DNA from: an uncultured delta proteobacterium
GTDB lineage: Bacteria > Desulfobacterota > Syntrophia > Syntrophales > UBA2185
Assembly: GCA_963729715.1 (NCBI GenBank)
Contig: CAVSPA010000009.1
Coordinates: 1 to 64,000, forward strand
Direction of reading: 5' to 3'
Length of the DNA stretch: 64,000 nucleotides
The notes under the pieces were generated by a model that was given only the letters and a program-made list of their open reading frames with translations, did no database searches and was not told the origin of the DNA. The translations under genes were made by a program, and so were the position numbers. This document shows, piece by piece, positions 1-64,000 of the stretch (positions are counted from its first letter, which is position 1; the number at the start of each line of letters is the position of its first letter).

Positions 1-67
1 CAGGTGGTCTGATTTCTTAGGACAGGAGACAGGGATTTATAAGTGGGAAACTGCCCTGGGTTGATGT

Positions 68-901
68 TCATGCTGCAGCCTGTTTCTGCAGTTGGGTGCT
101 GAAGTAAACCATAGCCGGGGTCTTCCTGTCAAAGTTTTGATGCCATCTTTTTTCGTTATAGAATGTGAAATAGGTGGCAAGTCCTTTTTGAACCTCCACG
201 ATTGAATCATACGCTTTCAGATAAATATCCTCATACTTGACGCTTTTCCACAGCCGTTCGATAAAAATGTTGTCCATCCACCGGCCCCTCCCGTCCATAC
301 TGATTGAAATGCTATTTGAACGGAGGATATCCGTGAATGCTTCCACGGTGAACTGGCTGCCCTGGTCCGTGTTGAATATCTCCGGGCAACCGTATCTGGT
401 GATAGCCTCTTCCAGGGCGTCCACACAAAATGTGCTGTCCAGTGTGTTGGACAGCCGCCAGGAAAGCACCATCCGGCTCGCCAAGTCCATAACCGCTACA
501 AGATAACAGAATCCCTTTGCCATGGGAATGTAAGTTATGTCGGCGGCCCACACATGGTTTTCCCGCGTGATCTCAATGCCGCGGAGAAGGTAGGGATACT
601 TCACATGCCCAGGATGCGATGCCGAGAGTTTCGGTTTGACGTACAGCGCCTCGATGCCCATCCTACGCATCAGCCGTCGCACCCTGTCACGACCAACTTC
701 ATAGCCCCTTGCCCACAGCTCGTCGCGAATCTTCCGGCTTCCGTAAAACGGATACGCTAAATGGATCTCGTCGATCTGGCGCATAAGCTCTATGTCTTTA
801 GCGCTCAGAGGCACCGGAGTGTAGTAGACGCCAGATCTGCTCAGATCCAGAAGATCGCCTTGCCGTGTCACAGGAAGTTTATCTCCCTTGTCGATCATCA
901 C
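68..901 (-). CDS. IS3 transposase OrfB (rve/DDE integrase core)
   Basis: WAADITYI, NTDQGSQF, DNIFIERLWKSVKYE motifs. Confidence 0.95.
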   Translation of the reverse strand: MMIDKGDKLPVTRQGDLLDLSRSGVYYTPVPLSAKDIELMRQIDEIHLAYPFYGSRKIRDELWARGYEVGRDRVRRLMRRMGIEALYVKPKLSASHPGHVKYPYLLRGIEITRENHVWAADITYIPMAKGFCYLVAVMDLASRMVLSWRLSNTLDSTFCVDALEEAITRYGCPEIFNTDQGSQFTVEAFTDILRSNSISISMDGRGRWMDNIFIERLWKSVKYEDIYLKAYDSIVEVQKGLATYFTFYNEKRWHQNFDRKTPAMVYFSTQLQKQAAA

Positions 902-1197
902 TTTGCGCTCGCATCGTCGATGCGACCGAGCGCGACGGATAAAAAATCGTTCTCCATCGATAACTGCCCGATCTTGGCGTGAAGATCCTTGACACTTGGC
1001 ACTTGTTCGGGCTTCCTGTCCTTGTTGAAAATCTCCGGGGCATGTTTAAGAAGCTGCTTCTTCCACTCCGTGATCTGGTTCGGATGTACCTGGTACCGCT
1101 GGGATAGCTCAATGAGCGTCTCCTCGCCCTTCAGGGCCTCCAACGCCACCTTCGCCTTGAACGCCGGTGCATGATTCCTTCTCGGTCTTTTGCTCAT
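898..1197 (-). CDS. IS3 transposase OrfA (HTH)
   Basis: RRNHAPAFKAKVALEAL...VHPNQITEWKKQL; AGGAGG RBS before ATG at 1197; T TTT TTA slippery site at 946-940 gives -1 fusion to OrfB. Confidence 0.92.
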   Translation of the reverse strand: MSKRPRRNHAPAFKAKVALEALKGEETLIELSQRYQVHPNQITEWKKQLLKHAPEIFNKDRKPEQVPSVKDLHAKIGQLSMENDFLSVALGRIDDASAK

Positions 1198-1480
1198 AAC
1201 CACTCCTCCTTGGTCCATTATAGAGCAAATTTACCACTTATGCACCTGTCCAGTTTTTCCAGACCAGCTATAGGATATGTTTACATGGTACTTTACTGTT
1301 TGCTCAAAGGCAAGGCATATCTCATTATATTTTAGTAATTTATTCACACTCCGATAAAGCGGTCAGCTGGTCGGAAATGATACGTAACCAATATAGTAGA
1401 TTCGCTTGTTAAAAATAATGAGACAGGGCTTAAATATCAATTGGTTTTTCCTCTATTTAAAAACCTAACTCATTAGCGGA

Positions 1481-1825
1481 TCATTTGGCTGCAATCTTCT
1501 TGGTCTTGTTTTCCACCTGGCCTGTCTTGATGGCGACTTTCACCGCATCTTCCATTGGATCTTTAAAAGGCACCTCAATTCGGAGCAATCCGTGCTCGTA
1601 AGTCGCTTCGGCTTTCTCAGGTTTCACCGTCCAAGTCAAAGCTAGTGCCGAAACGTACTCAATGTCCCTTGCTGGAGCCGACAAATAGACACTATCTGGG
1701 AGGACCTTTACATCGATGGTCTCCGTTGGTGCTCCTGGGACCGCGAACTCCACTACCAGCTTGTGATGATCCCCGTCTGCATACGCTACCGTAACGGGCG
1801 CAACCTTCATTCGTTCTACCTGCAT
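1481..1825 (-). CDS. Hsp20/alpha-crystallin family small heat-shock protein
   Basis: VEFAVPG...AEATYEHGLLRIEVP alpha-crystallin pattern; AAGGAG RBS before ATG at 1825. Confidence 0.82.
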   Translation of the reverse strand: MQVERMKVAPVTVAYADGDHHKLVVEFAVPGAPTETIDVKVLPDSVYLSAPARDIEYVSALALTWTVKPEKAEATYEHGLLRIEVPFKDPMEDAVKVAIKTGQVENKTKKIAAK

Positions 1826-2209
1826 CTTGACACACTCCTTTTTGTCTCGTTCCCGATTAGTCGGGCTTATTGCCAATTAACTCATCAACTTTTTCGTGAT
1901 GGTGATTATAGTTTTAAGTTATGTACGATTATAGCAAAGTCAAGGCAATTATTAAATTATTTTCAAAGCATAGGTGTGTTCGTTAATGTTCTCTATTGAT
2001 TTAATTTAAGGAGTATGCCCGCCAAAATTGCTGGATGCTTTAGAGGAATTTATTAGAGGATGCTAATAAGGGAAGCATTGTCTGGCTGTTCTTATAGGAT
2101 GATTTACGAATATCTTGACTTCTGAGTTGATGGTGGCATCCTAAGAGAGGTGAGGAAGGTGTCTATAAGCACCTAATCAGCACTGTGCTTTTTTCATGGA
2201 GGTGGAGAA

Positions 2210-2389
2210 ATGACAAGGATTAAAAAAGGTGAAATACTGGGGTATCAATTTGATACTGAAACCATCTGCAGAGAATGTGCGACACTGGAAGAACTGAAAG
2301 ATTTAACCAGAACTGAGTTACTAACTGCGAAAAGCATCGGTGGGGACCTGGTTTTTTGTGACAGATGCAAAAAACGGATTGAGGGTTGA
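2210..2389 (+). CDS. 59-aa small protein with two CxxC motifs (putative Zn ribbon); absent from ORF track
   Basis: MTRIKKGEILGYQFDTETICRECATLEELKDLTRTELLTAKSIGGDLVFCDRCKKRIEG; GGAGG RBS upstream. Confidence 0.7.
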   Translation: MTRIKKGEILGYQFDTETICRECATLEELKDLTRTELLTAKSIGGDLVFCDRCKKRIEG

Positions 2390-2721
2390 TTCCTGAAGTC
2401 CGGGCTTTTTATGAAAGGGGGAATGATATGAGAAATACTTTTGGTGTTATTCTTGTATTACTCACCTGCTTACTGATATTACCCTGTTCAAAGGATGTGA
2501 ACGGTGCGGATTGGATACGGTTCGGTAAAGGAGAGGGTAGCAATGAACTTTTTTATGACATACAGAGCATAAATTATCTACAAAACAGTTCTGTTCGAGT
2601 ACTTGTTAAAATGATACCGGAGGATGAAGAAAGTCGAGTGAGGGAGAGAGCGGAGTGGCGAAAAGGTTACTCCGAATCTCCGGATAACTTCTCTTACTCA
2701 ACATTCTTATATGAAATTAAT

Positions 2722-3357
2722 TAATCCTGGGTAAACCCCCGGCTCTGCCGGGGGACTCCCAGAGTTTGACAATTCCGGGAATATAAAGGAAACCTCCTAT
2801 CCGTGAACCGTTCGAAGTTTACGGGGAAGGAGGTTTCAGTTGAACGACAGGCAGAGTTTAAGCCATACGTCATGGGAATGCAAGTACCATGTGGTATGGA
2901 TACCGAAGTATCGGAGGAAAGCGATTTACGAGCAACTGCGGAGATATTTGGGGTCAACATTCAGGGACCTCGCGATTCAGAAAGAGAGTCAGGTTATCGA
3001 GGGTCATCTTCGAGTTGATCATGTGCATATGTTGATCTCCATTCCGCCGAAGCATGCGGTAGCGCAAGTGGTTGGTTTCATCAAAGGCAAGAGCGCGATA
3101 CATATTGCGAGAAACTTTATGGGTCATCGCAAGAATTTCACCGGTCAGCACTTTTGGGCCAGAGGTTATGATGTTTCCACCGTTGGCAGAGATGAAGCCA
3201 CCATTCGAGAATACATCAGAAAACAAGAGCAAGAAGACCGGCGTCTCGATCAGCTCAACATGTTTGAGGAGTAACCACCTTCAGGTGGTTCAGTAAATTA
3301 AATCCGCTTTGAGCGGTTCATACATTCAAGCCTCCGGCTTTGCCGGAGGTATATGAC
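2722..3357 (+). mobile_element. IS200/IS605-family element, tnpA only
   Basis: Subterminal hairpins CCCCCGGC-TCT-GCCGGGGG and CCTCCGGC-TTT-GCCGGAGG; ends in TGAC; no target duplication; boundaries set by restoring the interrupted gene. Confidence 0.9.
2840..3274 (+). CDS. tnpA: IS200 Y1 (HUH) transposase
   Basis: CKYHVVWIPKYRRK, DHVHML (HUH), FWARGY, YIRKQ. Confidence 0.96.
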   Translation: MNDRQSLSHTSWECKYHVVWIPKYRRKAIYEQLRRYLGSTFRDLAIQKESQVIEGHLRVDHVHMLISIPPKHAVAQVVGFIKGKSAIHIARNFMGHRKNFTGQHFWARGYDVSTVGRDEATIREYIRKQEQEDRRLDQLNMFEE

Positions 3358-3567
3358 TGCAAAGATAGAACATTTAAGGTTCTTGAAGGAGCAACATACA
3401 ATAAAGAAAATGAAACAATAATTGATACAACTATAGAGTATCCACGTCTTGATAATATTTCTCCCGAATCGATGATGGAAGGGTTATACAAAATTGTATG
3501 TGAAGAGAAAGACTCAAAAAAGAAAGGGTAATGATTAAACAGCGGGTCGGAAACTGACCATTTTCAT

Positions 3568-3768
3568 TTACTGAATCGCCTCTTTCTTTGGATAGAGCCC
3601 GTTATCATCAAGTTCAGATGTGTCTACTTCTTTGGCGGTTTCGTTAAGTGGCGAACAATTGAACCTTTTGATTCTTTCACGGGTTGCCATACGTTTAGAG
3701 CGAATCATTTGGTCGGTGGCTATATCATAGCCTATGAAGTAATATACTGTTGTATTTGGCATGGGCAT
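3568..3768 (-). CDS. Small hypothetical protein (66 aa)
   Basis: AAAGGAG RBS directly before ATG at 3768; convergent on adhesin-like gene. Confidence 0.55.
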   Translation of the reverse strand: MPMPNTTVYYFIGYDIATDQMIRSKRMATRERIKRFNCSPLNETAKEVDTSELDDNGLYPKKEAIQ

Positions 3769-3825
3769 GTCTCCTTTATTTCTTTGAGTCAAGCAGACCG
3801 GTTTCTCCCGATTGAACGTAATAAA

Positions 3826-3861
3826 CAAAAAACCCCGTTCTGATTTCAGAAACGGGGTTTC
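3826..3861 (-). terminator. Rho-independent terminator
   Basis: AACCCCGTT...AACGGGGTT stem followed by TTTTTTGTTT on minus strand. Confidence 0.7.
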
Positions 3862-4132
3862 AATAATCTCTTCATGGCACCCTCACGCAACGTTAAAGGG
3901 TTTATGAAAATTAATCTCTGACGTTACATATAGCGTTTTTGATTATCATGATTCCCACATGAAATCTACAATGAAAATCGAAGATGTGTTCTGGTTTTCA
4001 AACCGCGGGAGAAAAATGAGGGAGAAAAGCTTTCACAAAAAGAAAAAGCCGTCTCAGGAGCCGTCAACTCCTGAAGCGGCAAATCAAGAGTGATTCGATA
4101 ATTTGTAACTACTTAAAATGAAGTAACATTTT

Positions 4133-4187
4133 TGGCGTCCCCACCGGGATTCGAACCCGGGTTACCGGCGTGAAAGGCGCGTGTCCT
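4133..4187 (-). repeat. tRNA-Glu(TTC) 3'-half copy 1 (att-like)
   Basis: Revcomp AGGACACGCGCCTTTCACGCCGGTAACCCGGGTTCGAATCCCGGTGGGGACGCCA: anticodon TTC, T-arm GTTCGAATC, CCA end; no 5' acceptor strand. Confidence 0.9.
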
Positions 4188-4435
4188 GGTTTTAGCTAAT
4201 CCCGAATATTTGCATAATTTCATATATTTCGATATGTTGCAAAAAAGCGTCGTGTAAAATATGGGGTAAATTTTTATGATTTTGCATACCGGGGAAAATA
4301 ATTTTACCCGAAGGTTTACCCCATTTTTTTCAACTCCCTTTCCTCTATGATGGACTGGATTCAGACAAAGAATAACATTATTTTACATGTTTTGTGCCCC
4401 AAAGGCGATTAGGTATTTAATATTGATCAGGACAA
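4188..4435 (+). repeat. Segment left-end sequence, near-identical to 29279-29528
   Basis: Direct alignment by eye; contains GGGGTAAA/TTTACCC repeats. Confidence 0.9.
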
Positions 4436-4479
4436 AGATATTCTGCGACAAATATATTACCGAGCAAGCGCCTCACATC

Positions 4480-4772
4480 CTCTCAGAACAATGACCGGCA
4501 TTCTGTCATGAATGGGTTTTATCAATTCATTGAGTTCTGCAGTGATAATCGCAGGTATTTATTTGCTTTTGATCAGGTGATGCCCATGATTCATAAAGTT
4601 CGGCAAATCCAAAAGGCTTTCCTGATTTGAGATGAAAATAAAAAGGGTTTTTTACCTTCCCCAATTTCTGCCACTCATAGAACCCATCAGCGACAATAAG
4701 ACACCGTCGCTTTTTAAGTGCATTCCTGAAGGTCGGTTTTTCAGATATGGTTTCTACTCTTGCATTAAACAT
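4480..4772 (-). pseudogene. SRAP (SOS response-associated peptidase/YedK) fragment, frameshifted
   Basis: FNARVET...RRCLIVADGFYEW then frameshift to IITAELNELIKPIHDRMPVIV; N-terminal MCGR missing. Confidence 0.85.
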
Positions 4773-5235
4773 TTTTAATCGAGCTCATTGAATATTGAAA
4801 GGGAGATTTGCGGCTGATGCTTTTTTGTAGCAGACTTCAACCCGTACTGCTTAACAAAAAAACATGCGCTGGTTATTGGTGCCACCTATTTATCCTCAAT
4901 TTATGTGATGGGATTATACTGATGATTACGATTTAAAACCCCCATGCCGACCAGTCGGCACAAAAAAGAATGAAAATTATGGTTGCATCCGAGGCCCCTG
5001 TTCGTTTATTAGATGGCATAGTTTGAATACCGTGGAACAAAGGTCGACCCTTACTGGTGGTTTAAGACCCCGTAATTGAAACTGACCTAAGCCAGTTATA
5101 AGAACAAACCAATGTTGCCATAGAGCACGCAGGAGAAATTTTTTAAAACCTCAACTGGCTACTCCACATGTAAAGAGGAGGTACTATTTGGATAATTAAT
5201 TTTCAGGAGAAAGGAAACATGAATATCGGGCCTCT

Positions 5236-5481
5236 TTGACGGATGATGATATTTTTTCAATAATTGTTGGCTGGTGGCCAAAATCAGTGGGCATGTTCCC
5301 TGAAGATGTCAAAGTAGATTTCTATCAGCTTGAAAAAGATCTTTTGTTACCCGAAGGATCAGTAACAAAACATATTGATAAGGTGGCAAGAATGAATCAT
5401 TTCAGAAGAAAAGCTCGTGGACAAACTTACGCAGTATACAAGTATGATATAAATGACAATGAATCCTCTAATGTTTTTTGA
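5236..5481 (+). pseudogene. Probable 3' remnant of a cassette gene, unknown function
   Basis: Ends 14 bp before an attC; in-frame stop just upstream and no clear RBS. Confidence 0.4.
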
Positions 5482-5495
5482 TTTCCTATACACTT

Positions 5496-5588
5496 GGCTA
5501 ACCAAAGGCTGGAGCGGATGCGTGGGGCTTAGTTGTTGGTATTTTCCCAAGCTCCCAAGCCACCACCGCTCAGCTCCACTCGTTAGAC
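5496..5588 (+). other. Integron attC site
   Basis: R'' GGCTAAC, L'' GCTGGAGCGG / L' CCGCTCAGC with one unpaired G, R' GTTAGAC. Confidence 0.85.
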
Positions 5589-5613
5589 CGAGCAGAAAGG
5601 AGAGGTTCTATAC

Positions 5614-6306
5614 ATGCCCAGGAGCATGAATTCCTCCGAGGTCAAACAAGAGCATCTTAGTAAACTCGGACCCATACTTGGAACCCATTATAATGCTCTA
5701 TACAATGAGGTTGCTTGGCTGCATGTGAGGTGGAAGCAGTACAAGGATCTGTTTGGAACAAGTCCTTCGAGGATTGCCATACTGAACCAAGCTGCTGGGC
5801 TATTTTTTCGATTTGTTCAGGATGGACTATGGGAAGATACATTGCTTCATCTCACCCGCCTGACGGATCCTCCCAAATCGATGGGGAAGGAGAATCTGAC
5901 CCTTCAGGCACTGCCTCCGCTAATAAAAGATACTGAGTTCCATGAGGAGATCATAGGTCTGGTTAAGGCAGCAGTTAATGCAACGGAATTCGCCAGAGAC
6001 TGGCGGAATCGTACGTTAGCGCATACTGACCTGAAACTAGCGATACAGCTAGGAGCCGAGCCTCTTGCTCCAGCTAGCCGAAAGAGTGTTGCAGATGCGA
6101 TAAATGCCGTATCGCGAGTCATTCAACGACTGAGCGAGTACCACTTCAAGTCGGACTTACTATTCGACGTAATAACCCCGGCAGACGACGCAGTCTCGTT
6201 GCTTTATGTAATACGTGACGGATTGAAGGCTGAGGAAGAGAGGCGAGCGAGGCTCAAAGAGGGTAAACTCTCAGCCGAAGATATTAGCGGACAAGAGCCG
6301 GTCTAA
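5614..6306 (+). CDS. HEPN domain protein (AbiU2-like), integron cassette gene
   Basis: RNRTLAH Rx4-6H HEPN motif, L-RLTD...NLTL pattern; cassette core GTTAGAC at 5582 matches inverse core GTCTAAC at 6301. Confidence 0.75.
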   Translation: MPRSMNSSEVKQEHLSKLGPILGTHYNALYNEVAWLHVRWKQYKDLFGTSPSRIAILNQAAGLFFRFVQDGLWEDTLLHLTRLTDPPKSMGKENLTLQALPPLIKDTEFHEEIIGLVKAAVNATEFARDWRNRTLAHTDLKLAIQLGAEPLAPASRKSVADAINAVSRVIQRLSEYHFKSDLLFDVITPADDAVSLLYVIRDGLKAEEERRARLKEGKLSAEDISGQEPV

Positions 6307-6680
6307 CACGGCGATTGACTCGATTGGCTACTATCTCTTTAAGAGAACCGTTGCAGTACTTGTTAACAAAGTTACACCTGGCTGTATCACTGAGAATCAA
6401 TGAATACCGTTTGTACTGGTGCATATGATGTCATCTATATATTCTATCCAACTCCTTCCTCACGGCCAGGCCCATTTCTGAACTTGCCTTTTCTCCTCTG
6501 ATCACAAAGAACTTCCTTGTTCCATATTGTGCAAGACCAATCAACCATCTTTTTCCTCTTTTAACTTTCAGTTTTTGCGAGGATGTCACGAATGGGTTTT
6601 ATTTTTAGAGAACCTTCTCTGAGGTTGGCGGTTGTCGCAATACGCAGTGACTGTCGATACACGCGCTAGGGAAAGGTGAT

Positions 6681-6749
6681 ACCCAACCCTTCCATCCAGC
6701 GGACATCCACTGGCAAACCGGTGTCTGCCGCTTATGTCAAACGTTAGAG
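6681..6749 (+). other. Integron attC site
   Basis: ACCCAAC...ATCCAGCGGACA...TGTCTGCCGCTTAT...GTTAGAG; TGA stop immediately upstream (6677-6679). Confidence 0.8.
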
Positions 6750-6781
6750 TGAAAGGCATATGACTCCTTTAAAGGCAGATC

Positions 6782-8224
6782 TCATTCATCTATCTTGGCA
6801 ATCTTTTTCGCCATCTTCATTTTTTGGCCCAATTTTCCCAGCCGCTGGTACATGATTCTCTGGCTCTGCGGCGAGCCCGCGCCGTGCATACTTTCCACAA
6901 GCGCAGTGCCGCCGGTCATGTTCTCGAGGAGTCTCAAGATCTTCATTCTTGTTTCCGTGGAAACACCCTCGACGCCCTTCATATATTTCTTGACGTACTT
7001 TCCCACCACCGGACTTCTCAGATCCTTGTCGAACGGAAGAGTAGCCATAATCCCTCCGCCGATGTCGTGAGCAAGCCTTGAAATATCGTAAATAAACCGG
7101 GTGATATTATGCTTTGTACAGTTCGCAAGGAGCGGGTCAGGGTAGTACGCCCCGCTTTTCGTTTTTGAACCCATGGCCGAACACGCTACGGAACCAGAGT
7201 AGACCGTCTCTGCCAGGTGCAGCATCTCGACGAGCTTATCTTTGATGTGAGAGGCATCTAAGGTTCCCTGATATTGCGCTGCGAGCGCGCTCGCGCCGAT
7301 GACTATGTCCGAAACGCCCCCCTTGCATCCCCCATAATTCTGACGGTGCAGAGTGGCAAATCGTTCGACAAGCATTCCCGTAAAATCAATTTCACCGCAC
7401 ATGAATACCCTTTCCCAGGGAACAAATACATCTTCGAGGACAACGAGCGCCTCCCCTCCGACCATCCCGAATTCACAATTGCCGGCGTCTATGCCGCATT
7501 CAAATTTCCTCTCCTCGTTGGTCTGACGGCCAAAGATCAGGGTAACGCCCTTGGCGTCAAGCGGAATCGCAGCGACTATTGCATAAGCCTCGTCTCCCTC
7601 TCCCATAGCCTGAGTAGGCATGATCATGATTTCGTGGCTGTTAACGGCGCCCGTCTGATGCGCCTTGGCCCCCCTTACCACCACGCCGTCCTTGCGTTTC
7701 TCCACGACGCGGGTGAACAGATCGGGATCGGCCTGCTGGCTGGGTCGCTTGGAGCGATCTCCCTTTGGATCTGTCATCCCGCCGACAAGCATGAAATTTT
7801 CTTCCTGGATCTTTTTGAGGTACTCGAGGAATCGTTCAAAATACTTCGTCTTGTGTTTTTCGTCTATTTCATATGTGGTCATGTAAAGGGAATTCAGGGC
7901 GTCAAATCCTACACAGCGCTGAAAGCAGCTCGCAGTTTCGTGTGCAATCAACCTCAGCATCTGAACCTTCTTTATCAGGTCATCCACAGACTGATGGATA
8001 TGGGTGAAACGGTTTATCTTTTTCCCGGTGATGTTGCTGGTAGCAGTCAAGAGGTCCTCGTTTTCCGGGAGCAATGCCAGCTCATAAGTCTTGGCGGCAG
8101 AATTTATGTGCGGAACAAAAGCCGGAAAAGTCGTACGGTCCTCAACCAACTCGCCATTATAATATATGACTACTTTTTGCTCTTTGAGACTTTTTATGTA
8201 ATCTTCCTTCGTTCTAATCTTCAT
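6782..8224 (-). CDS. abfD: 4-hydroxybutyryl-CoA dehydratase/vinylacetyl-CoA isomerase
   Basis: [4Fe-4S] ligand motifs CFQRC and HRQNYGGCK; ESMHGAGSPQSQR. Confidence 0.88.
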   Translation of the reverse strand: MKIRTKEDYIKSLKEQKVVIYYNGELVEDRTTFPAFVPHINSAAKTYELALLPENEDLLTATSNITGKKINRFTHIHQSVDDLIKKVQMLRLIAHETASCFQRCVGFDALNSLYMTTYEIDEKHKTKYFERFLEYLKKIQEENFMLVGGMTDPKGDRSKRPSQQADPDLFTRVVEKRKDGVVVRGAKAHQTGAVNSHEIMIMPTQAMGEGDEAYAIVAAIPLDAKGVTLIFGRQTNEERKFECGIDAGNCEFGMVGGEALVVLEDVFVPWERVFMCGEIDFTGMLVERFATLHRQNYGGCKGGVSDIVIGASALAAQYQGTLDASHIKDKLVEMLHLAETVYSGSVACSAMGSKTKSGAYYPDPLLANCTKHNITRFIYDISRLAHDIGGGIMATLPFDKDLRSPVVGKYVKKYMKGVEGVSTETRMKILRLLENMTGGTALVESMHGAGSPQSQRIMYQRLGKLGQKMKMAKKIAKIDE

Positions 8225-8564
8225 TTCTTACCTCACTTTCCAATAGAATTTTCACTAAATCTTCCGGAGACGCCTTATCATCCCTGATCAATAAAGCTTG
8301 CTTGTACTCACTGAAATCGCGAGTCCGTCGCGGACAGGCCGTCTCACAGCCGCTGACCAGCAATACCGCATCGAACCCTTCCTCTTCGAGCGTAACCCAT
8401 TCTATATCTGGGCCCGCTGCCGACTTTATCTTGTCTACGTAAGCTACGCGGTCGAAACCTGGATTACAACCTCCGCAATATTTTAACGCCACCCTCTTGA
8501 TACCTGTCGAGCTCCGTTTTTCAGATTTCTCTTGTCCAGAGCGAGGCCATCGCCGTTCCGCCAC
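8214..8564 (-). CDS. Small Cys-rich hypothetical protein (start uncertain)
   Basis: KYCGGCNP and GCETAC motifs; overlaps abfD start. Confidence 0.7.
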   Translation of the reverse strand: MAERRWPRSGQEKSEKRSSTGIKRVALKYCGGCNPGFDRVAYVDKIKSAAGPDIEWVTLEEEGFDAVLLVSGCETACPRRTRDFSEYKQALLIRDDKASPEDLVKILLESEVRNED

Positions 8565-8672
8565 CTACACATAAGGATGCCCCGCCAAGCGTCAAGCCTG
8601 ATCTCTCCACTTCATAGAATCACTACGGCCTTCATTTTCATACTGTTCCTATGGTAATTTATGCGTTAAATT

Positions 8673-9452
8673 TTAAACAATCGTATAACCACCATCAATG
8701 TAAATTTCCGCTCCCGTCATGTAAGCAGGGCATGTCGCCAGATGGAGAGCGGCTGATTTCAATTCACCCACATGGCCTATGCGAGTCAATGGAATGACTT
8801 TTCTGATGAATTTGTCCGCTGTCGGGTCCGATTCAAAATATTTCCGGTTAATATCTGTGAGAAAATAACCGGGACAAAGGGCATTCACCTGAATATTATA
8901 ACGCATTAGATCAAGTGCCATCGCTCGGGTCAACTGGATCATCGCAGCCTTGCTAACGCAATAATCCGCCATGTCGGCAAGTGCCACCTTGCCCAGCACA
9001 GATGCAACATTGATAATTTTTCCGCTTTTCTGTTTGATCATCTCCCGTGATACAGCTTTTGAGACTAAGAAGGTTCCATGAAAATTTATTTTCATAACTT
9101 TATCCATATCTTCTTCAGTCATTTCCATGAAAGGTTTATGGCTACTGTCAACACCCGCACAATTTACAAGAATGTCAATCTTGCCGAAACGCTTTGCAAT
9201 TTCGTCCAACGCATTACTGATTTGCTGGGAGCTCTGAACATCTAAGGATAGGCCGAGAGCTTCAACGCCGAACTGAGCTTCTATATTTGTAGCAACGGAC
9301 CTACAGATGTCACCACTTCTGGCAGCTAGTACCAACTTTGCTCCAGCCTCTGCAAAAACTTCAGAAATTGCCAGCCCTATTCCCCGATAGCCTCCCGTAA
9401 TAAGAGCTATCTTTCCTTTCAGAGAAAACATTCGATCAAACAATTCCGACAT
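8673..9452 (-). CDS. SDR family oxidoreductase
   Basis: TGGYRGIG, NCAG, YCVSK, VNALCPG, IDGG. Confidence 0.95.
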   Translation of the reverse strand: MSELFDRMFSLKGKIALITGGYRGIGLAISEVFAEAGAKLVLAARSGDICRSVATNIEAQFGVEALGLSLDVQSSQQISNALDEIAKRFGKIDILVNCAGVDSSHKPFMEMTEEDMDKVMKINFHGTFLVSKAVSREMIKQKSGKIINVASVLGKVALADMADYCVSKAAMIQLTRAMALDLMRYNIQVNALCPGYFLTDINRKYFESDPTADKFIRKVIPLTRIGHVGELKSAALHLATCPAYMTGAEIYIDGGYTIV

Positions 9453-9501
9453 GATGCGACTCCCTCCCTTTTAAATCGGATTTTATTGCCGGTTTGCATA
9501 A

Positions 9502-9517
9502 TGCATCCTTTGTACCA
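9502..9517 (-). promoter_or_regulatory. sigma54 -24/-12 promoter of SDR-abfD operon
   Basis: TGGTACAAAGGATGCA, GG-N10-GC. Confidence 0.7.
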
Positions 9518-9611
9518 TCTATTTTTAAGCACAAAGAAATGCCCCATGACATTGGTATTATTACTAAAAAAGTATTTCGAGAATAAATTTTATAACTAAT
9601 GATCTCAGATA

Positions 9612-9651
9612 TGTTCCATTATGAAACAGGCAACGATTAATTATTGGAACA
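9612..9651. promoter_or_regulatory. Putative bEBP upstream activator sites
   Basis: TGTTCCATTATGAAACA palindrome plus TGGAACA half-site, about 95 bp upstream of the sigma54 motif. Confidence 0.65.
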
Positions 9652-9740
9652 TAACGTGGGTGTGAATGGAATTGCAATTCGAGATTGTCTTCTCCTCAAG
9701 AAAAAGGAGGTTATGCGACAATTAAATGTTACAATTCACA

Positions 9741-11765
9741 TTATGATCGGCTGTATTCTTCAAGTTTGCGATAAAGGGTAGTCCTTCCGATTTTCAGTCT
9801 TCGAGCGACTTCTTTTTTGGGGATATTCATGTTGAGTAATTTGATAATCACTCGTCGTTCCATTTCTTTCGGTGATTCGATATCCTCCTTAAATTCGGTA
9901 GAAAGCTGCTGGAAAATCCCGACAGGAATGAGATCCACTGTTAATTCGGTCGTGTGTGCTAATGTAAGCATGCGTTCTATAACATTCTGCAATTCTCTGA
10001 CATTTCCAGGCCACGGATAATTCATGAACCTCTCGATCACATTCTTGCTCACTTTGTCGATTTTCTTGCCCATGGCTTGTCCATATTTTTTGGTGAATAA
10101 GTACACGAGGAGTGGGATATCATCAGCCCTCTCTCTCAGTGGGATTATGTTGAGAGTGAAGACATTAAGGCGGTAGTATAGGTCATCCCGAAAATTCCCT
10201 TTCCTGACTTCTTCTTCGATATTCTTATTAGTGGCTGCAATTATGCGGACGTCGACAGGCTTAATGTGTGTCCCGCCAATGCGAACGACAGACTTGTCTT
10301 CTATGACCCTGAGAAGAACAGCCTGCAACTCAAGAGGCATTTCTGCAATTTCATCGAGAAAGATGGTGCCGCCGTCAGCCAACTCAAACTTCCCTTGACG
10401 TCCGCCCCGCCGTGAACCGGTGAAAGCACCATCCGCATAGCCGAAGAGTTCACTGCTGATCAGGTCTCTCGGTATGGCAGCGCAGTTAATGGCCAGGTAA
10501 GGACCATTTTTGCGCATGCTGGCATTGTGGATTGCCTGGGCAAATATGTCTTTTCCAGTGCCGCTTTTGCCAAGAAGAAGGACATTGGTATTGCTCCGGG
10601 AAACCATTTTTGCCTGTTTAATGATATCCAAAAATCTTGAATTGATCCCGCAGATATCTTCAAACTTGAAATTTGCCTTTGCGCCGATCATTTTGGTGAC
10701 GAGAGTTTTCGCCCTTTTGATTTCATTCAGAATCAGAATTTTTCCGATAACCTTTCCATACTGAGAATGAATTGGATTGCAAGTCAAGGTGTATTCGTTG
10801 AATTCAGGACCGGAGAAAATCTTCACTTCAGCATCAGTCAGCGTCTCATTTTTATTAATCAGATTTAAGAACGGCTCGTTCTGTTCACCAAAAATGGCCT
10901 TTATATGTTTCTCTTCGGAAAGTTTGAAATTCCCTGAAAACATCTTCTTTGCATTATCGTTAATAAGCGAAATATAGCCTCCATCATCAATCGTAATCAA
11001 CGCCTCGGGTATTGACGAGATGACCGTCTTTTGGAAAGAGTTGGCTAATTGGACTTCCTTCAAAGCCTTTCTCGTGCGCAACTCATTTTCAATAGCTTGA
11101 GCCGCTGCCACTGCCATGCCTAGTGTGTGTGGGTTCGCTTTGTAATATCGTCCTGAAAGATTGATTCCGCCGATGAATTTCCTCTCTGGGTCAAAAATTG
11201 GTGCAGCGGAACAAGTTTCCTTGTGGTAATATTTACGATAATGTTGGCATCCAAAGATCTGGATAGGTTTTTTCAATTCCACGACCGATCCTACTGCGTT
11301 GGTTCCTGCATGCTCCTCTCTCAATGATGCACCGAGAACGAAGTTTCCATTCTTGACGTACTGGATAATATCATCGTCCCCTATCATTTCCAATACTAGG
11401 CCTTTGGCATCGAAGAGAGCTACAAGAAATCCTGACCCCTTGAAGAATTGATAAAGATTCTTCATGAAGGGCAGGCTGACTTCAATAAACTCCTGATTAC
11501 GTCTCAGCAGTTTCTGCAATTTATCTTTTGCGAGCACCTCATCGATTTTTCGACCCGTCGAATCGAGCCCAATTTTCCTACATCGATTCCAAGAATCCAA
11601 AATATCATTAGGGATGTCAGAACAGTCAATCGTCGGGTCGCCGCTAATAAATTTTTTCCATTCCTTCAAAGTTCTCTGATACTTCTCTCTATAGTTCAAC
11701 TCCCTCTCGTTTGGCTCATCCCATGGATAAAGGAATCCTGACGAATCATTCACTAAAATATCCAT
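9741..11765 (-). CDS. sigma54-dependent activator, AcoR-like (GAF-PAS-AAA-HTH)
   Basis: SWNRC, AGTNAVG, CSAAPI GAF motifs; GKSGTGKD, GAFTGS, FLDEI, WPGNVREL, GRTTLYRKL. Confidence 0.93.
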   Translation of the reverse strand: MDILVNDSSGFLYPWDEPNERELNYREKYQRTLKEWKKFISGDPTIDCSDIPNDILDSWNRCRKIGLDSTGRKIDEVLAKDKLQKLLRRNQEFIEVSLPFMKNLYQFFKGSGFLVALFDAKGLVLEMIGDDDIIQYVKNGNFVLGASLREEHAGTNAVGSVVELKKPIQIFGCQHYRKYYHKETCSAAPIFDPERKFIGGINLSGRYYKANPHTLGMAVAAAQAIENELRTRKALKEVQLANSFQKTVISSIPEALITIDDGGYISLINDNAKKMFSGNFKLSEEKHIKAIFGEQNEPFLNLINKNETLTDAEVKIFSGPEFNEYTLTCNPIHSQYGKVIGKILILNEIKRAKTLVTKMIGAKANFKFEDICGINSRFLDIIKQAKMVSRSNTNVLLLGKSGTGKDIFAQAIHNASMRKNGPYLAINCAAIPRDLISSELFGYADGAFTGSRRGGRQGKFELADGGTIFLDEIAEMPLELQAVLLRVIEDKSVVRIGGTHIKPVDVRIIAATNKNIEEEVRKGNFRDDLYYRLNVFTLNIIPLRERADDIPLLVYLFTKKYGQAMGKKIDKVSKNVIERFMNYPWPGNVRELQNVIERMLTLAHTTELTVDLIPVGIFQQLSTEFKEDIESPKEMERRVIIKLLNMNIPKKEVARRLKIGRTTLYRKLEEYSRS

Positions 11766-11814
11766 TTACCAAGTCCCCCTGAGGAAATTTCATCCTGCAA
11801 AGATGAACATCATG

Positions 11815-11853
11815 TGTTCCATAACGGAACATATAATGTTCTATTATGGAAAC
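11815..11853. promoter_or_regulatory. Tandem putative bEBP activator sites
   Basis: TGTTCCATAACGGAACA and TGTTCTATTATGGAAAC, 22 bp apart. Confidence 0.7.
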
Positions 11854-11940
11854 CTCCAAAAATCACAGGAAAGGAAGAAATGCAAGCGAAAAATATAATA
11901 TTTAATAAACACAATGACATAATGAGATGAGATGGCTTGA

Positions 11941-11956
11941 GGGCATAAAAGATGCA
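11941..11956 (+). promoter_or_regulatory. sigma54 -24/-12 promoter of the MFS-ACAD operon
   Basis: GGGCATAAAAGATGCA, GG-N10-GC. Confidence 0.7.
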
Positions 11957-12234
11957 GCCACACGGAGAAATTTCATTTTAAGGACAAGAATTGCCAGGTG
12001 ACACTAGAATGTACCTGGAGAGATTACAGTTAATGGCGAGGCCTTCATTGTCTAGAATGACTGGATGCTTTTTATTTACAGAGGGGCAAGAAAATTCTGT
12101 TTTGCGGAAGGCGTAATCAGAATATCCGCATTTTTTTGTCCGGTTTTCGTGAAGAAGTAATGATGAAATTTTTCATGTGACGGTAAGAACCTATTAGATG
12201 TTTATTGAAGTGAGATAGAAAGGAGGGAAGGATA

Positions 12235-13500
12235 ATGTCAATTGAGGAAAAAGAAAAAATCATCGGTACTAATAAAAACGCTAAATGGGTGGTGCTGTCT
12301 GGGACCTCACTGGCTTACATGTTCGATGCAACCGATTTTCTAGTCCTTGCATTGGGAATCCCATTGCTCATGAAGTCTTTGGGATTGACCTTGGTCGAAG
12401 CCGGTGCTGTTGCATCTTCTACAATGTTCGGGGCTGCCATCGCCAGTTTTATTTGGGGACCGATCATGGATAAGGTGGGTCGCAAAAAGGCCTTGGCCTT
12501 TATCCTTACTTGGTTCGGCATCTGGACTTTTATATGTGGACTTTCTCAGAATTATACACAATTGCTTATTTTTAGATTTCTTTGTGGGCTCGGTCTCGGA
12601 GGCGTATGGGCCATATGCGGCACAATGATAACGGAATTTTTCCCGGCTAACCAGAGAGCCAAGAGCACATCCGTAATACAGAGCTTTTGGGCTGTCGGAT
12701 ACGGCGTTGCCATTGGAATACAGATCTGGCTTGTGCCTATTTTTGGATGGCAAGGCCTATTCTTCGGCGGGTCAGCAGCCATTTTAGTTGCTATATATAT
12801 TTATTTCTTTGTCCCGGAATCTCCTGCCTGGCTTAAAATTCACCAAGAAAGAGCTCACGAAAAGACTAAAACCTTATCCCAAGCGGCAGAAAAAAAAGCT
12901 GCTGAGAAATGGACGGTACTTTTTAAAGGCGATAACTTGAAGCCGACCATCCTTGCAACCCTGCTCAGTATTTTTTTGATGATGGAATACTGGGGCTCCG
13001 CTACATGGATTCCAGCTTATCTTGCCCAAGTGCGTGGCCAGAATGTAAAGGCCATGAGCGGATACCTCCTTTATTTTAACGTATTTGGGTTTTTCGGATA
13101 TTACTTATATGGCTGGTTTGCTGACAAAGTCGGCAGGAGATGGAATTTTATTATCGGTGGTATTGTAGGAGCTGTTCTTACAATCGTTTGGATTAAACAG
13201 AGCTCCGCAGCGGGTGTATTCTGGGTTGGTATGGCTTACGCCTTTTTTAGTTATGGAGTCTTCGGCCCATGGGGGGCGTTCGTTGCCGAACAGTTCAACG
13301 ATGCCCGTTATCGTGGAACTGGAACGTCTATCGCATACGGTTGCGGAAGAGTCGCTACCGTTATAATCCCTGTAGTCCTGGGTGCCGTAGCTACTAAATT
13401 TGATTTGGGAATCGCTATCGGGTGTGTAGCTGCATTTTTTGCCTTGACTGCGGTGACAGCATTTTTCATGAGAGAAACAAAAGATATGGTATTTAAATAA
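12235..13500 (+). CDS. MFS transporter (carboxylate/aromatic acid type)
   Basis: About 12 TM segments; GPIMDKVGRK, GWFADKVGRR, VPESP. Confidence 0.93.
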   Translation: MSIEEKEKIIGTNKNAKWVVLSGTSLAYMFDATDFLVLALGIPLLMKSLGLTLVEAGAVASSTMFGAAIASFIWGPIMDKVGRKKALAFILTWFGIWTFICGLSQNYTQLLIFRFLCGLGLGGVWAICGTMITEFFPANQRAKSTSVIQSFWAVGYGVAIGIQIWLVPIFGWQGLFFGGSAAILVAIYIYFFVPESPAWLKIHQERAHEKTKTLSQAAEKKAAEKWTVLFKGDNLKPTILATLLSIFLMMEYWGSATWIPAYLAQVRGQNVKAMSGYLLYFNVFGFFGYYLYGWFADKVGRRWNFIIGGIVGAVLTIVWIKQSSAAGVFWVGMAYAFFSYGVFGPWGAFVAEQFNDARYRGTGTSIAYGCGRVATVIIPVVLGAVATKFDLGIAIGCVAAFFALTAVTAFFMRETKDMVFK

Positions 13501-13625
13501 ATCGGTGCAAGCAAAACCATTTCAAACGCATCCTGAACGGACGGGAGTTAGGTATATCGGGTCCTAAGCACCCGGCTTTTCGGAATCCGGCATTTTGAAC
13601 AAAGTATTTCGAAGGAGTTATAAAT

Positions 13626-14786
13626 ATGGATTTCAATTTCAGTGAAGATCACATCATGTTGAGGGAAAGCGTTCGCAACTTTGCCGCAAAGGAAATCTGG
13701 CCCATCGCCGAGGAGATCGATGAAGAGGATAAGTGGCCCGATGGCATGTGGCAGAAACTGGCAAACCTAGGAGTCATGGGGATTACCGTCGATGAGGAGT
13801 ATGGTGGCGCCGGAGCGGACCTGCTTTCCGCGGTCATCGTGCTGGAGGAGCTTTCAAAGGCCAGCCCGGCCGTCGCACTGTCCTGGGGGGCCCATGCCAA
13901 TTTGTGCTGCAACAATCTGAACCACAACGCAAACTCCGAGCAGAAGAGGAAATACCTCCCGCCCCTTTGCTCCGCACAGCACATTGGGGCGCTCGGTCTC
14001 ACCGAGCCCAATGCGGGTTCGGACGCGGTGAATATCCAGACTATGGCGGTAAGGAAGGGCGACCATTATGTTGTGAACGGGACCAAGATGTTTATCACGA
14101 ACGGGACGCAGGCAGACACGATCGTCCTTTATGCAAAAACAGACAGGGAAAAGGGGGCGAAAGGCATCACAGCTTTTATCTTGGACACAAAAACTCCGGG
14201 GTTCTCTGTTTCCAAGAAATTGAAAAAATTAGGCCACCGTGGTTCGTCGACTGCCGAACTCATTCTGGAGGATTGCAGGATTCCAGCCGAGAATGTCATC
14301 GGAGAGGAAAATGCCGGGATCCGGGTCATGATGTCCGGTCTTGACGTGGAAAGGGCTTTCTACGCCGGAGAACCCATCGGGATCGCAGAAACATGTCTCG
14401 AACTCTCACTGAAATACGCACGGGAGCGGGTTCAGTTCGGAAAACCGATCGGCGCATTTCAGCTCATCCAGGCAAAGCTTGCAGACATGTACACCCAAAT
14501 TGAAGCCGGGAAAATGCTCTGCTATAAGGCGGCCATGCTCGCTGACCAAGCTAGAAAAGGCGGAAAGGGAACGGAGATCCATAAACTGGCAGCAGCATCA
14601 ATTCTTTTTAACGCGGAAATGGCTCATCGTATAGCCGATCAAGCTGTACAGATCCATGGTGGTTATGGCTACATGCTCGAATACCCTGTGCAGCGCTTCC
14701 TTAGGGACTCAAAGCTAATTGAGATCGGCGCCGGTACTTCTGAGATTCGGCGCCTCATCATCGGCAGAGAGCTCCTGAAAATGTGA
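13626..14786 (+). CDS. Acyl-CoA dehydrogenase (isovaleryl-CoA DH-like)
   Basis: LTEPNAGSD, GTKMFITN, GLDVERA, GGYGY, EIGAGTSEI. Confidence 0.93.
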   Translation: MDFNFSEDHIMLRESVRNFAAKEIWPIAEEIDEEDKWPDGMWQKLANLGVMGITVDEEYGGAGADLLSAVIVLEELSKASPAVALSWGAHANLCCNNLNHNANSEQKRKYLPPLCSAQHIGALGLTEPNAGSDAVNIQTMAVRKGDHYVVNGTKMFITNGTQADTIVLYAKTDREKGAKGITAFILDTKTPGFSVSKKLKKLGHRGSSTAELILEDCRIPAENVIGEENAGIRVMMSGLDVERAFYAGEPIGIAETCLELSLKYARERVQFGKPIGAFQLIQAKLADMYTQIEAGKMLCYKAAMLADQARKGGKGTEIHKLAAASILFNAEMAHRIADQAVQIHGGYGYMLEYPVQRFLRDSKLIEIGAGTSEIRRLIIGRELLKM

Positions 14787-14795
14787 GGGAAGGTG

Positions 14796-15260
14796 ATGGG
14801 AAGAGAATTCGAATATCTCGATGATTATGCTGTCGGCGACAAATTCGTCTCTCCGGCAAGGACGATCACCGAAACGGATATCGTAAACTTTGCCGCATTC
14901 ACAGGGGATTGGCACCCGCTGCATACCAATGTTGAATATGCGGCGAAGACGCCTTTCAAAGAGAGAATCGCCCACGGCATGTTGACCCTGTGCGTGGGGA
15001 TGGCCCTGCCTTTCCGGTTGGGGATGTATTCGAGCATCCTTCCACGTTCTTTCATTGCCTTTTACGGGATGGAGTCTGTTCGCTTCACTGCTCCGACGAA
15101 GATCGGGGATACGATTCACTGCGAGATGGAAGTTACGGAGATCGTCGATAAAGGAAAAGGCAGGGGTGTTTTAACCACACAAAATCTGATCATGAATCAG
15201 AGAGGCGAAACATTGGCATCCTATGTTACCAAGGTACTGTGCGGAAAGAAGCCCGCATAG
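14796..15260 (+). CDS. MaoC-family (R)-enoyl-CoA hydratase
   Basis: FAAFTGDWHPLH...IAHG. Confidence 0.92.
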   Translation: MGREFEYLDDYAVGDKFVSPARTITETDIVNFAAFTGDWHPLHTNVEYAAKTPFKERIAHGMLTLCVGMALPFRLGMYSSILPRSFIAFYGMESVRFTAPTKIGDTIHCEMEVTEIVDKGKGRGVLTTQNLIMNQRGETLASYVTKVLCGKKPA

Positions 15261-15473
15261 CCTTGATGGACAGTATCCGGCTGTACTCGAGCTTTTATGG
15301 GAAAATGGAATGGCAACAAAGGAGGAAGACTTTCAAGGCTCCTGTCCGGCCTATGGCAAATTGCTAACCAGCAGTACGGTTCGTAGGTTGAAAAGATATG
15401 GAGGTCACTATAAAGGCGCTTCTGATGGGAAGCGAAGACGTATTTTGAGAAATTACTAAAAGGAGAAGAGCAC

Positions 15474-15950
15474 ATGGGCGTAACATCTGTTGAATTGGGA
15501 AACACGGGTACTCTGATGTATCCAAGTCGTGTAAAACTGCCATGTACCTGGCACGTCGGAACAACAGGCAGCAGGTTCTATATGGAATTGAAGGACAACT
15601 GCCAAATTTGGGGCACAAAATGCCCCCAATGCGATTTCGTATATGTGCCTCCAAAATCAACCTGCCCGCGATGCTTCAGCGACATCAACGAGTGGATAGA
15701 GATCGGGAGAGTCGGGACTTTACTGACATACACTCAGGTTCATTATTCAGTTCCCGGTATCCAGCCGGAGAAGCCACCATATTTTCTCGGCATTATAAAG
15801 CTGGACGGTGCTAGCACGGGTCTAGTTCATCTTCTGGGCGAAGTAGATATCGCGGAACTCAACACCGGGATAAGGATGCAAGCCGTATTTCGCAAGAAAC
15901 GGGAGGGAAACTATCTGGATATCAAATATTTCCGTCCGGTCAAATCTTAA
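15474..15950 (+). CDS. DUF35 Zn-ribbon/OB-fold protein
   Basis: CPQC...PP...CPRC followed by OB fold. Confidence 0.9.
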   Translation: MGVTSVELGNTGTLMYPSRVKLPCTWHVGTTGSRFYMELKDNCQIWGTKCPQCDFVYVPPKSTCPRCFSDINEWIEIGRVGTLLTYTQVHYSVPGIQPEKPPYFLGIIKLDGASTGLVHLLGEVDIAELNTGIRMQAVFRKKREGNYLDIKYFRPVKS

Positions 15951-15989
15951 GCGTTCTAAAGTAAATAGAATCTAACCAGGAGGACAGCT

Positions 15990-17126
15990 GTGAATAAAGT
16001 AGCGATTATTGGTACAGCGCAGACAAAGTATCAAAAGGACAATCCGGCATCACGCGCCGAAATGGCCTTTGAAGTTACCAGCAAGGCGCTGGAAGATGCC
16101 GGACTGACAATTAAGGATGTAGATAACACTGTGACGCTTTGCAATGATTACTGGGATGGACGCACGATATCCTGCATAGCCCTTACGGAGGCGACCGGCT
16201 CTGATAAGGTACATACCACCAATATTTCAGGAGATGGTGCATATGGTGCCCTGATGGGCATGATGCGGATTTTATCAGGCCATTTTAAAATTTCGCTCGT
16301 AGTTGCAGAAAGCAAGGGATCAGAATCAGTCCCCGGCATAATCACGAACGCCATGTTCGATCCTATTTACGAACGCATGCTGGGAATCGACGCCGTCAGT
16401 TCGGCCGCCCTGCAGGCGCGGAGGTACATGTCCAAGTATGCTCCGACCGTAGAACAATTCGCCATGGTATCGGTCAAAAATCATAAGAATGCGAAGAACA
16501 ACCCGTATGCTCATTTGCCCATGGATATTACTGTCGAAGATGTGATGAACTCAAAAGTTCTGGCGGACCCCATAAAGCTTTACGACAGTTCGCCCGTTTC
16601 CGATGGAGCCTGTGCCCTGATACTGGCCGAAGAAAGCGTGGCCATGGAAAAATGTCAAAAACCGGTCTGGATAAAGGGCGTGGGAGCATCAACCGACTTT
16701 TATCACCTGGGTGATCGGGATCTGGCAGAAAGTGAGTCTTTGATATCTGCGGCTAAAAAAGCGTATGCCATGGCAGGAATATCCGCTCCATTGAAAGAAA
16801 TCGATGTAGCCGAAGTCTATGACGCTTTTTCCTATATGGAGCTCATGTGGATGGAAGGGCTGGGACTGGTGGAACGAGGCAAGGCCGGCTCTGCAATCGA
16901 GAAAGGGTTAACGCAGATGAACGGTTCCTTGCCGATCAACCCCTCGGGTGGAGTGCTGTCGTCTCATGCGATACTGGTGGCCGGACTAGCTAGGATAGCA
17001 GAAGCAGCGTTGCAGTTAAGAGGAGAGGCTGGAGCCCGGCAAGTGGAAGGGGTCAGCACGGCTTTGGCACACGGCACTGTGGGTGCCTGCGGGCAGGGTC
17101 ACTGCGTATTCATACTTGGCAGGTAA
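15990..17126 (+). CDS. SCP-x-type thiolase-fold protein, Ltp4-like
   Basis: NPYAH, SDGA, INPSGG; no nucleophilic Cys; GDGAYG segment as in Ltp4. Confidence 0.85.
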   Translation: MNKVAIIGTAQTKYQKDNPASRAEMAFEVTSKALEDAGLTIKDVDNTVTLCNDYWDGRTISCIALTEATGSDKVHTTNISGDGAYGALMGMMRILSGHFKISLVVAESKGSESVPGIITNAMFDPIYERMLGIDAVSSAALQARRYMSKYAPTVEQFAMVSVKNHKNAKNNPYAHLPMDITVEDVMNSKVLADPIKLYDSSPVSDGACALILAEESVAMEKCQKPVWIKGVGASTDFYHLGDRDLAESESLISAAKKAYAMAGISAPLKEIDVAEVYDAFSYMELMWMEGLGLVERGKAGSAIEKGLTQMNGSLPINPSGGVLSSHAILVAGLARIAEAALQLRGEAGARQVEGVSTALAHGTVGACGQGHCVFILGR

Positions 17127-17160
17127 ATATCCAAATAGGACCAAATATAAGGAGCGACAA

Positions 17161-18327
17161 ATGGGAGAGAGAGTAGCAATCGTCGGAGTAGGACAGACAC
17201 ACCATAAATCGAAAAATCTTGAATGCTGCGGTCAAGAGTTAATTAATATAGCTGTAAGAAGAGCGCTTGCCAGTGCAGAGCTTACTATGAAGGACATTGA
17301 TGCTATTGTCCTTGGCAATATGGACCTGTTTGAGATGATTAACCACACCGATATGTGGAGCGTGGACGGGTCGGGCGCCTACATGAAACCGATCATGAAA
17401 ATATGTACGGGAGGAGAAACGGGCAGTTCTACAGGGCATGCAGCTTTCTTTCATGCAGCATCCGGTCTGTTCCCTACAGTGCTGGCTATCGGCTGGGAAC
17501 AGAACTCGCAGTCCGATACGACCGCTGCCATTGCAACTCACTGTGATCCAATCGTTGAGCGTGATTTCTATGCTGGCGCCATAGGAGGGCTTGCCGCTAC
17601 ATACACCGCTTATATGGGAAAACACGGGGCCACAGAAGAAGACGCTGCCATGGTCTCAGTGCGGGACCATAACAATGCGGCTCTCTATAATCCTTACGCA
17701 CACCTACGAACCAAGATCACCATCGAAGACGTCATGAAGTCACCCTATATCTCCTATCCGTTGAAGATGCTCGATATGTGTCCCAGGAGTGACGGCGCCT
17801 GTGCTGTGATCTTTGCTGAGGAAAGAATGGCCAAGAAGATCTGCGCCAAGCCCGCTTGGGTAATCGGGCTTGGCAACAGCCATCCTCAGACGTATATCTC
17901 CGATGGGATCGGATCCACAGATTTGGTATCTCTACGGATTGCTGCGAGTCAGGCTTATAAAATGACGGGAATAAACAACCCTGTGGAAGAGATTGATGTG
18001 GCGGAGCTGTATTTACCTGCATCCACGACCGGCGTTGCATGGATGGACGCCTTGCAGTTCTGTCCTGAAGGCGGGGCTCCCAAGTTTATCAGGAGCGGCA
18101 TTACCGAGATGGGCGGAAAGTTGCCCATCAATCCCTCGGGCGGTGTAATGGCAACGAATCCTATCGGCGCAACAGGACTGATCAGAATCGGGGAAGCAGC
18201 GTTGCAGGTGATGGGCAGGGCAGAAACTCGCCAGGTTGACGGGGCCAAAGTCGCTATAGCTACAGGATTCGGCGGACATTTTTGGTCCGAAGTGACCATC
18301 ATCAGTTCGTCTCCCTATTTAGGTTAA
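17161..18327 (+). CDS. SCP-x-type thiolase-fold protein, Ltp3-like
   Basis: KPIMKICTGG, CPRSDGACA, NPIGATGLIR; AAGGAG RBS. Confidence 0.85.
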   Translation: MGERVAIVGVGQTHHKSKNLECCGQELINIAVRRALASAELTMKDIDAIVLGNMDLFEMINHTDMWSVDGSGAYMKPIMKICTGGETGSSTGHAAFFHAASGLFPTVLAIGWEQNSQSDTTAAIATHCDPIVERDFYAGAIGGLAATYTAYMGKHGATEEDAAMVSVRDHNNAALYNPYAHLRTKITIEDVMKSPYISYPLKMLDMCPRSDGACAVIFAEERMAKKICAKPAWVIGLGNSHPQTYISDGIGSTDLVSLRIAASQAYKMTGINNPVEEIDVAELYLPASTTGVAWMDALQFCPEGGAPKFIRSGITEMGGKLPINPSGGVMATNPIGATGLIRIGEAALQVMGRAETRQVDGAKVAIATGFGGHFWSEVTIISSSPYLG

Positions 18328-18346
18328 ATTCAGGAGGTAGCTAATC

Positions 18347-18814
18347 ATGAAGAATATAAAGCTTTTGGACATAACTCGCACATTCGAAATGCCCTTCAAC
18401 TATCACGCGGGCTTCAATTACAGCAAGTTGCTAAAAGAACTGAGAGACAACAAGCGGATATTCGGCATAAAGTGCTCCAAATGTCATAAGGTCTATGTGC
18501 CGCCGCGAATCGTATGCCGCGACTGTTTCCTCAAGATGGAGGAATTTGTGCCAGTGAGCGACGAAGGCAAGCTCGTTGCTTTCTCGGTCTGCAGCATCCC
18601 CTATACCGACCCCAATACCGGAGAACCGAAGAAGCTCCCGTTCACTGTGGCGTATATAAATTTGGATGGCACGGATTCGAATATCATGCATTGTTTGGAC
18701 GAGTTGGACGAAGCGAAGATCCGGACGGGTATGAAGGTGAAAGCCGTATTCAGCGAAGAAAGGACGGGCGACTACTTCTCAGACATCATGCACTTTAAGC
18801 TGATTAGCGGTTGA
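18347..18814 (+). CDS. DUF35 Zn-ribbon/OB-fold protein
   Basis: CSKC...PPR..CRDC. Confidence 0.9.
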   Translation: MKNIKLLDITRTFEMPFNYHAGFNYSKLLKELRDNKRIFGIKCSKCHKVYVPPRIVCRDCFLKMEEFVPVSDEGKLVAFSVCSIPYTDPNTGEPKKLPFTVAYINLDGTDSNIMHCLDELDEAKIRTGMKVKAVFSEERTGDYFSDIMHFKLISG

Positions 18815-19068
18815 GGTCACAGGAAAGTTTTCAGGGGGCCTTTATCGTGCCCCGTTGTTCCTTATGAATGATACCCTCTTTGCTGCTCAAATTCGAAAGC
18901 AGTATTTCAGAACGGCACTGCAGACGCCTGTGCAGTGTTAAGAGAGTTTACGCAGGATGAGCTTAAGGGTCTATCGGATGGGGGATTTGAGGGTGACCAG
19001 AAATTATTGCGGTGAAGGCAGCATTTTCCGCTTTTGGAAATTAAAAATTTAAAGAAAGGAATTCAGGC

Positions 19069-20211
19069 ATGTCAAAGCGAGTCGCAATAGTCACGGTAGC
19101 ACAGAATGCAGGGGCTGAGTCAAAAGACAATTTCTACGATCAGGCCTACCGGGTCACTAAAGAGACTCTGGACAAAGCGGGTCTAAGCAGGGAAGAGATT
19201 GGCACCATTGTCAGCGCATCCTCCGATGTCTTCCACGGAGGTATCTCCTGTGCCAATTCCTATTATTGGGAAACCACGGGGGGATTCCTGAAAAATGCGT
19301 CGCGACAGGACGGGGAATCCCTTTTTGCCTTATTCTATGGAGCCATGCGCATCATGGCAGGCGTTTATGATACGGCGCTGGTGATCGGCCTTTGCAAAGG
19401 GTCGGAAAATCCTCCCAATGATCAGTGCACGCTCATGTTTTCAGATCCCTTCTATCAGAGGACGCTAGGTTTAAATGAAACGATCGCGGCGGCCATGCAG
19501 ATGCATTTGTACATGAAGCTTTGCGGCGTTTCCTTGGAACAGTGCGCCAAGGTGGCCGTAAAAAATCTGAGCAACGGTTTAAGGAACCCTTACGCTCACC
19601 GGAAAGGTCGATACACGCTGAAGGATGTCCTGGAGTCAGAGCGGGTTGCCGGTTCAGTTACCAGTCTGCAGGTGGCTCCGAAATCGGAGGGGATGGTGGC
19701 TATGCTCCTCGCTTCGGAAAAGAAGGCTAAAGAATTGACGGATAAGCCGGTGTGGCTGAAAGGATTCGGCAGCTCCATTGATAGTTATAATCTCGGCGAC
19801 AGGGACCTCTTGGACGGGCAATTGAAAAAAGCAGCCCTTCGGGCTTACAAGATGGCCGGCATCAAGGACCCCCGGAAGAGCATCGATCTTGCGGAGGTGT
19901 GCGAGCCTTATGCTTTTCAGGAGCTCCTGTGGCTGGAAGATCTGGGCTTTTGCGGTCGAGGAGAAGGAGGAAAGCTGATCGACAGCGGGGAGACGGAATT
20001 GAGCGGCGAGTTCCCTGTCAATCCGTCCGGAGGCGTATTGTCGAATAACCCCTATGTTTCGAGGGGCCTTCAGAGAGCCGTCGAGGCATTTCTTCAGATC
20101 AGAGGCGAAGCCGGCGAAAGACAGGTCCGGAAGAAAGTAAAAACCGCATTAGCGCACGGCACACACGGCTTTGCGGGTCAGTGCCATGCAGTGGCCATTT
20201 TAGGTAGTTAG
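19069..20211 (+). CDS. SCP-x-type thiolase-fold protein, Ltp4-like
   Basis: NPYAH, VNPSGG, ALAHGT..GQCH; paralogue of 15990. Confidence 0.85.
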   Translation: MSKRVAIVTVAQNAGAESKDNFYDQAYRVTKETLDKAGLSREEIGTIVSASSDVFHGGISCANSYYWETTGGFLKNASRQDGESLFALFYGAMRIMAGVYDTALVIGLCKGSENPPNDQCTLMFSDPFYQRTLGLNETIAAAMQMHLYMKLCGVSLEQCAKVAVKNLSNGLRNPYAHRKGRYTLKDVLESERVAGSVTSLQVAPKSEGMVAMLLASEKKAKELTDKPVWLKGFGSSIDSYNLGDRDLLDGQLKKAALRAYKMAGIKDPRKSIDLAEVCEPYAFQELLWLEDLGFCGRGEGGKLIDSGETELSGEFPVNPSGGVLSNNPYVSRGLQRAVEAFLQIRGEAGERQVRKKVKTALAHGTHGFAGQCHAVAILGS

Positions 20212-20223
20212 GAGGTTATCGAT

Positions 20224-21390
20224 ATGGGGAGACCAGTCGCAATTATAGGGGTTGGACAAACCAAGCACGGAAGGCGCAACGATGTCTGCTATCCTGATTT
20301 GGTGAGAGAGGCGGTCATGGCCGTGTTCGAGGATACGGGACTAAATCCCGATGATATCGACGGCGTCGTGTCCGGGACAATGCCCTCGATGATGGAAGGG
20401 GTTGCCCTGACCCACTTTTATTTTGCCGATGCCATGCAAGCCGCAGGAAAACCGATCCTAAAGACGGAAACCTGCGGATCGACGGGAGTGTCGATCGCGC
20501 ACACGGCTTATTACTGGGTCGCTTCCGGTCAGGCGGATATCATCCTCGCCGTAGGGCATGAAAAGATGTTCGAAGGGGATAGCCAGGCGACGATGACGAC
20601 GGTCATGGAGCCCTTTTATCAGAGGCCATTTCTCGCCGGCGCCCCGGGTGTCTTTTCAATGCAGTCGCGGATGTGGGTTTGGCGTTATGGCATCGACGAA
20701 GCAAAGCTCAGGGACGCCGCGGCTTACGTATCCGTCACCCATCATGACGATGCTTTTGATAACCCTTATGCGCATATTAAAATCAAAGTCACCATGGATG
20801 AGGTGAAGAATGCGAAAGTCATCACGTATCCGGTCAGGCTTCTCGATGTGTGCCCCAATTCCGACGGAGCCTGTGCCGTGATTTTTGCTTCCGAAAAAAT
20901 AGTGAAAAAATTGGGACGGAAACCCGCCTGGGTGACGGGGGTCGGATACCGGGGGGATGAGTATTTCTTTGGGGATAGCGATAAGACCGTCTGGGAGAGC
21001 GCCATTCAGGCCGCTAAGCAGGCGTATGACGAAGCGGGGATCACGAATCCCCGAAAGGAATTGGATGTGGCGGAGATATACAACCCGTTCACCTACCAGG
21101 AGATGTTGTTCTACGAATGTTTCGGCTTCTGCGACTTCGGCCAGGCGCCCGACCTTGTTCTAAATGGAACATTTACCCGGAAAGGCGAACTTCCCTGTGA
21201 TCCCTCGGGAGGCACCTTGTGCACTAACCCCATCGGTGCCACGGGACTCATTCGGACTGCTGAAGCGGCTCTTCAAGTCATGGGAAAGGCCGGAGCGCAT
21301 CAGATACCCGGCGCGAAGCTTGCTTTAAGCCACGCGATGGGTGGTGTCTGCCAGTTTAACGGAATCATGATCCTTGGATCGAAATTATAA
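20224..21390 (+). CDS. SCP-x-type thiolase-fold protein, Ltp3-like
   Basis: ADAMQAAGKP, CPNSDGACA, NPIGATGLIR. Confidence 0.85.
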   Translation: MGRPVAIIGVGQTKHGRRNDVCYPDLVREAVMAVFEDTGLNPDDIDGVVSGTMPSMMEGVALTHFYFADAMQAAGKPILKTETCGSTGVSIAHTAYYWVASGQADIILAVGHEKMFEGDSQATMTTVMEPFYQRPFLAGAPGVFSMQSRMWVWRYGIDEAKLRDAAAYVSVTHHDDAFDNPYAHIKIKVTMDEVKNAKVITYPVRLLDVCPNSDGACAVIFASEKIVKKLGRKPAWVTGVGYRGDEYFFGDSDKTVWESAIQAAKQAYDEAGITNPRKELDVAEIYNPFTYQEMLFYECFGFCDFGQAPDLVLNGTFTRKGELPCDPSGGTLCTNPIGATGLIRTAEAALQVMGKAGAHQIPGAKLALSHAMGGVCQFNGIMILGSKL

Positions 21391-21405
21391 TCAACGGAGG
21401 TAAAG

Positions 21406-21867
21406 ATGACGAAGGAATATAAAACCCTGAAGACAGAGGTTAGACTGCCATACGAATTGTCCTATGGAGCCACCTGGACGCGTTTCTTTGAAGGATTGCG
21501 GAACAAAAAGATCTATGGGTCCAAATGCAAAAAATGCGGCAGAGTTCTTGTGCCGGCCAGGACCTTCTGTCCCCGCTGCTTCGTCGACACCGATGAATGG
21601 ATCGAGGTTTCCCAGGGGGGGACGGTAAGCTCGTACGTTTATGTGAACATGGCTTACTTTGGACAACCCGTCCAACCTCCTTTCATTGCGTCGTTGATCA
21701 AGCTGGAGGGGACCGATGTGAATTTCCTTCATCTGATCGCGGGATTCGATCTGCAAAACTTCGACCATGTCGAAAAGACGATGAGGAAAAACATGAAAGT
21801 CAGTGCCGTGTGGAACAATGACCGAACGGGCAATATCTTTGACATCAAATATTTTGAGCCGGTTTAG
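21406..21867 (+). CDS. DUF35 Zn-ribbon/OB-fold protein
   Basis: CKKC...CPRC. Confidence 0.9.
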   Translation: MTKEYKTLKTEVRLPYELSYGATWTRFFEGLRNKKIYGSKCKKCGRVLVPARTFCPRCFVDTDEWIEVSQGGTVSSYVYVNMAYFGQPVQPPFIASLIKLEGTDVNFLHLIAGFDLQNFDHVEKTMRKNMKVSAVWNNDRTGNIFDIKYFEPV

Positions 21868-22026
21868 AAAACGCGAAGACAGGGCCGTTTCTGAAGGATA
21901 TTTCTTTCATTAAATTCCCGTGGGGATGAAGCTCCAGACTCCATTCCTGCCTGAGCCGAAGTATCGTTAAAATCATTTCCACGGGAACGCAACAATCGAT
22001 ATTTAACAAATAGGGGGAGGGACGAA

Positions 22027-23361
22027 ATGAGTTGGCAAGATACTTATAGAAGCCGCTTAACATCGGCTCAAGAAGCTGCAAAAATAGTTAAATCGGGTGA
22101 TTGTTTTTGGACTCCTCTTGCGTTGGGCCAGCCATCCTCTTTGATCATTGATGCCATTGCGGATCGCAGGGATGAGCTGAAGGATGTGGAATTTATCAGT
22201 TGCTTAACATTCAGGCCTTATAAGATTTATAATCCTGAATATCGCAACGTGTTTAAGTTGGTCTTCGGTTTTCTCGGCACCCCCATAACCATTCCGTTCG
22301 GTAAATCGGAATGGGCGGAATACCTGCCTCTGCAGGCTTCGGAATCTGGCACGGTCAAATGCGCTCATCGGAAAAGGACCTTCAATCGACGTATGGGAAT
22401 GGTGATGCAGGTCACGCCACCGGATAATCATGGATTCGTGAACATCGGGCTTGATGCATTTTATACAGAAGGTGTCATGAATCAGTGCGATTGGATCATT
22501 GCCGAAGTTAATCCAAGGATGCCGAGGACCTATGGTCAGACGAATTTCCATGTTTCCCGGTTTGACGCGTTCGTAGAAAATCCTAACAATATCCCAGCCG
22601 TCCCAACACCGAAGGCGACGAAGATTGAAATCAAGATGGCGGAAAACGTCGTTAGTCTTCTGAAAGATCGCGACTGCGTCCAGATCGGCATTGGCGCTGT
22701 GCCGGCCATGATCAGCAAGCTGCTGGAACACTCGGGGCTGAAGGATCTGGGGATTCATACGGAAATGGCGCCGGCCGGGAGCGACCGATTGGTGGAAAAA
22801 GGAGTGGTCACATGCAAATACAAGAAACTCAACCCTGGAAAGATCGTAATGGCTTTTTCCATGGGTGATGAAGAACTGTATAATTGGATAGCTGAGAATC
22901 CCATGTGCGAATTTCGTCCAACATTTTATTCCAATAGAATTGACGTAATCGCACAAGAAAATAACGTCGTAGCGATTAACGGATCCATTGAGGTAGACCT
23001 CACTGGCCAGATTGTATCCGAATCCATTGGCGACGTGATGCGCACTGGAACAGGAGGGCAGCTAGACTTTACAATAGGTTCTTTCTGGTCCCCGGGCGGG
23101 CGGGCGATTAACCTCGTACCCTCAACGACGATGAACGATACAGTTTCGAGAATAACGCCCTATATCACAGAAGGTGCGAGGGTGACCGTGCCCCGCCACT
23201 ATGCGGGATATATTGTGACCGAATATGGAATAGCCGATCTCTACGGACGAACGGAAACAGAGCGGGCTGAAGAACTCATCAAAATCGCCCATCCCAAATT
23301 TCGAGAAGAGCTTGAAAAGGGTGCGCGCAAGAGGGGCTTGCTAAAGAAGAAAATATTTTAA
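22027..23361 (+). CDS. Acetyl-CoA hydrolase/transferase family (4-hydroxybutyrate CoA-transferase-like)
   Basis: EVNPRMPRT, QIGIG, DLGIHTEM, GTGGQLDF, VTEYG. Confidence 0.92.
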   Translation: MSWQDTYRSRLTSAQEAAKIVKSGDCFWTPLALGQPSSLIIDAIADRRDELKDVEFISCLTFRPYKIYNPEYRNVFKLVFGFLGTPITIPFGKSEWAEYLPLQASESGTVKCAHRKRTFNRRMGMVMQVTPPDNHGFVNIGLDAFYTEGVMNQCDWIIAEVNPRMPRTYGQTNFHVSRFDAFVENPNNIPAVPTPKATKIEIKMAENVVSLLKDRDCVQIGIGAVPAMISKLLEHSGLKDLGIHTEMAPAGSDRLVEKGVVTCKYKKLNPGKIVMAFSMGDEELYNWIAENPMCEFRPTFYSNRIDVIAQENNVVAINGSIEVDLTGQIVSESIGDVMRTGTGGQLDFTIGSFWSPGGRAINLVPSTTMNDTVSRITPYITEGARVTVPRHYAGYIVTEYGIADLYGRTETERAEELIKIAHPKFREELEKGARKRGLLKKKIF

Positions 23362-23397
23362 AATCTGTAATAAAGTAGAGATCCTTGAGAAGGAGCG

Positions 23398-24546
23398 ATG
23401 ATGATACCAGAATTTACTTCGGAGCAGAAATTGCTTCAGGAAACGATACGGAAATTCGTCGAGAAAGAGGTTGCGCCACTCGCATACAAGCTTGACAGGG
23501 ATGAGAGGTTTCCATCTGAAGCCTTCAAACGGCTGGGAGAAATGGGACTTATGGGAATCACAGCTCCTGTGGAATACGGTGGCGCCGGCGTCGGATATAC
23601 GGAGATGTGCATCATAGGAGAAGAATTGGCCGTTGGTTGTTGTTCCACCTCTGCCACCTGGGCAAATCATGTGGATCTTTGCATCGACAATATTCGGCGG
23701 AATGCAACCGAGGCTCAAATGAAGAAATACCTGCCGGTTCTTTGCTCCGGCCAGAAGCTAGGCGGGTTGGCTATGACGGAAACTTTGGCCGGATCGGATG
23801 TTATGTCCATGAGGCTCCGGGCGGAGCGAAAGGGCGATTTCTACATCCTCAATGGGACAAAAATTTTTATTACTCAAGGACCGACGGCAGATCTGTTTGT
23901 GGTTTATGCAAAAACAGCACCGGAGAAGGGCACTCACGGGATTTCGGCTTTTATCGTCGAAAAGGAATTCCCAGGCTTTCTGCGTGGAAAAAAGTTCGAA
24001 AAAATGGGCTGGCGCGGGTCCCCGACCGGAGAGCTGATTTTCGAGGACTGTCAGGTGCCCGTGGAAAATCTGCTCGGGGAGGAAGATCGGGGCGCCATGA
24101 TTCTTATGAGCGGACTGAACACGGAGAGGGTCGTCATGGGGGCCATTGCACTCGGAATTGCTCGGGGAGCCTATGAAGTTGCGTTGAAGTACGCAAAGGA
24201 AAGAGTTCAATTCGGAAAACCAATATCGGCGTTTCAGCTGATCCAAGCGAAGCTCGCCGACATGGCTATGGAGATCGAACTTTCAAGGCTTATTACGTAT
24301 GAAGGGGCAATTATGGCCGACAAGGGACTGCACCGCGAGATGAACCTCGTTGCCTCTTACGCCAAGCTCTATACTTCAGAAGTCTCAATGCGCGTCACTA
24401 CGGAGGCCGTCCAGATCCTCGGAGGTTACGGTTACATGAAAGAATTCCCCGTGGAAAGAATGATGCGGGATGCGAAACTGATGACCATCGGCGGAGGGAC
24501 ATCGGAGATTCAACGCATCATCATTGCTCGTGAGATTTTGAAATGA
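23398..24546 (+). CDS. Acyl-CoA dehydrogenase
   Basis: MTETLAGSD, GLNTERV, GGYGY, IGGGTSEI. Confidence 0.93.
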   Translation: MMIPEFTSEQKLLQETIRKFVEKEVAPLAYKLDRDERFPSEAFKRLGEMGLMGITAPVEYGGAGVGYTEMCIIGEELAVGCCSTSATWANHVDLCIDNIRRNATEAQMKKYLPVLCSGQKLGGLAMTETLAGSDVMSMRLRAERKGDFYILNGTKIFITQGPTADLFVVYAKTAPEKGTHGISAFIVEKEFPGFLRGKKFEKMGWRGSPTGELIFEDCQVPVENLLGEEDRGAMILMSGLNTERVVMGAIALGIARGAYEVALKYAKERVQFGKPISAFQLIQAKLADMAMEIELSRLITYEGAIMADKGLHREMNLVASYAKLYTSEVSMRVTTEAVQILGGYGYMKEFPVERMMRDAKLMTIGGGTSEIQRIIIAREILK

Positions 24547-24829
24547 TCTGAAAGAGCATTTCCGAGCTTATGCCGGATATCCTCTATTCATAGTGATCTG
24601 GGCGGAACATTAACTGCTGACTTTCAGTGATCAAGTGGGAGCTGACCCGAGGCAGGAGAAATGTGATTGAGGGTTAGTTCTTTCGAAAGACTTGGTGTTC
24701 CATCGTAATTGATTCGCAGTGAAGTCAGATTGTGGAGGATTCGGTCTGATGAAACGGAGTCAATATTCGCCGATTCACGATTGATCCCGTCGATGTGATG
24801 ACCTCCAATTTGAGGGAGGAGAGTTGATT

Positions 24830-25574
24830 ATGACGGTCGTTTGTCATGTAGAGAGCAAAATTGCCATCATCACCATTAATAACCCGCCAATGAACACGTT
24901 GGACAGGACAGTGATGGATGGAATCCGGACGTGTTTCAACCAGATAAAACAGAACGAAACGGTGCGGGCAGTCCTTGTGACTGGAGAGGGTCGTTCATTT
25001 GTGGCGGGGGCAAATATTAAAGAGTTTTCTTCGTGGACTCTAGACGAGGTGGAGGATTTGACGGATAAAGGACAGCGCATTTTCATGCAGATCGAGAATT
25101 TTCCTGTGCCAGTCATCGCAGCCATTAACGGATTCGCCCTTGGCGTGTGATTTGCTAATTGCTTCCGAAAAGGCGAATTTGGGCTTGCCCGAGGTGAAAC
25201 TAGGCATCATTCCAGGTTACGGTGGCACGGAACGACTATGCCGGACCATTCCTATCGGCAAGGCAAGAAAGATGATTTACACGGGGGAGATCATCGGCGC
25301 GTCTGAGGCTATGGAAATCGGTCTGGTTGAAAGCATTGTCGCCGCTGATAAGTTAATGGACGTGGCAATGGATATTGCGAGAAGAATAGCGGTCAACGCA
25401 CCCATAGCGGTTCGTGGCGCAAAGAAATCCATCAATATGGGGCGCAATCTTTCAATAGAGCAAGGCATGGCTGTTGAGCTTGGTGTTGTCCGAAGGTGTT
25501 TTGACACAGAGGACAGGAGAGAAGGCATAGATGCCTTTATAAATAGAAGAAAACCCATTTTTAAGAATATATAA
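24830..25574 (+). pseudogene. Enoyl-CoA hydratase (crotonase), internal deletion and frameshift
   Basis: INGFALG jumps to LACDL in another frame at about 25140; GGxE segment missing. Confidence 0.88.
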
Positions 25575-26088
25575 AAGGAAAGGGAATAGTGATTCTGACC
25601 TTGCAAAAGTAACGTTGTCCGGAGGCTGGGATATACTTTGAGTATCGTAAAAGATAACACTAACGTACTTACAGATACGAAAGAACGGCTTGTAAGAAAG
25701 CTGCATAATCTCTCCAGTGCAGAGTTCACTCACTTCCGAAACCTAGAAGTTTCATTAGGTTCTCACCGGCATTATGATTACGGATGGACGTGTAGTGAAA
25801 TTGAGGCAGGACAGAAGTAGTTGCCAATAAACACTTTTGCATAGGTAGAAATCCCCCCTCTCAATGCTCGTGAGTGTTGAGGGCATAAAAAGGCCTCAGG
25901 CAATAGCTATGCATCTCAAAAGGTTTGCGGATGGTCATTCTTACCGCAGCGAAACCTTTTGACGTGGCAGGTTATGGGTTGGTTTCATACCCCCTTACCC
26001 AACCCTTTAACCTGCTTTCTGATGCAGCTGCTGTGGTCAACCACTTCCACGAGCACTCATTACTGCTGAATAAGGATTTGGAAGCACT

Positions 26089-27132
26089 ATGAAAGCGGCA
26101 AGATTTTATGGGGCTAATCAACCCCTCAGGATTGAAGAAATCCCGATGCCCTCGGTAGGTCCTGACGATGTTCTGATTGAGGTAAAAGCGGCTGGCATAT
26201 GCGGCTCGGACCTTCACATCGTTTTTGAAGGGTCAGTGCCACCGGGTTTCATTCCGATGACATTGGGCCATGAGTCGAGCGGCATCGTTGCTAGGACCGG
26301 TGGCAACGTAACCGACTGGAAATTTGGCGACCGGGTTGTCATCAATTCCATCGTGAGTTGCGGAATATGTTACAACTGCCGCACCGACGGGGAAGCGATC
26401 TGCGATCGGTGCAAATTCATCGGCATTCATCTGAATGGCGCCTTTGCTGAATTCATGGCCATCCCGGCAAGAAACCTTTTGAAACTTCCGGACAATATCC
26501 CCTTCGACCAAGGTGCAGTCATTGCGGACGCCGTCGCCACTCCGCATCATGCCATCGTTAAGAGAGGTAAGTTGAGAATCGGGGAAACGGTTGCGATCAT
26601 CGGATGCGGAGGTCTGGGGATTCATGCCGTGCAGCTCTGTAAAATTGGAGGAGCTTCAAGGATCATTGCCGTGGATTTGGATGACGGGATTTTGGAAAGA
26701 GCCATGAGAGCCGGGGCAACGGATAGCGTGAACAGCAAAACCGAAAACGCCGTCCGCCGGATCAGGGAAATAACATTGGGGGCCGGTGTCGATCTGGCTT
26801 TGGAATTTGTCGGGCGCGCTGAAACGATCGCAACCGGAATAAGAATCATGCGCGCCGGAGGGCGCTTAGTCGTCAGCGGTATCGGGTCGGAAAAGATCGT
26901 CCTTCCACCGCCGTCACTATTCGTATGGAAAGAATTGAGTCTCATCGCTGCCTTTGGTTTCGACAATGACGATATCTCCAGACTCATCGAAATGGCGGCG
27001 CAGGGAATACTGGATCTATCGGGGTCCATTTCGGAGAGATTTCCCCTCGATGCGGTGAACACAGCCCTGGAACATCTTAGGGACAAGGTCGGAAATCCTG
27101 TCAGAATCATGATCGATCCATTGACGTCGTGA
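26089..27132 (+). CDS. Zn-dependent alcohol dehydrogenase (MDR)
   Basis: GICGSD, GHE, CGICYNC...C, GCGGLG. Confidence 0.95.
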   Translation: MKAARFYGANQPLRIEEIPMPSVGPDDVLIEVKAAGICGSDLHIVFEGSVPPGFIPMTLGHESSGIVARTGGNVTDWKFGDRVVINSIVSCGICYNCRTDGEAICDRCKFIGIHLNGAFAEFMAIPARNLLKLPDNIPFDQGAVIADAVATPHHAIVKRGKLRIGETVAIIGCGGLGIHAVQLCKIGGASRIIAVDLDDGILERAMRAGATDSVNSKTENAVRRIREITLGAGVDLALEFVGRAETIATGIRIMRAGGRLVVSGIGSEKIVLPPPSLFVWKELSLIAAFGFDNDDISRLIEMAAQGILDLSGSISERFPLDAVNTALEHLRDKVGNPVRIMIDPLTS

Positions 27133-27517
27133 TTTGTACCGCCATTGTTCTATGAAACCCGAAATATTTGAAAGTGAGATGCAGTGGAACCATCCACGGC
27201 TCATATTCGTATTACAATCGTGTGCGCGAAGATGGAAGGGTGAAGCACTCGGATTTTGACGACTCTCTGCTGATTAACAGTTGTCATCTGTGGAGGGAAA
27301 ACGGACTGCTTGCTCGCCGACTCGGTGAGATGAATAAAGTAGCCAAACGTGTCCGTGCAAAAGTTAAGAATGATTGATCAACATCTAACGCTTTCATATG
27401 TCCAAAACATGTTTACAAGAACAATTCATGGTGGCAGGAAGCATCCCCATAAACGGGACCGTAGCCTTGCCTGGTTTTAGACGAAATGGTGAGGAGATCG
27501 CGAAAACCGTTGTGCGC

Positions 27518-28079
27518 GGGCCGCTGTGCATCAAGAGGCCCTGGCCGGGGATCATGCGGGGAGTATATGGCGATCCCATGAGGTTTCAGGAGACCTACTT
27601 CATACAGCGCCCCGGATTCTGTTATACCGGTGACGGTGCTGCCAGGGATGAAGACGGCTATTACCAACTCATGGGCCGGATTGATGATGTCATCAACGTG
27701 TCCGGGCATAGATTGGGTACTGCGGAGGTTGAGAGTGCACTGGTTGCCCATGAGAAGGTGGCCAAGGCTGCCGTTGTCGGTTATCCGAATGAGCTCAAGG
27801 GTCAGTCCATCTATGCTTATGTGACCCTGAAGACGGGAGTGGAGAAGTCAAACGCGTTGAAGAAAGGAACTGGTGACGCATGTCAGGAATCTGATCGGAC
27901 CCGTTGCTACACCGGAGAAGCTTCAGTGGGCGGATGGCCTGCCGAAGACCCGCAGTGGTAAGATCATGAGGAGGATATTGAGGAAGGTAGCGGCAAATGA
28001 AATCGATGAACTGGGAGATGCTACGACCCTTGCAGATCCTTCCGCCGTTGACGATATCGTAAATAACAGGGTACTGTAG
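27518..28079 (+). pseudogene. acsA: Acetyl-CoA synthetase C-terminal fragment, frameshifted
   Basis: [25 protein letters not shown], then shift near 27865 to [12 protein letters not shown]. Confidence 0.88.
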
Positions 28080-28093
28080 ACAGGGGGAATAAA

Positions 28094-28134
28094 CGGGTGA
28101 ATGGTTCCTTATTCCCTCCTTTACCATTCACCCG
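28094..28134. terminator. 12-bp hairpin after acs fragment
   Basis: CGGGTGAATGGT / ACCATTCACCCG. Confidence 0.45.
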
Positions 28135-28389
28135 CCCTGTATTTGTGAGAAATTCTCATGAGATTCACAGCGCGCCTTTTATCGCTCTATGATGAGGTAT
28201 CGTCGGGGGGATAAAAACATTTCAGGGTAATGGTCTGCCCATGTTTGCCGTTGTATTCAACAATAACCCGCAGGATTGCCGGGTCATCCAAATGGGTGGG
28301 AGCAACGATTTTATTGACAACCGCCCATCGTGATGCGAAACACAGTCACGATCATAAGCATAAACATGACCACGAGCATCTGCACGAAC

Positions 28390-28842
28390 ATTCGCAAGCT
28401 TGGCCACACCAACGGCAGCAGCCTTCCTCTGCCTTATCTTGACGGGGCGAATGTGGGGTTAAAGGCCTGGGACAATGATCTTCACCGGGCACTCACAGGG
28501 CGGGAAAGAGAAACCATCTTCCAAAATGTTGCCGCCGCATATGGAGCGGGAATGGACATAAAGATTAACGTGGTGTTCATACCGGGTCTTGTGGATGTCG
28601 ATCAGGTTGAGGCAATCGCTGCCTGGTTGGCAGCAATTGACCGGAACATCCCGTTTCACATCATGGGATATATCCCTGTGCCCGGCCAGCCTTATCCTCA
28701 GCCCTCACAGCGACAGATGGCCTTATCGGAGGAGGTCAGCCGGCGACATCTCAATCTGGTAGCCAGTTCACGCCTGGATTCCGCACAGGCTCTTAATCTG
28801 TCAGATAGGGATAACCGTTTTGCTGTGACAAGGATATTGTAA
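28390..28842 (+). pseudogene. Radical SAM (activase-like) C-terminal fragment
   Basis: HTNG...VGLKAW...LTG...FIPG...IAAWLA..D..IPFH; CxxxCxxC absent. Confidence 0.65.
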
Positions 28843-28933
28843 TTCAGGGTACTATCTATTTCTGTAAAATGCTAATCAACAGTACCAACGGTTATCGTTG
28901 ATTCTCAATGGTGAAGCCAGATGCACCTTTGGT

Positions 28934-29223
28934 GCAATAACCGGCGCATTTCATTTTTTCACTGATCAAGTGTCGGCATACAAAAAGAAAAAGCCGTCTC
29001 AGGAGCCGTCAACTCCCAAAAAACTGCTTAAAATAGCCGGCCATTTTCTGGCTTCTGCTGTAAACTTCGTCCAGAATATATTTCTATGTATTTATTTCTT
29101 CTCGGCTTTTACGACCTTTGTGTTCTTGATATTTTTAGAAGATGTGGAGAAAAGGAGCTTTTAGGTAATTGGCTAAATCGGTGAGGAACGGAAATTTGTA
29201 ACATCATGATAATAAACGATAAT
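28934..29223 (+). repeat. Segment right-end sequence, near-identical to 42353-42642
   Basis: Direct alignment; contains an AGCCGTC pair also seen at 4047-4066. Confidence 0.92.
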
Positions 29224-29278
29224 TGGCGTCCCCACCGGGATTCGAACCCGGGTTACCGGCGTGAAAGGCGCGTGTCCT
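29224..29278 (-). repeat. tRNA-Glu(TTC) 3'-half copy 2 (att-like)
   Basis: Identical to 4133-4187. Confidence 0.9.
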
Positions 29279-29723
29279 GGTTTTAGCTAATCCCGAATAT
29301 TTGCATAATTTCATATATTTCGATATGTTGCAAAAAAGCGTCGTGCAAAATATGGGGTAAATTTTTACGATTTTGCATATCGGGAAAAATAATTTTACCC
29401 GAAGTTTTACCCCATTTTTTTCAACTCCCTTTCCTCTATGGTGGACTGGATTCAGACAAAAAATATAACGTCATTTGACATGTTCTGCGCCCCCAAGGCG
29501 ATCAGGTATTTAATATTGATCAGGACAATGTACATGAGTCTACACATAACCGTTTTATTGAAAGCATCAAGCCGATCCAATTCGCTTATGTAGCACCTTT
29601 CAGCTAGTAATTCACGAACGTCATCAGATCAAATTCGAGTAGTGCCGCAAACTTCTAACACCTACTAATACTCACTCTAAGTTATCTCTAAAAGATAATG
29701 ATTATTGGTAGAAATGTGCAATA

Positions 29724-29754
29724 AAAGAGGAGGAGTCAATATGACCCTTCCTCT
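29724..29754 (-). terminator. Probable terminator after hydrolase
   Basis: AAGAGGAGGAGTCA-ATA-TGACCCTTCCTCTT stem with T-run on minus strand. Confidence 0.5.
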
Positions 29755-29816
29755 TCTTCGATTGCAGTGGGGATCCGTTTAGTGCCGTCACCAGTACAAT
29801 CCATTATAATGAGTCT

Positions 29817-30686
29817 TCATTTTTTCTCATTCAAGAAACTCATATAGACCTTCGCTGTTTCTTCAGGATTCTCCATCATGGGGCAATGCCCCGCGTCCTT
29901 CATGATAACCGTCCTGTAATTCTTCAGATTCTTTTCCAGGAAAGCAACTCCCCCTACATCCAGCAGTTTGTCTTGATCCCCCCACATAATCAGGACAGGT
30001 GCCTGAATCAGAGGTAGGACGGGGGCCAAAGAAAATTGGACTAGCGTTCCGCCCCAATCTTCCCATATCTTCTTGTTGAAGTCCGTGTGGGCGATCCAAT
30101 TTGCGGCCATGATTTTCTTGAATGATTCAGGGACCGCGGGCCGCTTTATAAAAGCCAATGCCATAAGCTTATCATAATCTTCGTAGTTGCGGATCCAAAA
30201 CAGATTATTGCCCTTCTCCAGTTGCATGACGAATTCGCTCTTATTCTGAGATGGAGCTCCGAGCGTATCCAACAGGGCAAGAGTCATAACCTTCTCGGGG
30301 TATTTTGCACTGTAGGTTGCAGCAAGTGCCCCTCCCATTGAATTCCCTGCCATGTGGAATTTATCGAGCTTAAGCATCTCCATAAATCGGTCGATGCGCC
30401 CCACCTGGCTCTCGACATCGTAACTATCCGTCGGCACCTGCGAGCTTTCACCGAAACCAGGGATGTCGGGTATAACCAAGTGGTAGCCCTTCAAGTATGC
30501 GGCAAAGGTCGTCCAGACGTCCTTGTAGACACCGAATCCATGAAGGAGCACGACGGTTTCTCCTTTTCCTCCTTCCAGGTAAACTATCCTGTGATCATCG
30601 ACTTGGACTTCCTTCTTGACCAAATCGGCAGCGCGTCTCTGGGCGTCCATCGCCAGTAAGAATTCTTTGTAGCCTTCACCGTCCAT
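29817..30686 (-). CDS. Alpha/beta hydrolase (lipase/esterase)
   Basis: LHGF, PDIPGFG, GNSMGG, WGDQD, AGH; AGGAGG RBS before 30686. Confidence 0.92.
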   Translation of the reverse strand: MDGEGYKEFLLAMDAQRRAADLVKKEVQVDDHRIVYLEGGKGETVVLLHGFGVYKDVWTTFAAYLKGYHLVIPDIPGFGESSQVPTDSYDVESQVGRIDRFMEMLKLDKFHMAGNSMGGALAATYSAKYPEKVMTLALLDTLGAPSQNKSEFVMQLEKGNNLFWIRNYEDYDKLMALAFIKRPAVPESFKKIMAANWIAHTDFNKKIWEDWGGTLVQFSLAPVLPLIQAPVLIMWGDQDKLLDVGGVAFLEKNLKNYRTVIMKDAGHCPMMENPEETAKVYMSFLNEKK

Positions 30687-30786
30687 TTCATTCCCTCCTG
30701 TCACTGTGGTTTGTACTGAGTCCAAAACACAGATAATGAATACATCCTATTTCAATTTCCCGTCAATGCATACAGTGCCAGCGTTA

Positions 30787-31098
30787 CTACATTTTAACTT
30801 CACTGACCTGAAGCGTGGGTTGGATATCGGTGTAGTTGGGCATATCCCCCATGATCGCTTTGGCGTGTGGGCCAAAGGAAGCTTGAAATGCCTCCACTGA
30901 ATCAAAATAGAGATGGCCCATGGCAATATAGGTCGGTTTCGATCCGGGCACTGCGCCAGCCAATCCCTGTTCCACAGCCGCGCCCTTACACGAAGTCCCT
31001 AACAATTGCTGGACCATGGGTATGTGCTTACTGCAATAGTAGACCATGTCAAATTTCTTGCCTTCACCGCTTGGATAAAACACGCTGACTTTGATCAT
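30787..31098 (-). CDS. EthD family protein
   Basis: YP...FDM.YY...HIP...GHLYFDSVEAF...DMPNYTD. Confidence 0.9.
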   Translation of the reverse strand: MIKVSVFYPSGEGKKFDMVYYCSKHIPMVQQLLGTSCKGAAVEQGLAGAVPGSKPTYIAMGHLYFDSVEAFQASFGPHAKAIMGDMPNYTDIQPTLQVSEVKM

Positions 31099-31115
31099 TT
31101 TTCTTCCTCCTTTTC

Positions 31116-34100
31116 TTAAGAAAGTTCAGCCAGAGTTTTTCCCGTTCTTGTAACCCAGCCGTCAGCACCACTTTCTCTGAAGAGGTCGATGGCCTTGGTG
31201 AGTTCTTCCTTCGCCCCTTCAATGTCACCTTTCTTCTTGAAGAAATCGGCATAGAGAGCGTGGTCGGTTGCTAAACACCATCTCATGCGATTTCTTGTGT
31301 GTGCATCAATGGCCTTCTGAATCCAGGCCTCTGCATCCGACAGGTGATCGCCATCCATATGTAGCAGGATGTCTCCAATCCATCCTTCAACCCATCCTTC
31401 CCACATCTTAATTTTCATGTTTTTGGAACCCTCTATTATCTCACTCATATTGGTGTCTGTCTCATTGTGATATGCTCTTGCCCTTGCTGAGTGTGCTTTA
31501 TTAATAATGACCCACGAAGGATACACTTTTAAATTTTCCAAAATTGAAATGGCTTTGTTATGATATTCCTGTGCTTTCTCATATTGTCCAATACTAAAAT
31601 ACGTAAAAGCCAGATGTGTGATTCCCCAACCCTCAAAATTGACCAGAGAGTTCTTTTCACAAAGAGGCAATCCCTCCAAAAGATATTTTTCTGCATCATC
31701 AAATAGACCTCTATAATAAAGATCCGTGCCATAAGCTACATAGACAGAACCTTTTGCAAACGTATCACCAGCTTCTTCTACCATACGTAAAGACTCTTCA
31801 CCCACTTTATGAGCTTGGCTAATATTGCCTTGAGATCCATAATTCTGGTTAATAAAATTCTTCGAAAATACTATTCCTACCGAACTCTTTGCCAATTCGC
31901 TCATATCGAGACAACGCTTAAGAAAAGTTAATGATTTTTCGTATTCACAATTACAAGATAAGCACCAACCCAAGCTGATACTTGTGATCCATAAGGACAC
32001 AAAATCACCGACCTCTTCTGAAATGCTAATTGCTTTATTAAAATATGAAAGACCACTAGTAATGTCCTCATCAACATTAAAGCTATACATTGCCAAAGCG
32101 TTGTAAATGCCCGAGAGACTTTTTTTGTAGTCCATTTTTATGGCTAGGTCAGCAATAGGTTGAACAGCATCTTTAGCGTCTGCAAGATGGCTTAAGCTGT
32201 TGTAATAATTTGCAAGGGTTACTCTGGCATCGATGACCTTCTTTTGATTGTCTTCAGTCTGTGGCAACTTCTCTAAACAGGCCACTCTCCTCTTCGCATA
32301 CTCAATGGCATCTCTGAATGAGGCGGCCTTCTGGTATTTTTTTGCCTCAAGCTTTGCATACTCTGCCCCCTTCTCGTAATTTTCGCTGGCAATGCAATGA
32401 TCAGCCAGAACACCATAGTGGTAGCAGATGTCGTCTTTATAGATTTCTTCCATCGTTTGAGCGATCTTTTCGTGGAGCTGCTTTTTCTTCTTTGTCAGTA
32501 TGGAATCGTAGACCACCTCTCTTGTGAGGGCATGCTTAAATATGTAGGCAGACTCAGGGTAGATGCCTCTTTCAAAAAGGAGTTCGGAATCTTTTAATGT
32601 GGAGAGATCGGATAGCAGCTCCTTTTCGGAAAGCCCTGTTACTTTCCCGATCAGATTATAGCCGAACTCCCTCTCTATAACTGAACCTGTTCTCAGGACT
32701 TCTCTTGCTCCCTCTGGGAGGTTGTCCACCCTTGCCATGATCACATCCTGGATCGTGGAAGGGATAGTGAGCTTCTGGATGTCCTTTGATAGTTGATAGC
32801 TATGGTCTTTTTTCTCGATGACCTTGAGGTCTTTCAGGGATTTTATGAACTCCTCAAGGAAGAAGGGTATACCCTCTGTCTTTTGCAGGATCAGGTCTTC
32901 CAGTTCTCTGTCGATATTGGGAGTGCCAAGCATGTGAGTTGCCATGGCAAGGCTCTCACGGTTGGACAGTTTGTTCAATGTAACCTGACTATGATAAGAA
33001 CGGCTTCCCCAGGTATGGATGAACTCAGGCCTGTAGGTGAAGATGAGGAATACCTTCGCTGCTGAGATGCTCTCCAGTAGATCTTTGAAGGCATCCTCGG
33101 AACTCCTATCCATCCAATGTAAGTCCTCGATAGCCATAATGAGAGGCCTTGCCTCGGAGCCCTTGATTGTTATTCGCTTTATCGCCTCCAATGTCCTGTC
33201 CTTCCTGGCCTCAGGACTCATGGGAATCTTGTCAACGCCGCTCTCCTTCACAGATAGGAGCTCTAATAGATAGGGGAGTGTGGTTGCTTCATCTACACGG
33301 ACAGCTTTTAAGAATCTCGTGACCTTCTTTCTTATGACCTGGTCAGTATCGTTATCCTGAATTTCAAAGTTAGCCTTCAGGACATCGACTACAGGATGGT
33401 AGGCCACATTGCGGCTGTAAGATAAGCAGCGTCCTTCAAGAAAGGTGACATATTCGTTGGTCACGGCCTTTCTGAACTCATAGAGGAGTCTTGATTTACC
33501 GATACCTGCATCGGATATTATAGAGATGGCCTGACCTCTGCCTTCCTTGGATCTTTCAAATCCATCTAACAGGAGTTCCAGTTCTCTTTCCCTTCCCACA
33601 AATGGCGTTAGTCCCCTTTCCGCACTGACATCGAATCTTGTTCTTCTGCTGCTGGGGGCAATTACCTGGTAAACTTTAAGGGGCTTCTCCTTTCCTTTGA
33701 TCTCTTTCTCACCCAAAGCCTCAAAGCGGAAAATTCCTTCCGTGAGCCTGAAGGTTTCATCGGAGACATAAGTGGTTCCAGGTTCGGCAAGGGATTCCAT
33801 GCGGGAGGCCATATTGACGGTGTCACCGACCGCCTTGAACTCTACTCTCAGGTCGTTTCCAAGGGTGCCTACCACTACAGGGCCGGTATGGATTCCTACT
33901 CTCATCTTGAGAGGTGGTATATTCCCCTTCTCCTGCTTTACTTTCTCATTGAACCTCGTCATCTCCCTATGGATGGCCATGGCGGATCTTATGGCTCTCT
34001 GTGGGGCATCCTCAAGTGCAATAGGGGCTCCAAATAAGGCCATGACACCGTCACCGGTCATCTCGTTGACTGTCCCTTCATAGTCGTGGACCTTGTGAAT

Positions 34101-34484
34101 GAGGATCTCGTAGACCTGGTCCATCATGCCATACACTTCTTCAGGGCCGAGTTTAGCAGCTAAGGGAGTAAATCCCTTCATGTCGCAGAACAGGACGGTT
34201 ACTTGTTTGCGTTCACCTTCTATCTTGTCACGCTGGGAGAGGATCTTCTCGGTGATGCCGGCGGGAAGGTACTTCTGGATCTTCTCCAGCTTCTCATCAA
34301 AGGAGAGTTCTTTCCGGGTGGGTTCGGAGGGAATGGTGAGGTTGTGGCCGCAATCGCCGCAGAATTGATCGCCTGGGACAACTTCTGATTGGCATTGTGG
34401 GCAGGTGCTTGAAAGTTTTGAACCGCATTTACGGCAAAACTTCTTATCCTCAGGATTCTCAAACTCACACTTCGGGCACTTCAT
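31116..34484 (-). CDS. Double Zn ribbon-class III nucleotidyl cyclase-AAA-TPR protein
   Basis: Four CxxC; LFCDMKGFT, TGDG, GDTVNMASR; SDAGIGKS, EDLHW; C-terminal TPR-like helices. Confidence 0.92.
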   Translation of the reverse strand: MKCPKCEFENPEDKKFCRKCGSKLSSTCPQCQSEVVPGDQFCGDCGHNLTIPSEPTRKELSFDEKLEKIQKYLPAGITEKILSQRDKIEGERKQVTVLFCDMKGFTPLAAKLGPEEVYGMMDQVYEILIHKVHDYEGTVNEMTGDGVMALFGAPIALEDAPQRAIRSAMAIHREMTRFNEKVKQEKGNIPPLKMRVGIHTGPVVVGTLGNDLRVEFKAVGDTVNMASRMESLAEPGTTYVSDETFRLTEGIFRFEALGEKEIKGKEKPLKVYQVIAPSSRRTRFDVSAERGLTPFVGRERELELLLDGFERSKEGRGQAISIISDAGIGKSRLLYEFRKAVTNEYVTFLEGRCLSYSRNVAYHPVVDVLKANFEIQDNDTDQVIRKKVTRFLKAVRVDEATTLPYLLELLSVKESGVDKIPMSPEARKDRTLEAIKRITIKGSEARPLIMAIEDLHWMDRSSEDAFKDLLESISAAKVFLIFTYRPEFIHTWGSRSYHSQVTLNKLSNRESLAMATHMLGTPNIDRELEDLILQKTEGIPFFLEEFIKSLKDLKVIEKKDHSYQLSKDIQKLTIPSTIQDVIMARVDNLPEGAREVLRTGSVIEREFGYNLIGKVTGLSEKELLSDLSTLKDSELLFERGIYPESAYIFKHALTREVVYDSILTKKKKQLHEKIAQTMEEIYKDDICYHYGVLADHCIASENYEKGAEYAKLEAKKYQKAASFRDAIEYAKRRVACLEKLPQTEDNQKKVIDARVTLANYYNSLSHLADAKDAVQPIADLAIKMDYKKSLSGIYNALAMYSFNVDEDITSGLSYFNKAISISEEVGDFVSLWITSISLGWCLSCNCEYEKSLTFLKRCLDMSELAKSSVGIVFSKNFINQNYGSQGNISQAHKVGEESLRMVEEAGDTFAKGSVYVAYGTDLYYRGLFDDAEKYLLEGLPLCEKNSLVNFEGWGITHLAFTYFSIGQYEKAQEYHNKAISILENLKVYPSWVIINKAHSARARAYHNETDTNMSEIIEGSKNMKIKMWEGWVEGWIGDILLHMDGDHLSDAEAWIQKAIDAHTRNRMRWCLATDHALYADFFKKKGDIEGAKEELTKAIDLFRESGADGWVTRTGKTLAELS

Positions 34485-34933
34485 GTTGATCCTCCATCAA
34501 GGGGTCTGTCCCGTTACAGGTCTGAAGGAATGCCTATCTATATATGAAGCAGAGAAAAACTGAATCTGTGAGATAGTTAGAGACTAATAGTTTGAGGGTT
34601 ATAGATGCCCCAAGGGATTATAAGAATACTTTTTTTATGAACAGGAAGGAGCATCCTATCGAGGGCAAGATAGAGGACAATTCAATGAAAATCAAGGGGA
34701 AAATGATGGAAATTTGGCATATTTCATACAGCCGTGGAGAATCCGTTCAAAACCAGCAGCCAATTCCGTTGCAAACCAGCACCCTATTCCGGAACATGCC
34801 AGCAGGTGATTCCGGAACAAACCAGCAGGTTTCCGTGATTTAGCGGAAATGCCTGCTGGCATAGCGGAATAAAAATCATACTGAACAATTGACCTAATCA
34901 GCCATAATACCCTCTTAAAAAACTGGAGGGTGT

Positions 34934-36502
34934 ATGGCACAGGTAAGGATCAGTATGAGAAAGATAAAAGAAGTCTTAAGATTACATTTTGAAGCCGGGA
35001 TATCCCAAGCCAAGATATCAGATATTGCCAATATCAGCAGATTTACAGTTCAGCAATATATAATGAGGTTTACCGCTGCCGGGCTGAGCTGGCCATTGGA
35101 CATGAGTGATGATGAACTGGAACGGAGATTGTTTCCCAGGAACAAGGGGAAAAATAACCGAGAGGAACCAGATTACCGCTGGTTGCTGCAGGAGATCCGC
35201 AGGCCAAACGCAACACTGTCTGTCTTATGGGAAGAATACAAGCAACAGCACCCGGCTGGTTATCAATACAGCTATTTTTGTGATTTGTTCAATGCTTACC
35301 GGGAAAAGCTGAACTTAAGCATGCGCCAGGTTCACAAAGCCGGCGAGAAAACATTTATTGATTTCAGCGACAGTCCGATAAAGATTATCACTCGGGCAAC
35401 CGGGACAGAGACCGATACAAAAATCTTCGTTTCTGTCTGGGGCGCATCAAGCTACATGTTTGCCAAGAGTTGCCTGGATGAGAAGTTGCCAACCTGGATA
35501 AGATTAAATGTCAACGCGCTGGAGTATTTTGGGTGTTGCCCAAGGGCGATGGTACCGGATAATCTCAGATCGGCGGTAAGCAGGGCATCCAGATATGAGC
35601 CTGATATAAATCCCACCTATGCGGAGTTTGCAAGACATTACGGGACAGTGATTTTTCCGGCAAGACCTTATCGGCCAAAAGACAAATCCAAAGCTGAGAA
35701 TGGCATAAAGCTGGCGAAGCGGTGGATATTGTTCCGGCTGCGCAATGAGCGCTTCTATTCGCTGAGCGAACTGAATGATGCGATCGGTGTATTGCTCAAA
35801 GAGTTTAACAAAAGAAAAATGAAAAAGTTTCAAAAAAGCCGGCAGGAGCTTTTTGAACTTTTAGACAAACCACATGCGCTTAAACTTCCGGATGCACATT
35901 ACGAATTTGCTGAATGGAAAAAAGCCAAGGTACAGTTTAATTATCACGTCAGCTATGAGGGGCATGATTATTCGGTACCTTATACGCTCATTCATAAAGA
36001 GGTGGATATTAAAGCCACGCCTGTCCTGATAGAGGTTTATTACAATGGCAAAAGAATCTGCAGTCATGCAAAAAGCAGCAAGCCTTACGGTTATACAACC
36101 GTCCCAGAGCATATGCCCCGGAATCATCAAAAATATCTGGAATGGACCCCGGACAGGATTCTGCATTATGCGGCGAAGTACGGGCAATCGGTTAAGGCGC
36201 TTGTTCAAAGGGTCATGGACTCCAGAAAGTTTCCTGAGCAGGCATATAAGTCATGCCTGGGCATCATCAGGCTTGAGAACAAATATACGGCGGCCCGCTT
36301 GGATCTTGCCTGCAATAGAGCGCTTCTATACAGGGCTTATTCCTATAACAGCGTAGCTGCCATTCTCGAGAAAGGGCTGGATAAACAAACTCCTTTGTCA
36401 CAGATAAACAACGCCGTCATTAATCACGAAAACATCAGAGGTTCGAATTATTATCTGGAAGGAGGAAACAGTGTACGCGCAGACAATAAGCAAAATGAAT
36501 GA
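34934..36502 (+). CDS. istA: IS21 transposase
   Basis: YSYFC, FIDF, VPDNL, ARPYRPKDKSKAE, YSVPY. Confidence 0.95.
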   Translation: MAQVRISMRKIKEVLRLHFEAGISQAKISDIANISRFTVQQYIMRFTAAGLSWPLDMSDDELERRLFPRNKGKNNREEPDYRWLLQEIRRPNATLSVLWEEYKQQHPAGYQYSYFCDLFNAYREKLNLSMRQVHKAGEKTFIDFSDSPIKIITRATGTETDTKIFVSVWGASSYMFAKSCLDEKLPTWIRLNVNALEYFGCCPRAMVPDNLRSAVSRASRYEPDINPTYAEFARHYGTVIFPARPYRPKDKSKAENGIKLAKRWILFRLRNERFYSLSELNDAIGVLLKEFNKRKMKKFQKSRQELFELLDKPHALKLPDAHYEFAEWKKAKVQFNYHVSYEGHDYSVPYTLIHKEVDIKATPVLIEVYYNGKRICSHAKSSKPYGYTTVPEHMPRNHQKYLEWTPDRILHYAAKYGQSVKALVQRVMDSRKFPEQAYKSCLGIIRLENKYTAARLDLACNRALLYRAYSYNSVAAILEKGLDKQTPLSQINNAVINHENIRGSNYYLEGGNSVRADNKQNE

Positions 36503-37208
36503 AATGAAATTGCACGGTATGGCCAGATCTTTTCAAGAACGGCGGACAAAACCGGACCATCAGGATTTAAGCCATGACGAGTTTACCGCCTTGCTGATTG
36601 ATGACGAATATATACAAAGGCAGAACAATCGTCAGCGCCGTTTGATGCAGAGGGCAAAGCTGAAGTTTCCCTCTGCTGCTCTGGAAAACATTGACTATCT
36701 CAAGAATAGAAACATTGCCAAAACGAAGATTACTTCTTTACAGAATAACCAATGGTTGGAAAAACATCAGAACATTTTAATCTCAGGGCCAACCGGTGTT
36801 GGCAAGAGTTACCTGACATGTGCTTTCGGCCAGTGGGCCTGCCGGAATGGATTCTCTGTTTATTACAGCCGCTGGCCGAGAATGCTTGGCGATATCCTGG
36901 CTGCAAGAGGCGAAGGCAATTATCTAAAATATCTGCAGAAGCTGACTAAAGTCGGACTGCTGATCATTGACGATTTCGGCTTAAACTCACTATCTGATGC
37001 CGATAAGAAAGATCTGATGGAGATTGTCGAGGATCGCTATATGACCGGTTCAACAATTATCGCAAGTCAGTTGCCGATCAAAGACTGGCATGCTTTTATC
37101 GGTGATCCCACAATCGCCGATGCTGTTTGTGACAGATTATTCCATGTCGCTCATAAATTTGAATTGAAAGGAGACACAATGCGAAAAAAAATAGAATCTA
37201 TTGATTGA
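36471..37208 (+). CDS. istB: IS21 helper ATPase
   Basis: GPTGVGKS, LIIDDFG, ADAVCDRL. Confidence 0.95.
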   Translation: MYAQTISKMNEMKLHGMARSFQERRTKPDHQDLSHDEFTALLIDDEYIQRQNNRQRRLMQRAKLKFPSAALENIDYLKNRNIAKTKITSLQNNQWLEKHQNILISGPTGVGKSYLTCAFGQWACRNGFSVYYSRWPRMLGDILAARGEGNYLKYLQKLTKVGLLIIDDFGLNSLSDADKKDLMEIVEDRYMTGSTIIASQLPIKDWHAFIGDPTIADAVCDRLFHVAHKFELKGDTMRKKIESID

Positions 37209-37453
37209 TGCCAGCAGGGTATGTTATTTAAACCCCGGTCAGCTTTCAGTATGCAGCAGGGTGCTGGCTTCCTCCGGAATCACCTGCAGGTTTCAGCGGT
37301 ATTTCCACAGCCGAGGATTACTGGAAGAAACCCTCACATATCCATGAAGAACTCCAGTTATTGATAAGAGGAAGCAGTCCTCTATATCAGGTCTCAAACC
37401 AACATTTATTATAACCGCAAAGGAAATTCATGTGGCGATCATGCGCTAGTGTC

Positions 37454-37864
37454 TCATGCCAGTCGTTTACCAGCGTCTGGCCCAGGCGCGAGATTATAAA
37501 TCTCTTCAATTTTAAAAATTATCGTGCCTTTGGACTTAAGTGATAATCCAAACTTTGCACTTAATTCATCAATCCATCGGACCGTATCTTCATACCGCTT
37601 GCCGCTGGTTTCTATGGTGACGGTACCTTTCAACTGGTAACCTTCACGTTCTTCCCAATACATCACGGACACCCGAGGATTCGCCTTCATGTTTGCCAGG
37701 GTTTTGTTGAAGTATTGATCAGATATAAGAATGGTTTCAGCATCGATGATTTTTTTTGCTCCAATTGGCACTGCGTTGGGTCTGCCATCTCCGGTTGCCG
37801 TCGCAAGGACTACGTTGCGCACTTTATTGAACAGTTCCTGCATTCTTTCTGTCATTTGAGCCAT
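37454..37864 (-). CDS. Pyridoxamine 5'-phosphate oxidase-like FMN-binding protein
   Basis: LATA...GRPN, KTLANM..NP, GYQLKG. Confidence 0.88.
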   Translation of the reverse strand: MAQMTERMQELFNKVRNVVLATATGDGRPNAVPIGAKKIIDAETILISDQYFNKTLANMKANPRVSVMYWEEREGYQLKGTVTIETSGKRYEDTVRWIDELSAKFGLSLKSKGTIIFKIEEIYNLAPGPDAGKRLA

Positions 37865-37949
37865 CTTGATTATCTCCTATTTTGATTTCTATATTGTTTT
37901 GTCCAGTTTTTTGGGGAGAGGCTCAGATTCCATTTATCGCCTTTTCCCA

Positions 37950-38933
37950 CTATTGAAGCGCCTTTTTGCATAGTTCAGTTATGAATATCGGATTGATTGA
38001 ATCCTCCTTGCAGAGTTTCCGAAGATTGAGATAGCACATGGGGCACAGGAAGACCATGGCATCCGCATTCACTTTTTTTGCATCGTCTATATTCCACTTT
38101 TTCACAATCGCCGCCCGTTCTTTGTCGCGTGCCATGAGTGGGGCACCGCAGCACAGTGCATTTATTCTTTCATACTTCCGTGCTGGCCTCTCCACTCCCA
38201 GGAGTTCGAAAATCTTGTCGAGATAGATATCCTTCCCCTGTGTGTAGCGCGAGGCGCAGGGAGATTGGTAAGCAACGCGGATCGGAACCGCTTTGAGTCG
38301 GCCCTCGCGCTTCTTGAGTTCCCGATAGAGGTATTCAAAGATATGGACAGGCTGGAAGGGCACTTTCAAGCCATACTCCTGGGCCAGCGTGGTCAGCATT
38401 GTATAACAGTCGTCGTGGAAACAGATAACTTCTTTAGCTTCCAAGGCGGCGAGCTTCTCAATGAACCTCTTTGCCTCCTTCTTAGCGGAGCTCGGTTTCC
38501 CGAGGTGAATATGTCCAACGGTACAGAAATAGTCCGCACCTTCGACAATCGTCAAATCATCGAAAAGAGGATTGTCCAGAAGTTCACGGACCATATCTCC
38601 CACGATGCACAGATTCAGCACGGGTTTCCCCTCTTTGCCTTTTTTTACGACGGTCGGAAGATTATAGAGCTTAGCGAAGTTCTGCATGGCTTGTTCGGGA
38701 ATGCCGAGGGCACCCGTTTCTTCCTGTCGCTGGTTAAGCAAATCGAATGGATTGGCCTGGGTCGGGCAGACTAAATTGCACGATGCGCAAGTGACGCATA
38801 GACCCACAATCGGCGGTGTTCCTCCCGATACAAGCTCCTTCATTTCCTCCTGAGCCCGATTGAGGTCGTATTCCACATAAGGACAAAACTCCAAGCACTT
38901 TCCACATAAATTGCATTTTTCTTGGTAAAACAA
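37950..38933 (-). CDS. Fe-S protein with 2x[4Fe-4S] and CCG domain (HdrD-like)
   Basis: CNLCGKCLEFCP, CVTCASCNLVCP, PC...CCG...CPMC. Confidence 0.88.
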   Translation of the reverse strand: MFYQEKCNLCGKCLEFCPYVEYDLNRAQEEMKELVSGGTPPIVGLCVTCASCNLVCPTQANPFDLLNQRQEETGALGIPEQAMQNFAKLYNLPTVVKKGKEGKPVLNLCIVGDMVRELLDNPLFDDLTIVEGADYFCTVGHIHLGKPSSAKKEAKRFIEKLAALEAKEVICFHDDCYTMLTTLAQEYGLKVPFQPVHIFEYLYRELKKREGRLKAVPIRVAYQSPCASRYTQGKDIYLDKIFELLGVERPARKYERINALCCGAPLMARDKERAAIVKKWNIDDAKKVNADAMVFLCPMCYLNLRKLCKEDSINPIFITELCKKALQ

Positions 38934-39026
38934 TGATTCCTCCTTGGGTTTTATATTTGGCCGTTTATGTCAGCGTGCTTTCTTACCACAATTCAAAGAT
39001 AGGGTCCTTCGATATCACAATTTTCA

Positions 39027-39097
39027 AGGAAATAACATTAATGATTACAGTTTGAAGTGTCGTATCATCATCGAGATTGATGACTTGCAGATAACAG
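39027..39097 (+). repeat. 71-bp direct repeat, copy 1 (left of IS110)
   Basis: Identical to 40528-40598. Confidence 0.95.
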
Positions 39098-39187
39098 ACC
39101 TTATGATAAAAAAGTAAAAGGCAAGTCTCAACCTTGCATGGTATATTTTGTTTGCCACAACAAAAACATACCCAAAGGAGGCTTGCC

Positions 39188-40246
39188 ATGGTTAAAGGTA
39201 ACAAACTTGATTTCACCGGTCAACACATTTACGTCGGTATGGACATTCACAAAAAGAGCTGGAGCGTCAGCATTCATAATGAACACTTTGAACACAAAAC
39301 CTTTACCCAACCGCCCGAGGTTAAGAAACTGGTATATTATTTACAAAGAAACTTTCCAGGTGCCACCTATCATTCCGTATATGAAGCCGGTTTCAGTGGT
39401 TTCTGGATCCATGACCAGCTAACTCAAGAAGGAATCCATTCCATGGTAGTCAATCCCGCCGATGTCCCGACAAAGCATAAGGAGAAAGCCGGCAAGGCCG
39501 ACAAGGTGGATTGCCGGAAGCTGGGCAGGAGCCTCCGCAGCGGCGACATCAAAGGCATTTACGTTCCTTCCAGGACAGAAGTGGAAGACCGTCACCTGAT
39601 ACGCACCCGCCAGGGCATGGTGAAGAAACAGACGCGGTGCAAGAACCAGATCAAAGCGATTCTCTTTTTTTACGGCATCGCGCTTCCCGAAGAGGGAAAC
39701 TGGTCCAGGAACTTCATCAACCGATTAGATGCTGTCCAAATGGAAAAAGCCAGCGGAGATATTACCCTCAAAGCCCATCTGGAAGAACTGAAGCACCTTA
39801 GACAGATCATCGCCGGTCTCAACAAAGCCATCCTCGCCTTGTCCAGATCCGATACATACAGGGATAAGGTCCTTCTCCTTAGGTCCGTGCCGGGCATCAG
39901 TACCCTCACGGCAATGACGTTACTGACAGAGCTATGTGACATTACCCGGTTTCCATCCATCGACAAGCTTGCCAGCTATACGGGATTGGTTCCCGATATA
40001 AAGTCAAGCGGCGAGACGGCATACACGGCGGGTATCACCCACCGCAGGAATCCCATATTAAGGACCGTGCTCATCGAGGCCTCCTGGGTGGCAGTGCGGA
40101 AAGACCCGGCATTGATGATGGCCTTCCATAAGTTCTCCCTCCGGATGAAAAAGACGGTAGCCATCGTCCACATCGCCAGGAAGCTTTTGAACCGTATCCG
40201 TTTCGTCCTTATGAACCATGAGCAATATGTACCGGCTGTCGTTTAA
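39188..40246 (+). CDS. IS110-family DEDD recombinase
   Basis: VGMDIHK, YEAG, KADKVD, VPGI, YTGLVP...SSG; AAGGAGG RBS. Confidence 0.95.
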   Translation: MVKGNKLDFTGQHIYVGMDIHKKSWSVSIHNEHFEHKTFTQPPEVKKLVYYLQRNFPGATYHSVYEAGFSGFWIHDQLTQEGIHSMVVNPADVPTKHKEKAGKADKVDCRKLGRSLRSGDIKGIYVPSRTEVEDRHLIRTRQGMVKKQTRCKNQIKAILFFYGIALPEEGNWSRNFINRLDAVQMEKASGDITLKAHLEELKHLRQIIAGLNKAILALSRSDTYRDKVLLLRSVPGISTLTAMTLLTELCDITRFPSIDKLASYTGLVPDIKSSGETAYTAGITHRRNPILRTVLIEASWVAVRKDPALMMAFHKFSLRMKKTVAIVHIARKLLNRIRFVLMNHEQYVPAVV

Positions 40247-40500
40247 TTATAAAAAGAACAGGAGCGTATGAAGACAATCTGAAAAATCTTATTTCGTGGG
40301 CAACGGATACTAACTTCCTGCAGCTGATATAAGAATCATGCCTGCTCATTACAGACTACGTGCCCACACATTAAAACCTGACAAAGATAATGCAGCGATC
40401 CCTCAGCGATCTGTCTGCTGATAGGAGAATGCTTTTTGAAGATTGTGCTTACATACACAAAAAATTCAAAAGAACAAAAACTTCCGTCACCCTATGAGTA
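40247..40500 (+). ncRNA. Candidate bridge/seekRNA in long 3' non-coding end
   Basis: GTGGGCA/TGCCCAC stem enclosing CTTCCTG and ATTACAG segments that match the insertion site. Confidence 0.6.
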
Positions 40501-40527
40501 AACAAGAGACTTGCTTTTTTACATAGG

Positions 40528-40598
40528 AGGAAATAACATTAATGATTACAGTTTGAAGTGTCGTATCATCATCGAGATTGATGACTTGCAGATAACAG
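40528..40598 (+). repeat. 71-bp direct repeat, copy 2 (right of IS110)
   Basis: Identical to 39027-39097. Confidence 0.95.
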
Positions 40599-40764
40599 GA
40601 AGATAGCCGGATTCTAAATGAACAGAAAATGAACTGTCTCGCCGTTGCATGTTTCATCTCGCATTCAACGAGCTGCTCTGACAAAACGACCTGCGACTTG
40701 TATTTGTTAGAGAGTAAATAAAAAAATCAGCAGGCAGCTAACGGCGACCCGCAGGAGTGGTTCA

Positions 40765-41175
40765 TCATCTCTTCTGTAAATGTCTTTTGATAAATTCATG
40801 CGGTTTGAGGACTTCTATGCCTTGGTATCCGGAGACCTTCAGCAGATGCTTATCACCGCTAACGATAATCCTGCTTCCACTGGCTATAGCACAGGCAAGA
40901 AATTTGTCATCATCAGCGTCAGTGCACACGGGTTTGGGGAGGTCTTGAGTCTGATACAATTCAGCCTCAATAGTTACCAGATCAAGAATAGGTCTCAAGT
41001 CAATTGAAGGGAATCGCTCGGCAATTGCTTCTCCCACTCTCCAGTATTCTTTAAGTATCTCTTGAGAAATTGCCAATTGAATTTTGCCGTCACGCCATGC
41101 ATTAAGAATTTGATGTGGTGGTCCACTGAAAAAGACTCCGGAAATGAAAACATTCGTATCGACGATAACCTTCAC
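40765..41175 (-). CDS. PIN-domain toxin
   Basis: VIVDTNV, DADDDKFLACA, IVSGDKHLL. Confidence 0.92.
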   Translation of the reverse strand: MKVIVDTNVFISGVFFSGPPHQILNAWRDGKIQLAISQEILKEYWRVGEAIAERFPSIDLRPILDLVTIEAELYQTQDLPKPVCTDADDDKFLACAIASGSRIIVSGDKHLLKVSGYQGIEVLKPHEFIKRHLQKR

Positions 41176-41435
41176 TTGCGACCTCGTGCCTTTGCTATCG
41201 CATCATAGATGTCGGATCTTTTCAATCCAGCCTTTTTTGCTTGCTTGCGGGCTTCAGCAATCAGTTTGTCAAATTCTTCCATGGATGGTTGGGAAAGGGA
41301 TTTGAATATTACCACATCTTTTTCTCCTACAACGACAAATTGCGCGCCAACCTTTAGGTTGAGTCGTTTACGTATATCCTCAGGGATGACTACTTGCCCC
41401 TTGGAGGACATTTTTGTGGTTGCCAATGTTGCCAT
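41172..41435 (-). CDS. AbrB/MazE-type antitoxin
   Basis: SSKGQVVIPEDIRKRL; 4-bp overlap with PIN gene. Confidence 0.92.
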   Translation of the reverse strand: MATLATTKMSSKGQVVIPEDIRKRLNLKVGAQFVVVGEKDVVIFKSLSQPSMEEFDKLIAEARKQAKKAGLKRSDIYDAIAKARGRK

Positions 41436-41570
41436 TATAAATCCTCCTAAATTATTTTCTTACTGGTAAGATTTTAGTATAAGTAATTTGATTTGGCAAG
41501 CCATAAATTTGGTATGCTGTTTTATTTAGATCCGTGGTTCTATCTTTTTTATGGTTCTGGAACTCGATTT

Positions 41571-41882
41571 TCAATCCAGAATTTTTGATCTCAGCAGCTT
41601 TTTCAAAGTTTCATATACGTCTATCTTTGATCCCTCTTTACGTATACCTATGCCGATGACAATAACCGTCACTGTTTTTACTTTCACTTCGTACACAATC
41701 CTGTAGCGGCTCGCGGCATGAATGCTGCGATACCCAGCAAGATTACCAGACAACGCTTTTCCTATTTTGTCAGGTGATTCTTTCAGGGTTTCGATCTTGC
41801 GGCCTATTGCGGTTTTTGCTCTGCCATCCAGGGATCTCAGGTACGCTTTCGCCTCGTCAGTCAGGGTAATTTTATAATTCAA
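41571..41882 (-). CDS. RelE/ParE-family toxin
   Basis: GKALSGNLAGYRS...RYRIVY...IGIR. Confidence 0.9.
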   Translation of the reverse strand: MNYKITLTDEAKAYLRSLDGRAKTAIGRKIETLKESPDKIGKALSGNLAGYRSIHAASRYRIVYEVKVKTVTVIVIGIGIRKEGSKIDVYETLKKLLRSKILD

Positions 41883-42144
41883 TGCCGAGCTCCTGCTTCA
41901 CCTTTTCCCAGTCGGTGACTTTGCCAGATTTAATATCCTGCACGCCCCTTTTAAATGCCTTCATCATGTCCGGATCTCCCAGAATCGCAATTGTTTCGTT
42001 CAGCGACTCATACAGTTCCCAAGGCATGAGTGCAAATACCTGCTTCCCACGAGAAGTTATTGATACTGTCTCGTCCGGCCCCATCTCTTTATGCAATTCA
42101 TTCAATTTTCGCCTTGCTTCGGATATTTGAATTTGCCTGATCAC
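41872..42144 (-). CDS. Phd/YefM-family antitoxin
   Basis: ISEARRKL...ITSRGK...YESLNETIAIL. Confidence 0.9.
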   Translation of the reverse strand: MIRQIQISEARRKLNELHKEMGPDETVSITSRGKQVFALMPWELYESLNETIAILGDPDMMKAFKRGVQDIKSGKVTDWEKVKQELGIEL

Positions 42145-42642
42145 TTTTTATATACCCCCTTAAGTGTTCTTTTGCTTGTACATCTAAAAGACCTTATAGT
42201 CAAGTGAAAAAGAATTTTACTGCTATTATTTGCTTTAATGAAAAAGGAAATAGCGGCGATCTGCACAACGACTTTACACGTTCTAAAAAGTACCGTTCAC
42301 AATCGGTAATCCTCACCTCGTTTCTAAACTGAACGTTGAGGATAAGGTGGCAGCAATAACCGGCGCATTTCATTTTTTCACTGATCAAGTGCCGGCATAC
42401 AAAAAGAAAAAGCCGTCTCAGGAGCCGTCAACTCCCCAAAAACTGCTTAAAATAGCCGGCCATTTTCTGGCTTCTGCTGTAAACTTCGTCCAGAATATAT
42501 TTCTATGTATTTATTTTTTCTCGGCTTTTACGACCTTTGTTTTCTTGATATTTTTAGTAGATGTGGAGAAAAGGAGCTTTTGGGTAATCGGCTAAATCGG
42601 TGAGGAACGGAAATTTGTAACATCATGATAATAAACGATAAT

Positions 42643-42690
42643 TGGCGTCCCCACCGGGATTCGAACCCGGGTTACCGGCGTGAAAGGCCG
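42643..42690 (-). repeat. tRNA-Glu(TTC) 3'-half copy 3 (att-like)
   Basis: Revcomp CGGCCTTTCACGCCG...GGGGACGCCA; match ends in anticodon stem. Confidence 0.9.
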
Positions 42691-43001
42691 AAAAAGAGCG
42701 TATTCCACCTGATTTTACATGCTTTTAAGGCCGTTTAGAGCCGTCTTTCGGAACCAAAAGCCGTCTAAAAAGCCGTCTGATAGGAAATCAGATTTGCGGT
42801 AAAAGAAAAGTTTAAGATCCCGCCCTTCGATCGAGACAAAGATTTCTCCTTTCAGCCGAAATGACAAAGCGGGAGTTTTTCAAAGGTCTCGATGACCGGT
42901 CAAAATGGGGGCTACTTAACAAGGCAATTAGGTTGCCAGCAAACTGAAATATGGTTTTCTTAAAATTGAAATGTACATGAGTCTACACATAACCGTTTTT
43001 T

Positions 43002-44351
43002 GGTAGTGTAAAATCTTTTGTGTAAATTCATGATGGTAGAAAAAAAGGCGCTTTTCCTTTACAAGGGTTTATCCCAAAACCTGAGAGAAAGGAGAAAGCG
43101 CCATGAAACTGGAAATTACAGTAGCCGAAGTTAAGGAGATTTTCAAGGAGATTCAGGAGCAACCGGAGCAACTTTTTGAGATGATGCGATTGGACATCAA
43201 AAAGACGGTTGGGCAATATCTGACAGCGCTGATGAATGCGGAACTCACCCACTTTCTGGGGAGAGAACCCTATGAACGTGGTAAGGATGAAATAAATCAT
43301 CGCAATGGCACCTATGATCGTAACTTCACATTAAAAGACATTGGGAAGGTACAGGTCAAAATTCCCCGAGACAGGGAGGGTGATTTTAAGACCAATGTTA
43401 TTCCCCGGAGCAAGCAGTACGAAGAAGAGATAAGCCGGGATTTAAGCCTGATGTTTTTAACGGGAATCAGTACCCGGAGTCTTTCCATGATCTCCCGTAG
43501 ATTGATCGGGCGGCGTATTTCCCATACAGAGATCAGCCACGCAAATACTGATCTGACAGAGGCCGTTGAGAAGTGGAGGATGAGAGATCTATCCCAGGAA
43601 CCCATCAAATATCTCTTTGTGGATGGTGTGAATTTCCGTATGCGTGTGGGAAGAAGTGTTGAGTTAATACCTGTTCTGGTGTCTATCGGTGTTACAGAAA
43701 GAGGCCACAAGCTGGTTGTAGGTTTGCAAGCCGGGGACAAAGAGTCTGCTTCCTCCTGGAGGGAGTTTTTCAAGGATTTAAAAGTTCGTGGATTGGATGG
43801 CCAGAAAGTTACCCTGGGAATCATGGATGGTTTATCGGGATTGGAATCTGTTTTTGAAGAAGAGTTTCCCAAAGCCAAGATCCAACGCTGCCAGGTCTAT
43901 GTTGCCCGGAATGTTCTGGCCAAGGTACCTAAGAAACTGAAACAAGCTGTGGCGAATGATGTAAGAACCATCTTCTATGCCTCTTCAAAGGAGACGGCGC
44001 TGGAATCTTTTGAAATCTTCAAAAGGAAATGGGAGAAGGATATCCCTTCTGCCGTAAGTTGTTTAGAGAGATCCATTGACGCCTGTTTGTCTTTTTTCAA
44101 CTTCCCCAAGGAAGAGTGGATTTCATTGAGAACCTCAAATATCATTGAACGGTTGAACAAGGAATTTAAACGGAGAACAAAATCCATGGAGATACTGGCC
44201 GGAGAGTCTGCCTGCTATCGTCTCCTGGCCTTTGTCTCTCTAAAAATGGAACTGCATTGGAGATCAAACCCCGTAGGAAAAGTGCAAAAAAACCTGCCAT
44301 TCTTTCAAGAAGTGGCCTATGAAAAATTTACACAATAAAATTGACAGTACC
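43002..44351 (+). mobile_element. IS256-family element
   Basis: 27-bp imperfect IRs GGTAGTGTAAAATCTTTTGTGTAAATT / revcomp GGTACTGTCAATTTTATTGTGTAAATT; no flanking DR. Confidence 0.9.
43103..44338 (+). CDS. IS256 (Mutator) transposase
   Basis: RNG, PRDR, LFVDG, IMDG, QRC, RTSNIIERLNKE. Confidence 0.95.
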   Translation: MKLEITVAEVKEIFKEIQEQPEQLFEMMRLDIKKTVGQYLTALMNAELTHFLGREPYERGKDEINHRNGTYDRNFTLKDIGKVQVKIPRDREGDFKTNVIPRSKQYEEEISRDLSLMFLTGISTRSLSMISRRLIGRRISHTEISHANTDLTEAVEKWRMRDLSQEPIKYLFVDGVNFRMRVGRSVELIPVLVSIGVTERGHKLVVGLQAGDKESASSWREFFKDLKVRGLDGQKVTLGIMDGLSGLESVFEEEFPKAKIQRCQVYVARNVLAKVPKKLKQAVANDVRTIFYASSKETALESFEIFKRKWEKDIPSAVSCLERSIDACLSFFNFPKEEWISLRTSNIIERLNKEFKRRTKSMEILAGESACYRLLAFVSLKMELHWRSNPVGKVQKNLPFFQEVAYEKFTQ

Positions 44352-44632
44352 GTGCTTCTTGGTTATGACCCATGCCATTTGTTAAGCTGTAAAAGCAGTA
44401 TTACCACTCTTTTTTATCTCTTCCTTCCTGCAATCCACAATCGTTTTGCTTGCTGAAATATTCAAGATTACAGATGATAATTTGCGTTTATCGGTAGAAA
44501 TTCCACTTGACAAAAACCCCCATTTAGCATTTGTTATTTCTACCGTTTTGACTGAAGAGTCAAAACCACGTATAGCTTATCAATCGTTACCTTTCCAACC
44601 TCACAGATCCTCTAAAAACAGGGGGCAACCTG

Positions 44633-47600
44633 ATGAAAGATCAATCCAAGACAAAGCAGGCATTGATTCAGGAACTGGTTTCTCTAAGGCAGAGAATCGC
44701 AGAGTTGGAACAATCGGAATCAGAGCACAAATGGGCAGAGGAGGCGCTCCGAGAGAGCGAGGATAGATACCGCTCGCTCTTTGATAACAGTATCGATGCC
44801 GTCCTACTGACGGTACCGGATGGAAAAATCATGGCGGCAAACCCCGAAGCCTGTCGAATTTTCGGGCGCACCGAAGAAGAAATATGCCGAATCGGCAGGG
44901 CGGGTTTGATCGATCCGACAGACCCACGCTTGGCAGCGGCGCTGGAGGAAAGAGTGCGCACAGGTCAGTTTCGGGGAGAACTCACCTTCATCCGCAAAGA
45001 CGGCACCTCGTTTCCCGGCGAAATTTCTACAGCCATCTTCAGGGATTACGACGGTAACTCGAAGACGAGCATGATCATCCGTGACATCACCGAGCGCAAG
45101 CGGGTAGAGCAAGCGCTGCGGGAAAGCGAGGAGAGAAACAGATATCTTGTCCAGCATGCGCCTACGGGCATCTTCGAGGCCGATTTCACGGCTGGAAAGT
45201 ATTTGAGCGTAAACGATGTCATGTGTCAGTACACCGGCTATACCAGAGAAGAATTTCTATCCCTGAACCCCATACAATTGCTCGCCGAGGAAAGTGTGGA
45301 AGCATTTATACAGCGGCATGTCAAAGTCCTTGCGGGTGAGCCGGTTCCGGATAATATCGAATTCAAGATAAAGCGCAAGGACGGCAGTGAGTTCTGGGTT
45401 ATTCTCAATACACGCTATTTATACGAACCGAACAATCGGATCATTGCGACGGTCATCGCACACGACATCACCGATCGTAAGCAGGCAGAAAATGCCTTGG
45501 CAATGAGCGAGCACAGGTTCAAAGAACTGTTTGAGAATATGAGCAGCAGCGTTGGTGTTTATGAGGCAACAGCCGATGGGAAAGACTTTATATTGAGGAA
45601 TTTCAACAAGGCTGCTGAACAAGCGGAACAGATTGACAGGAAAGACGTCATCGGAAAGTCCGTCATCGATGTTTTTCCCGGCGTCACGAATATGGGCTTA
45701 TTTGAAGTATTCCAGAGAGTCTGGAGTACCGGAAAACCCGAGCATCTCCCTGCCTCCTTTTACAGGGACAAGCGTATAGAAGGTTGGAGAGAAAATTACA
45801 TTTATAAGCTGCTCACTGGCGAGATTGTGAGCATATATAATGACATTACTGACCGCAAGAAAGCAGAAGATACATTGCGGGGAAGTGAGGCGCGTTTCGC
45901 TAAAATCTTTAATGCCAGCCCTGTCGCCATTGCTATCACCCGGCTTAAGGATAATCGCCTCATAGATATCAGCAGTGCATGGCAAAAAGCGACAGGTTAC
46001 TCACGGGAAGAGATCATTGGTCGTACCCCGATCGAATTGAACACTTGGGTCAATCCCGGCGAGCGAGATCAGCTCATCAGCACCCTGCGCGAACAGGGAA
46101 CGGCGCGGAATTTCCCTTTTCAACTCCGGCATAAGTCCGGCACTGTTTTCGAGATGCTCTTGACAGCGGAAGTGATCGAACTGGCTGGCGAGCAATATAT
46201 GCTGTCGCTCGCACAGGACATTACAGAACTCAAGCGTGCCGAAGAGGCGCTCCTCGAAAGCGAGACGAAATACCGCGGTCTATACAATTCCACCCAGGAC
46301 GGAATTGCGATGGCAAATCTCAAAGGTCATTTTATTGAATGCAACCGGGCTTTTTTGGATATGCTTGGTTATACCGAAAAAGAAATAAAGGGTATGACTT
46401 ATCAGCAGACAACGCCGGCGAAATGGCATGATATGGAAAGAAATATCGTTGTCAATAAGATCCTGAAAACGGGCTATTCCAATATCTACGAAAAAGAATA
46501 CATAAGGAAAGACGGTACGGTGTTTCCTGTTTCTATGAGAGTATGGGCTACTAGAGATGATACAGGAAAGATCACGGGGTTATGGGCTATTATAAGAGAC
46601 ATCACCGAGCGCAAGCAGGCCGAGGAGGCGCTGAGACGGGCTGAAGAGAACTTCCGCCGGTCTCTGGATGACTCTCCGCTGGGAGTGCGCATCGTGACCT
46701 TAGAAGGTGATACCATTTATGCCAACCGGGTCATTCTGGATATCTATGGATACGACAGCATTGAGGAACTAAGAACGACACCACTTAAGAAGCGCTACAC
46801 CCCGGAGAGCTTTGCCGAGTTTCAGATAAGAAGGGAAAAAAGAAAGCGAGGCGATCATAAACCATCCGAATACGACATAAGCATCGTAAGAAAAGATGGT
46901 GAAGTCCGGCATCTCCATGTCTTCCGCAAAGAAGTACTTTGGAATGGTGAGAGACAATTTCAAGTCTTATACAACGATGTAACCAAGCGCAGGCGGGCAG
47001 AGGAAGCGCTGATACAATCAGAGAAAAAGTACCGCGACATTTTCGAGATGACCGTGGAAGGTATTTACCGATCAACGCCAGCAGGGAGGTTTATCATCGT
47101 CAATCCGGCATTTGTGAGGATATGTGGTTATGCGTCGGCGGAAGAGATGACGGAAAAAGTGACCGATATAGCAAATCAGCTTTATGCGAGCCCGGAAGAC
47201 AGATTGCGGTTTCAAAAACTTATCGCTGCTAAAGGAGAAGTGAAAGGCTTCGAGGTGCAATTCAAACACCCGACGAAAGGGCTGGCCTGGATTTCCATCA
47301 ATTCAGAGGCACTCCGCGATGAACATGGTAATATCCAGTATTACAACGGGACGATAGAAGATGTCACCGAGCGCAAGCGGGCGGAGGAAGCAATAAAGGC
47401 ATCACAGCAACAGTTACGCGCCTTTGCCGACCGGCTTCAATCCGTGCGTGAGGAGCAGAGAAAAGAGTTGGCCCGGGAAATCCACGATGAGTTGGGGGGC
47501 GCGTTGACCGGATTGAAGATTGACCTCTCCTTTCTGGCAAGCAGCGCACCAAAGAGCCGGGATAAAAATAAGAGAGATTCATTCCTGAGTAAAATGTTTG

Positions 47601-48112
47601 ACATGTCAAAACTCATTGATGAAACTATTGGCACGGTCCGCAGGCTCGTGACAGAACTGAGGCCGAGCATCCTGGATGATTTTGGTCTTCTTGCAGCTCT
47701 TGAATGGCAGCTCCAGGAATTCCAGAAAAGGACGGGTATTCAAAGTGAATTTGTCTCAACCATGGAACACATCAAGCTGGATGAGAAACTTTCCATAGCG
47801 GTATTTCGTATCTTTCAGGAGGCTTTGACCAACGTGGCCCGTCATGCAAACGCAACAAAAGTTACCACGACTTTATATAAAGAGGCGGACAATCTCGTAC
47901 TGAAAGTGGAAGACAACGGAAGAGGAATAAGCGCGGATGATATTCATAATACGAAGTCCATTGGACTCATCGGCATGCGCGAACGCGCGTTGTTTCTCGG
48001 AGGAACAGTCAATTTCTCCGGTGAGCCATCTAAAGGGACAACCGTCTCAGTGCGATTTCCATATAGGTCGCAAGAAGGAACGGGGAAGATTCCGACGAAA
48101 TCAGGAAGATGA
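44633..48112 (+). CDS. Cytoplasmic histidine kinase, 7 PAS + HisKA_3 + HATPase
   Basis: Seven DIT/DVT-ERK-type linkers; AREIHDELG, QEALTNV, DNGRG, GLIGMRER. Confidence 0.94.
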   Translation: MKDQSKTKQALIQELVSLRQRIAELEQSESEHKWAEEALRESEDRYRSLFDNSIDAVLLTVPDGKIMAANPEACRIFGRTEEEICRIGRAGLIDPTDPRLAAALEERVRTGQFRGELTFIRKDGTSFPGEISTAIFRDYDGNSKTSMIIRDITERKRVEQALRESEERNRYLVQHAPTGIFEADFTAGKYLSVNDVMCQYTGYTREEFLSLNPIQLLAEESVEAFIQRHVKVLAGEPVPDNIEFKIKRKDGSEFWVILNTRYLYEPNNRIIATVIAHDITDRKQAENALAMSEHRFKELFENMSSSVGVYEATADGKDFILRNFNKAAEQAEQIDRKDVIGKSVIDVFPGVTNMGLFEVFQRVWSTGKPEHLPASFYRDKRIEGWRENYIYKLLTGEIVSIYNDITDRKKAEDTLRGSEARFAKIFNASPVAIAITRLKDNRLIDISSAWQKATGYSREEIIGRTPIELNTWVNPGERDQLISTLREQGTARNFPFQLRHKSGTVFEMLLTAEVIELAGEQYMLSLAQDITELKRAEEALLESETKYRGLYNSTQDGIAMANLKGHFIECNRAFLDMLGYTEKEIKGMTYQQTTPAKWHDMERNIVVNKILKTGYSNIYEKEYIRKDGTVFPVSMRVWATRDDTGKITGLWAIIRDITERKQAEEALRRAEENFRRSLDDSPLGVRIVTLEGDTIYANRVILDIYGYDSIEELRTTPLKKRYTPESFAEFQIRREKRKRGDHKPSEYDISIVRKDGEVRHLHVFRKEVLWNGERQFQVLYNDVTKRRRAEEALIQSEKKYRDIFEMTVEGIYRSTPAGRFIIVNPAFVRICGYASAEEMTEKVTDIANQLYASPEDRLRFQKLIAAKGEVKGFEVQFKHPTKGLAWISINSEALRDEHGNIQYYNGTIEDVTERKRAEEAIKASQQQLRAFADRLQSVREEQRKELAREIHDELGGALTGLKIDLSFLASSAPKSRDKNKRDSFLSKMFDMSKLIDETIGTVRRLVTELRPSILDDFGLLAALEWQLQEFQKRTGIQSEFVSTMEHIKLDEKLSIAVFRIFQEALTNVARHANATKVTTTLYKEADNLVLKVEDNGRGISADDIHNTKSIGLIGMRERALFLGGTVNFSGEPSKGTTVSVRFPYRSQEGTGKIPTKSGR

Positions 48113-48150
48113 AATAAATAAAGCATGATACATGAAAAGAGGTTTGCGGA

Positions 48151-48780
48151 ATGATCAGAATCATCGTCGTGGATGACCATCCCATTGTGCGACGGGGGCT
48201 GAAACAGATACTTCAAGAGGAGCCTGACGTAAAAGTGGTTGGTGAGGCGGAGAGCGAGCAGGAGGCATTTAAAATAATCCACACCATAGATTGCGATGCA
48301 GTTGTTCTTGATATTTCTCTGCCCGGCGCAAGCGGGGTAGAAATATTGAAACAATTAAAATACGAATACAAGAAGCTGCCCGTGCTCATTCTGAGTATGC
48401 ATCCCGAGGAGCAATACGCGGTACGTGTGATGAAAGCGGGTGCCGCCGGTTATCTGACAAAGGAAAGCGCACCGGAGGAACTGGTAAGAGCCATCAGAAA
48501 GATAATCTCCGGAGGAAAGTATATCAGTTCATCTCTTGCAGAGATACTGATCACGGATATCGACGCGTCCGGAAAACCACGCCATGAAAAACTCTCTGAC
48601 AGGGAACTTGAAATTATGCGCATGATTTCCCAGGGAAAAGCAATAAAGAAAATTGCCGAAGAATTATGTCTCAGCGAAAACACTGTAAGCACCTACCGCA
48701 CACGCCTTCTCAAAAAGATGAATATGACTACTAATGCGGAAATCATCAACTACGCATTAAAGAATAAACTTGTCGAATAA
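48151..48780 (+). CDS. NarL/UvrY-type response regulator (REC-LuxR HTH)
   Basis: VDDH, LDISLP, AGAAGYLTK, LSDRE...TVSTYR. Confidence 0.95.
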   Translation: MIRIIVVDDHPIVRRGLKQILQEEPDVKVVGEAESEQEAFKIIHTIDCDAVVLDISLPGASGVEILKQLKYEYKKLPVLILSMHPEEQYAVRVMKAGAAGYLTKESAPEELVRAIRKIISGGKYISSSLAEILITDIDASGKPRHEKLSDRELEIMRMISQGKAIKKIAEELCLSENTVSTYRTRLLKKMNMTTNAEIINYALKNKLVE

Positions 48781-48895
48781 TAAATCAGAAGGAACCTTCC
48801 GCAACATTGCCTCCATTCCTACATCATCTCAGCTATTTATCAAAGAACTAAGTGCAGTTCAAATGGGGAATTACCTAACTCTTTATTCCCTCCTT

Positions 48896-48913
48896 TGTAG
48901 GGGAATCCCTACA
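48896..48913. promoter_or_regulatory. Palindrome, candidate NarL/GacA-type binding site
   Basis: TGTAGGG-GAAT-CCCTACA perfect 7-bp IR. Confidence 0.45.
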
Positions 48914-49274
48914 AAAAAATAAGGGATCCTTGACAGACAAATAAAAATAAACAGTCTATTATTGAAACAAATAACACGGGGATGCTCGTGAATTATCTGT
49001 ACTGATGCCACATTTTTCCTTCTCATTGTGACTAGGATTCGGCCACATCTCGCAGTGCGGCATTACAGACGTCCTTCAGGGTTTCATGAGAGTTTAAGTT
49101 GATAATTATCTTCCACCTATGAATAGAGGGAGGATATTGAAAATTGGGACGGAGAATAAAGATGCATAAAAGACTGTACAGGAATTTAAGAACTAAAAGG
49201 CAGACCGGGAGAAACATTGTCTTCACGTCATGCATTCTGGCAGAGCTCATGTGCGGCGAAAGGGAAATGAATTC

Positions 49275-49667
49275 ATGAAGTGTTTTATTGTCGATGATTC
49301 GGAACGCGTTGTTGAAGGGGTGAGGGCTCTTCTGTCCAATATTGAGGGATTGGAATTCATAGGCCAGGCAACGAACGCAAAGGATGCTGTCGAAGCTATT
49401 GAAAGACTGAAACCTGGCGTGGTGATATTAGATATTCGCCTCATTGGCGGGAATGGGATGAACGTTCTTGAACGTATCAAGAAAGAACAGTCGCCGCCTG
49501 TTGTCATCATGCTTACCAACTATCCCTATCCTCAATATCGGGAAAAATGCAGGAAACTTGGCGCGGAGTATTTTTTCGATAAGGTAACGGAAATTGACGA
49601 CTTTGTTAAAGTGCTAAGAAAATTGGCTCAGGATCCTTCTCAGGGAAAATTGCCATTGTGTAATTAA
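49275..49667 (+). CDS. Single-domain response regulator
   Basis: IVDDS, LDIRL, MLT, FFDK. Confidence 0.9.
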   Translation: MKCFIVDDSERVVEGVRALLSNIEGLEFIGQATNAKDAVEAIERLKPGVVILDIRLIGGNGMNVLERIKKEQSPPVVIMLTNYPYPQYREKCRKLGAEYFFDKVTEIDDFVKVLRKLAQDPSQGKLPLCN

Positions 49668-49728
49668 TGACAAGGTCAGACGCATTACAAAATGACGAGC
49701 AGCAAGTTTGGGTCAAGGAGGAAATAAT

Positions 49729-50742
49729 ATGTCTAATTTAAAAGCGCATTCGCGTATCTCCACACTTCTTCTCACGGTGCTTGTGGTGATCGTATTTTCC
49801 GGGACCGCTTGCAATCGGCAGGAACAGGCCGGACCGCCGGAGAAGATTACTATAGCTTACGCAACTATACCGCATGCTGCCCTCTTTCATATAGCTTTAG
49901 CGAAGGGCTTTTTCTCTGCCGAGGGTTTAGATGTAACGCCTCAGTCACATGAATTCGGTAAAGTTTCCCTCGATTCAGTCCTCGAAGGCAAAGCGGATTT
50001 GGCGACTGCGGCAGATACACCCATCATGTTTGCCGTTACAGGCGGCAAGAGCATCTACACGATCGCCACAATTGCAACTTCAAACAAATCCATGGCCATT
50101 GTTGCCCGGAAAGACCGGGGAATTTCAGGACCCTCAGAGCTTAGAGGAAAAAAAATCGGGGTATCTCGGGGCACCGCAGCCGAGTTCTTCATGGATTCCT
50201 TTCTTTCTACACGTGGGATAGACAGGAAGGAAGTCAAGGTGATTGACCTCAATCCTCACGAGATGCTTGATGCCCTCACCAAGGAAAGGGTTGATGCAGT
50301 CTCCGTTTGGGATCCCACCCTGACGAACATAGAGAGGGTGCTAAAAGATCATGCAATTGTCTTCTACGATGACACCATCTACAGCGACATTTTTTGCATC
50401 GCAGCGCGGCAGGAATTCGTAAAAAAACACCCCGAAGCTGTAAGAAAGGTTCTGCGGGCACTCATAAGGGCGGAATATTTCATGAAGCAAAATAAAGAGG
50501 AATCGCTGCGGATTATCGCGGAAGCCACCAAGACGGACAAAGAGTTTCTTGGCGAGATATTGAAGTCTTTCGATTTCAGGGTAACCCTGGATCAGCCCCT
50601 CGTCGTGAGCCTTGAGGACCAGACAAGGTGGGCTCAACAAAGCAAGCTGACGGGAGGATCGGCTATGCCCAACTATCTCAATTTTATTTATTTCGACGGC
50701 CTGCAATCTGTAAAACCAGAAGCTGTCAGGATAATAAGGTAG
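49729..50742 (+). CDS. SsuA/NMT1-like substrate-binding lipoprotein
   Basis: Lipobox-like GTAC; KGFF..EGLDV, LRGKKIG, DAVSVWDP. Confidence 0.88.
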   Translation: MSNLKAHSRISTLLLTVLVVIVFSGTACNRQEQAGPPEKITIAYATIPHAALFHIALAKGFFSAEGLDVTPQSHEFGKVSLDSVLEGKADLATAADTPIMFAVTGGKSIYTIATIATSNKSMAIVARKDRGISGPSELRGKKIGVSRGTAAEFFMDSFLSTRGIDRKEVKVIDLNPHEMLDALTKERVDAVSVWDPTLTNIERVLKDHAIVFYDDTIYSDIFCIAARQEFVKKHPEAVRKVLRALIRAEYFMKQNKEESLRIIAEATKTDKEFLGEILKSFDFRVTLDQPLVVSLEDQTRWAQQSKLTGGSAMPNYLNFIYFDGLQSVKPEAVRIIR

Positions 50743-50758
50743 ACAAAAGGGGAACAGG

Positions 50759-53014
50759 ATGAAGATCAAGACAAGATTGAAAGTGAATTCCTTTGTTAAT
50801 CTGAGCATGCTTTGTCTCGTAATGCTGTCTGTTGGCTGGTCTCTATGGGTGGCGTCCAAAGCCAGTCAGGATGCGTCTCTTCTTACGCGGATGGAGCAAG
50901 TGAACTTTGAACGAGCGCTCATAAGGGACGACTACTTGCTGCATCAGGAGAAGCGCGCCGTTAATCAGTCGAGAGTGAAGGCTGAGGAATTCAAGCTATT
51001 GTTGAAAGAAGCCAGGGAGAGGTTTACGAAACCGTCTGACCGGGCGCTTCTCGAAGAAATAGAGGAAGCTGACAGCGCGGGTACATCTATATTCTCGAGA
51101 CTACATGAGATGCGTATAAAAATGGCAAATAAAGGGCAAAGAGATATCCTTCATTCCGCGGGAGAAAGCAGGCTCGTCGGTCAGTTGATGGTGAGAAGCT
51201 ACGCCCGTGCCCATGGTATCGGCAGGCTTCAGGAATCTGTCAAAAAAGCGTCGGCTACAGCCTATCAGAGATCAGTTTTTCTTATAATTACGTTGATGGT
51301 TGTTGCGGTGATTATCACCATCGCCAATACAGCAGTAATCAGCAGAAACCTGGCAAAGCGCATTACTATACTCCTTGAAGGGACTGAGATCATAGGCGCG
51401 GGCAATCTGGACTATCATATTCACATGGAAGGCGATAATGAGCTTTCGAGCCTGGCAAGGGCATCCAATAAAATGGCCGGCAAATTGAAAGAATCCCATA
51501 CATCCGTGGAGAATTTATACAAGGAAATAGCCGAGCGCAAGCGGGCCGAGGATGAGATTCGCGCTACGCTCTATGGCATCGGAGACGGCGTAATCGCCAC
51601 GGATGCTTCGGGCCATGTCAAACGCATGAACCCCGTAGCCGAAACTCTGACGGGTTGGAGCGAATCAGATGCCTTGGATAAGCCTCTTTTACAAATCTTC
51701 CGTATCATCAATGAGGAGACGCGCCAGCCAGTCGATAACCCGGTGAATCGGGTAATCCGCGAGGGGCTGGTGGTGGGTCTGGCAAACCATACTTTGCTTG
51801 TAGCAAGTGACGGCACGGAGCGGCCAGTCGCTGACAGCGGCGCACCCATCCGTGATGCAAACGGTGTTATCACCGGCGCAGTCCTGGTCTTCCGCGATCA
51901 GACTGCCGAGAGGGCGGCGGCGGCGGCACTGAGGAAAAGCGAAGAGAAATATCGGGACATCGTTGAGAACGCTATTGAGGGTATCTACCAGACGAGCACC
52001 TCCGGGCAATACATATCTGTCAATCCCGCTTATGTTCGGATGCTCGGATACGAGTCTGCCGATGAATTGATGTCGAGCATCGCGGATATCTCTAAGCAAT
52101 TCTATGTTGATCCCAGCGAACGGGCCGAGCTCCTCGCTCTTCTCACCGAGCATGGTTCTGTATCCGGCTTCGAAATTCGGGCCTATCGCAAGGATAAAAG
52201 CATCATAAATTTAGCCGTGTCCACCCGTGCAGTTAAGGATGAGAAAGGAAACTTTATCTGCCTGGAAGGCATAGTGGAAGACATCACTGCACGCAAAGAG
52301 GCGGAGAAAGAGCTTCGTCGGCTGAATGAAGACCTTCTCCGCTCCAACAGAGAGCTTGAGCAGTTCGCCTATGTAGCATCACACGACCTGCAGGAGCCGC
52401 TCAGGATGGTGTCGAGCTACACACAGCTTCTTGCCAAACGATACGAGGGCAAACTCGATCAGGATGCCCATGACTTCATCCACTTCGCGGTAGACGGCGC
52501 CAACCGTATGCAGCGCCTCATCCATGACCTGCTGGCCTATTCCCGCATCACTACCCGCGGGAGCCCGTTCGCTCCTGTCGATTTGCATGAAGCGCTGGGG
52601 GAGGCCTCAGCAAACTTACAGACTGCGATTAGCGAATCCAGCGCGATGGTGACCAACGGCGAACTGCCCACGGTAAATGCCGACCGTACTCAGCTTGTGC
52701 AGGTCTTCCAGAACCTGGTTGGAAACGCGATCAAGTTCCGGAAGAAAGATGAGCCGCCGCGCATACACGTCGCCGGCGAGAGAGCAGGCGCAGAGTGGAT
52801 TATCTCGGTGAAGGACAACGGCATCGGGATCGACCCGCAATACTTCAACCGCCTCTTCACCATCTTTCAGCGCCTGCATGGAAAACAAGAATACCCCGGT
52901 ACCGGAGTTGGCCTCGCGATCTGTCAGCGGATCATGACGCGCCACGGAGGGCGGATTTGGGTGGAGAGCTCACCCGACGACGGCGCGACGTTTCGCTTCA
53001 CGATGAAGGCGTAA
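50759..53014 (+). CDS. Membrane histidine kinase (2 TM, HAMP, 2 PAS, BphP-type HisKA)
   Basis: FAYVASHDLQEPLR, NAIKF, GTGVGL. Confidence 0.94.
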   Translation: MKIKTRLKVNSFVNLSMLCLVMLSVGWSLWVASKASQDASLLTRMEQVNFERALIRDDYLLHQEKRAVNQSRVKAEEFKLLLKEARERFTKPSDRALLEEIEEADSAGTSIFSRLHEMRIKMANKGQRDILHSAGESRLVGQLMVRSYARAHGIGRLQESVKKASATAYQRSVFLIITLMVVAVIITIANTAVISRNLAKRITILLEGTEIIGAGNLDYHIHMEGDNELSSLARASNKMAGKLKESHTSVENLYKEIAERKRAEDEIRATLYGIGDGVIATDASGHVKRMNPVAETLTGWSESDALDKPLLQIFRIINEETRQPVDNPVNRVIREGLVVGLANHTLLVASDGTERPVADSGAPIRDANGVITGAVLVFRDQTAERAAAAALRKSEEKYRDIVENAIEGIYQTSTSGQYISVNPAYVRMLGYESADELMSSIADISKQFYVDPSERAELLALLTEHGSVSGFEIRAYRKDKSIINLAVSTRAVKDEKGNFICLEGIVEDITARKEAEKELRRLNEDLLRSNRELEQFAYVASHDLQEPLRMVSSYTQLLAKRYEGKLDQDAHDFIHFAVDGANRMQRLIHDLLAYSRITTRGSPFAPVDLHEALGEASANLQTAISESSAMVTNGELPTVNADRTQLVQVFQNLVGNAIKFRKKDEPPRIHVAGERAGAEWIISVKDNGIGIDPQYFNRLFTIFQRLHGKQEYPGTGVGLAICQRIMTRHGGRIWVESSPDDGATFRFTMKA

Positions 53015-53047
53015 TCAGCCGGCAATGAATAAGAAAGGAGCAATGAT

Positions 53048-53503
53048 ATGGATAAGTACACCGAGGGCAAGCCCATCGATATCCTTCTGGTGGAGGACAA
53101 TGAGGGCGACGCGCGCCTCGCGAAGGAAGCGATGCGCGACAGCAAAGTCAGGAACACTCTTTTCCACGTGCCCGATGGCGTGGAGGCCATGGCTTTCTTG
53201 CGCAAGGAGGGCAAATACGCGAAAGCACCGCGGCCAGATCTCATATTGCTTGACCTCAATCTGCCCAGGAAGGATGGGCGCGAGGTACTCGCAGACATCA
53301 AGGACGATAAGGATCTCAAGCGAATCCCCGTCGTCATCCTAACGGTCTCGAACGATGAAGCCGATGTCATCAAGACTTACAATTTGCACGCCAACTGCTA
53401 TATTACCAAGCCCATTGACCTCGGGCAATTCATCAAGGTCGTGAGATCCATCGAGGATTTTTGGCTTACGATTGTGAAGCTTCCCGACGGTCCCCAAACG
53501 TGA
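53048..53503 (+). CDS. Rcp1-like single-domain response regulator
   Basis: [24 protein letters not shown]. Confidence 0.93.
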
Positions 53504-53513
53504 GGTAAAAGCG

Positions 53514-55604
53514 ATGAACCCGCGTAAGATCCGTGTACTGCTTATTGAGGATAACCCGGGAGACGCCCGTCTCGTAAGGGAGGTGTTAAGCGAAACGCCG
53601 GAAATCGGCATCCACGCTGTTGATCGGATATCCCTCGGCATTGAATACCTAATATCCAACCAGACGGACGTCGTGTTGCTTGACCTCGGGTTGCCTGACA
53701 GCCAGGGGCTTAACTCCCTGCGCGTCGTTTATGACGCCGCCCCTCACGTACCGGTCGTCGTCCTCACAGGACACGACGACGAGACGGTCGGACAGACGGC
53801 TATCCGGCAGGGCGCTCAGGACTATATAGTCAAGCCGGTAACGCAGGGACGGGCGCTCGCGAGGATTTTGCGTTTCGCTGTTGAGCGTAAGATATCTGAG
53901 GAGGAACTGCGCGCGGCCCATGATCGTGCGGAATGGCTGGCGCGGTTTCCCGAGGAAAATCCCAACCCCGTCCTGCGTGCGTCTATCGATGGAATCATTC
54001 TCTATTGCAATCCGGGATCAATGAAAATACGGGGGTGGGAGTATAAGGATGGCCAGAGACTCGCTGACCCTGTCCTTCCCCTTTTCGAACAGTCTATCAC
54101 CGAAGAACAGGCTATAGCGCAGGACATAGAGATTGGCGGACGGTTTTATTCCATTGCGATCAAGCAGATTCCTGAAAAAGGCTACGCCAACATTTATGGC
54201 ACAGACATCACCGAGCGTAAGTGCGCCGAGCTCCGGGAACAACTCGCACGCGAGGTACTGGAGATTCTGAACCATCTTGAGAGTCCTACGCAACCAATCC
54301 GCGACATCCTGCAGCTGATAAAGAATAGTACAGGTTTTGAAGCCGTGGGCATCCGTCTCCGGGAAGGCGATGACTTTCCGTATTATGAGGCCAATGGCTT
54401 TTCCGAGGACTTCATTCAGTCTGAGAGGTATTTGTGCGAATGTGACGAAGAGGGAAAGATCATTCGTGATGAACAGGGGCACCCCGTACTGGAGTGCATG
54501 TGCGGAAACATCCTCTGCCTCCGGACAGATCCCGCGTTACCCTTCTTCACCGAGAGGGGTAGCTTCTGGACTAACAGCACCACGGACCTTCAGGCCTCGA
54601 TGACTGAGGAGGAACGTCAGGCGCGAACCCGCAACCGCTGCAACGGCGAGGGTTACGAATCCGTGGCGCTCATCCCACTCCGCTCAGGCGAAGAGATCAT
54701 CGGGCTTCTTCAACTCAATGACCGCCGCCGCGACCGGTTCACATTGAAAACGATTTGTTTCTTCGAAGGGTTAGCTGCCAGCATCGGCATCGCGCTAGCC
54801 CGCAAGCGGGCGGAAGAAGAGGTAAAAAAATATTCGGTGGAATTGACAGAAAAAAATGAAGAGCTTCGCGCCATGACGCAGCAGCTCTGGCAGGCGGCAA
54901 AGCTGGCAACTATGGGAGAACTCGCGGCAAGCGTGGCCCATGAGCTGAACAATCCGCTGGCCACAATCAGCCTGCGTATTGAATCATTGCAGGAAAGGAT
55001 GGCGGCGAATAACCCCGATGGACATTCTCTTGAGATAATCAAAAAGGAAATCGAACGAATGGCAATTCTGATTGCAAACTTGCTCCAGTTCAGCCGTCGC
55101 AGCCAGCAGCAGATATCAACGGTGGATATCTGCGAAGAGATAGAGAAGGCCCTGGAACTGATTTACTACCACCTGCGTAAGCAGAACATCGTCATCCGGC
55201 GGGAGTTCCCGAAAAAGGCGCCGCGCATCCATGCGGACCGTGAGCAATTGCGGCAATTATTCTTGAATCTGTTTACCAATGCTAGCGACGCTATGCCTAG
55301 TGGCGGAACGCTTACGATTAAAGTGACTGCACCGCCGGAATCCCAGCAGGTCATGATGGAAGTTGCTGATACGGGCACGGGTATTTCCCCTGAGATTTTG
55401 CCGAAAGTGGCGGAACCGTTCTACACCACAAAACCGGAAGGGAAAGGCACGGGGCTGGGATTGGCAATATGCCGGCGCATCGTGCAGGAGCATAACGGGG
55501 CTTTCGATCTTACAAGTGAAGGTATTCCCGGCAAGGGAACGACAGTGCACATTTCGTTGCCTGTTACGAACGGGACGAATTCGGCCGGACTGAAAAATGA
55601 ATGA
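53514..55604 (+). CDS. Hybrid REC-PAS-GAF-histidine kinase (NtrB-type H box)
   Basis: LLDLGLPD; GELAASVAHELNNPL; PFYTTK..GKGTGLGL. Confidence 0.92.
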   Translation: MNPRKIRVLLIEDNPGDARLVREVLSETPEIGIHAVDRISLGIEYLISNQTDVVLLDLGLPDSQGLNSLRVVYDAAPHVPVVVLTGHDDETVGQTAIRQGAQDYIVKPVTQGRALARILRFAVERKISEEELRAAHDRAEWLARFPEENPNPVLRASIDGIILYCNPGSMKIRGWEYKDGQRLADPVLPLFEQSITEEQAIAQDIEIGGRFYSIAIKQIPEKGYANIYGTDITERKCAELREQLAREVLEILNHLESPTQPIRDILQLIKNSTGFEAVGIRLREGDDFPYYEANGFSEDFIQSERYLCECDEEGKIIRDEQGHPVLECMCGNILCLRTDPALPFFTERGSFWTNSTTDLQASMTEEERQARTRNRCNGEGYESVALIPLRSGEEIIGLLQLNDRRRDRFTLKTICFFEGLAASIGIALARKRAEEEVKKYSVELTEKNEELRAMTQQLWQAAKLATMGELAASVAHELNNPLATISLRIESLQERMAANNPDGHSLEIIKKEIERMAILIANLLQFSRRSQQQISTVDICEEIEKALELIYYHLRKQNIVIRREFPKKAPRIHADREQLRQLFLNLFTNASDAMPSGGTLTIKVTAPPESQQVMMEVADTGTGISPEILPKVAEPFYTTKPEGKGTGLGLAICRRIVQEHNGAFDLTSEGIPGKGTTVHISLPVTNGTNSAGLKNE

Positions 55605-55629
55605 CCGAGGCAAACGTTAGGAGCAAAGG

Positions 55630-58005
55630 ATGACACAGACGAATCCAAACCACAAGGTGGGCCGCCTGATCATCGTTGATGATGAAGCCGAATTAATGAC
55701 TGCTCTATCTGAGATTCTAACCAACCATGGGTATGAAGTTGCAGGGTATACAACGGGTGCCGAAGCCCTGACGAAGCTTAAGGAGCAGGACTTCGATCTG
55801 TTGCTGACAGACCTGATGATGCCCGAAATGGATGGAATTGAACTGCTTCAAGCCGCTTTCGTGATTGACCCGAACATTGTCGGTATTGTCATGACCGGGC
55901 AGGGAACAGTGCAGACGGCGGTGGAAGCCATGAAGACCGGCGCATTTGATTACATCATGAAGCCGTTTAATTTGAACACTCTCCTGCCGGTGCTGTCGCG
56001 AGCCATGGCAGTACGTCATCTGAGAACAGAAAACATTCAATTACGGGAAACCGTGGCGATGCATGAACTTGGACAGGCATTGGCATTCACTTCGGATTTG
56101 AACCAGATACTGGATAAAGTGACAGACGCTGCGCTGCAACAGTGCGATGCGGACGAGGCGTCTATTATGCTGCCGACATCCGATGGCAAAGAGCTTATTA
56201 TTGCCGTGGCGCGCGGCGGGCATGCAGAACACATAGGAAAAAGAATACCGGTAGGACAGGGTATCGCGGGATGGGTGGCTCATAATCTAAAGCCCGTTAC
56301 TCTGAATGGAGAGGTTCATGACAAACGTTTTACGCCGATCAACCCAAGGGCTGACATACATAACGCGATTTCCCTTCCGCTGCTCGTAGGGAACAGTTTA
56401 GTCGGTGTGTTGAATGTCAGTATCATCCGTTCCCACCGTCCTTTCACATTGGGGCAGATCAAGGCATTGGGACTGCTGGTCACCATCGCATCCTCCATTA
56501 TTGAGAATGCACGGCTGTCTGCCGAGAAAAAACGGGCGGAAGATCTCTACAGAACCCTGGCCGAAGATTCTCTTGCCGCTGTCTTTATAGTGCAGGATGG
56601 GAAATTTTGTTTCATTAACGCTGCCGTTGCGTCCATGGGTTATTCTCCGGGAGAGCTCATAGGACGTGATTCTGATGCTATCATTCACCCCGAAGACAGG
56701 GATATCGTGAAGAAGATGGGCCGCGAGATGCTGCGGGGAGAACACACCGCGCCTTTCGAATACAGGATCGTAACCAAGCAGGGACAGATCAGGTGGTTAA
56801 TGCAAATTGTATCTCCCATCCTGCATGAAGGAAGGCCGGCTATACTGGGTAATGCCACAGATATCACCGAGCTCAGGAGGGCGGAGGAGGCTTTAAAAAA
56901 AGCGCTTAATTTCCGGCAACAGTTGATTGATGCACTGCCGGTGCCGGTATTTTACAAGGATTCAGCGTGCGTATATCTGGGATGCAACAGAGCCTTTGAA
57001 CAATTTTTTGGACAGAAAAGAAAAGAGATTGTCGGCAAATCGGTCTACGATATTTCGCCGAAGGAACTTGCTGATATCTATCATGAACAGGATCTGGCTC
57101 TGTTGCAAAGTCAAAAAATACAGATTTATGAATCTTTAGTAAAAGACGCAGGTGAAGTTGTTCATAATGTGATCTTCCACAAGGCAACATTCCCCGAAAT
57201 GGATGGTTCAGTTGGTGGTTTGATTGGGGCCATTCTGGATATCACCGAGCGCAAGCGGGCTGAAGAAGAAATCAAGAAACTAAACGCCGAACTGGAGCAA
57301 CGTGTCATTGACCGCACGGCGCAACTGGAAACCGCCAACAAGAACCTGGAGGCCTTCTCCTATTCTGCTTCTCACGACCTGAGGGCGCCGCTGAGGAGCA
57401 TCGAGGGGTTCAGCCAGGCCCTGCTGGAAGAGTATCATGAGAAACTGGGCGAAACAGGGAAGAATTATCTGAATCGCATCCGCAAGGCGACGCAGCGCAT
57501 GGGCTTTCTAATCGACGACCTGCTGAAGCTCTCACAGGTGACCCGGTCCGAGTTGCGCTGTGAATCGCTTGATCTGAGTAGCATAGCCCGGGAGATTTTT
57601 GAGGCGATACAGCAGAGCGGCCCCCAGCGAACCGTCGATTTGGTTCTTCAGGAGGGGGTTGTCGCCCGGGGCGATTCCTACCTGATGCAGATCGCTCTGC
57701 GGAACCTGCTGGACAATGCCTGGAAGTTCACCAGCAAAGAGGTCCGGCCCCGGATCGAATTCGGAACGACGGTCAAGGATGGAGAAATCGTCTATTCTGT
57801 TCGGGACAATGGCGTGGGGTTTGACATGGCCTATGTGGACAAGTTGTTCGGCGCTTTTCAGCGCCTCCATGCCAAGGAGGAATTCACCGGGACAGGGATA
57901 GGCCTGGCGACGGTTAAACGCATCATTACCCGCCACGGTGGATATGTCTGGGCGGAGGGAGAGGTCGGAAAAGGGGCGACATTTTACTTTACGCTGCCCC
58001 TGTGA
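55630..58005 (+). CDS. Hybrid REC-GAF-PAS-PAS-histidine kinase
   Basis: [30 protein letters not shown]. Confidence 0.93.
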
Positions 58006-58052
58006 AGTTTGATACTCAAAGTAAACCACTCATTTTTTTAGGTGAGAAAACC

Positions 58053-58502
58053 ATGAAAGAGAAAATTATTCTGCTGGTGGAGGACGATCCCGATGATGTG
58101 GATTTGACGATTCGGGCCTTCAAGAAGAACAATATCCTGAACAAAGTGATTGTTGCGAAAGACGGTGTGGAAGCCCTGGATTACCTTTTCTGCACGGGCA
58201 CGTATGCCGGGCGGAATGTGAAGGAAATGCCCGTCGTCGTCCTGCTGGATCTGAAGCTGCCAAAAATAGACGGCTTGGAGGTTCTGAGAAATATCCGTCA
58301 GAATGAGATCACCTGTCTGCTTCCAGTTGTCATCCTGACCTCCTCGGCAGAGCAGAAGGACCTGATCGACGGGTACAGCCTGGGCGCCAACAGTTATATC
58401 CGTAAACCTGTTGAGCTTGACCAGTTCGTGGAGGCCGTGAAGCACCTTGGGCTTTACTGGCTTCTCTGGAATGAACCGCCTCCAATGGGAAAGCGAGGAT
58501 AA
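58053..58502 (+). CDS. Single-domain response regulator
   Basis: LLVEDD, LLDLKLPKIDG, GANSYIRKP. Confidence 0.93.
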   Translation: MKEKIILLVEDDPDDVDLTIRAFKKNNILNKVIVAKDGVEALDYLFCTGTYAGRNVKEMPVVVLLDLKLPKIDGLEVLRNIRQNEITCLLPVVILTSSAEQKDLIDGYSLGANSYIRKPVELDQFVEAVKHLGLYWLLWNEPPPMGKRG

Positions 58503-58507
58503 AGAAG

Positions 58508-60676
58508 ATGAGCAAGCCACTGCATGTTCTCATGATTGAAGATTCGGAAGACGACGCCCTGCTGATGCTCCGTGAACTCAAGAAGGGCGGCTATGAGCCG
58601 TTGTATAAGCGCGTGGAGACCGCCGAGACCATGAGTGCCGCCCTGAAGGAAAAGACCTGGGACGTGATCCTCTGCGACTACCAGATGCCGCAATTCAACG
58701 GTCTTGCGGCCATTGCCTTGTTGAAGGAAACCGGTATCGACATTCCCATCATTATTGTGTCCGGCGCCATCGGTGAAGAGACGGCTGCTGATTGTATGCG
58801 GTTCGGCGCCCATGACTATGTGATGAAGGGCAACCTGTCGAGGCTTGTTCCTGCCACAGAACGGGAGCTGAAAGATATCTTGGTGAGACGGGCGCGAAAG
58901 CAGGCAGAGAAGGAGTGGGAAAATATTTTTCAGGCGATTGCGCATCCCACGCTTATCCTTGATCCCACACACGGCATCATAGCCGCAAACAAGGCGGCTG
59001 TGTGCGCCTCCGGCATGTCTCGAACAGATCTTATCGGTAGACAATGCTATGATGTCTTTCACGGCAAGGATGGATGTTCCCCGCCTCCGGGATGCCCCGT
59101 GGGAAAATTGCTTGTTTCGGGCCAAGCCGAAACGTTAGATGCGGAAATGGAAACGTTGGGAGGCGTGTTCCTCGTTTCCTGCACTCCTATCCATGATCAG
59201 CAGGGCCGTGTAGAAAAAATAATACATATAGCGATGGACATCACCGAGCGCAAGCGGGCAGAAGAAGCACTCCGCTCTTCAGAGCGGCGTCTGTCTGACA
59301 TCATAGAATTTTTTCCTGATGCCACGCTGGTCATTGACAATGAGGGAAAGGTCATTGCCTGGAACCATGCCATTGAGATCATGACCGGGGTCAAAGCAGA
59401 GGACATGCTCGGCAAGGAAAATTATGAGTATGCCGTTGCCTTCTATGGAGAGAGAAGACCGACCCTGATTGACATTGCCCTTCATCCGGAACTGGAAAGA
59501 GAGAAATCCTATACCAACTTTGAACAAAAAGGAGACATTCTTTTCGGCGAGTCCTACGCCCCCGGCCTGTTTGGTGACGATGTTCACCTTTCGGCGACGG
59601 CTTCTGTCCTGAGGGATGTCAGGGGTAAGATTGTTGCGGCCATCGAGTGCATCCGAGACGATACCGAACGCAAACAGGCGCAGGAAGATCTTAGCCGGGC
59701 CGAGGCTGAGTATCGAAGCATTTTTGAAAATGCCCAGGAGGGTATCTTTCGGATAACCCCCGAAGGACAATTCATTACCGCCAATCAGGCCATGGCGGAG
59801 ATGTTGGGCCATGACTCCCCCCGGGAGCTTTTCAGTGCCATCACCGACATTTCCCGTCAGCTCTATGTAGATCCGAGAGACCTTGAAGCGTTAAAGGAGA
59901 TGATTAAGGGGTACGGACCTCTAAAAGGATATGAAACTCAACTTTACCGGAAGGATGGCAGCACAATTTGGATATCCCTGAACATGAATAGTGTCCATGA
60001 TGTGGAGGGCAATGTCAACTGTTATGAAGGTATGATGGAAGATATAACTATGAGAAGAAAGGCGGACGAGGAACGTAAATACAATATCGAAAAGTTACGG
60101 AAGGTGTTGGGAGGCACTGTCAAGGCAATTGCTAATACCGTTGAAATGAGGGACCCATATACAGCGGGTCATCAACGGAGAGTATCTGATCTTGCCCGTT
60201 CCGTCGCAGTGGAAATGCATCTTTCAAGCACTCAGATCGACTGCATGCGCGTGGCGAGTATAATTCATGATATCGGGAAGATTTCAGTGCCCGCGGAAAT
60301 TCTCAGCAAGCCAAAAAGATTAACCGACGCGGAATTCAGCCTGATAAAAACACATTGTCAGTCAGGGCATGACATATTGAAGGATATTGAGTTTCCCTGG
60401 CCCGTAGCGAGGATAATTCTGGAACATCATGAGAGGATGGATGGTTCCGGGTATCCGGGTGGGTTAACCGGAAAAAACCTGCTTGTCGAATCCCGGATTC
60501 TGGCGGTTGCCGATGTGGTGGAAGCTATTGCTTCACACCGTCCATATCGGCCTGGCCTGGGCATCGATGCTGCATTGGATGAAATTTCGAAGAATAAGGG
60601 AATCCTTTATGACGCGGAGGTCGTGCATGCCTGTTTAAATCTATTCCATGAGAAAGGATATACACTGCCGGTCTGA
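58508..60676 (+). CDS. REC-3xPAS-HD-GYP c-di-GMP phosphodiesterase
   Basis: RDPYTAGH, HDIGK, HHERMDGSGYP, ADV, RPYR. Confidence 0.94.
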   Translation: MSKPLHVLMIEDSEDDALLMLRELKKGGYEPLYKRVETAETMSAALKEKTWDVILCDYQMPQFNGLAAIALLKETGIDIPIIIVSGAIGEETAADCMRFGAHDYVMKGNLSRLVPATERELKDILVRRARKQAEKEWENIFQAIAHPTLILDPTHGIIAANKAAVCASGMSRTDLIGRQCYDVFHGKDGCSPPPGCPVGKLLVSGQAETLDAEMETLGGVFLVSCTPIHDQQGRVEKIIHIAMDITERKRAEEALRSSERRLSDIIEFFPDATLVIDNEGKVIAWNHAIEIMTGVKAEDMLGKENYEYAVAFYGERRPTLIDIALHPELEREKSYTNFEQKGDILFGESYAPGLFGDDVHLSATASVLRDVRGKIVAAIECIRDDTERKQAQEDLSRAEAEYRSIFENAQEGIFRITPEGQFITANQAMAEMLGHDSPRELFSAITDISRQLYVDPRDLEALKEMIKGYGPLKGYETQLYRKDGSTIWISLNMNSVHDVEGNVNCYEGMMEDITMRRKADEERKYNIEKLRKVLGGTVKAIANTVEMRDPYTAGHQRRVSDLARSVAVEMHLSSTQIDCMRVASIIHDIGKISVPAEILSKPKRLTDAEFSLIKTHCQSGHDILKDIEFPWPVARIILEHHERMDGSGYPGGLTGKNLLVESRILAVADVVEAIASHRPYRPGLGIDAALDEISKNKGILYDAEVVHACLNLFHEKGYTLPV

Positions 60677-60740
60677 TATTCATATTAACGAAATGCAGAA
60701 CACGAATGTCCCATCTATCGGGCGTGAAAATATGTGCTCA

Positions 60741-60813
60741 ATGTCATTTCGACCGATTAGGGAGAAATCCTTATTCAAGATTTCTCAGTCACTCCGTTCC
60801 TTCGAAATGACAT
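60741..60813. repeat. Nested palindromic intergenic element (REP-like)
   Basis: ATGTCATTTCGA/TCGAAATGACAT outer and GAGAAATC/GATTTCTC inner IR; half copy at 42840-42866. Confidence 0.7.
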
Positions 60814-60883
60814 GCCAAATCATGAATCGATAAGCGGTGTTTTACAACCCCGCCTGAATCGAGTTTTATTCGGGAGATTATTG

Positions 60884-62758
60884 ATGTCACCGTTTGGCTT
60901 TAAATCAAAAGGAACATTTCGCTACCCATGGCTGATATTCTCTACGATTCTTCTGTGTATCGTAGTCAGCGCAGGATGGTTTGCGACGGGTTATTTAGGC
61001 GAGAGGGCCAGGCGGGAAATCATCAAGGATAACGAATCAGCAATAGCATTACTATCAGCCCACTTGACGAGTGAAATGAACAAAATCGAAGGGGCAGTGA
61101 GGTCTCTGTCAGGTTCTCCCTGGATAGCGCCTGCGCTAATTCCCCGTACGGATATAGATATCGCTCACGCAAACTCTGCCTTAGACCGTTACAATGCAGC
61201 GATAGATGCCTCTGTCAGTTTTCTTATGGATAGCTCCGGCATGACCATCGCCTCTTCCAACCGCAATGCCCGGGACAGCTTTGTAGGCACATCTTATGAT
61301 TTCCGTCCCTACTTCACACAGGCGATGAACGGGAACCATGGCCGATATTTTGCCCTCGGTACGGTCTCCTTGAAGAGAGGCTTTTATGCAAGCTGTCCTG
61401 TCAGGGACAACAGCGGCACAATAGTTGGCGTTGTCACAATGAAAAAGGACCTCGATGAGGCAGCAATCCTTCTGCGCAATTACCCGTACTGCTTCTTTGT
61501 CCATCCGCACGGCATAATTTTTCTCTCCGGCAAAAAGGAATTGCTCATGAAAAGTCTGTGGCCGATAAATCAGGAAATACAACGGGAATTGCTTGCAGCC
61601 AAACAGTTCGGTGAAAAACCGTTTGAAGCAATCATGTCGCAGGAAGTTACTGACGGAATGTATGTTACGCTCTACGGAACCAATTATCTTGTTTCACGCA
61701 AGGTCATCAATCCTGAAGGATGGTCCATCGTGCTCATGGCGCCAACGGATAGGATTCTCATATATCAGTCAGTTGGTGTGATTGTGACATTATTGATATG
61801 CACTTTTATAATAATACCGCTCATAATCACTTATAATACAGCCAGATCAGCGGAAATCGTAAGGGAAAGTGAAGAACTTTACAGAACCCTGGCAGAGAAG
61901 TCCTTCGCCAGCGTTTACGTAGTCCAGGATGGTAAATTTTGTTTCCTCAACTCCAACGCCGTAGCCTACAGCGGTTATACCATGGAGGAACTGCTCAATA
62001 AGGACACGACGGGTATTGTACATGCCGAAGATAAAGAGGAGTTGAAGAATAATGCCGCAGAGATGCTTCGTGGAACACGCACATCCCCTTATGTATTCAG
62101 AATAATAACAAAAGAGGGACAGACCCGGTGGATCATGGAAACGGTAACGTCAATCATCTGGGAGGGAAAGCGGGCAATTCTCGGGAACTCTATGGATATT
62201 ACAGAACGTAAGAAGATGGAGGAGGGGCTCATTACCTTATCGATAACTGACCTGCTTACGGGGCTGTATAACAGAAGGGGATTCATAATGTTTGCGGAAC
62301 AGCAGCTGAAACTATCCAACAGGAGCAAAAGGGGAATGCTGCTCTTCTTCACCGACCTGGACGGCATGAAATGGATTAACGATACGCTGGGACATGAGGA
62401 GGGAGATAAGGCTCTCATAGAAGCAGCAACTGTCCTTAAAGACACCTTCAGATCATCCGACATCATAGCACGCATGGGAGGCGACGAGTTCGCTGTCCTT
62501 ACCATCGATACCACGGACATAAATCCTGAAATCATTACTGCCCGGGTGCAGAATCTCATTGACATACGTAACCGCCGAGAAAACCGGAGATATACACTTT
62601 CCATCAGTGTAGGCTCCTCCTTCTACGATCCTGACAATCCGTGTTCGATTGATGAACTCATGGCAGAGGCGGATAAATCAATGTACGAGCACAAAAGAAG
62701 TAAAAAATCATGCGGCGTCAGCAGCAATTACACGCTGCCAGCTGATGTATTGTATTAA
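60884..62758 (+). CDS. dCache-PAS-GGDEF diguanylate cyclase
   Basis: 2 TM flanking FRPYF-containing Cache domain; DLLTGLYNRR, RSSD I-site, GGDEF. Confidence 0.92.
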   Translation: MSPFGFKSKGTFRYPWLIFSTILLCIVVSAGWFATGYLGERARREIIKDNESAIALLSAHLTSEMNKIEGAVRSLSGSPWIAPALIPRTDIDIAHANSALDRYNAAIDASVSFLMDSSGMTIASSNRNARDSFVGTSYDFRPYFTQAMNGNHGRYFALGTVSLKRGFYASCPVRDNSGTIVGVVTMKKDLDEAAILLRNYPYCFFVHPHGIIFLSGKKELLMKSLWPINQEIQRELLAAKQFGEKPFEAIMSQEVTDGMYVTLYGTNYLVSRKVINPEGWSIVLMAPTDRILIYQSVGVIVTLLICTFIIIPLIITYNTARSAEIVRESEELYRTLAEKSFASVYVVQDGKFCFLNSNAVAYSGYTMEELLNKDTTGIVHAEDKEELKNNAAEMLRGTRTSPYVFRIITKEGQTRWIMETVTSIIWEGKRAILGNSMDITERKKMEEGLITLSITDLLTGLYNRRGFIMFAEQQLKLSNRSKRGMLLFFTDLDGMKWINDTLGHEEGDKALIEAATVLKDTFRSSDIIARMGGDEFAVLTIDTTDINPEIITARVQNLIDIRNRRENRRYTLSISVGSSFYDPDNPCSIDELMAEADKSMYEHKRSKKSCGVSSNYTLPADVLY

Positions 62759-62857
62759 TAAGCGAGAATTAATAGCTTTGGAAAGAAAGAGATTATAAGG
62801 CGGCAGGTCATGCAAGATGTAATGATACAAAATTCAGTCTCCTCCTTTGTAAGCGCG

Positions 62858-64000
62858 GGTACTCCCGGCAAGGGAACAAAAGCGCGCATTTCTTCACCCG
62901 TTACAAATGGGGCAAATTCAACTGGACTGAAAAATCAATGACAATGGTAAACGTTAGGAGCAAAGAATGACTCAGACAAATTCAAACCACAGGGTGGGCC
63001 GCCTGATCATCGTTGATGATGAATCAGAGTTGTTGAATATTCTGTGTGATATTCTAACTGATCGTGGGTATGAAACTGTGGGATATACGTCGGGCGCCGA
63101 AGCCCTGGCAAAGTTGAAGGACGAGGACTTCGATCTGCTGCTGACAGACCTGATGATGCCGGAAATGGGTGGGATCGAACTGCTTCAAGCCGCTCTTGTG
63201 ATTGACCCGAACATTGTCGGTATTGTCATGACCGGGCAGGGTACTGTACAGACGGCTGTGGAGGCCATGAAAACCGGCGCATTTGATTACATCATGAAGC
63301 CATTCAATTTGAATAGCCTCCTACCCGTGCTGTCGCGGGCGATGGAAATACGTCATCTGCGAACAGAAAACATTCAATTACGGGAAACCGTGGCGATGCA
63401 TGAACTTGGACAGGCATTGGCATTCACTTCGGATTTGAACCAGATACTGGATAAAGTGACAGACGCTGCGCTGCAACAGTGCGATGCGGACGAGGCGTCT
63501 ATTATGCTGCCGACATCCGATGGCAAAGAGCTTATTATTGCCGTGGCGCGCGGCGGGCATGCAGAACACATAGGAAAAAGAATACCGGTAGGACAGGGTA
63601 TCGCGGGATGGGTGGCTCATAATCTAAAGCCCGTTACTCTGAATGGAGAGGTTCATGACAAACGTTTTACGCCGATCAACCCAAGGGCTGACATACATAA
63701 CGCGATTTCCCTTCCGCTGCTCGTAGGGAACAGTTTAGTCGGTGTGTTGAATGTCAGTATCACCCGTCCCCACCGTCCTTTGACATTGGGACAGATCAAG
63801 GCATTGGGACTGCTGGTCACCATCGCATCCTCCATTATTGAGAATGCACGGCTGTCTGCCGAGAAAAAACGGGCGGAAGATCTCTACAGAACCCTGGCCG
63901 AAGATTCTCTTGCCGCTGTCTTTATAGTGCAGGATGGGAAATTTTGTTTCATTAACGCTGCCGTTGCGTCCATGGGTTATTCTCCGGGAGAGCTCATAGG
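62858..64000 (+). repeat. Duplicate of 55521-56663
   Basis: Constant 7337-bp offset; includes the 3' tail of the upstream kinase gene. Confidence 0.93.
62967..64000 (+). CDS. REC-GAF-PAS protein, paralogue of 55630 (runs off window)
   Basis: [19 protein letters not shown]...; AGGAG RBS; colinear with 55630 gene. Confidence 0.9.
   Translation, partial: MTQTNSNHRVGRLIIVDDESELLNILCDILTDRGYETVGYTSGAEALAKLKDEDFDLLLTDLMMPEMGGIELLQAALVIDPNIVGIVMTGQGTVQTAVEAMKTGAFDYIMKPFNLNSLLPVLSRAMEIRHLRTENIQLRETVAMHELGQALAFTSDLNQILDKVTDAALQQCDADEASIMLPTSDGKELIIAVARGGHAEHIGKRIPVGQGIAGWVAHNLKPVTLNGEVHDKRFTPINPRADIHNAISLPLLVGNSLVGVLNVSITRPHRPLTLGQIKALGLLVTIASSIIENARLSAEKKRAEDLYRTLAEDSLAAVFIVQDGKFCFINAAVASMGYSPGELI

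Follow-up and report, generated by a model that had tools for sequence, protein, structure and literature searches.

A conserved DUF35 and Cys-less thiolase-fold module in an uncultured deltaproteobacterium, a possible retro-aldol lyase for branched acyl-CoA compounds

What can thiolase-fold proteins do once their nucleophilic cysteine is gone? The window, i.e. the whole 64,000-nucleotide stretch of DNA analysed here, raises this question with four such proteins, encoded among three DUF35 proteins and two acyl-CoA dehydrogenases (ACADs). A sequence-only reading had described eleven genes from ACAD1 to ACAD2; ORF listing and Pfam/NCBIfam scans recovered all 11 of 11 in the same order, every one on the + strand. 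Together with their neighbours, they are:

6782..8224, - strand: AbfD-type 4-hydroxybutyryl-CoA dehydratase/vinylacetyl-CoA delta-isomerase homologue (Pfam HpaB_N/HpaB), possible accessory gene
8673..9452, - strand: short-chain dehydrogenase/reductase (SDR; Pfam adh_short, E 1.8e-61), possible accessory gene
9741..11765, - strand: sigma-54-dependent transcriptional activator (Pfam Sigma54_activat, E 2.1e-66, and HTH_8), divergent from the operon
11812..11834, no strand: palindrome ATGTGTTCCATAACGGAACATAT with a 9-pair stem in the divergent intergenic region, a putative candidate binding site for the activator
12235..13500, + strand: MFS transporter (Pfam MFS_1, E 2.9e-56)
13626..14786, + strand: ACAD1, isovaleryl-CoA dehydrogenase type (PDB matches, motifs)
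14793..15260, + strand: MaoC-type (R)-specific enoyl-CoA hydratase (Pfam MaoC_dehydratas, E 1.3e-27)
15474..15950, + strand: D35a, DUF35 protein (zinc ribbon and OB fold; Pfam zf-ChsH2, OB_ChsH2_C), first gene of module 1
15990..17126, + strand: ThlA, A-type Cys-less SCP2-thiolase-like subunit of module 1 (Pfam/NCBIfam, alignments)
17161..18327, + strand: ThlB, B-type Cys-less subunit of module 1 (alignments; start corrected)
18347..18814, + strand: D35b, DUF35 protein (Pfam), last gene of module 1
19069..20211, + strand: ThlA', A-type subunit of module 2 (Pfam/NCBIfam scans, alignments)
20224..21390, + strand: ThlB', B-type subunit of module 2 (alignments)
21406..21867, + strand: D35c, DUF35 protein of module 2 (Pfam, alignment)
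22027..23361, + strand: CoA-transferase, 4-hydroxybutyrate CoA-transferase type (Pfam AcetylCoA_hyd_C, E 2.2e-56)
23398..24546, + strand: ACAD2, isovaleryl-CoA dehydrogenase type (PDB matches, motifs)
24824..25574, + strand: broken crotonase-type enoyl-CoA hydratase, in two ORFs (24824-25150 and 25140-25574)
26089..27132, + strand: zinc-dependent medium-chain alcohol dehydrogenase (Zn-ADH; Pfam ADH_N, ADH_zinc_N)

The ORF listing puts the start of ThlB at 17083; the true one is likely 17161, because the ATG there sits behind AAGGAG and all 120 listed homologues measure about 388 aa. The two ORFs of the crotonase cover positions 3-101 and 108-249 of the ECH_1 profile, with a stop after GFALGV* followed by ACDLLIASEK in another frame. 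Among PDB entries, MaoC matches the (R)-specific enoyl-CoA hydratase 5cpg (E 5.5e-17), the CoA-transferase 9vag (E 1.4e-88) and 3eh7 (E 1.4e-87), the AbfD-type product 6vjr (E 2e-164) and 1u8v (E 1e-163), and Zn-ADH alcohol dehydrogenases, the strongest at E 2.7e-51. The transporter belongs to the aromatic acid/H+ symport family by a match at subfamily level only (TIGR00895, 218 bits, below the cut-off of 418). Homologues of the AbfD-type gene, 38-43% identical, adjoin module 1 in related loci L041 and L058, and L041 also holds a 45% identical homologue of the sigma-54 activator.

The conserved unit consists of four genes, DUF35-ThlA-ThlB-DUF35. With the same order and strand it is complete in 48 of the 57 loci with both flanks sufficient (43 found by script, 5 by eye), in uncultured Chloroflexota, Actinomycetota, Deltaproteobacteria, Spirochaetota and archaea. 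D35a-type and D35b-type proteins each hold their own end of the module, always: the orthologue of D35a occupies the equivalent position in related loci, and that of D35b comes after ThlB in 61 of the 75 loci whose downstream part measures at least 0.6 kb, a scripted count that misses at least L008 and L009 through ORF-start artefacts. A ThlB-type gene stands alone in 8 of the 57 loci; for at least three of these, accession prefixes place a module on another contig of the same MAG. The window is therefore to be read as MaoC, then D35a-ThlA-ThlB-D35b, then ThlA'-ThlB'-D35c, and not as a threefold "DUF35 plus pair". A quick tree with 41 rows unites A, A' and A'' in one clade (SH-aLRT 99) and B, B' and B'' in another (SH-aLRT 98), with Cys-bearing thiolases outside both; judging by this topology, the A/B pairing is ancient. 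The papers searched contain no account of the DUF35-ThlA-ThlB-DUF35 module.

The nucleophile column holds no Cys in any of the four proteins, as had been suggested: it reads G83 in ThlA, G85 in ThlB, Gly in ThlB' and Ser in ThlA'. This was checked both in HMMER alignments to BbsB, SCP2-thiolase and an archaeal thiolase, and in an alignment with Cys/HDCF/GHP-bearing thiolases from related loci. In the latter, canonical C/HDCF/GHP becomes G/YDAF/H in ThlA, G/YLPA/N in ThlB and G/YNPF/N in ThlB'. The GHP site reads TNPIGATG in both B types, bearing out the NPIG noticed earlier, and NNPY in ThlA'; ThlA retains its His (SSHAI). Most of these positions are kept by orthologues. In ThlA, D82, G83, C367, Q369 and C372 are found in 27/27 orthologues and Y277 (of Y277-D-A-F) in 26/27, while H326 is His in 20/27 and Asn in 7/27; in ThlB, G84-G85, Y284-x-P286 and N333 (of T332-N333) are each invariant in 24/24 sequences. 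AF2 models of ThlA and ThlB have pLDDT 79.8 and 76.8. The four zinc-ribbon Cys are kept in all three window DUF35 proteins, in D35a invariantly, and these partners have matches among the DUF35 chains in solved structures of thiolase-fold complexes.

Could the Cys-less proteins be catalytically dead, serving as scaffolds or regulators of other cluster enzymes? ThlA', which lacks Cys, Tyr and His altogether (RQDGES, CEPY and NNPY at the motif sites), would suit such a role, and the title of PMC11321319 points to inert partner domains as a known theme in steroid side-chain hydratases. We nevertheless hold this to be very improbable, given the very high conservation (55-74% identity across phyla and domains) and the many invariant polar residues in ThlA and ThlB, unlike a relaxed pseudo-enzyme.

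A more substantial alternative, though still an unlikely one, is that one or both modules, module 2 above all, work as thiolases whose catalytic set has been displaced, the cluster then being a beta-oxidation system with unusual DUF35-dependent thiolases like BbsAB. The Cys at -1 of the canonical column in ThlB' (TETCGSTG) would attack the 3-oxoacyl-CoA, and a second Cys (LCTNPIGATG) would act as acid/base; each is present in at least 97% of 120 ThlB' homologues. Moreover, among PDB sequences ThlB' matches BbsB best (E 3.6e-43). On the other hand, the canonical Cys column of ThlB' is Gly, and its HDCF His and Cys and GHP His are replaced by Tyr, Pro and Asn, respectively. No Cys lies close to the site in ThlA, in ThlB or in the majority of ThlB homologues, K(V/L)TTGG being found in 96 of the 120 listed for ThlB. 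NCBIfam scores also stay far below cut-off: 92-161 bits against 750 for BbsB, 28-31 against 250 for BbsA.

With a rough probability of 45%, we read the core of the cluster instead as a heteromeric retro-aldol C-C lyase module on the SCP2-thiolase fold. According to the Sal paper, the HDCF position is taken by a catalytic Tyr in Ltp2 (YDHF), Sal (YDCY) and TbSLP (YDCF), and the nucleophile position of Sal by a Gly; the Tyr-to-Phe variant of Sal is almost inactive. Tyr for His and Gly for Cys are common to ThlA, ThlB, ThlB' and the solved aldolases Ltp2 and Sal, which supports the earlier interpretation. What is missing, however, is the second residue used in catalysis by the known aldolases: the window proteins lack the YDHF His and Tyr344 of Ltp2 and Cys304 of Sal, and have Ala/Pro at the third motif position and His/Asn at the GHP position. 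Comparisons by sequence and by fold place them closer to true thiolases than to these two aldolases: for ThlA and ThlB the first ranks go to BbsB, SCP2-thiolase and archaeal thiolases, with Ltp2 only 25th and 8th, and Sal 31st and 41st; the aldolase-like residues may thus be convergent or carry another meaning.

Membership in the Ltp2, Ltp3/4, Sal or BbsB families was rejected by score. The four NCBIfam "lipid-transfer protein" models give 99-181 bits against cut-offs of 419-469, less than generic thiolase-domain models, so the specific Ltp3/Ltp4 likeness of the sequence-only reading falls away. Hence we give next to no credence to the idea that orthologues of Ltp3/Ltp4, or of Ltp2, from the actinobacterial sterol side-chain system here act on steroids in the absence of oxygen; family membership already contradicts it. 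The adjacent thiolase-like paralogues with DUF35 partners do recall ltp3-ltp4, and the ACAD-MaoC-aldolase logic parallels ChsE-ChsH-Ltp2; but the MaoC is small and single-domain, the ACADs are of the short-chain isovaleryl type instead of the heteromeric ChsE type, and the 40 window ORFs scanned include no steroid-ring or side-chain marker gene, in line with the earlier remark on ring genes.

PDB matches and motifs assign both window ACADs to the isovaleryl-CoA dehydrogenase type. The top five matches are all isovaleryl-CoA dehydrogenases for ACAD1 (E 3.7e-123 to 1.5e-115, with 354 bits for the match that follows) and likewise for ACAD2 (E 9.6e-113 to 9.2e-103). GLDVER of ACAD1 aligns with GLDLER of the human enzyme (Glu254) and EIGAGTSE is identical; the motifs of ACAD2 are GLNTER and IGGGTSE. 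Both proteins have the Glu254 equivalent and a Gly at the MCAD-Glu376 position. This points to beta-methyl-branched substrates, which once hydrated would be tertiary alcohols, cleavable by a lyase only; the tertiary 3-hydroxyacyl-CoA suggested from sequence fits this. Five loci have an ACAD1 orthologue (56-60% identity) ahead of MaoC and module 1, and an isovaleryl-type ACAD stands beside the module in only 6 of 80.

In these 80 loci, the commonest neighbour up to 6 kb from the module is an ACAD (24), followed by AMP-ligase (16), SDR and crotonase (10 each), BKACE and 3-hydroxyacyl-CoA dehydrogenase (9 each). Of the 39 loci that extend at least 2.5 kb upstream, 17 have MaoC immediately before the module, and L032, L048, L054 and L068 share the order crotonase, ACAD1 orthologue, AMP-ligase, MaoC, module. 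An acyl-CoA carboxylase-type carboxyltransferase is found at most 6 kb away in L009, L010 and L020, Fe-ADH and aldehyde:ferredoxin oxidoreductase just upstream in L028, and Fe-ADH just downstream in L067. These neighbours speak for the lyase reading, the carboxyltransferase as part of the beta-methyl theme and the aldehyde and alcohol enzymes alongside the same-strand Zn-ADH of the window. The SDR and 3-hydroxyacyl-CoA dehydrogenase genes, like the SDR and Zn-dehydrogenase of the window, favour displaced-set thiolases, and the nine loci with the latter enzyme indicate that ordinary beta-oxidation also runs there. Yet canonical Cys/His thiolases are encoded separately at L029, L032, L048, L058 and L080, an argument for a different function of the module.

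The modules might also run in the condensing direction, in aldol/Claisen-type C-C formation (e.g. acetyl-CoA plus a ketone or aldehyde) or in an assembly resembling a CoA-dependent fatty-acid synthase. The model for the latter is Sulfolobus acidocaldarius, in which an SDR reductase and a MaoC dehydratase associate with a ketothiolase (KT)/DUF35 complex, as the preprint 10.1101/2024.07.05.601840 shows. MaoC, SDR and medium-chain dehydrogenase are all present in the window, aldol reactions are reversible, and many Actinomycetota and Asgard archaeal loci have module 1 alone, with no MaoC, ACAD or other catabolic gene nearby. Still, this direction seems improbable: Claisen condensation by a thiolase depends on an acyl-Cys intermediate, for which these proteins lack the Cys, the modules sit among catabolic genes in the window (transporter, CoA-transferase, two ACADs), and ACAD leads the neighbours.

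For the retro-aldol lyase, we infer the following route. A carboxylic acid would be taken up by the MFS transporter and converted to its CoA ester by the CoA-transferase, with acetyl-CoA as a possible donor. An isovaleryl-type ACAD would yield a 3-methyl-2-enoyl-CoA, and MaoC would hydrate it to a tertiary 3-hydroxy-3-methylacyl-CoA, which permits no oxidation to a ketone. In module 1, ThlA and ThlB would pair as the dimer always taken by this fold, D35a capping ThlA and D35b capping ThlB; the resulting D35a:ThlA:ThlB:D35b assembly would resemble the solved alpha-beta-beta-alpha complex of Sal-Shy(DUF35). Its presumed catalytic subunit would cut C2-C3 to give acetyl-CoA and a ketone or aldehyde, the Tyr in place of the HDCF His acting as base on the hydroxyl, and Zn-ADH possibly processes the carbonyl product. 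The simplest candidate route leads from isovalerate via isovaleryl-CoA, 3-methylcrotonyl-CoA and 3-hydroxyisovaleryl-CoA to acetone and acetyl-CoA.

Module 2, a paralogous set, would serve a second substrate or step, by a chemistry that is less certain and could be other than retro-aldol: the "double" retro-aldol is unproven because of the near-invariant Cys adjacent to the canonical site in ThlB', and ThlA' has no Tyr, His or Cys. The sequence-only interpretation thus stands in part: gene order, Cys loss, NPIG and the logic of activation, dehydrogenation, hydration and cleavage without oxidation fit the evidence, whereas its specific Ltp3/4 likeness and second retro-aldol step are not supported and the division into units changes. 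Altogether, the cluster probably splits branched 3-hydroxyacyl-CoA compounds; if so, it would perform a reaction so far described only in steroid degradation.

The gene order given by the sequence-only reading was confirmed by the ORF listing together with Pfam and NCBIfam scans, which place the cluster genes on the plus strand. In the gene names below, D35 stands for a DUF35 protein (zinc ribbon plus OB fold) and ACAD for an acyl-CoA dehydrogenase.

Genes of the cluster and its flanks (window positions; strand in brackets for the cluster genes and the first entry)
6782-8224 (-): 4-hydroxybutyryl-CoA dehydratase/vinylacetyl-CoA isomerase homologue (PDB match, E 2e-164)
8673-9452: short-chain dehydrogenase/reductase (SDR), upstream of the cluster
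9741-11765: sigma-54 activator, divergent, upstream of the cluster
12235-13500: MFS transporter, upstream of ACAD1
13626-14786 (+): ACAD1
14793-15260 (+): MaoC
15474-15950 (+): D35a
15990-17126 (+): ThlA, thiolase-fold
17161-18327 (+): ThlB, thiolase-fold
18347-18814 (+): D35b
19069-20211 (+): ThlA', thiolase-fold
20224-21390 (+): ThlB', thiolase-fold
21406-21867 (+): D35c
22027-23361 (+): CoA-transferase
23398-24546 (+): ACAD2
24824-25574: crotonase, split into two ORFs, downstream of ACAD2
26089-27132: zinc alcohol dehydrogenase, downstream of the cluster
27398-27961: C-terminal fragment of Acs (acetyl-CoA synthetase), truncated
28330-28842: radical-SAM activase fragment, truncated

The likely start of ThlB is the ATG at 17161, with AAGGAG before it. 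The CoA-transferase best matches 4-hydroxybutyrate CoA-transferases (E 1.4e-88) and MaoC matches (R)-specific hydratases in the PDB search; its motif TGDWHPLH resembles the hydratase-2 motif. The cluster appears to have decayed towards its 3' end: the crotonase frame stops at GFALGV*, the protein picks up again at ACDLLIASEK in a different frame with the stretch from profile position 101 to 108 lost, and the Acs and activase genes after it are truncated. Steroid-ring genes, noted from the first as missing nearby, are indeed absent among the 40 scanned window ORFs.

A metagenomic protein set holds 3513 scored homologues of ThlB at E <= 0.001; the best 120 share 59-94% identity, and those with a named organism all come from MAGs. 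Seeded with ThlB, a scan of one genome per species across 185,579 species, a collection without the window's own species, found 506 relatives. The best 80 loci among these relatives (cited below by L numbers; 55-74% identity) are all from MAGs, with bacterial hosts in Dehalococcoidia and other Chloroflexota, Actinomycetota (Geothermincolia, Anoxymicrobiaceae), Deltaproteobacteria, Syntrophales and one spirochaete, and with the archaeal labels Jordarchaeia, Freyarchaeota and Methanolliviera. ThlA' and ThlB' each have a close family of their own (67-86% identity), whose named members are Syntrophales, Desulfomonilaceae, Peptococcaceae and Thermodesulfobacteriota MAGs.

Across the best 80 loci the recurrent unit is D35a-ThlA-ThlB-D35b, on one strand and in constant order, the D35a-type and D35b-type proteins always holding their own ends. 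It is complete in 48 of the 57 loci whose flanks reach at least 1.8 kb upstream and 0.6 kb downstream: 43 were recovered by script and five by eye (L008, L009, L067, L075 and L076), the latter missed by the script because mechanical ORF starts overlapped. One locus (L015) has no D35a match and the other eight carry a ThlB-type gene alone. Guided by this conserved unit, we parse the window as MaoC, then D35a-ThlA-ThlB-D35b (module 1), then ThlA'-ThlB'-D35c (module 2), which recuts the earlier grouping into two Ltp4/Ltp3-like pairs with three DUF35 proteins. No remnant of a lost fourth DUF35 gene before ThlA' was found in the gap 18815-19068, tblastn of the cluster proteins against 18780-19100 matching only the ends of the flanking genes. 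Behind module 1, a third paralogous set, A''-B''-DUF35-DUF35, is present in L006, L018 and L021.

In a quick maximum-likelihood tree (41 rows, root arbitrary), all A types group together (SH-aLRT 99), as do all B types (98), and the Cys-bearing thiolases lie outside both clades. The sequences point to a separate, ancient lineage of paired A and B proteins with two dedicated DUF35 partners.

Seven of the eight solitary ThlB-type genes (L031, L040, L044, L046, L049, L056 and L077) are labelled Actinomycetota, including Acidimicrobiales, Geothermincolia and Anoxymicrobiaceae; the eighth, L071, is from Candidatus Solincola. Three of them (L031, L056, L077) share an accession prefix with loci holding a full or partial module (L034, L043, L052). 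The seven have 57-59% identity and no ThlA or DUF35; their neighbours include mfd (L044, L049) and a phytoene-desaturase-like flavoprotein (L040, L046), and the short ORFs upstream in L031, L044, L049 and L077 (165-207 aa) have no Pfam match. In a spirochaete MAG (L047:1325-2230), an A'-like thiolase gene lies in three short ORFs, a pseudogene or an assembly error. Other Cys-less thiolase-like genes are each followed by a DUF35 gene (L004:15324-16613, L005:13679-14968, L050:15330-16619, L040:17156-18391, L045:6073-7371); one type reads GGGS / FAPY / THP at the nucleophile, HDCF and GHP sites, and another, GGGG / HDAY / GHP, resembles ST0096 (PDB 4yzo). By sequence, the thiolase-fold proteins without Cys that go with DUF35 in uncultured anaerobes seem to form a varied and unstudied group.

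The thiolase-fold proteins of the window share 36-43% identity with ThlA. Residue columns were taken from HMMER alignments to BbsB, SCP2-thiolase, an archaeal thiolase and ST0096, and from a second alignment including canonical thiolases of related loci (L029, L032, L048, L058, L080), which show C / HDCF or HDA / GHP in the same columns.

Residues of the window proteins at the canonical thiolase sites (Cys column; HDCF motif; GHP site)
ThlA: G (NISGDG); YDAF; H
ThlA': S; CEPY; N
ThlB: G (TGGETG); YLPA; N
ThlB': G, with Cys at -1 (TETCGSTG); YNPF; N

The nucleophilic Cys is absent from the aligned column in all four proteins, none has the HDCF motif, and the GHP-site His is found in ThlA only. 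Both residue claims of the sequence-only reading, that the canonical Cys is missing and that the B types have NPIG in place of GHP, therefore stand, with the qualification that ThlA retains the GHP-site His and ThlB' has a Cys beside the canonical column. An ordinary thiolase pair is rejected.

The substituted sites are themselves conserved to differing degrees. In ThlA, D82, G83, A279, F280, C367, Q369 and C372 are invariant in 27 of 27 sequences and Y277 is kept in 26; position 326 is His in 20 and Asn in seven. ThlB has G84, G85, Y284, P286, T332 and N333 in all 24 sequences. At its Cys site, 96 of the 120 best homologues read K(V/L)TTGG and only five the ICTGG of the window, so the Cys of the window's ThlB is not a conserved one there. 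Three residues of ThlB' are each kept in at least 97% of 120 homologues: the Cys in TETCG, the Tyr in YNPF and the Cys in LCTN. ThlA' homologues conserve Tyr, His or Cys at none of the three sites, the first HDCF position being Cys or variable. The B-type signature (Gly; Y-x-P; T-N) is common to B, B' and B'', and the A types diverge: YDAF with His (A), CEPY with Asn (A') and SEKF with Asp (A''). All three DUF35 proteins keep CxxC...CxxC.

To our knowledge, the thiolase-fold aldolases described so far (Ltp2, Sal) all belong to the aerobic degradation of steroid side chains. According to the Sal paper (PMC12329534), Ltp2 cleaves a tertiary 3-hydroxyacyl-CoA, its base being Tyr294 of YDHF and its acid Tyr344; Sal relies on Tyr302 and Cys304 in YDCY, has Gln352 in place of Tyr344 and Gly at the nucleophile position, and its dimer has a DUF35 domain on either side, two in all; TbSLP has YDCF and SCP2-thiolase HDCF. 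By spacing, the Tyr344/Gln352 column is that of the GHP His, the gap from motif to GHP being 50 residues in Ltp2, Sal and zebrafish SCP2-thiolase (our own count). Tyr occupies the first YDHF position in ThlA (26 of 27 orthologues), ThlB (24 of 24) and ThlB'; with Gly and Tyr, these three proteins share two changes common to the known aldolases. The YDHF His and Tyr344 of Ltp2 have no counterpart: Ala or Pro fills the third place of the motif, and the residue 48-50 downstream, the GHP column by count, is His or Asn, never Tyr. Nor is the Sal dyad complete, the Tyr being present but the Cys position taken by Ala (ThlA) or Pro (ThlB, ThlB' and ThlA'). None of the aldolases' second catalytic residues is found in ThlA, ThlB or ThlB'.

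Reference families were compared through NCBIfam scores, PDB ranks and the canonical thiolases of the fetched loci. The models PRK07937, PRK08256, PRK06059 and PRK07855, titled lipid-transfer protein without individual Ltp names, score 99-181 bits against cut-offs of 419-469; NF053628 (BbsB) reaches 92-161 bits against 750 and NF053627 (BbsA) 28-31 against 250. True thiolases rank above Ltp2 and Sal both by sequence and by fold: with AF2 models as input (pLDDT 79.8 for ThlA and 76.8 for ThlB), Ltp2 ranks 25th for ThlA and 8th for ThlB, and Sal 31st and 41st, all TM scores lying at 0.75-0.89. Judged from sequences and models, ThlA, ThlB and ThlB' are not members of the Ltp2, Sal or BbsB families. 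The trait of the general class, a DUF35 gene beside a thiolase-fold gene, is present, with three DUF35 genes in the cluster and adjacency in 48 of 57 loci.

Ltp3 and Ltp4 of Rhodococcus and Mycobacterium, adjacent thiolase-like genes, were reportedly proposed by Wilbrink in 2012 as aldol-lyases for C24-branched sterol side chains; we know of no biochemical characterisation of either. They belong to a steroid cluster and have no specific sequence affinity with the proteins here by NCBIfam. The Ltp3/Ltp4 likeness of the sequence-only reading was dropped, and steroid Ltp3/4 orthology is rejected: the lipid-transfer-protein models stay far under their cut-offs and the 40 ORFs hold no steroid catabolic genes.

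Several known systems come close. The steroid side-chain aldolase TcLtp2-ChsH2(DUF35) (PDB 6ok1) likewise has an SCP2-thiolase fold without the nucleophilic Cys, a Tyr first in the HDCF-equivalent motif, a zinc-ribbon/OB partner, and an ACAD and a MaoC hydratase earlier in the pathway, and its fold matches ThlA at TM 0.85 and ThlB at 0.78. In contrast to the proteins here, Ltp2 forms a homodimer, and its single kind of DUF35 is fused to the hydratase; its YDHF motif goes with another catalytic Tyr at the GHP site, against YDAF or YxPx with His or Asn here; its sequence E-values are only 6e-22 to 2e-26, after true thiolases; and the present context is non-steroid and anaerobic. The bile-acid aldolase CtSal-Shy(DUF35) (PDB 9myr) likewise has Gly at the nucleophile position and a Tyr base. 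Two DUF35 domains flank its central dimer, an arrangement proposed for module 1 as well. Sal requires Cys304 of YDCY, a position with Ala or Pro here, and its DUF35 has a Cys3His zinc site, against four Cys in all three DUF35 proteins of the window.

BbsAB, the benzoylsuccinyl-CoA thiolase (PDB 7pxp), also pairs an SCP2-type subunit with a separate DUF35 subunit in an anaerobic pathway, and BbsB is the best PDB sequence match of ThlB'; yet it keeps its Cys and His residues in the alignment, is a thiolase, and is encoded with one thiolase gene and one DUF35 gene. In the archaeal thiolase/HMG-CoA synthase/DUF35 complex (PDB 6esq), DUF35 holds two thiolase-fold proteins together, and such complexes are among the best fold matches (TM 0.84-0.89). 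The ketothiolase/DUF35 fatty-acid-synthase assembly of S. acidocaldarius has MaoC and SDR partners (10.1101/2024.07.05.601840). Both are condensing systems described as active ketothiolases; the partners in the archaeal complex come from two families (thiolase and HMGCS), unlike the Cys-less A/B paralogues here. The PhlABC and MucABC acyltransferases (PDB 5m3k, 9vbo) are heteromers of two thiolase-fold proteins and DUF35, and their DUF35 and PhlC chains match weakly; PhlA, however, is of KAS III type, PhlC has a catalytic Cys, and the substrates of their Friedel-Crafts acyl transfer are phenols instead of CoA esters; the PDB titles include a C88S variant of the PhlC homologue CsATase. A PhlABC-like acyltransferase is rejected for want of a KAS III-type partner and a Cys. 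The best PDB match of ThlA is the thiolase-like ST0096 of Sulfolobus tokodaii (4yzo; E 2.5e-51), which also lacks the Cys (SGSGG) but keeps both His (HDMA, GHP); neither its entry title nor the literature searched by code gives a function.

Glu254 on helix G is the catalytic base of human isovaleryl-CoA dehydrogenase (IVD), in which Gly/Ala stands where medium- and short-chain enzymes have the Glu376 base (MCAD numbering). The top five PDB matches of ACAD1 are all IVDs (390-415 bits; next match 354 bits), and so are those of ACAD2 (347-380 bits). GLDVER of ACAD1 aligns with GLDLER of human IVD (1ivh), its Glu being chain residue 254 by count, and EIGAGTSE is identical in the two; ACAD2 has GLNTER and IGGGTSE. 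By these sequence motifs, ACAD1 and ACAD2 both carry the residues of the IVD type. The pattern recurs in the module-side ACADs of L029, L032, L048, L054, L068 and L079; those of Dehalococcoidia loci (~30% identical) differ from it.

We now propose a route through module 1. An IVD-type ACAD would yield a 3-methyl-2-enoyl-CoA, and its hydration by MaoC would give a tertiary alcohol. Since dehydrogenases cannot oxidise such an alcohol, a C2-C3 lyase would be needed. Steroid degraders meet the same block with ChsE-ChsH-Ltp2. From this need and this precedent we read module 1 as a putative heteromeric retro-aldol lyase, with a probability of roughly 45%; we infer its complex formation, activity, catalytic subunit and substrate. 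Its substrates would be MaoC-made 3-hydroxy-3-methylacyl-CoAs, the simplest candidate in the window being 3-hydroxyisovaleryl-CoA, split into acetone and acetyl-CoA. The window holds no carboxylase; HMG-CoA-like or citramalyl-CoA-like esters would be candidates at loci with one nearby. Tertiary 3-hydroxy-3-methylacyl-CoAs are also cleaved to acetyl-CoA and a ketone by HMG-CoA lyase and citramalyl-CoA lyase, the latter fed by MaoC-family hydratases in itaconate degradation. Both are TIM-barrel lyases of a fold unrelated to thiolases, and Pfam scans found genes for neither in the window. Module 2 may catalyse the same reaction on another substrate, and the two retro-aldol cleavages first suggested for the cluster are possible; the conserved Cys pair of ThlB' makes a thiolase with a displaced Cys an alternative for module 2.

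The neighbourhood of module 1 was surveyed in 444 ORFs within 6 kb at the best 80 loci among the 506 relatives. MaoC lies directly upstream in 17 of the 39 loci whose upstream flank is at least 2.5 kb long. L032, L048, L054 and L068 share the order crotonase, ACAD1 orthologue (56-60% identity), AMP-dependent ligase, MaoC, module, and the ACAD1 orthologue of L029 abuts MaoC. Recurrent neighbours across the 80 loci are ACADs (24 loci), AMP-ligases (16), SDRs (10), crotonases (10), other thiolase-like proteins (10), the beta-keto acid cleavage enzyme BKACE (9), 3-hydroxyacyl-CoA dehydrogenases (9) and other DUF35 proteins (8). In L009, L010 and L020 an acyl-CoA carboxyltransferase gene lies no more than 6 kb from the module, and L020 has a biotin carboxylase too. 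L028 has an aldehyde:ferredoxin oxidoreductase and an Fe-ADH before the module and L067 an Fe-ADH after it; in many Actinomycetota and Asgard loci the four genes stand amid unrelated neighbours.

BKACE genes, found at 9 of 80 loci by clustering, lie by the module at L009:1488-2429, L010:6911-7837, L020:3415-4284 and L067:13189-14049; together with the carboxyltransferase in L009, L010 and L020, they recall leucine/isovalerate (Liu-type) clusters. Homologues of the dehydratase/isomerase (38-43% identity) adjoin module 1 in a deltaproteobacterial MAG (L041:4179-5654) and in a Methanolliviera MAG (L058:6424-7911). This homologue and the 4-hydroxybutyrate-type CoA-transferase hint that a 4-hydroxy or 3-enoyl acid enters the pathway.

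Between the sigma-54 activator and MFS genes, at 11812-11860, lies a perfect palindrome, TGTTCC-ATAAC-GGAACA, followed by a similar half-site pair (TGTTCTATTATGGAAAC); by sequence it is a candidate binding site of the activator. Matches to the sigma-54 promoter TGGCACN5TTGCW with up to two mismatches number 32 against 30.8 expected, with none of this -24/-12 pattern within the intergenic 11766-12234 and one at 9502-9517 (-), upstream of the SDR gene. Scans for sigma-70 promoters (24 against 19.3) and terminators (25 against 17.7) stay near the shuffled expectation.

The catabolic cluster sits in a transposon-rich region, with four mobile-element gene sets: an rve integrase, an IS21-type pair, an IS110-type transposase and a Mutator-type transposase (68-901, 34934-37208, 39134-40246 and 43103-44338). 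An ORF with an AbiU2 HEPN domain (5614-6306; Pfam E 2.6e-20) is a candidate abortive-infection gene. Signalling genes are unusually dense at 31116-34484 (-), a 1122-aa protein with a zinc ribbon, an adenylate/guanylate cyclase domain, AAA_16 and TPR repeats, and at 44633-63998 (+), a long series of PAS/GAF histidine kinases, response regulators, an HD-domain protein and a GGDEF protein.

The module is widespread in uncultured anaerobes and can be seen as a variant of enzymes already known, namely thiolase-fold aldolases and the thiolase-fold enzymes that have DUF35 partners. The full-text literature searched, mostly outside subscription journals, describes neither a DUF35-A-B-DUF35 module, nor a Cys-less thiolase pair in anaerobes, nor a lyase turning 3-hydroxyisovaleryl-CoA into acetone; the passages checked in the limonene paper and in the D. 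biacutus acetone paper make no mention of the module's protein family.

Unlikely, in our estimate, is the broader reading of D35-ThlA-ThlB-D35 as an unrecognised lyase, widespread in uncultured anaerobes, that serves as a carboxylase- and ATP-free beta-methyl bypass and can be reversed onto ketones or aldehydes. Along this route an IVD-type ACAD and a MaoC hydratase would deliver a 3-hydroxy-3-methylacyl-CoA to be split into acetyl-CoA and a ketone; run in reverse, acetone, other ketones or aldehydes would be fixed onto acetyl-CoA without ATP.

Should module 1 be a lyase of tertiary 3-hydroxyacyl-CoAs, it would fill a gap in how anaerobes degrade beta-branched acids, among them products of leucine and isovalerate, isoprenoid acids and methyl-branched dicarboxylates. 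Biocatalysis would gain an enzyme that forms C-C bonds reversibly and needs no cofactor. Should it instead be a thiolase whose Cys is displaced, it would still broaden what the fold is known to catalyse. If the bypass reading were true, it would bear on the degradation of leucine-derived and isoprenoid acids and on ketone activation in strict anaerobes, bacteria and archaea alike.

Follow-up and report, generated by a model that had tools for sequence, protein, structure and literature searches.

The insertion sequence and its flanking duplication

Within the stretch of DNA analysed here (the window, 64,000 nucleotides), a 1430-bp insertion sequence (IS) of the IS110 family lies to the right of a leftward-read Fe-S protein gene and is enclosed by two copies of a 71-nt sequence. 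The copies, detected by a repeat search of the window as assembled, are 100% identical and offset by 1501, and each begins and ends with AG; a chance origin of a perfect match of this length is negligible. The locus comprises the following features.

37950..38933, minus strand: left neighbour gene, encoding an Fe-S protein with 4Fe-4S dicluster and cysteine-rich CCG domains
39011..39097, strand not assigned: conserved host intergenic element of approximately 86 bp, a complete copy, which contains site 1 and, of site 2, the left half
39021..39036, plus strand: site 1, intact, on the left; AG core at 39027-39028, followed by GAAATAAC
39027..39097, plus strand: left 71-bp copy, host DNA; in the IS-free orthologue L054 it runs on unbroken from the left flank
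39090..39105, plus strand: left junction, at which the IS left end follows the left half of site 2 and its AG core
39098..40527, plus strand: IS110-family, IS1111-type insertion sequence, 1430 bp, its ends placed by loss of similarity
40521..40537, plus strand: right junction, unusual in that the IS right end is followed by the AG core and right half belonging to site 1
40528..40598, plus strand: right 71-bp copy, from the repeat search
40591..40606, plus strand: site 2, intact and unoccupied, at the end of the right 71-bp copy

An earlier reading made from the letters alone (the sequence-only reading) had described a perfect 71-bp duplication flanking an IS110 element with AG at both borders, which the repeat search confirmed, and the two sites that it wrote out are those at 39021-39036 and 40591-40606. 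Its spacing of 69 bp for these sites is corrected here, the two AG cores that bound the duplication lying 71 bp apart from start to start. The right half of site 1 is the sequence that now stands directly after the IS right end, and the left type of junction is also present in another genome (G006:C68, locus L010).

Ends, transposase and classification of the element

Relatives of the IS in other genomes, 73-100% identical to it, align from base 1 to base 1430, and their similarity ends exactly at 39098 and 40527. The two ends are set by the junctions of such relatives (10 distinct on the left, 8 distinct on the right) and by further copies, and since the related copies end exactly at these positions the 71 bp must be host DNA that lies outside the element. 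The IS is single-copy in its own genome, but a copy identical at 1430/1430 bases occupies a different site elsewhere (L046), and contigs from public runs (X1, X2, and X4) hold an identical IS with other flanks directly at its ends. Because both 71-bp copies are identical to each other and the IS is identical to these copies elsewhere, the insertion is likely to be recent. Judged by its sequence, the window copy belongs to the IS1111 type within the IS110 family and is intact and apparently recently active. The internal features are as follows.

39116..39129, plus strand: left subterminal inverted repeat, 14 nt, 93% complementary to its partner and 18 nt inside the left end
39188..40246, plus strand: transposase/recombinase gene, one intact ORF of 352 aa, with the motif GL-P----SG present as GLVPDIKSSG
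40247..40527, plus strand: 3′ non-coding region, 281 bp as against 90 bp upstream of the gene, encoding a predicted guide (seek/bridge) RNA
40506..40519, plus strand: right subterminal inverted repeat, partner of 39116-39129, 8 nt inside the right end

The assignment to the RNA-guided IS110 family, as the sequence-only reading had it, is borne out by three matches of the transposase, to Pfam PF01548 (DEDD_Tnp_IS110, 1.3e-12, residues 16-159), to PF02371 (Transposase_20, 2e-20, residues 230-312) and to NCBIfam NF033542 ("IS110 family RNA-guided transposase"), the last with 207 bits against a cut-off of 140 and covering positions 1-342 of 343. The longer non-coding region downstream of the gene, the subterminal inverted repeats and the GL-P----S(t)G motif are all traits of the IS1111 group, for which the downstream non-coding region and the GL-P----SG motif are among the criteria given in section 6 of PMC11187229; at 352 aa the transposase is two residues above the IS1111 range of approximately 330-350 aa. 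The nearest plasmid-borne proteins, which are annotated only as IS110 family, are approximately 31-39% identical to it, no named IS matching the transposase was found, and a PDB sequence search returned no match at E values up to 0.001.

As in the IS110 family generally, classical inverted repeats are absent from the tips of the element and only a short core is repeated, the window copy being the exception in the latter respect. AG stands to the left of the IS in 10/10 distinct left junctions and to the right of it in 5/8 distinct right junctions, and is also found at seven further copies of the IS.

The host locus and its IS-free allele

The left neighbour gene matches Pfam CCG (3.9e-9) and several Fer4 families, and its upstream region runs into the 86-bp element. 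The block containing this gene has a paralogue on contig C18 with 94-95% identity, and the similarity stops at 38997. The 86-bp element itself has 26 aligned members in three genera of the same family, and in all eight members of its own genome a leftward gene begins 62-250 bp away, so that the element may be promoter-like when read leftwards. A promoter scan found four sigma-70-like sites where 3.2 were expected, which is not above chance, and two of the four are hybrids of flank and IS. The family of repeats in the right flank yielded a consensus RNA structure on neither strand. An Rfam scan of 38000-41500, at E values up to 5, gave three snoRNA or lncRNA matches at chance level and none to either the IS non-coding region or the host elements.

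It had been foreseen that an empty allele might already carry the duplication. The only IS-free orthologous allele found, on a metagenome contig (L054; 93.1% identical over 1735 bp), carries the 71 bp once and not in tandem. It was detected only by a metagenome scan, the same-genus and same-family genomes having yielded no orthologous empty allele. As the 71 bp are continuous with the left flank in this IS-free allele and form part of the 26-member element family, they can be assigned to host DNA on these grounds also.

Other copies of the insertion sequence

The expectation that IS110-type copies normally leave no more than a short core repeat agrees with 9 of the 10 distinct copies for which both flanks are visible; a long flanking repeat is absent from these nine, and the window copy is the sole case that has one. 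Staggered cleavage would leave a duplication of constant length at every insertion; here a long duplication is found at 1/10 copies. For this kind of element the long flanking duplication is a rare by-product. Site 2 is recurrently used: in G006:C68, site 2 of another member of the element family is occupied by a related IS (87% identical), there without duplication. The genomes and contigs examined yielded no reciprocal product, no insertion at site 1 only and no intermediate. The other close direct repeats of this genome that were examined are all paralogous gene segments, and none of them brackets an IS.

The predicted guide RNA and its match to the two sites

A consensus fold of eight copies of the 3′ non-coding region (-31.0 kcal/mol) allowed candidate guide segments to be located.

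40296..40367, plus strand: predicted target-binding loop, with an outer stem (40296-40305 and 40359-40367) and an inner hairpin (40320-40345)
40309..40319, plus strand: predicted right-target guide, 5′ in the loop, with complementarity to the right flank (top strand), core included
40347..40354, plus strand: predicted left-target guide, on the 3′ side of the loop, in the same sense as the left flank and core
40421..40428, plus strand: candidate left-donor guide, on the 3′ side of the second loop, in the same sense as the IS right end, the AG core and the first base of the left end

The predicted order, in which a segment complementary to the top strand lies 5′ of one complementary to the bottom strand and the two overlap at the core, fits the IS1111 seekRNA as set out in section 9 of PMC11187229. 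The sequences of the guide loop co-vary with the flanks. The right guide has at least 9/12 matches to its own flank in 8/16 copies, whereas cross pairs between the guide of one copy and the flanks of others reach at least 9/12 in only 1/216. In a permutation test of right guide against flank, p = 0.016 was obtained in strict register and 0/20000 shuffles did as well with a register tolerance of 1, whereas the first nine copies (the near clade) taken alone gave p = 0.26. The guide analysis is noisy: extraction of guides anchored on the alignment mis-anchors four far-clade copies, and the guides of L012, L028, and L013 match their own flanks poorly. The left guide matches the left flank at 8/8 positions in the identical copy L046 and in L068/L076. 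The candidate left-donor guide changes together with the tip of the right end and is concordant in 16/16 copies, but these fall into two clades only, so the co-change is probably one evolutionary event. On the 5′ side of the second loop, inspection by eye found no segment complementary to the IS left end that might serve as a right-donor guide.

That the duplication is bounded by two target-like sites, as had been proposed, holds in so far as both resemble the target by guide match. Site 2 matches the left guide at 6/8 and the right guide at 9/11 positions (9/12 over 12 positions); for site 1 the figures are 4/8 and 7/11 (7/12 over 12 positions). Site 2 is thus the better-matched site on both halves, and site 1 matches mainly via the core and the right half. 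The location of the guides, and this difference between the sites, in which site 2 is better matched and site 1 chiefly by its right half, are new here. The right-half match of site 1 (7/11) is not much above the mean of the cross pairs (approximately 5/12), and because an AGGAA should turn up by chance roughly once in every kb of each strand, finding a look-alike site less than 100 bp away is unremarkable in itself. Natural insertions at half-matching sites are present in this IS group, namely L046 (left 8/8, right 4/12), L077 (right 9/12, left 3/8) and L067 (left 7/8, right 7/12).

Origin of the duplication

The duplication probably results from the action of the IS itself on two sites that resemble its target and lie 71 bp apart, with site 2 supplying the left junction and the half-matching site 1 the right junction. 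Among the routes that this would allow, tentative preference is given to a single-junction, RNA-guided exchange on an IS-free sister chromosome. The IS would first enter site 2 of one sister; on the other sister, still IS-free, the recombinase-RNA complex would then recombine the right half of site 1 with the right-end junction, a transfer of the right end to a new right target at a half-matching site. The products would be the arrangement L-71-IS-71-R, formed directly, and a reciprocal 71-bp deletion, since lost. Routes in which both sisters carry the IS at the outset predict that another IS follows the second 71-bp copy on its right; as it is absent, the event probably took place at or near the first insertion into the empty locus. 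The route is inferred; the ends of the IS, its guides, the scores of their matches, the empty allele with one copy and the scarcity of such duplications are shown. Recombination at half-matching sites has been reported for IS110-family elements in one preprint (bioRxiv 10.64898/2026.08.31.748434), and in another (bioRxiv 10.1101/2025.10.25.684509) the right-end junction is reported to be transferred onto a new right target; as far as these sources extend, half-site reactions are known solely from unreviewed preprints on IS110-type elements (IS621 and CazIS110-1), not IS1111-type. It is possible but doubtful that an IS1111-type recombinase left this locus as the natural trace of an RNA-guided strand exchange at a single junction, the right-end junction having passed from the programmed site to a half-matching one on an IS-free sister duplex.

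The same two sites could have been joined by a more conventional route, itself a form of IS activity, in which two complete insertions, at site 2 and at site 1, arose in two chromosome copies or strains and were followed by a RecA crossover within the 1.43-kb IS, which would link the left part of the site-2 copy with the right part of the site-1 copy and give L-71-IS-71-R and L-IS-R. Such a history, which is rather unlikely, would make new biochemistry unnecessary and would agree with the target-like character of both sites, with the complete insertions at poorly or half-matching sites known in this IS group (L046, L067, and L077), and with the tandem segment duplications that IS110-family elements border in the case of ISPpu10, as presented in bioRxiv 10.64898/2026.03.19.712850. 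It requires, however, two independent insertions 71 bp apart to coexist in a cell or population, in addition to the crossover, and an insertion at site 1 is seen in none of the 26 aligned family members nor elsewhere; the left half of site 1 matches the guide at just 4/8 positions, and the IS is single-copy in its own genome. The present data are compatible with either single-junction exchange or two insertions followed by homologous recombination.

Alternatively, replication slippage or unequal exchange might have come first, generating a tandem 71-bp unit whose new junction consists of the left half of site 2 with the core and the right half of site 1, and the IS might then have inserted there in the ordinary way. 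The 5-nt microhomology (AGGAA) at both borders of the 71 bp, which has a similar continuation and is conserved in the element family, would lend itself to such an event, short tandem repeats occur at other places in this genome, and the new junction would have retained a well-matching left half and core. The sole IS-free orthologue is nevertheless single-copy and the tandem unit occurs in 0/25 other aligned family members. The IS would also have taken the poorer right half (7/11) while site 2 (9/11), 71 bp away, was still empty, and random slippage at the only target occupied by a single-copy IS would be a large coincidence, a point that is argued rather than computed. This sequence of events is improbable.

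An assembly chimera is likewise improbable. In this reading the sample contains two alleles, which differ in whether the IS occupies site 2 or site 1, and the assembler ran a single path through both, so that no one molecule would have two 71-bp copies. Mixed strains are conceivable in an assembly of 19 contigs with an estimated contamination of 6.48%. Against this, near-identical repeats of 1.7-2.6 kb are resolved inside large contigs, including three tandem copies on C3, and a megablast comparison gave 168 rows with a length of 1 kb or more and an identity of at least 97% (pairs are listed in both directions, so the distinct pairs are fewer); the resolution of such repeats suggests that the reads were long and able to span the 1.5-kb structure. 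Contigs of the public runs, four in all, contain the IS but cover neither the border of left flank and 71 bp nor that of 71 bp and right flank, an absence that carries no weight either way. Moreover, a left junction at site 1 is absent from the assembly, as is a right junction at site 2, and even a chimera would leave site 1 as a site used by the IS.

A last candidate, that the 71 bp belong to the element as long terminal direct repeats or as part of a mobile 1501-bp unit, recalls the modular circles with extra DNA reported for ISPpu9 (PMC12288879) but can be set aside, given that relatives, as well as L046 and the copies in runs X1, X2, and X4, end at 39098 and 40527 with unrelated flanks and that the 71 bp occur without the IS in L054 and in members of the element family.

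Significance

The observation is a single case and of moderate interest. IS110/IS1111 elements are under development as programmable recombinases and their side reactions are actively studied; half-match recombination, top-strand-only transfer and direct junction transfer have so far been described mainly in preprints, from test-tube and plasmid assays. Should single-junction exchange be the true origin, seek/bridge-RNA recombinases would be able on their own to duplicate in tandem, and reciprocally to delete, the local DNA that separates a target from a pseudo-target nearby. Partial reactions would then leave heritable products, the elements duplicating and reciprocally deleting short stretches beside their targets. 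Such an outcome is not described in the relevant parts of the bridge- and seekRNA literature cited here and, if real, would matter for the off-target products of bridge editing. If the classical route, slippage or an assembly error is the true explanation, the locus is an ordinary curiosity. A literature search for long duplications at IS110-family elements gave nothing relevant, which does not show that the outcome is unpublished. The related copies also constitute a small natural set of guide-target pairs, including pairs that match in one arm only.

Comparison with known systems

The locus resembles insertions of DDE transposons in having a direct repeat of target DNA on both sides. Target-site duplications of DDE elements arise by staggered cuts and gap repair and are short, of fixed length and present at every insertion, whereas the length in the window would be set by the spacing of two look-alike sites.

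Closer likenesses are found in the IS1111 group (ISEc11, ISPa11, and ISKpn4; Siddiquee et al., 2024, PMC11187229), with which the window IS shares a DEDD and PF02371 recombinase of approximately 350 aa, a long non-coding region downstream, subterminal inverted repeats, the GL-P----SG motif and the order of the guides, as well as a specific target of which the short core alone is repeated. It differs in that its transposase is approximately 35% identical to the nearest plasmid-borne relatives, and in the 71-bp flanking duplication of the window copy, which does not figure in the account of the group given there.

Another member of the IS110 family, ISPpu10 of Pseudomonas putida, also borders a duplicated segment when inserted in repeated targets (bioRxiv 10.64898/2026.03.19.712850). 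The segments described for ISPpu10 are 120-228 kb long and have the arrangement IS-cargo-IS with at least two copies of the IS, whereas in the window, which has no outer IS, a single IS lies between two copies of 71 bp.

With the bridge RNA of IS621 and other IS110-type elements, the predicted RNA has in common a target loop and, as a candidate, a second loop for the donor, and a core dinucleotide common to donor and target. In those elements the guide is 5′, the core is CT and the guides stand in the reverse order, whereas the window IS has a 3′ guide and an AG core, and the IS110-type papers, in the parts that concern these reactions, assay junction products rather than a flanking duplication in a natural genome. 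The likeness extends to insertions at sites matching one arm only, as reported for IS110-type elements (bioRxiv 10.64898/2026.08.31.748434), and to the hybrid junction between an IS right end and a new right target (bioRxiv 10.1101/2025.10.25.684509), which is exactly the odd junction of the window.

The duplication and the element it brackets

A repeat search of the window found nucleotides 39027-39097 and 40528-40598 (offset 1501 nt) to be identical across 71 nt, each copy starting and ending in AG, with 1430 bp and a single intact open reading frame (39188-40246, 352 aa) between them. The perfect 71-bp repeat around an IS110 element reported in the sequence-only reading is thereby borne out, its coordinates and both site sequences being correct. 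The element is delimited as follows.

39098-40527, + strand: IS element, 1430 bp; similarity of related copies ends there

Alignments of full-length relatives start at base 1 (or 4) and end at base 1430, with unrelated flanks outside. All 10 distinct left junctions read AG followed by ACCTTATGAT, and the eight distinct right junctions read ACATAGG followed by a flank that begins with AG in five, GG in two and TG in one. The genome of the window (19 contigs, 3.76 Mb) has one copy of the IS, and the other IS110-type genes there encode proteins just ~24-25% identical to its transposase; related copies occur in 11 of 61 relatives (this genome counted) and, across the order, in 22 of 339 genomes. 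Another assembly has a copy identical at 1430/1430 bases at a different site, on a contig of 3.4 kb (L046), and identical copies with yet other flanks occur on contigs of public runs. Because relatives end at 39098 and 40527 and identical copies carry other flanks, the IS is, by sequence comparison, evidently bounded at these positions and recently mobile, with the 71 bp outside it. Both flanks are visible for 10 distinct copies, of which only the one in the window has a flanking repeat of >9 nt, in agreement with the earlier premise that IS110 copies normally leave a short core only.

The 352-aa product matches Pfam PF01548 and PF02371 as well as NCBIfam NF033542 'IS110 family RNA-guided transposase' (207 bits, cut-off 140); the nearest plasmid-borne proteins are ~35% identical, and a search of solved structures with the transposase sequence returned no match. 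The non-coding region is 281 bp downstream of the gene vs 90 bp upstream, subterminal inverted repeats of 14 nt (93% complementary) are present, and the translation contains GLVPDIKSSG. A longer downstream non-coding region, subterminal inverted repeats and a GL-P-type motif are traits of the IS1111 group according to Siddiquee et al. (PMC11187229), and the window element, which shares them, appears to belong, as a new member, to the IS1111-type branch of this family.

Elsewhere in the same genome, a run of 522 A (contig 7, 315901-316422) adjoins another IS110-type element (contig 7, ~314275-315795) that has a 99.7% identical copy on contig 5; the run is an oddity of the assembly or else an unusual feature. 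Three head-to-tail copies of a ~1.85-kb repeat, presumably another insertion sequence in tandem, occupy contig 3, 321992-328091; the repeat also occurs elsewhere on contigs 3, 4 and 5.

The 71 bp as host DNA

Over 1735 bp (37363-39097), which take in the left gene, the region upstream of it and the 71 bp, the window has 93.1% identity to a metagenome contig (L054). This allele is without the IS, and comparison with it, a check proposed in the sequence-only reading, found the 71 bp once and not in tandem. Similarity stops ~10 bp right of site 2; from 40609 on, the contig (compared over 2258-4426) has unrelated DNA. Right of the IS, the window encodes a PIN/MazE-type toxin-antitoxin pair (40765-41435; Pfam) and two further small overlapping open reading frames (41571-42144) that look like a putative second pair. 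To the left, an Fe-S/CCG gene with 64 bp upstream (37944-38997) has a 94-95% identical paralogue on contig 18 of the same genome (37332-38385), similarity ending sharply on both sides. The 71 bp belong to a larger repeated element.

39011-39097, no strand assigned: ~86-bp conserved intergenic element containing the 71 bp; 26 members aligned
C6:441696-441750, C15:2493-2546, C12:6159-6212, C6:488837-488890, C7:170484-170550, C4:662437-662486: further copies in the window's own genome (C, contig)
Loci L032-L064: further copies

The 26 aligned members represent three genera belonging to one family, and the two AGGAA sites stand out as conserved in the alignment. Several copies occur per genome, and the adjoining gene is always directed away from the left end, with the leftward gene start 62-250 bp away in 8/8 members of the window's genome. 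Rfam holds no match to the element. Read leftwards, its consensus resembles a sigma-70 promoter that has conserved sequence upstream and in which site 1 would lie in the spacer; the element looks like a promoter/operator common to the genes of a regulon. A promoter scan of the window found sigma-70-like sites not above chance; such sites include two hybrids, at 39080-39107 (-35 in the 71-bp flank, -10 in the IS left end) and 40518-40546 (-35 in the IS right end, -10 in the right 71-bp copy). A second repeat begins directly after the AG of site 2, directly follows the 86-bp element in a related genome (G003, L033), lies right of the IS in another (G006), and gave no consensus RNA structure on either strand.

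40599-40715: second repeat, ~115 bp
C12:23228-23284, C6:484053-484109, C4:687962-688019, C6:492698-492738, C6:15368-15417, C3:317839-317950, C18:45272-45329: its copies in the window's genome

Predicted guides and the two sites

Eight aligned 3' regions of the IS group yield a conserved predicted two-hairpin RNA fold (-31.0 kcal/mol), the first internal loop of which is variable and varies with the flanks.

40309-40319, + strand: right-target guide, 5' side of loop; reverse complement of right flank including core
40347-40354, + strand: left-target guide, 3' side of loop; sense of left flank plus core

With motif-anchored extraction, the guide matches its own right flank at at least 9/12 positions in 8 of 16 copies, and two more (L011, L069) also reach this level once the register is moved 1 nt; the guides of L012, L013 and L028 match their own flanks poorly. 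An independent alignment-anchored extraction, which mis-anchors four far-clade copies, gave a mean of 5.9/12 for own pairs vs 4.9/12 in 216 cross pairs (permutation p = 0.016) and, at a register tolerance of 1, 7.6 vs 5.7 (observed sum attained in 0 of 20000 shuffles); a permutation restricted to nine copies gave p = 0.26. The right junction is one base off the guide register in L011 and L012, where the flank begins GG, and in L069, where the right end is 1 base short, which points to an occasional slip by one base or a mismatched core during insertion. The 3' side of the second loop equals the right-end tip, AG and base 1 of the left end, and differs in step with the tip in two clades (ACATAGG with ATAGGAGA, ACATAGA with ATAGAAGA; concordant in 16/16 copies), probably as one evolutionary event. 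No guide for the IS left end was found in the 3' region fold. The guide order, as read from sequence, is that reported for IS1111 seekRNAs (PMC11187229).

40591-40606: site 2 (left half also at 39090-39097); right half vs guide 9/11, left half 6/8
39021-39036: site 1 (AG core 39027-39028); right half vs guide 7/11, left half 4/8

The left junction uses site 2 and the right junction the right half of site 1, and an intact site 2 is still present at 40591-40606. On contig 68 of G006, a related IS (87% identical) lies in site 2 of another member of the 86-bp family with only AG flanking, its right guide matching the right flank at 9/9 consecutive bases. One-arm insertions also occur in the group (L046, left 8/8 and right 4/12; L077, right 9/12 and left 3/8; a weaker case, L067, left 7/8 and right 7/12), the identical copy in L046 showing that the window IS can apparently also insert at sites that fit one arm only.

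Origin of the duplication

The borders of the duplication coincide exactly with the IS tips and the two AG cores, which makes an origin through the IS much more probable than a repair error unrelated to it. One possible route, advanced tentatively, is a single-junction exchange from a single-copy target: the IS would enter site 2 on one of two sister duplexes, and its right-end junction would then be exchanged with site 1 on the still-empty sister, giving left flank, 71 bp, IS, 71 bp and right flank. A 'right end to new right target' reaction of CazIS110-1 and recombination of IS621 where one arm plus core match are reported in two preprints (bioRxiv 10.1101/2025.10.25.684509 and 10.64898/2026.08.31.748434), both from a different subgroup than the window IS. 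A 2026 Nature paper (PMC13626964) states that the substrates of excision are bound across the two loops of the RNA, which fits hybrid junctions as normal substrates.

The same arrangement would also arise from a single-copy target if separate chromosome copies took up complete insertions at sites 1 and 2 and a homologous crossover inside the IS then joined them, a route only a little less probable. No site-1 insertion occurs anywhere in the data and the site 1 match is one-armed; these points, together with the preprint biochemistry of the other subgroup, lead us to a weak preference for the single-junction exchange. Two IS-bearing sisters as the start would, by either route, leave a second IS right of the second 71-bp copy; because none is present there, we place the event at first colonisation of the locus.

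Slippage through AGGAA microhomology could have produced a tandem 71-bp duplication first, with ordinary insertion in the new junction, but the IS-free allele is single-copy, 25 other members of the 86-bp family are without a tandem unit and the better-matching site 2 is still empty, making this order improbable. An assembly chimera of two alleles is slightly less probable still; many near-identical 1.7-2.6-kb repeats are resolved within large contigs, which suggests long reads. The remaining probability falls to routes so far unconsidered.

Comparison with known systems

The duplication is confirmed in the assembly, and the proposal that it arose from two target-like sites is plausible, supported by the guide matches and the empty allele. 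In the available portions of the literature on IS110-family duplications, no case was found of one IS lying between the copies of a short duplication whose extent is set by two look-alike sites. IS110-family elements bordering duplicated segments are known at the 100-kb scale from a preprint on ISPpu10 (bioRxiv 10.64898/2026.03.19.712850), whereas in the window one IS is bracketed by 71 bp.

Follow-up and report, generated by a model that had tools for sequence, protein, structure and literature searches.

The question raised by this locus is what the 283 nt of non-coding DNA downstream of a transposase gene (40247-40529) contribute to the insertion sequence (IS) that carries them. The locus lies in a 64,000-nt stretch of DNA from an uncultured member of the Syntrophales, which is called the window here. 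An earlier note on this DNA had read parts of the region as the guide segments of a candidate bridge/seekRNA. The analysis described below indicates that the region is the non-coding 3' part of an IS1111-type element and that it most likely yields a bridge or seek RNA from the plus strand, which would guide insertion. The coordinates of the features are given in Table 1.

Table 1. Features of the insertion sequence, its candidate RNA and its surroundings (window coordinates)
Feature	Position	Strand	Remarks
71-nt direct repeat, left copy	39027..39097	+	100% identical to right copy, spacing 1501; end of ~86-nt module
Insertion sequence	39098..40529	+	1432 nt including one copy of the shared AG; the other AG is 39096-39097
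Left subterminal inverted repeat	39116..39129	+	14-nt arm, 93% complementary with 40506-40519
DEDD transposase/recombinase gene	39188..40246	+	352 aa, intact; Pfam and NCBIfam matches
Structured domain (candidate bridge/seek RNA)	40264..40464	+	covariance model R1, 220 bits
Outer stem P0, 5' strand	40275..40288	+	pairs with 40431-40445; closes multiloop holding both modules
Stem P1, 5' strand	40296..40305	+	pairs with 40359-40367 (GTGGGCA/TGCCCAC)
5' target guide TACTAACTTCCTG	40308..40320	+	variable block; co-varies with right flank
Hairpin P2 between the two target guides	40320..40345	+	GCAGC...CTGC; helix 5, 4 pairs changed on both sides
3' target guide CATTACAG	40347..40354	+	variable block; co-varies with left flank; same sense as left flank + AG
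Hairpin P3, second (donor) module	40392..40418	+	GCAGC...TGTCTGC; helix 6, 4 pairs changed on both sides
3' donor guide GATAGGAG	40420..40427	+	same sense as right end ATAGG + core AG; 8 nt after CTGCT
Right subterminal inverted repeat	40506..40519	+	14-nt arm, partner of 39116-39129
71-nt direct repeat, right copy	40528..40598	+	between IS right end and natural right flank
Natural target, right half	40591..40606	+	GATAACAG joined to GAAGATAG; left half as occupied, 39090-39097

The ends of the element were set by at least eight related copies, among which homology runs from ACCTTATGAT (39098) to ACATAGG+AG (40529). The left flank nearly always ends in AG, and AG is therefore the shared core. 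The arms of the inverted repeat lie 18 nt (left) and 10 nt (right) from the element ends and are conserved in related copies. Upstream of the gene only 90 nt (39098-39187) are non-coding, compared to the 283 nt downstream, and the element is present as a single copy in the window's own genome. AAGGAGG precedes the ATG of the transposase gene by 7 nt, and the open frame extends upstream to a TTG at 39134. The gene product matched the Pfam families DEDD_Tnp_IS110 (PF01548, 1.4e-12) and Transposase_20 (PF02371, 2.1e-20), the N-terminal DEDD (RuvC-like) and C-terminal Transposase_20 domains of the IS110 family both being present, as well as the NCBIfam model NF033542, 'IS110 family RNA-guided transposase', with 207 bits against a cut-off of 140. 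The translation also contains GLVPDIKSSG, which is the GL-P----S(t)G motif in the C-terminal domain of the IS1111 group. This motif and a downstream non-coding region are described as marks of the IS1111 group in PMC11187229, and PMC11208160 gives subterminal inverted repeats of 7 to 17 bp as the definition of the group, a range that includes the 14-nt arms found here. By its layout, inverted repeats and motif, we place the element in the IS110 family, with an IS1111-type layout. A search of solved structures returned the ISCro4 transposase as the sole match, a weak one (E = 0.0012), in whose pairwise alignment GMD, YEAG, KADKVD and SSG, the candidate stretches for the catalytic D, E, D and D and the C-terminal serine of the SG motif, stand opposite GID, MEAT, KTDAVD and SGS, with only 4 bits for the first stretch. 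In a plasmid search, annotated IS110-family genes reached 29 to 39% identity at most, and the matches were unnamed or ISHvo9-like. Judged by identity, the transposase is only distantly related to named elements.

A -35-like hexamer, TTGCTT (40511-40516), lies 17 nt from TATGAT (39102-39107) when the two are read across a circle junction. TATGAT was flagged as a -10 by a scan of the linear sequence, and the spacing of the hexamers was read directly from the letters; equivalent TTGCTT and TATGAT hexamers, with equivalent spacing, are readable in two related copies (L045 and L046). A putative junction promoter would arise if the element circularised, and circle-junction promoters are described for IS110/IS1111 elements in PMC11187229.

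Several other features of the neighbourhood were recorded. The start of a CCG/4Fe-4S (heterodisulfide-reductase-like) gene, together with its upstream region (38700-38997), has a 95% identical copy elsewhere in the same genome (G000:C18:38088-38385). Just to the right of the element, two toxin-antitoxin-like pairs lie on the minus strand (40765-41435 and 41571-42144), one consisting of a PIN-domain protein and a MazE/AbrB-type antitoxin and the other of small overlapping genes. About 2.5 kb further right of the element lies an open frame of 411 aa (43103-44338), the translation of which looks by eye like that of another transposase.

Relatives with 59 to 91% identical proteins were found in 9 of 61 sister genomes (E <= 1e-30), and public contigs from MAGs and metagenomes contributed further relatives (8 and 18 loci), among which the named records are Syntrophaceae/Syntrophales MAGs. 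These copies are not independent, as kin share guides and kinds of target, and independent changes number closer to 15 than to 25. One of them, L027 (JBKQMP010000031.1, 3411 nt), carries the window's 1432-nt IS exactly but in another context. Its contig was placed in the bin of a Dissulfurispiraceae MAG, outside the Syntrophales lineage of the relatives, which reflects either recent transfer or a binning error. At four places, the window's genome matches 36-nt words of the L027 left flank with 100% identity. When an empty site for L027 was sought in the window's genome, its left flank led to short repeats only and its right flank to no match at all. An identical IS in yet another context is held by a contig of run X1, and because identical copies occur in at least two other contexts (L027 and the run X1 contig), the element has been recently mobile. 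The 21 listed sequencing runs are all DNA; the four that were examined as Logan contigs contained the identical IS in other contexts and the window's flanks in none, and no joints were reported.

The non-coding region folds into a conserved structure. The minimum-free-energy fold of 40247-40540 gave z = -2.6 and contained both stems around an internal loop, and the consensus fold of 20 copies agrees with this single-sequence fold. The two stems are those that the earlier note had described, with GTGGGCA (40296-40302) and TGCCCAC (40361-40367) forming the outer one and GCAG/TGAT (40320-40328) and ATCA/CTGC (40335-40345) the inner one. P1, the internal loop and P2 make up a first module, and P3 with the single strands on either side of it makes up a second. 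P2 and P3 have the frame GCAGC...TGTCTGC in common, and CTGCT is followed in each module by 8 nt of which the last two are AG, namely CATTACAG in module 1 and GATAGGAG in module 2. For the outer stem P0 (helices 1 and 2), 97% of the cells were paired and 4 pairs had changes on both sides; for P1 (helices 3 and 4), C:G becomes U:A or G:C in distant copies. Compensated changes in all of P0, P1, P2 and P3 were seen in the distant copies L045, L046, L058 and L059. Over 26 copies, 97.1% of 1005 cells were paired and 14 of 39 pairs were changed on both sides in an alignment that was fitted to the model and hence leans towards the fitted structure, compared to 3 to 5 pairs when the partners were slid, and 0 of 500 shuffles reached this level. 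Conservation in module 2 and in the outer stem equals that in module 1, and two-sided pair changes occur there too. G:U pairs were found only when the structure was read on the plus strand. A scan of 38500-41500 with Rfam 15, at E values up to 10, gave chance-level matches to unrelated families only.

Identity in the non-coding region averages 86% among 20 copies, and the variation is concentrated in the two sides of the internal loop. The reverse complement of the 5' target guide, CAGGAAGTTAGTA, reads as the last base of the left flank, the core AG and the right flank. As the earlier note had observed, CTTCCTG (40314-40320) within this guide is the reverse complement of CAGGAAG, here at 40596-40602, and ATTACAG (40348-40354) agrees at 6 of 7 positions with ATAACAG (39091-39097 and 40592-40598). 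Words of this length are not rare in a single sequence. The matches amount to more than chance because the loop sides are the only variable blocks in a conserved region and co-vary with the flanks. For scoring, 10 duplicate records of the same insertion were removed, leaving 22 independent insertions on the right, where the score was the longest run that the right flank has in common with the reverse-complemented 5' side; on the left, the score covered the 6 non-core positions (18 insertions, 14 distinct guides). On the right, runs of 8 to 10 were found for 14 of the 22 insertions (L010, L011, L016, L035, L037, L038, L039, L041-L045, L047 and L051), runs of 5 or 6 for six (the window, L013, L015, L036, L046 and L052), a run of 4 for one (L027) and a run of 2 for one (L021). 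Two of the poor right fits, L013 (run 5) and L021, are decayed copies; on the left, the fit was poor, with a run of 2 from the core, for L013, L018, L021 and L041. The summed right-flank runs reached 163, compared to a shuffled mean of 93.8, and those of the 15 distinct guides 110, compared to 57.9. On the left, the sums were 66 compared to a shuffled mean of 39.4, and 48 compared to 28.8 for the distinct guides. In each of these four comparisons, 0 of 20,000 shuffles reached the observed sum. In the right-flank comparison of the 15 distinct guides, the off-diagonal mean run was 3.6, and 2.4% of mismatched pairs reached 8.

Single copies support the same relationship. A covariance-model search of 151 genomes of the order, in which 7 genomes matched, supplied three held-out copies, and all three fit, with runs of 9, 9 and 8. 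L038 has a guide ending in ATTACG and the flank GATTACG, and L043 a guide ending in ATTACC and the flank GATTACC; similarly, L010 has GAAGC in both guide and flank, compared to GAAGT in the window's guide. L035 is inserted at ATTACAG followed by GAAGAAAG. The preferred target proposed in the earlier note, ATTACAGGAAG, agrees with the site of L027, whose identical element sits behind CATTACAG, an 8/8 match to the 3' guide. Failure of homologue targets to co-vary with the segments had been named in that note as the result that would speak against its reading, and co-variation was instead found on both sides of the insertion. Taken together, these results demonstrate that segments of the internal loop match opposite target strands, overlap at the core and co-vary with targets across relatives, as is expected of the guides of a bridge/seekRNA, and they support the identification of the segments as guides.

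The second module carries a match to the element itself. ATAGGAG (40421-40427) is identical, as had been pointed out, to the final 7 nt of the IS when the shared AG is counted (40523-40529), and it co-varies with the right end. In all four variant copies (L039, L045, L046 and L059), ATAGAAG is found in both the donor guide and the right end, and in the remaining 21 of 21 copies both have ATAGG. L018 and L058 carry the A variant in the donor guide, their right ends lying outside the sequence seen. GATAGGAG has the same register beside P3 as the 3' target guide has beside P2, and the position of module 2 fits the donor-binding bases that are noted in the multiloop for many IS1111 members (PMC11208160). 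The earlier note had not clearly seen a second donor guide, and an exact-word search of the non-coding region against the core and left end returned A-runs only, which 1391 of 2000 shuffles reach. Two candidates for a left-end guide that were picked out by eye proved too weak to keep. One of them, CTT/CGTT, had a single matching change, in L046, and the other was a 7/8 same-sense match confined to L046.

From the window's own guides, the target is predicted to be CATTAC-AG-GAAGTTAGTA. When the natural insertion site, ATAAC-AG-GAAGATAG, is compared to this prediction, 6 of 7 positions agree on the left and, counted from the C before the core (40596-40606), 10 of 11 on the right. A sister genome contains an uninterrupted look-alike site (L070), in which GATAACAG is followed directly by GAAGATAGCTGG; therefore, insertion adds the element and one AG. 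A sister species (L010) has the same left flank, the IS and then GAAGCTAC, which its own guide matches over 9 to 10 bases. The occupied site of the window is found where a repeated module of intergenic sequence, about 86 nt long (39012-39097, ATATCA...GATAACAG), comes to its end. This module was found in 7 of 10 sister genomes, often at several loci (L069-L077). It always ends in GATAACAG. The IS has inserted exactly at its right boundary, and the sequences 3' of it differ, mostly starting with GAAG or GAAT. A place within a gene was considered for the module, but only small frames of 30 to 43 aa run across it in L070 and L071. To the right of the target, 40596-40656 belongs to a second repeated element with 84 to 90% identical copies on three contigs of the window's genome (C12, C6 and C4; loci L002, L003, L004 and L007), and L004 carries an unoccupied look-alike site, GTAACAG followed by GAAGAAAG.

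The fit of the window's immediate right flank is poor (run of 5) because a 71-nt repeat separates the element from its natural flank. A perfect repeat of this kind around the IS is unusual for IS110/IS1111 elements and was found in only 1 of 17 copies with both flanks, that of the window. Long flanking repeats were rejected as a general feature, since the other 16 two-flank copies share words of 9 nt or less. AGGAA is present at both ends of the 69-nt unit of the repeat. The repeat may have arisen by slippage, the element then inserting at the resulting junction of ATAACAG with GAAAT. Alternatively, sister chromosomes may have exchanged unequally, either through homology or through action of the recombinase at a weak site, TTTTCA-AG followed by GAAAT, or the assembly may be a chimera of two insertion variants. 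That the repeat is the footprint of an off-target exchange by the RNA-guided recombinase, and hence a natural segmental duplication, is doubtful. In such an exchange, the right-end junction, ATAGG-AG followed by GAAG, would have recombined with TTTTCA-AG followed by GAAAT, 69 nt upstream, on the other sister chromosome.

A different irregularity was seen at the right junction. Of 25 copies, 8 have ATAGG-GG-AA... there in place of ATAGG-AG-GAA... (L011, L013, L036, L037, L041, L042, L044 and L047), the guide match then starting one base later. Six of these eight copies have the guide GGAATGACA in common, and in L011 the target GGAATGAC... opens a palindrome, GGAATGACA...TGTCATTCC. L035 and L036 share one guide and differ in the register of the right junction, and in the run X1 contig this junction is one base longer. 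Pairing in the target loop seems to be tolerated in either of two registers that differ by one base. If true, the off-target duplication and the two registers would bear on the natural precision of RNA-guided recombinases.

These observations suggest how insertion may proceed. In the candidate RNA, P0 would enclose the two look-alike modules. Of the two target strands, the top one would be bound by the 5' side of module 1, across the core AG and about 7 to 9 right-flank bases, and the bottom one by the 3' side, across about 6 left-flank bases and the core. The two matches overlap at (C)AG, the predicted site of strand exchange. In module 2, GATAGGAG would act in the same manner on the right end of the element and the core, binding their bottom strand. 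Once the RNA was produced and bound, the DEDD recombinase would exchange strands so as to join a circular form of the element (right end-AG-left end) to sites resembling ...CATTAC-AG-GAAGTTAG....

It is unlikely that the RNA is instead a seekRNA in the narrow sense, in which only module 1 guides (about 80 to 100 nt, roughly 40290-40370), the protein recognises the ends by way of the subterminal inverted repeats and the donor-flanking target halves, and the ATAGGAG match has some other cause or none. Such an RNA would need no second donor guide, and none was found; it would also resemble the 82- to 96-nt RNAs that co-purified with IS1111-type transposases, which PMC11187229 describes by their target matches, and agree with the requirement for donor flanks in the excision of IS1111-type elements described there. 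The match of a 7-mer to the right end is not significant on a single sequence, as 429 of 2000 shuffles reach the longest word in common. However, GATAGGAG not only ends in AG but lies in the register of the 3' target guide, as the 8 nt that follow the CTGCT of a look-alike hairpin, the G/A variant is common to it and the right end in every variant copy with agreement in all the others, and module 2 and the outer stem have been conserved like module 1, with pair changes on both sides.

The conserved fold could in principle be a 3' untranslated or DNA-level regulatory structure, with the likeness to the flanks arising from repeats that share IS sequence, and the window's target does lie within a repeated module. 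This reading is highly improbable, since the 5' segments, in 15 distinct versions, follow 15 right flanks that are unrelated to one another, at a fixed junction register, one strand is matched as its complement and the other in the same sense, and the single-base differences between L038 and L043 and between L010 and the window are compensatory; RNA guidance has, moreover, been shown experimentally for IS110-family transposases (PMC11187229, PMC11208160). Chance matches in an AT-rich spacer can be all but dismissed, for although single 7-mers are common, as the shuffles of the right-end word illustrate, none of the 20,000 permutations reached the observed fit, the held-out copies fit in every case, and the structure itself co-varies. 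An RNA with both target guides and a donor guide is thus the reading that we prefer.

The core of IS621 is CT, compared to AG here. A 2024 study by Hiraizumi et al. (PMC11208158) reportedly concerns the bridge RNA of IS621 and the IS110 group. According to Durrant et al. 2024 (PMC11208160), the bridge RNA of IS621/IS110 elements has target and donor modules with look-alike stems and guides that cover the core dinucleotide, one per strand, and acts with a DEDD-type recombinase that has a Transposase_20 domain, all of which resemble the features found here. It differs in being encoded upstream, in the left end, with the guide order reversed, whereas the region studied here is downstream, holds the donor module in a multiloop and has one visible donor guide. 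The seekRNAs of the IS1111 elements ISEc11, ISPa11, ISKpn4 and ISPst6 (Siddiquee et al. 2024, PMC11187229) are closer in layout, as they share the non-coding region downstream of a DEDD transposase, the subterminal repeats and the GL-P----SG motif, a repeated element as target, and the guide order (top-strand complement first) and overlap, and as described there no long target duplication is expected. Unlike those elements, the one studied here also conserves a second module with a donor-end match, its RNA is predicted, its host is an uncultured member of the Syntrophales, and its transposase is at most 39% identical to annotated plasmid-borne IS110-family genes. ISPpu9 of Pseudomonas putida also belongs to the IS110 family, inserts into repeated extragenic targets and has an RNA gene downstream of its transposase (PMC12288879). 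In that account, the RNA, Ssr9, is dispensable for transposition and a hybrid junction promoter is absent, whereas here the downstream candidate RNA carries target guides and a junction promoter is readable. ISPpu9 is further described as forming alternative circles with or without an adjacent module (PMC12288879), which provides a precedent for an enzyme that uses end-like sequences beside its element.

The mechanism is therefore already known, as that of the IS1111-type seekRNA or bridge RNA described in 2024, and our results leave it unchanged. They add to it a recently mobile element of the IS1111 type that is uncharacterised and comes from uncultured Syntrophales. Its natural copies carry at least 15 different target guides on a near-constant scaffold and so form a ready-made reprogramming series. 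From this series it can be seen where slippage of the register occurs and which loop positions are read, namely the core and about 7 to 9 bases on the right and about 6 bases and the core on the left.
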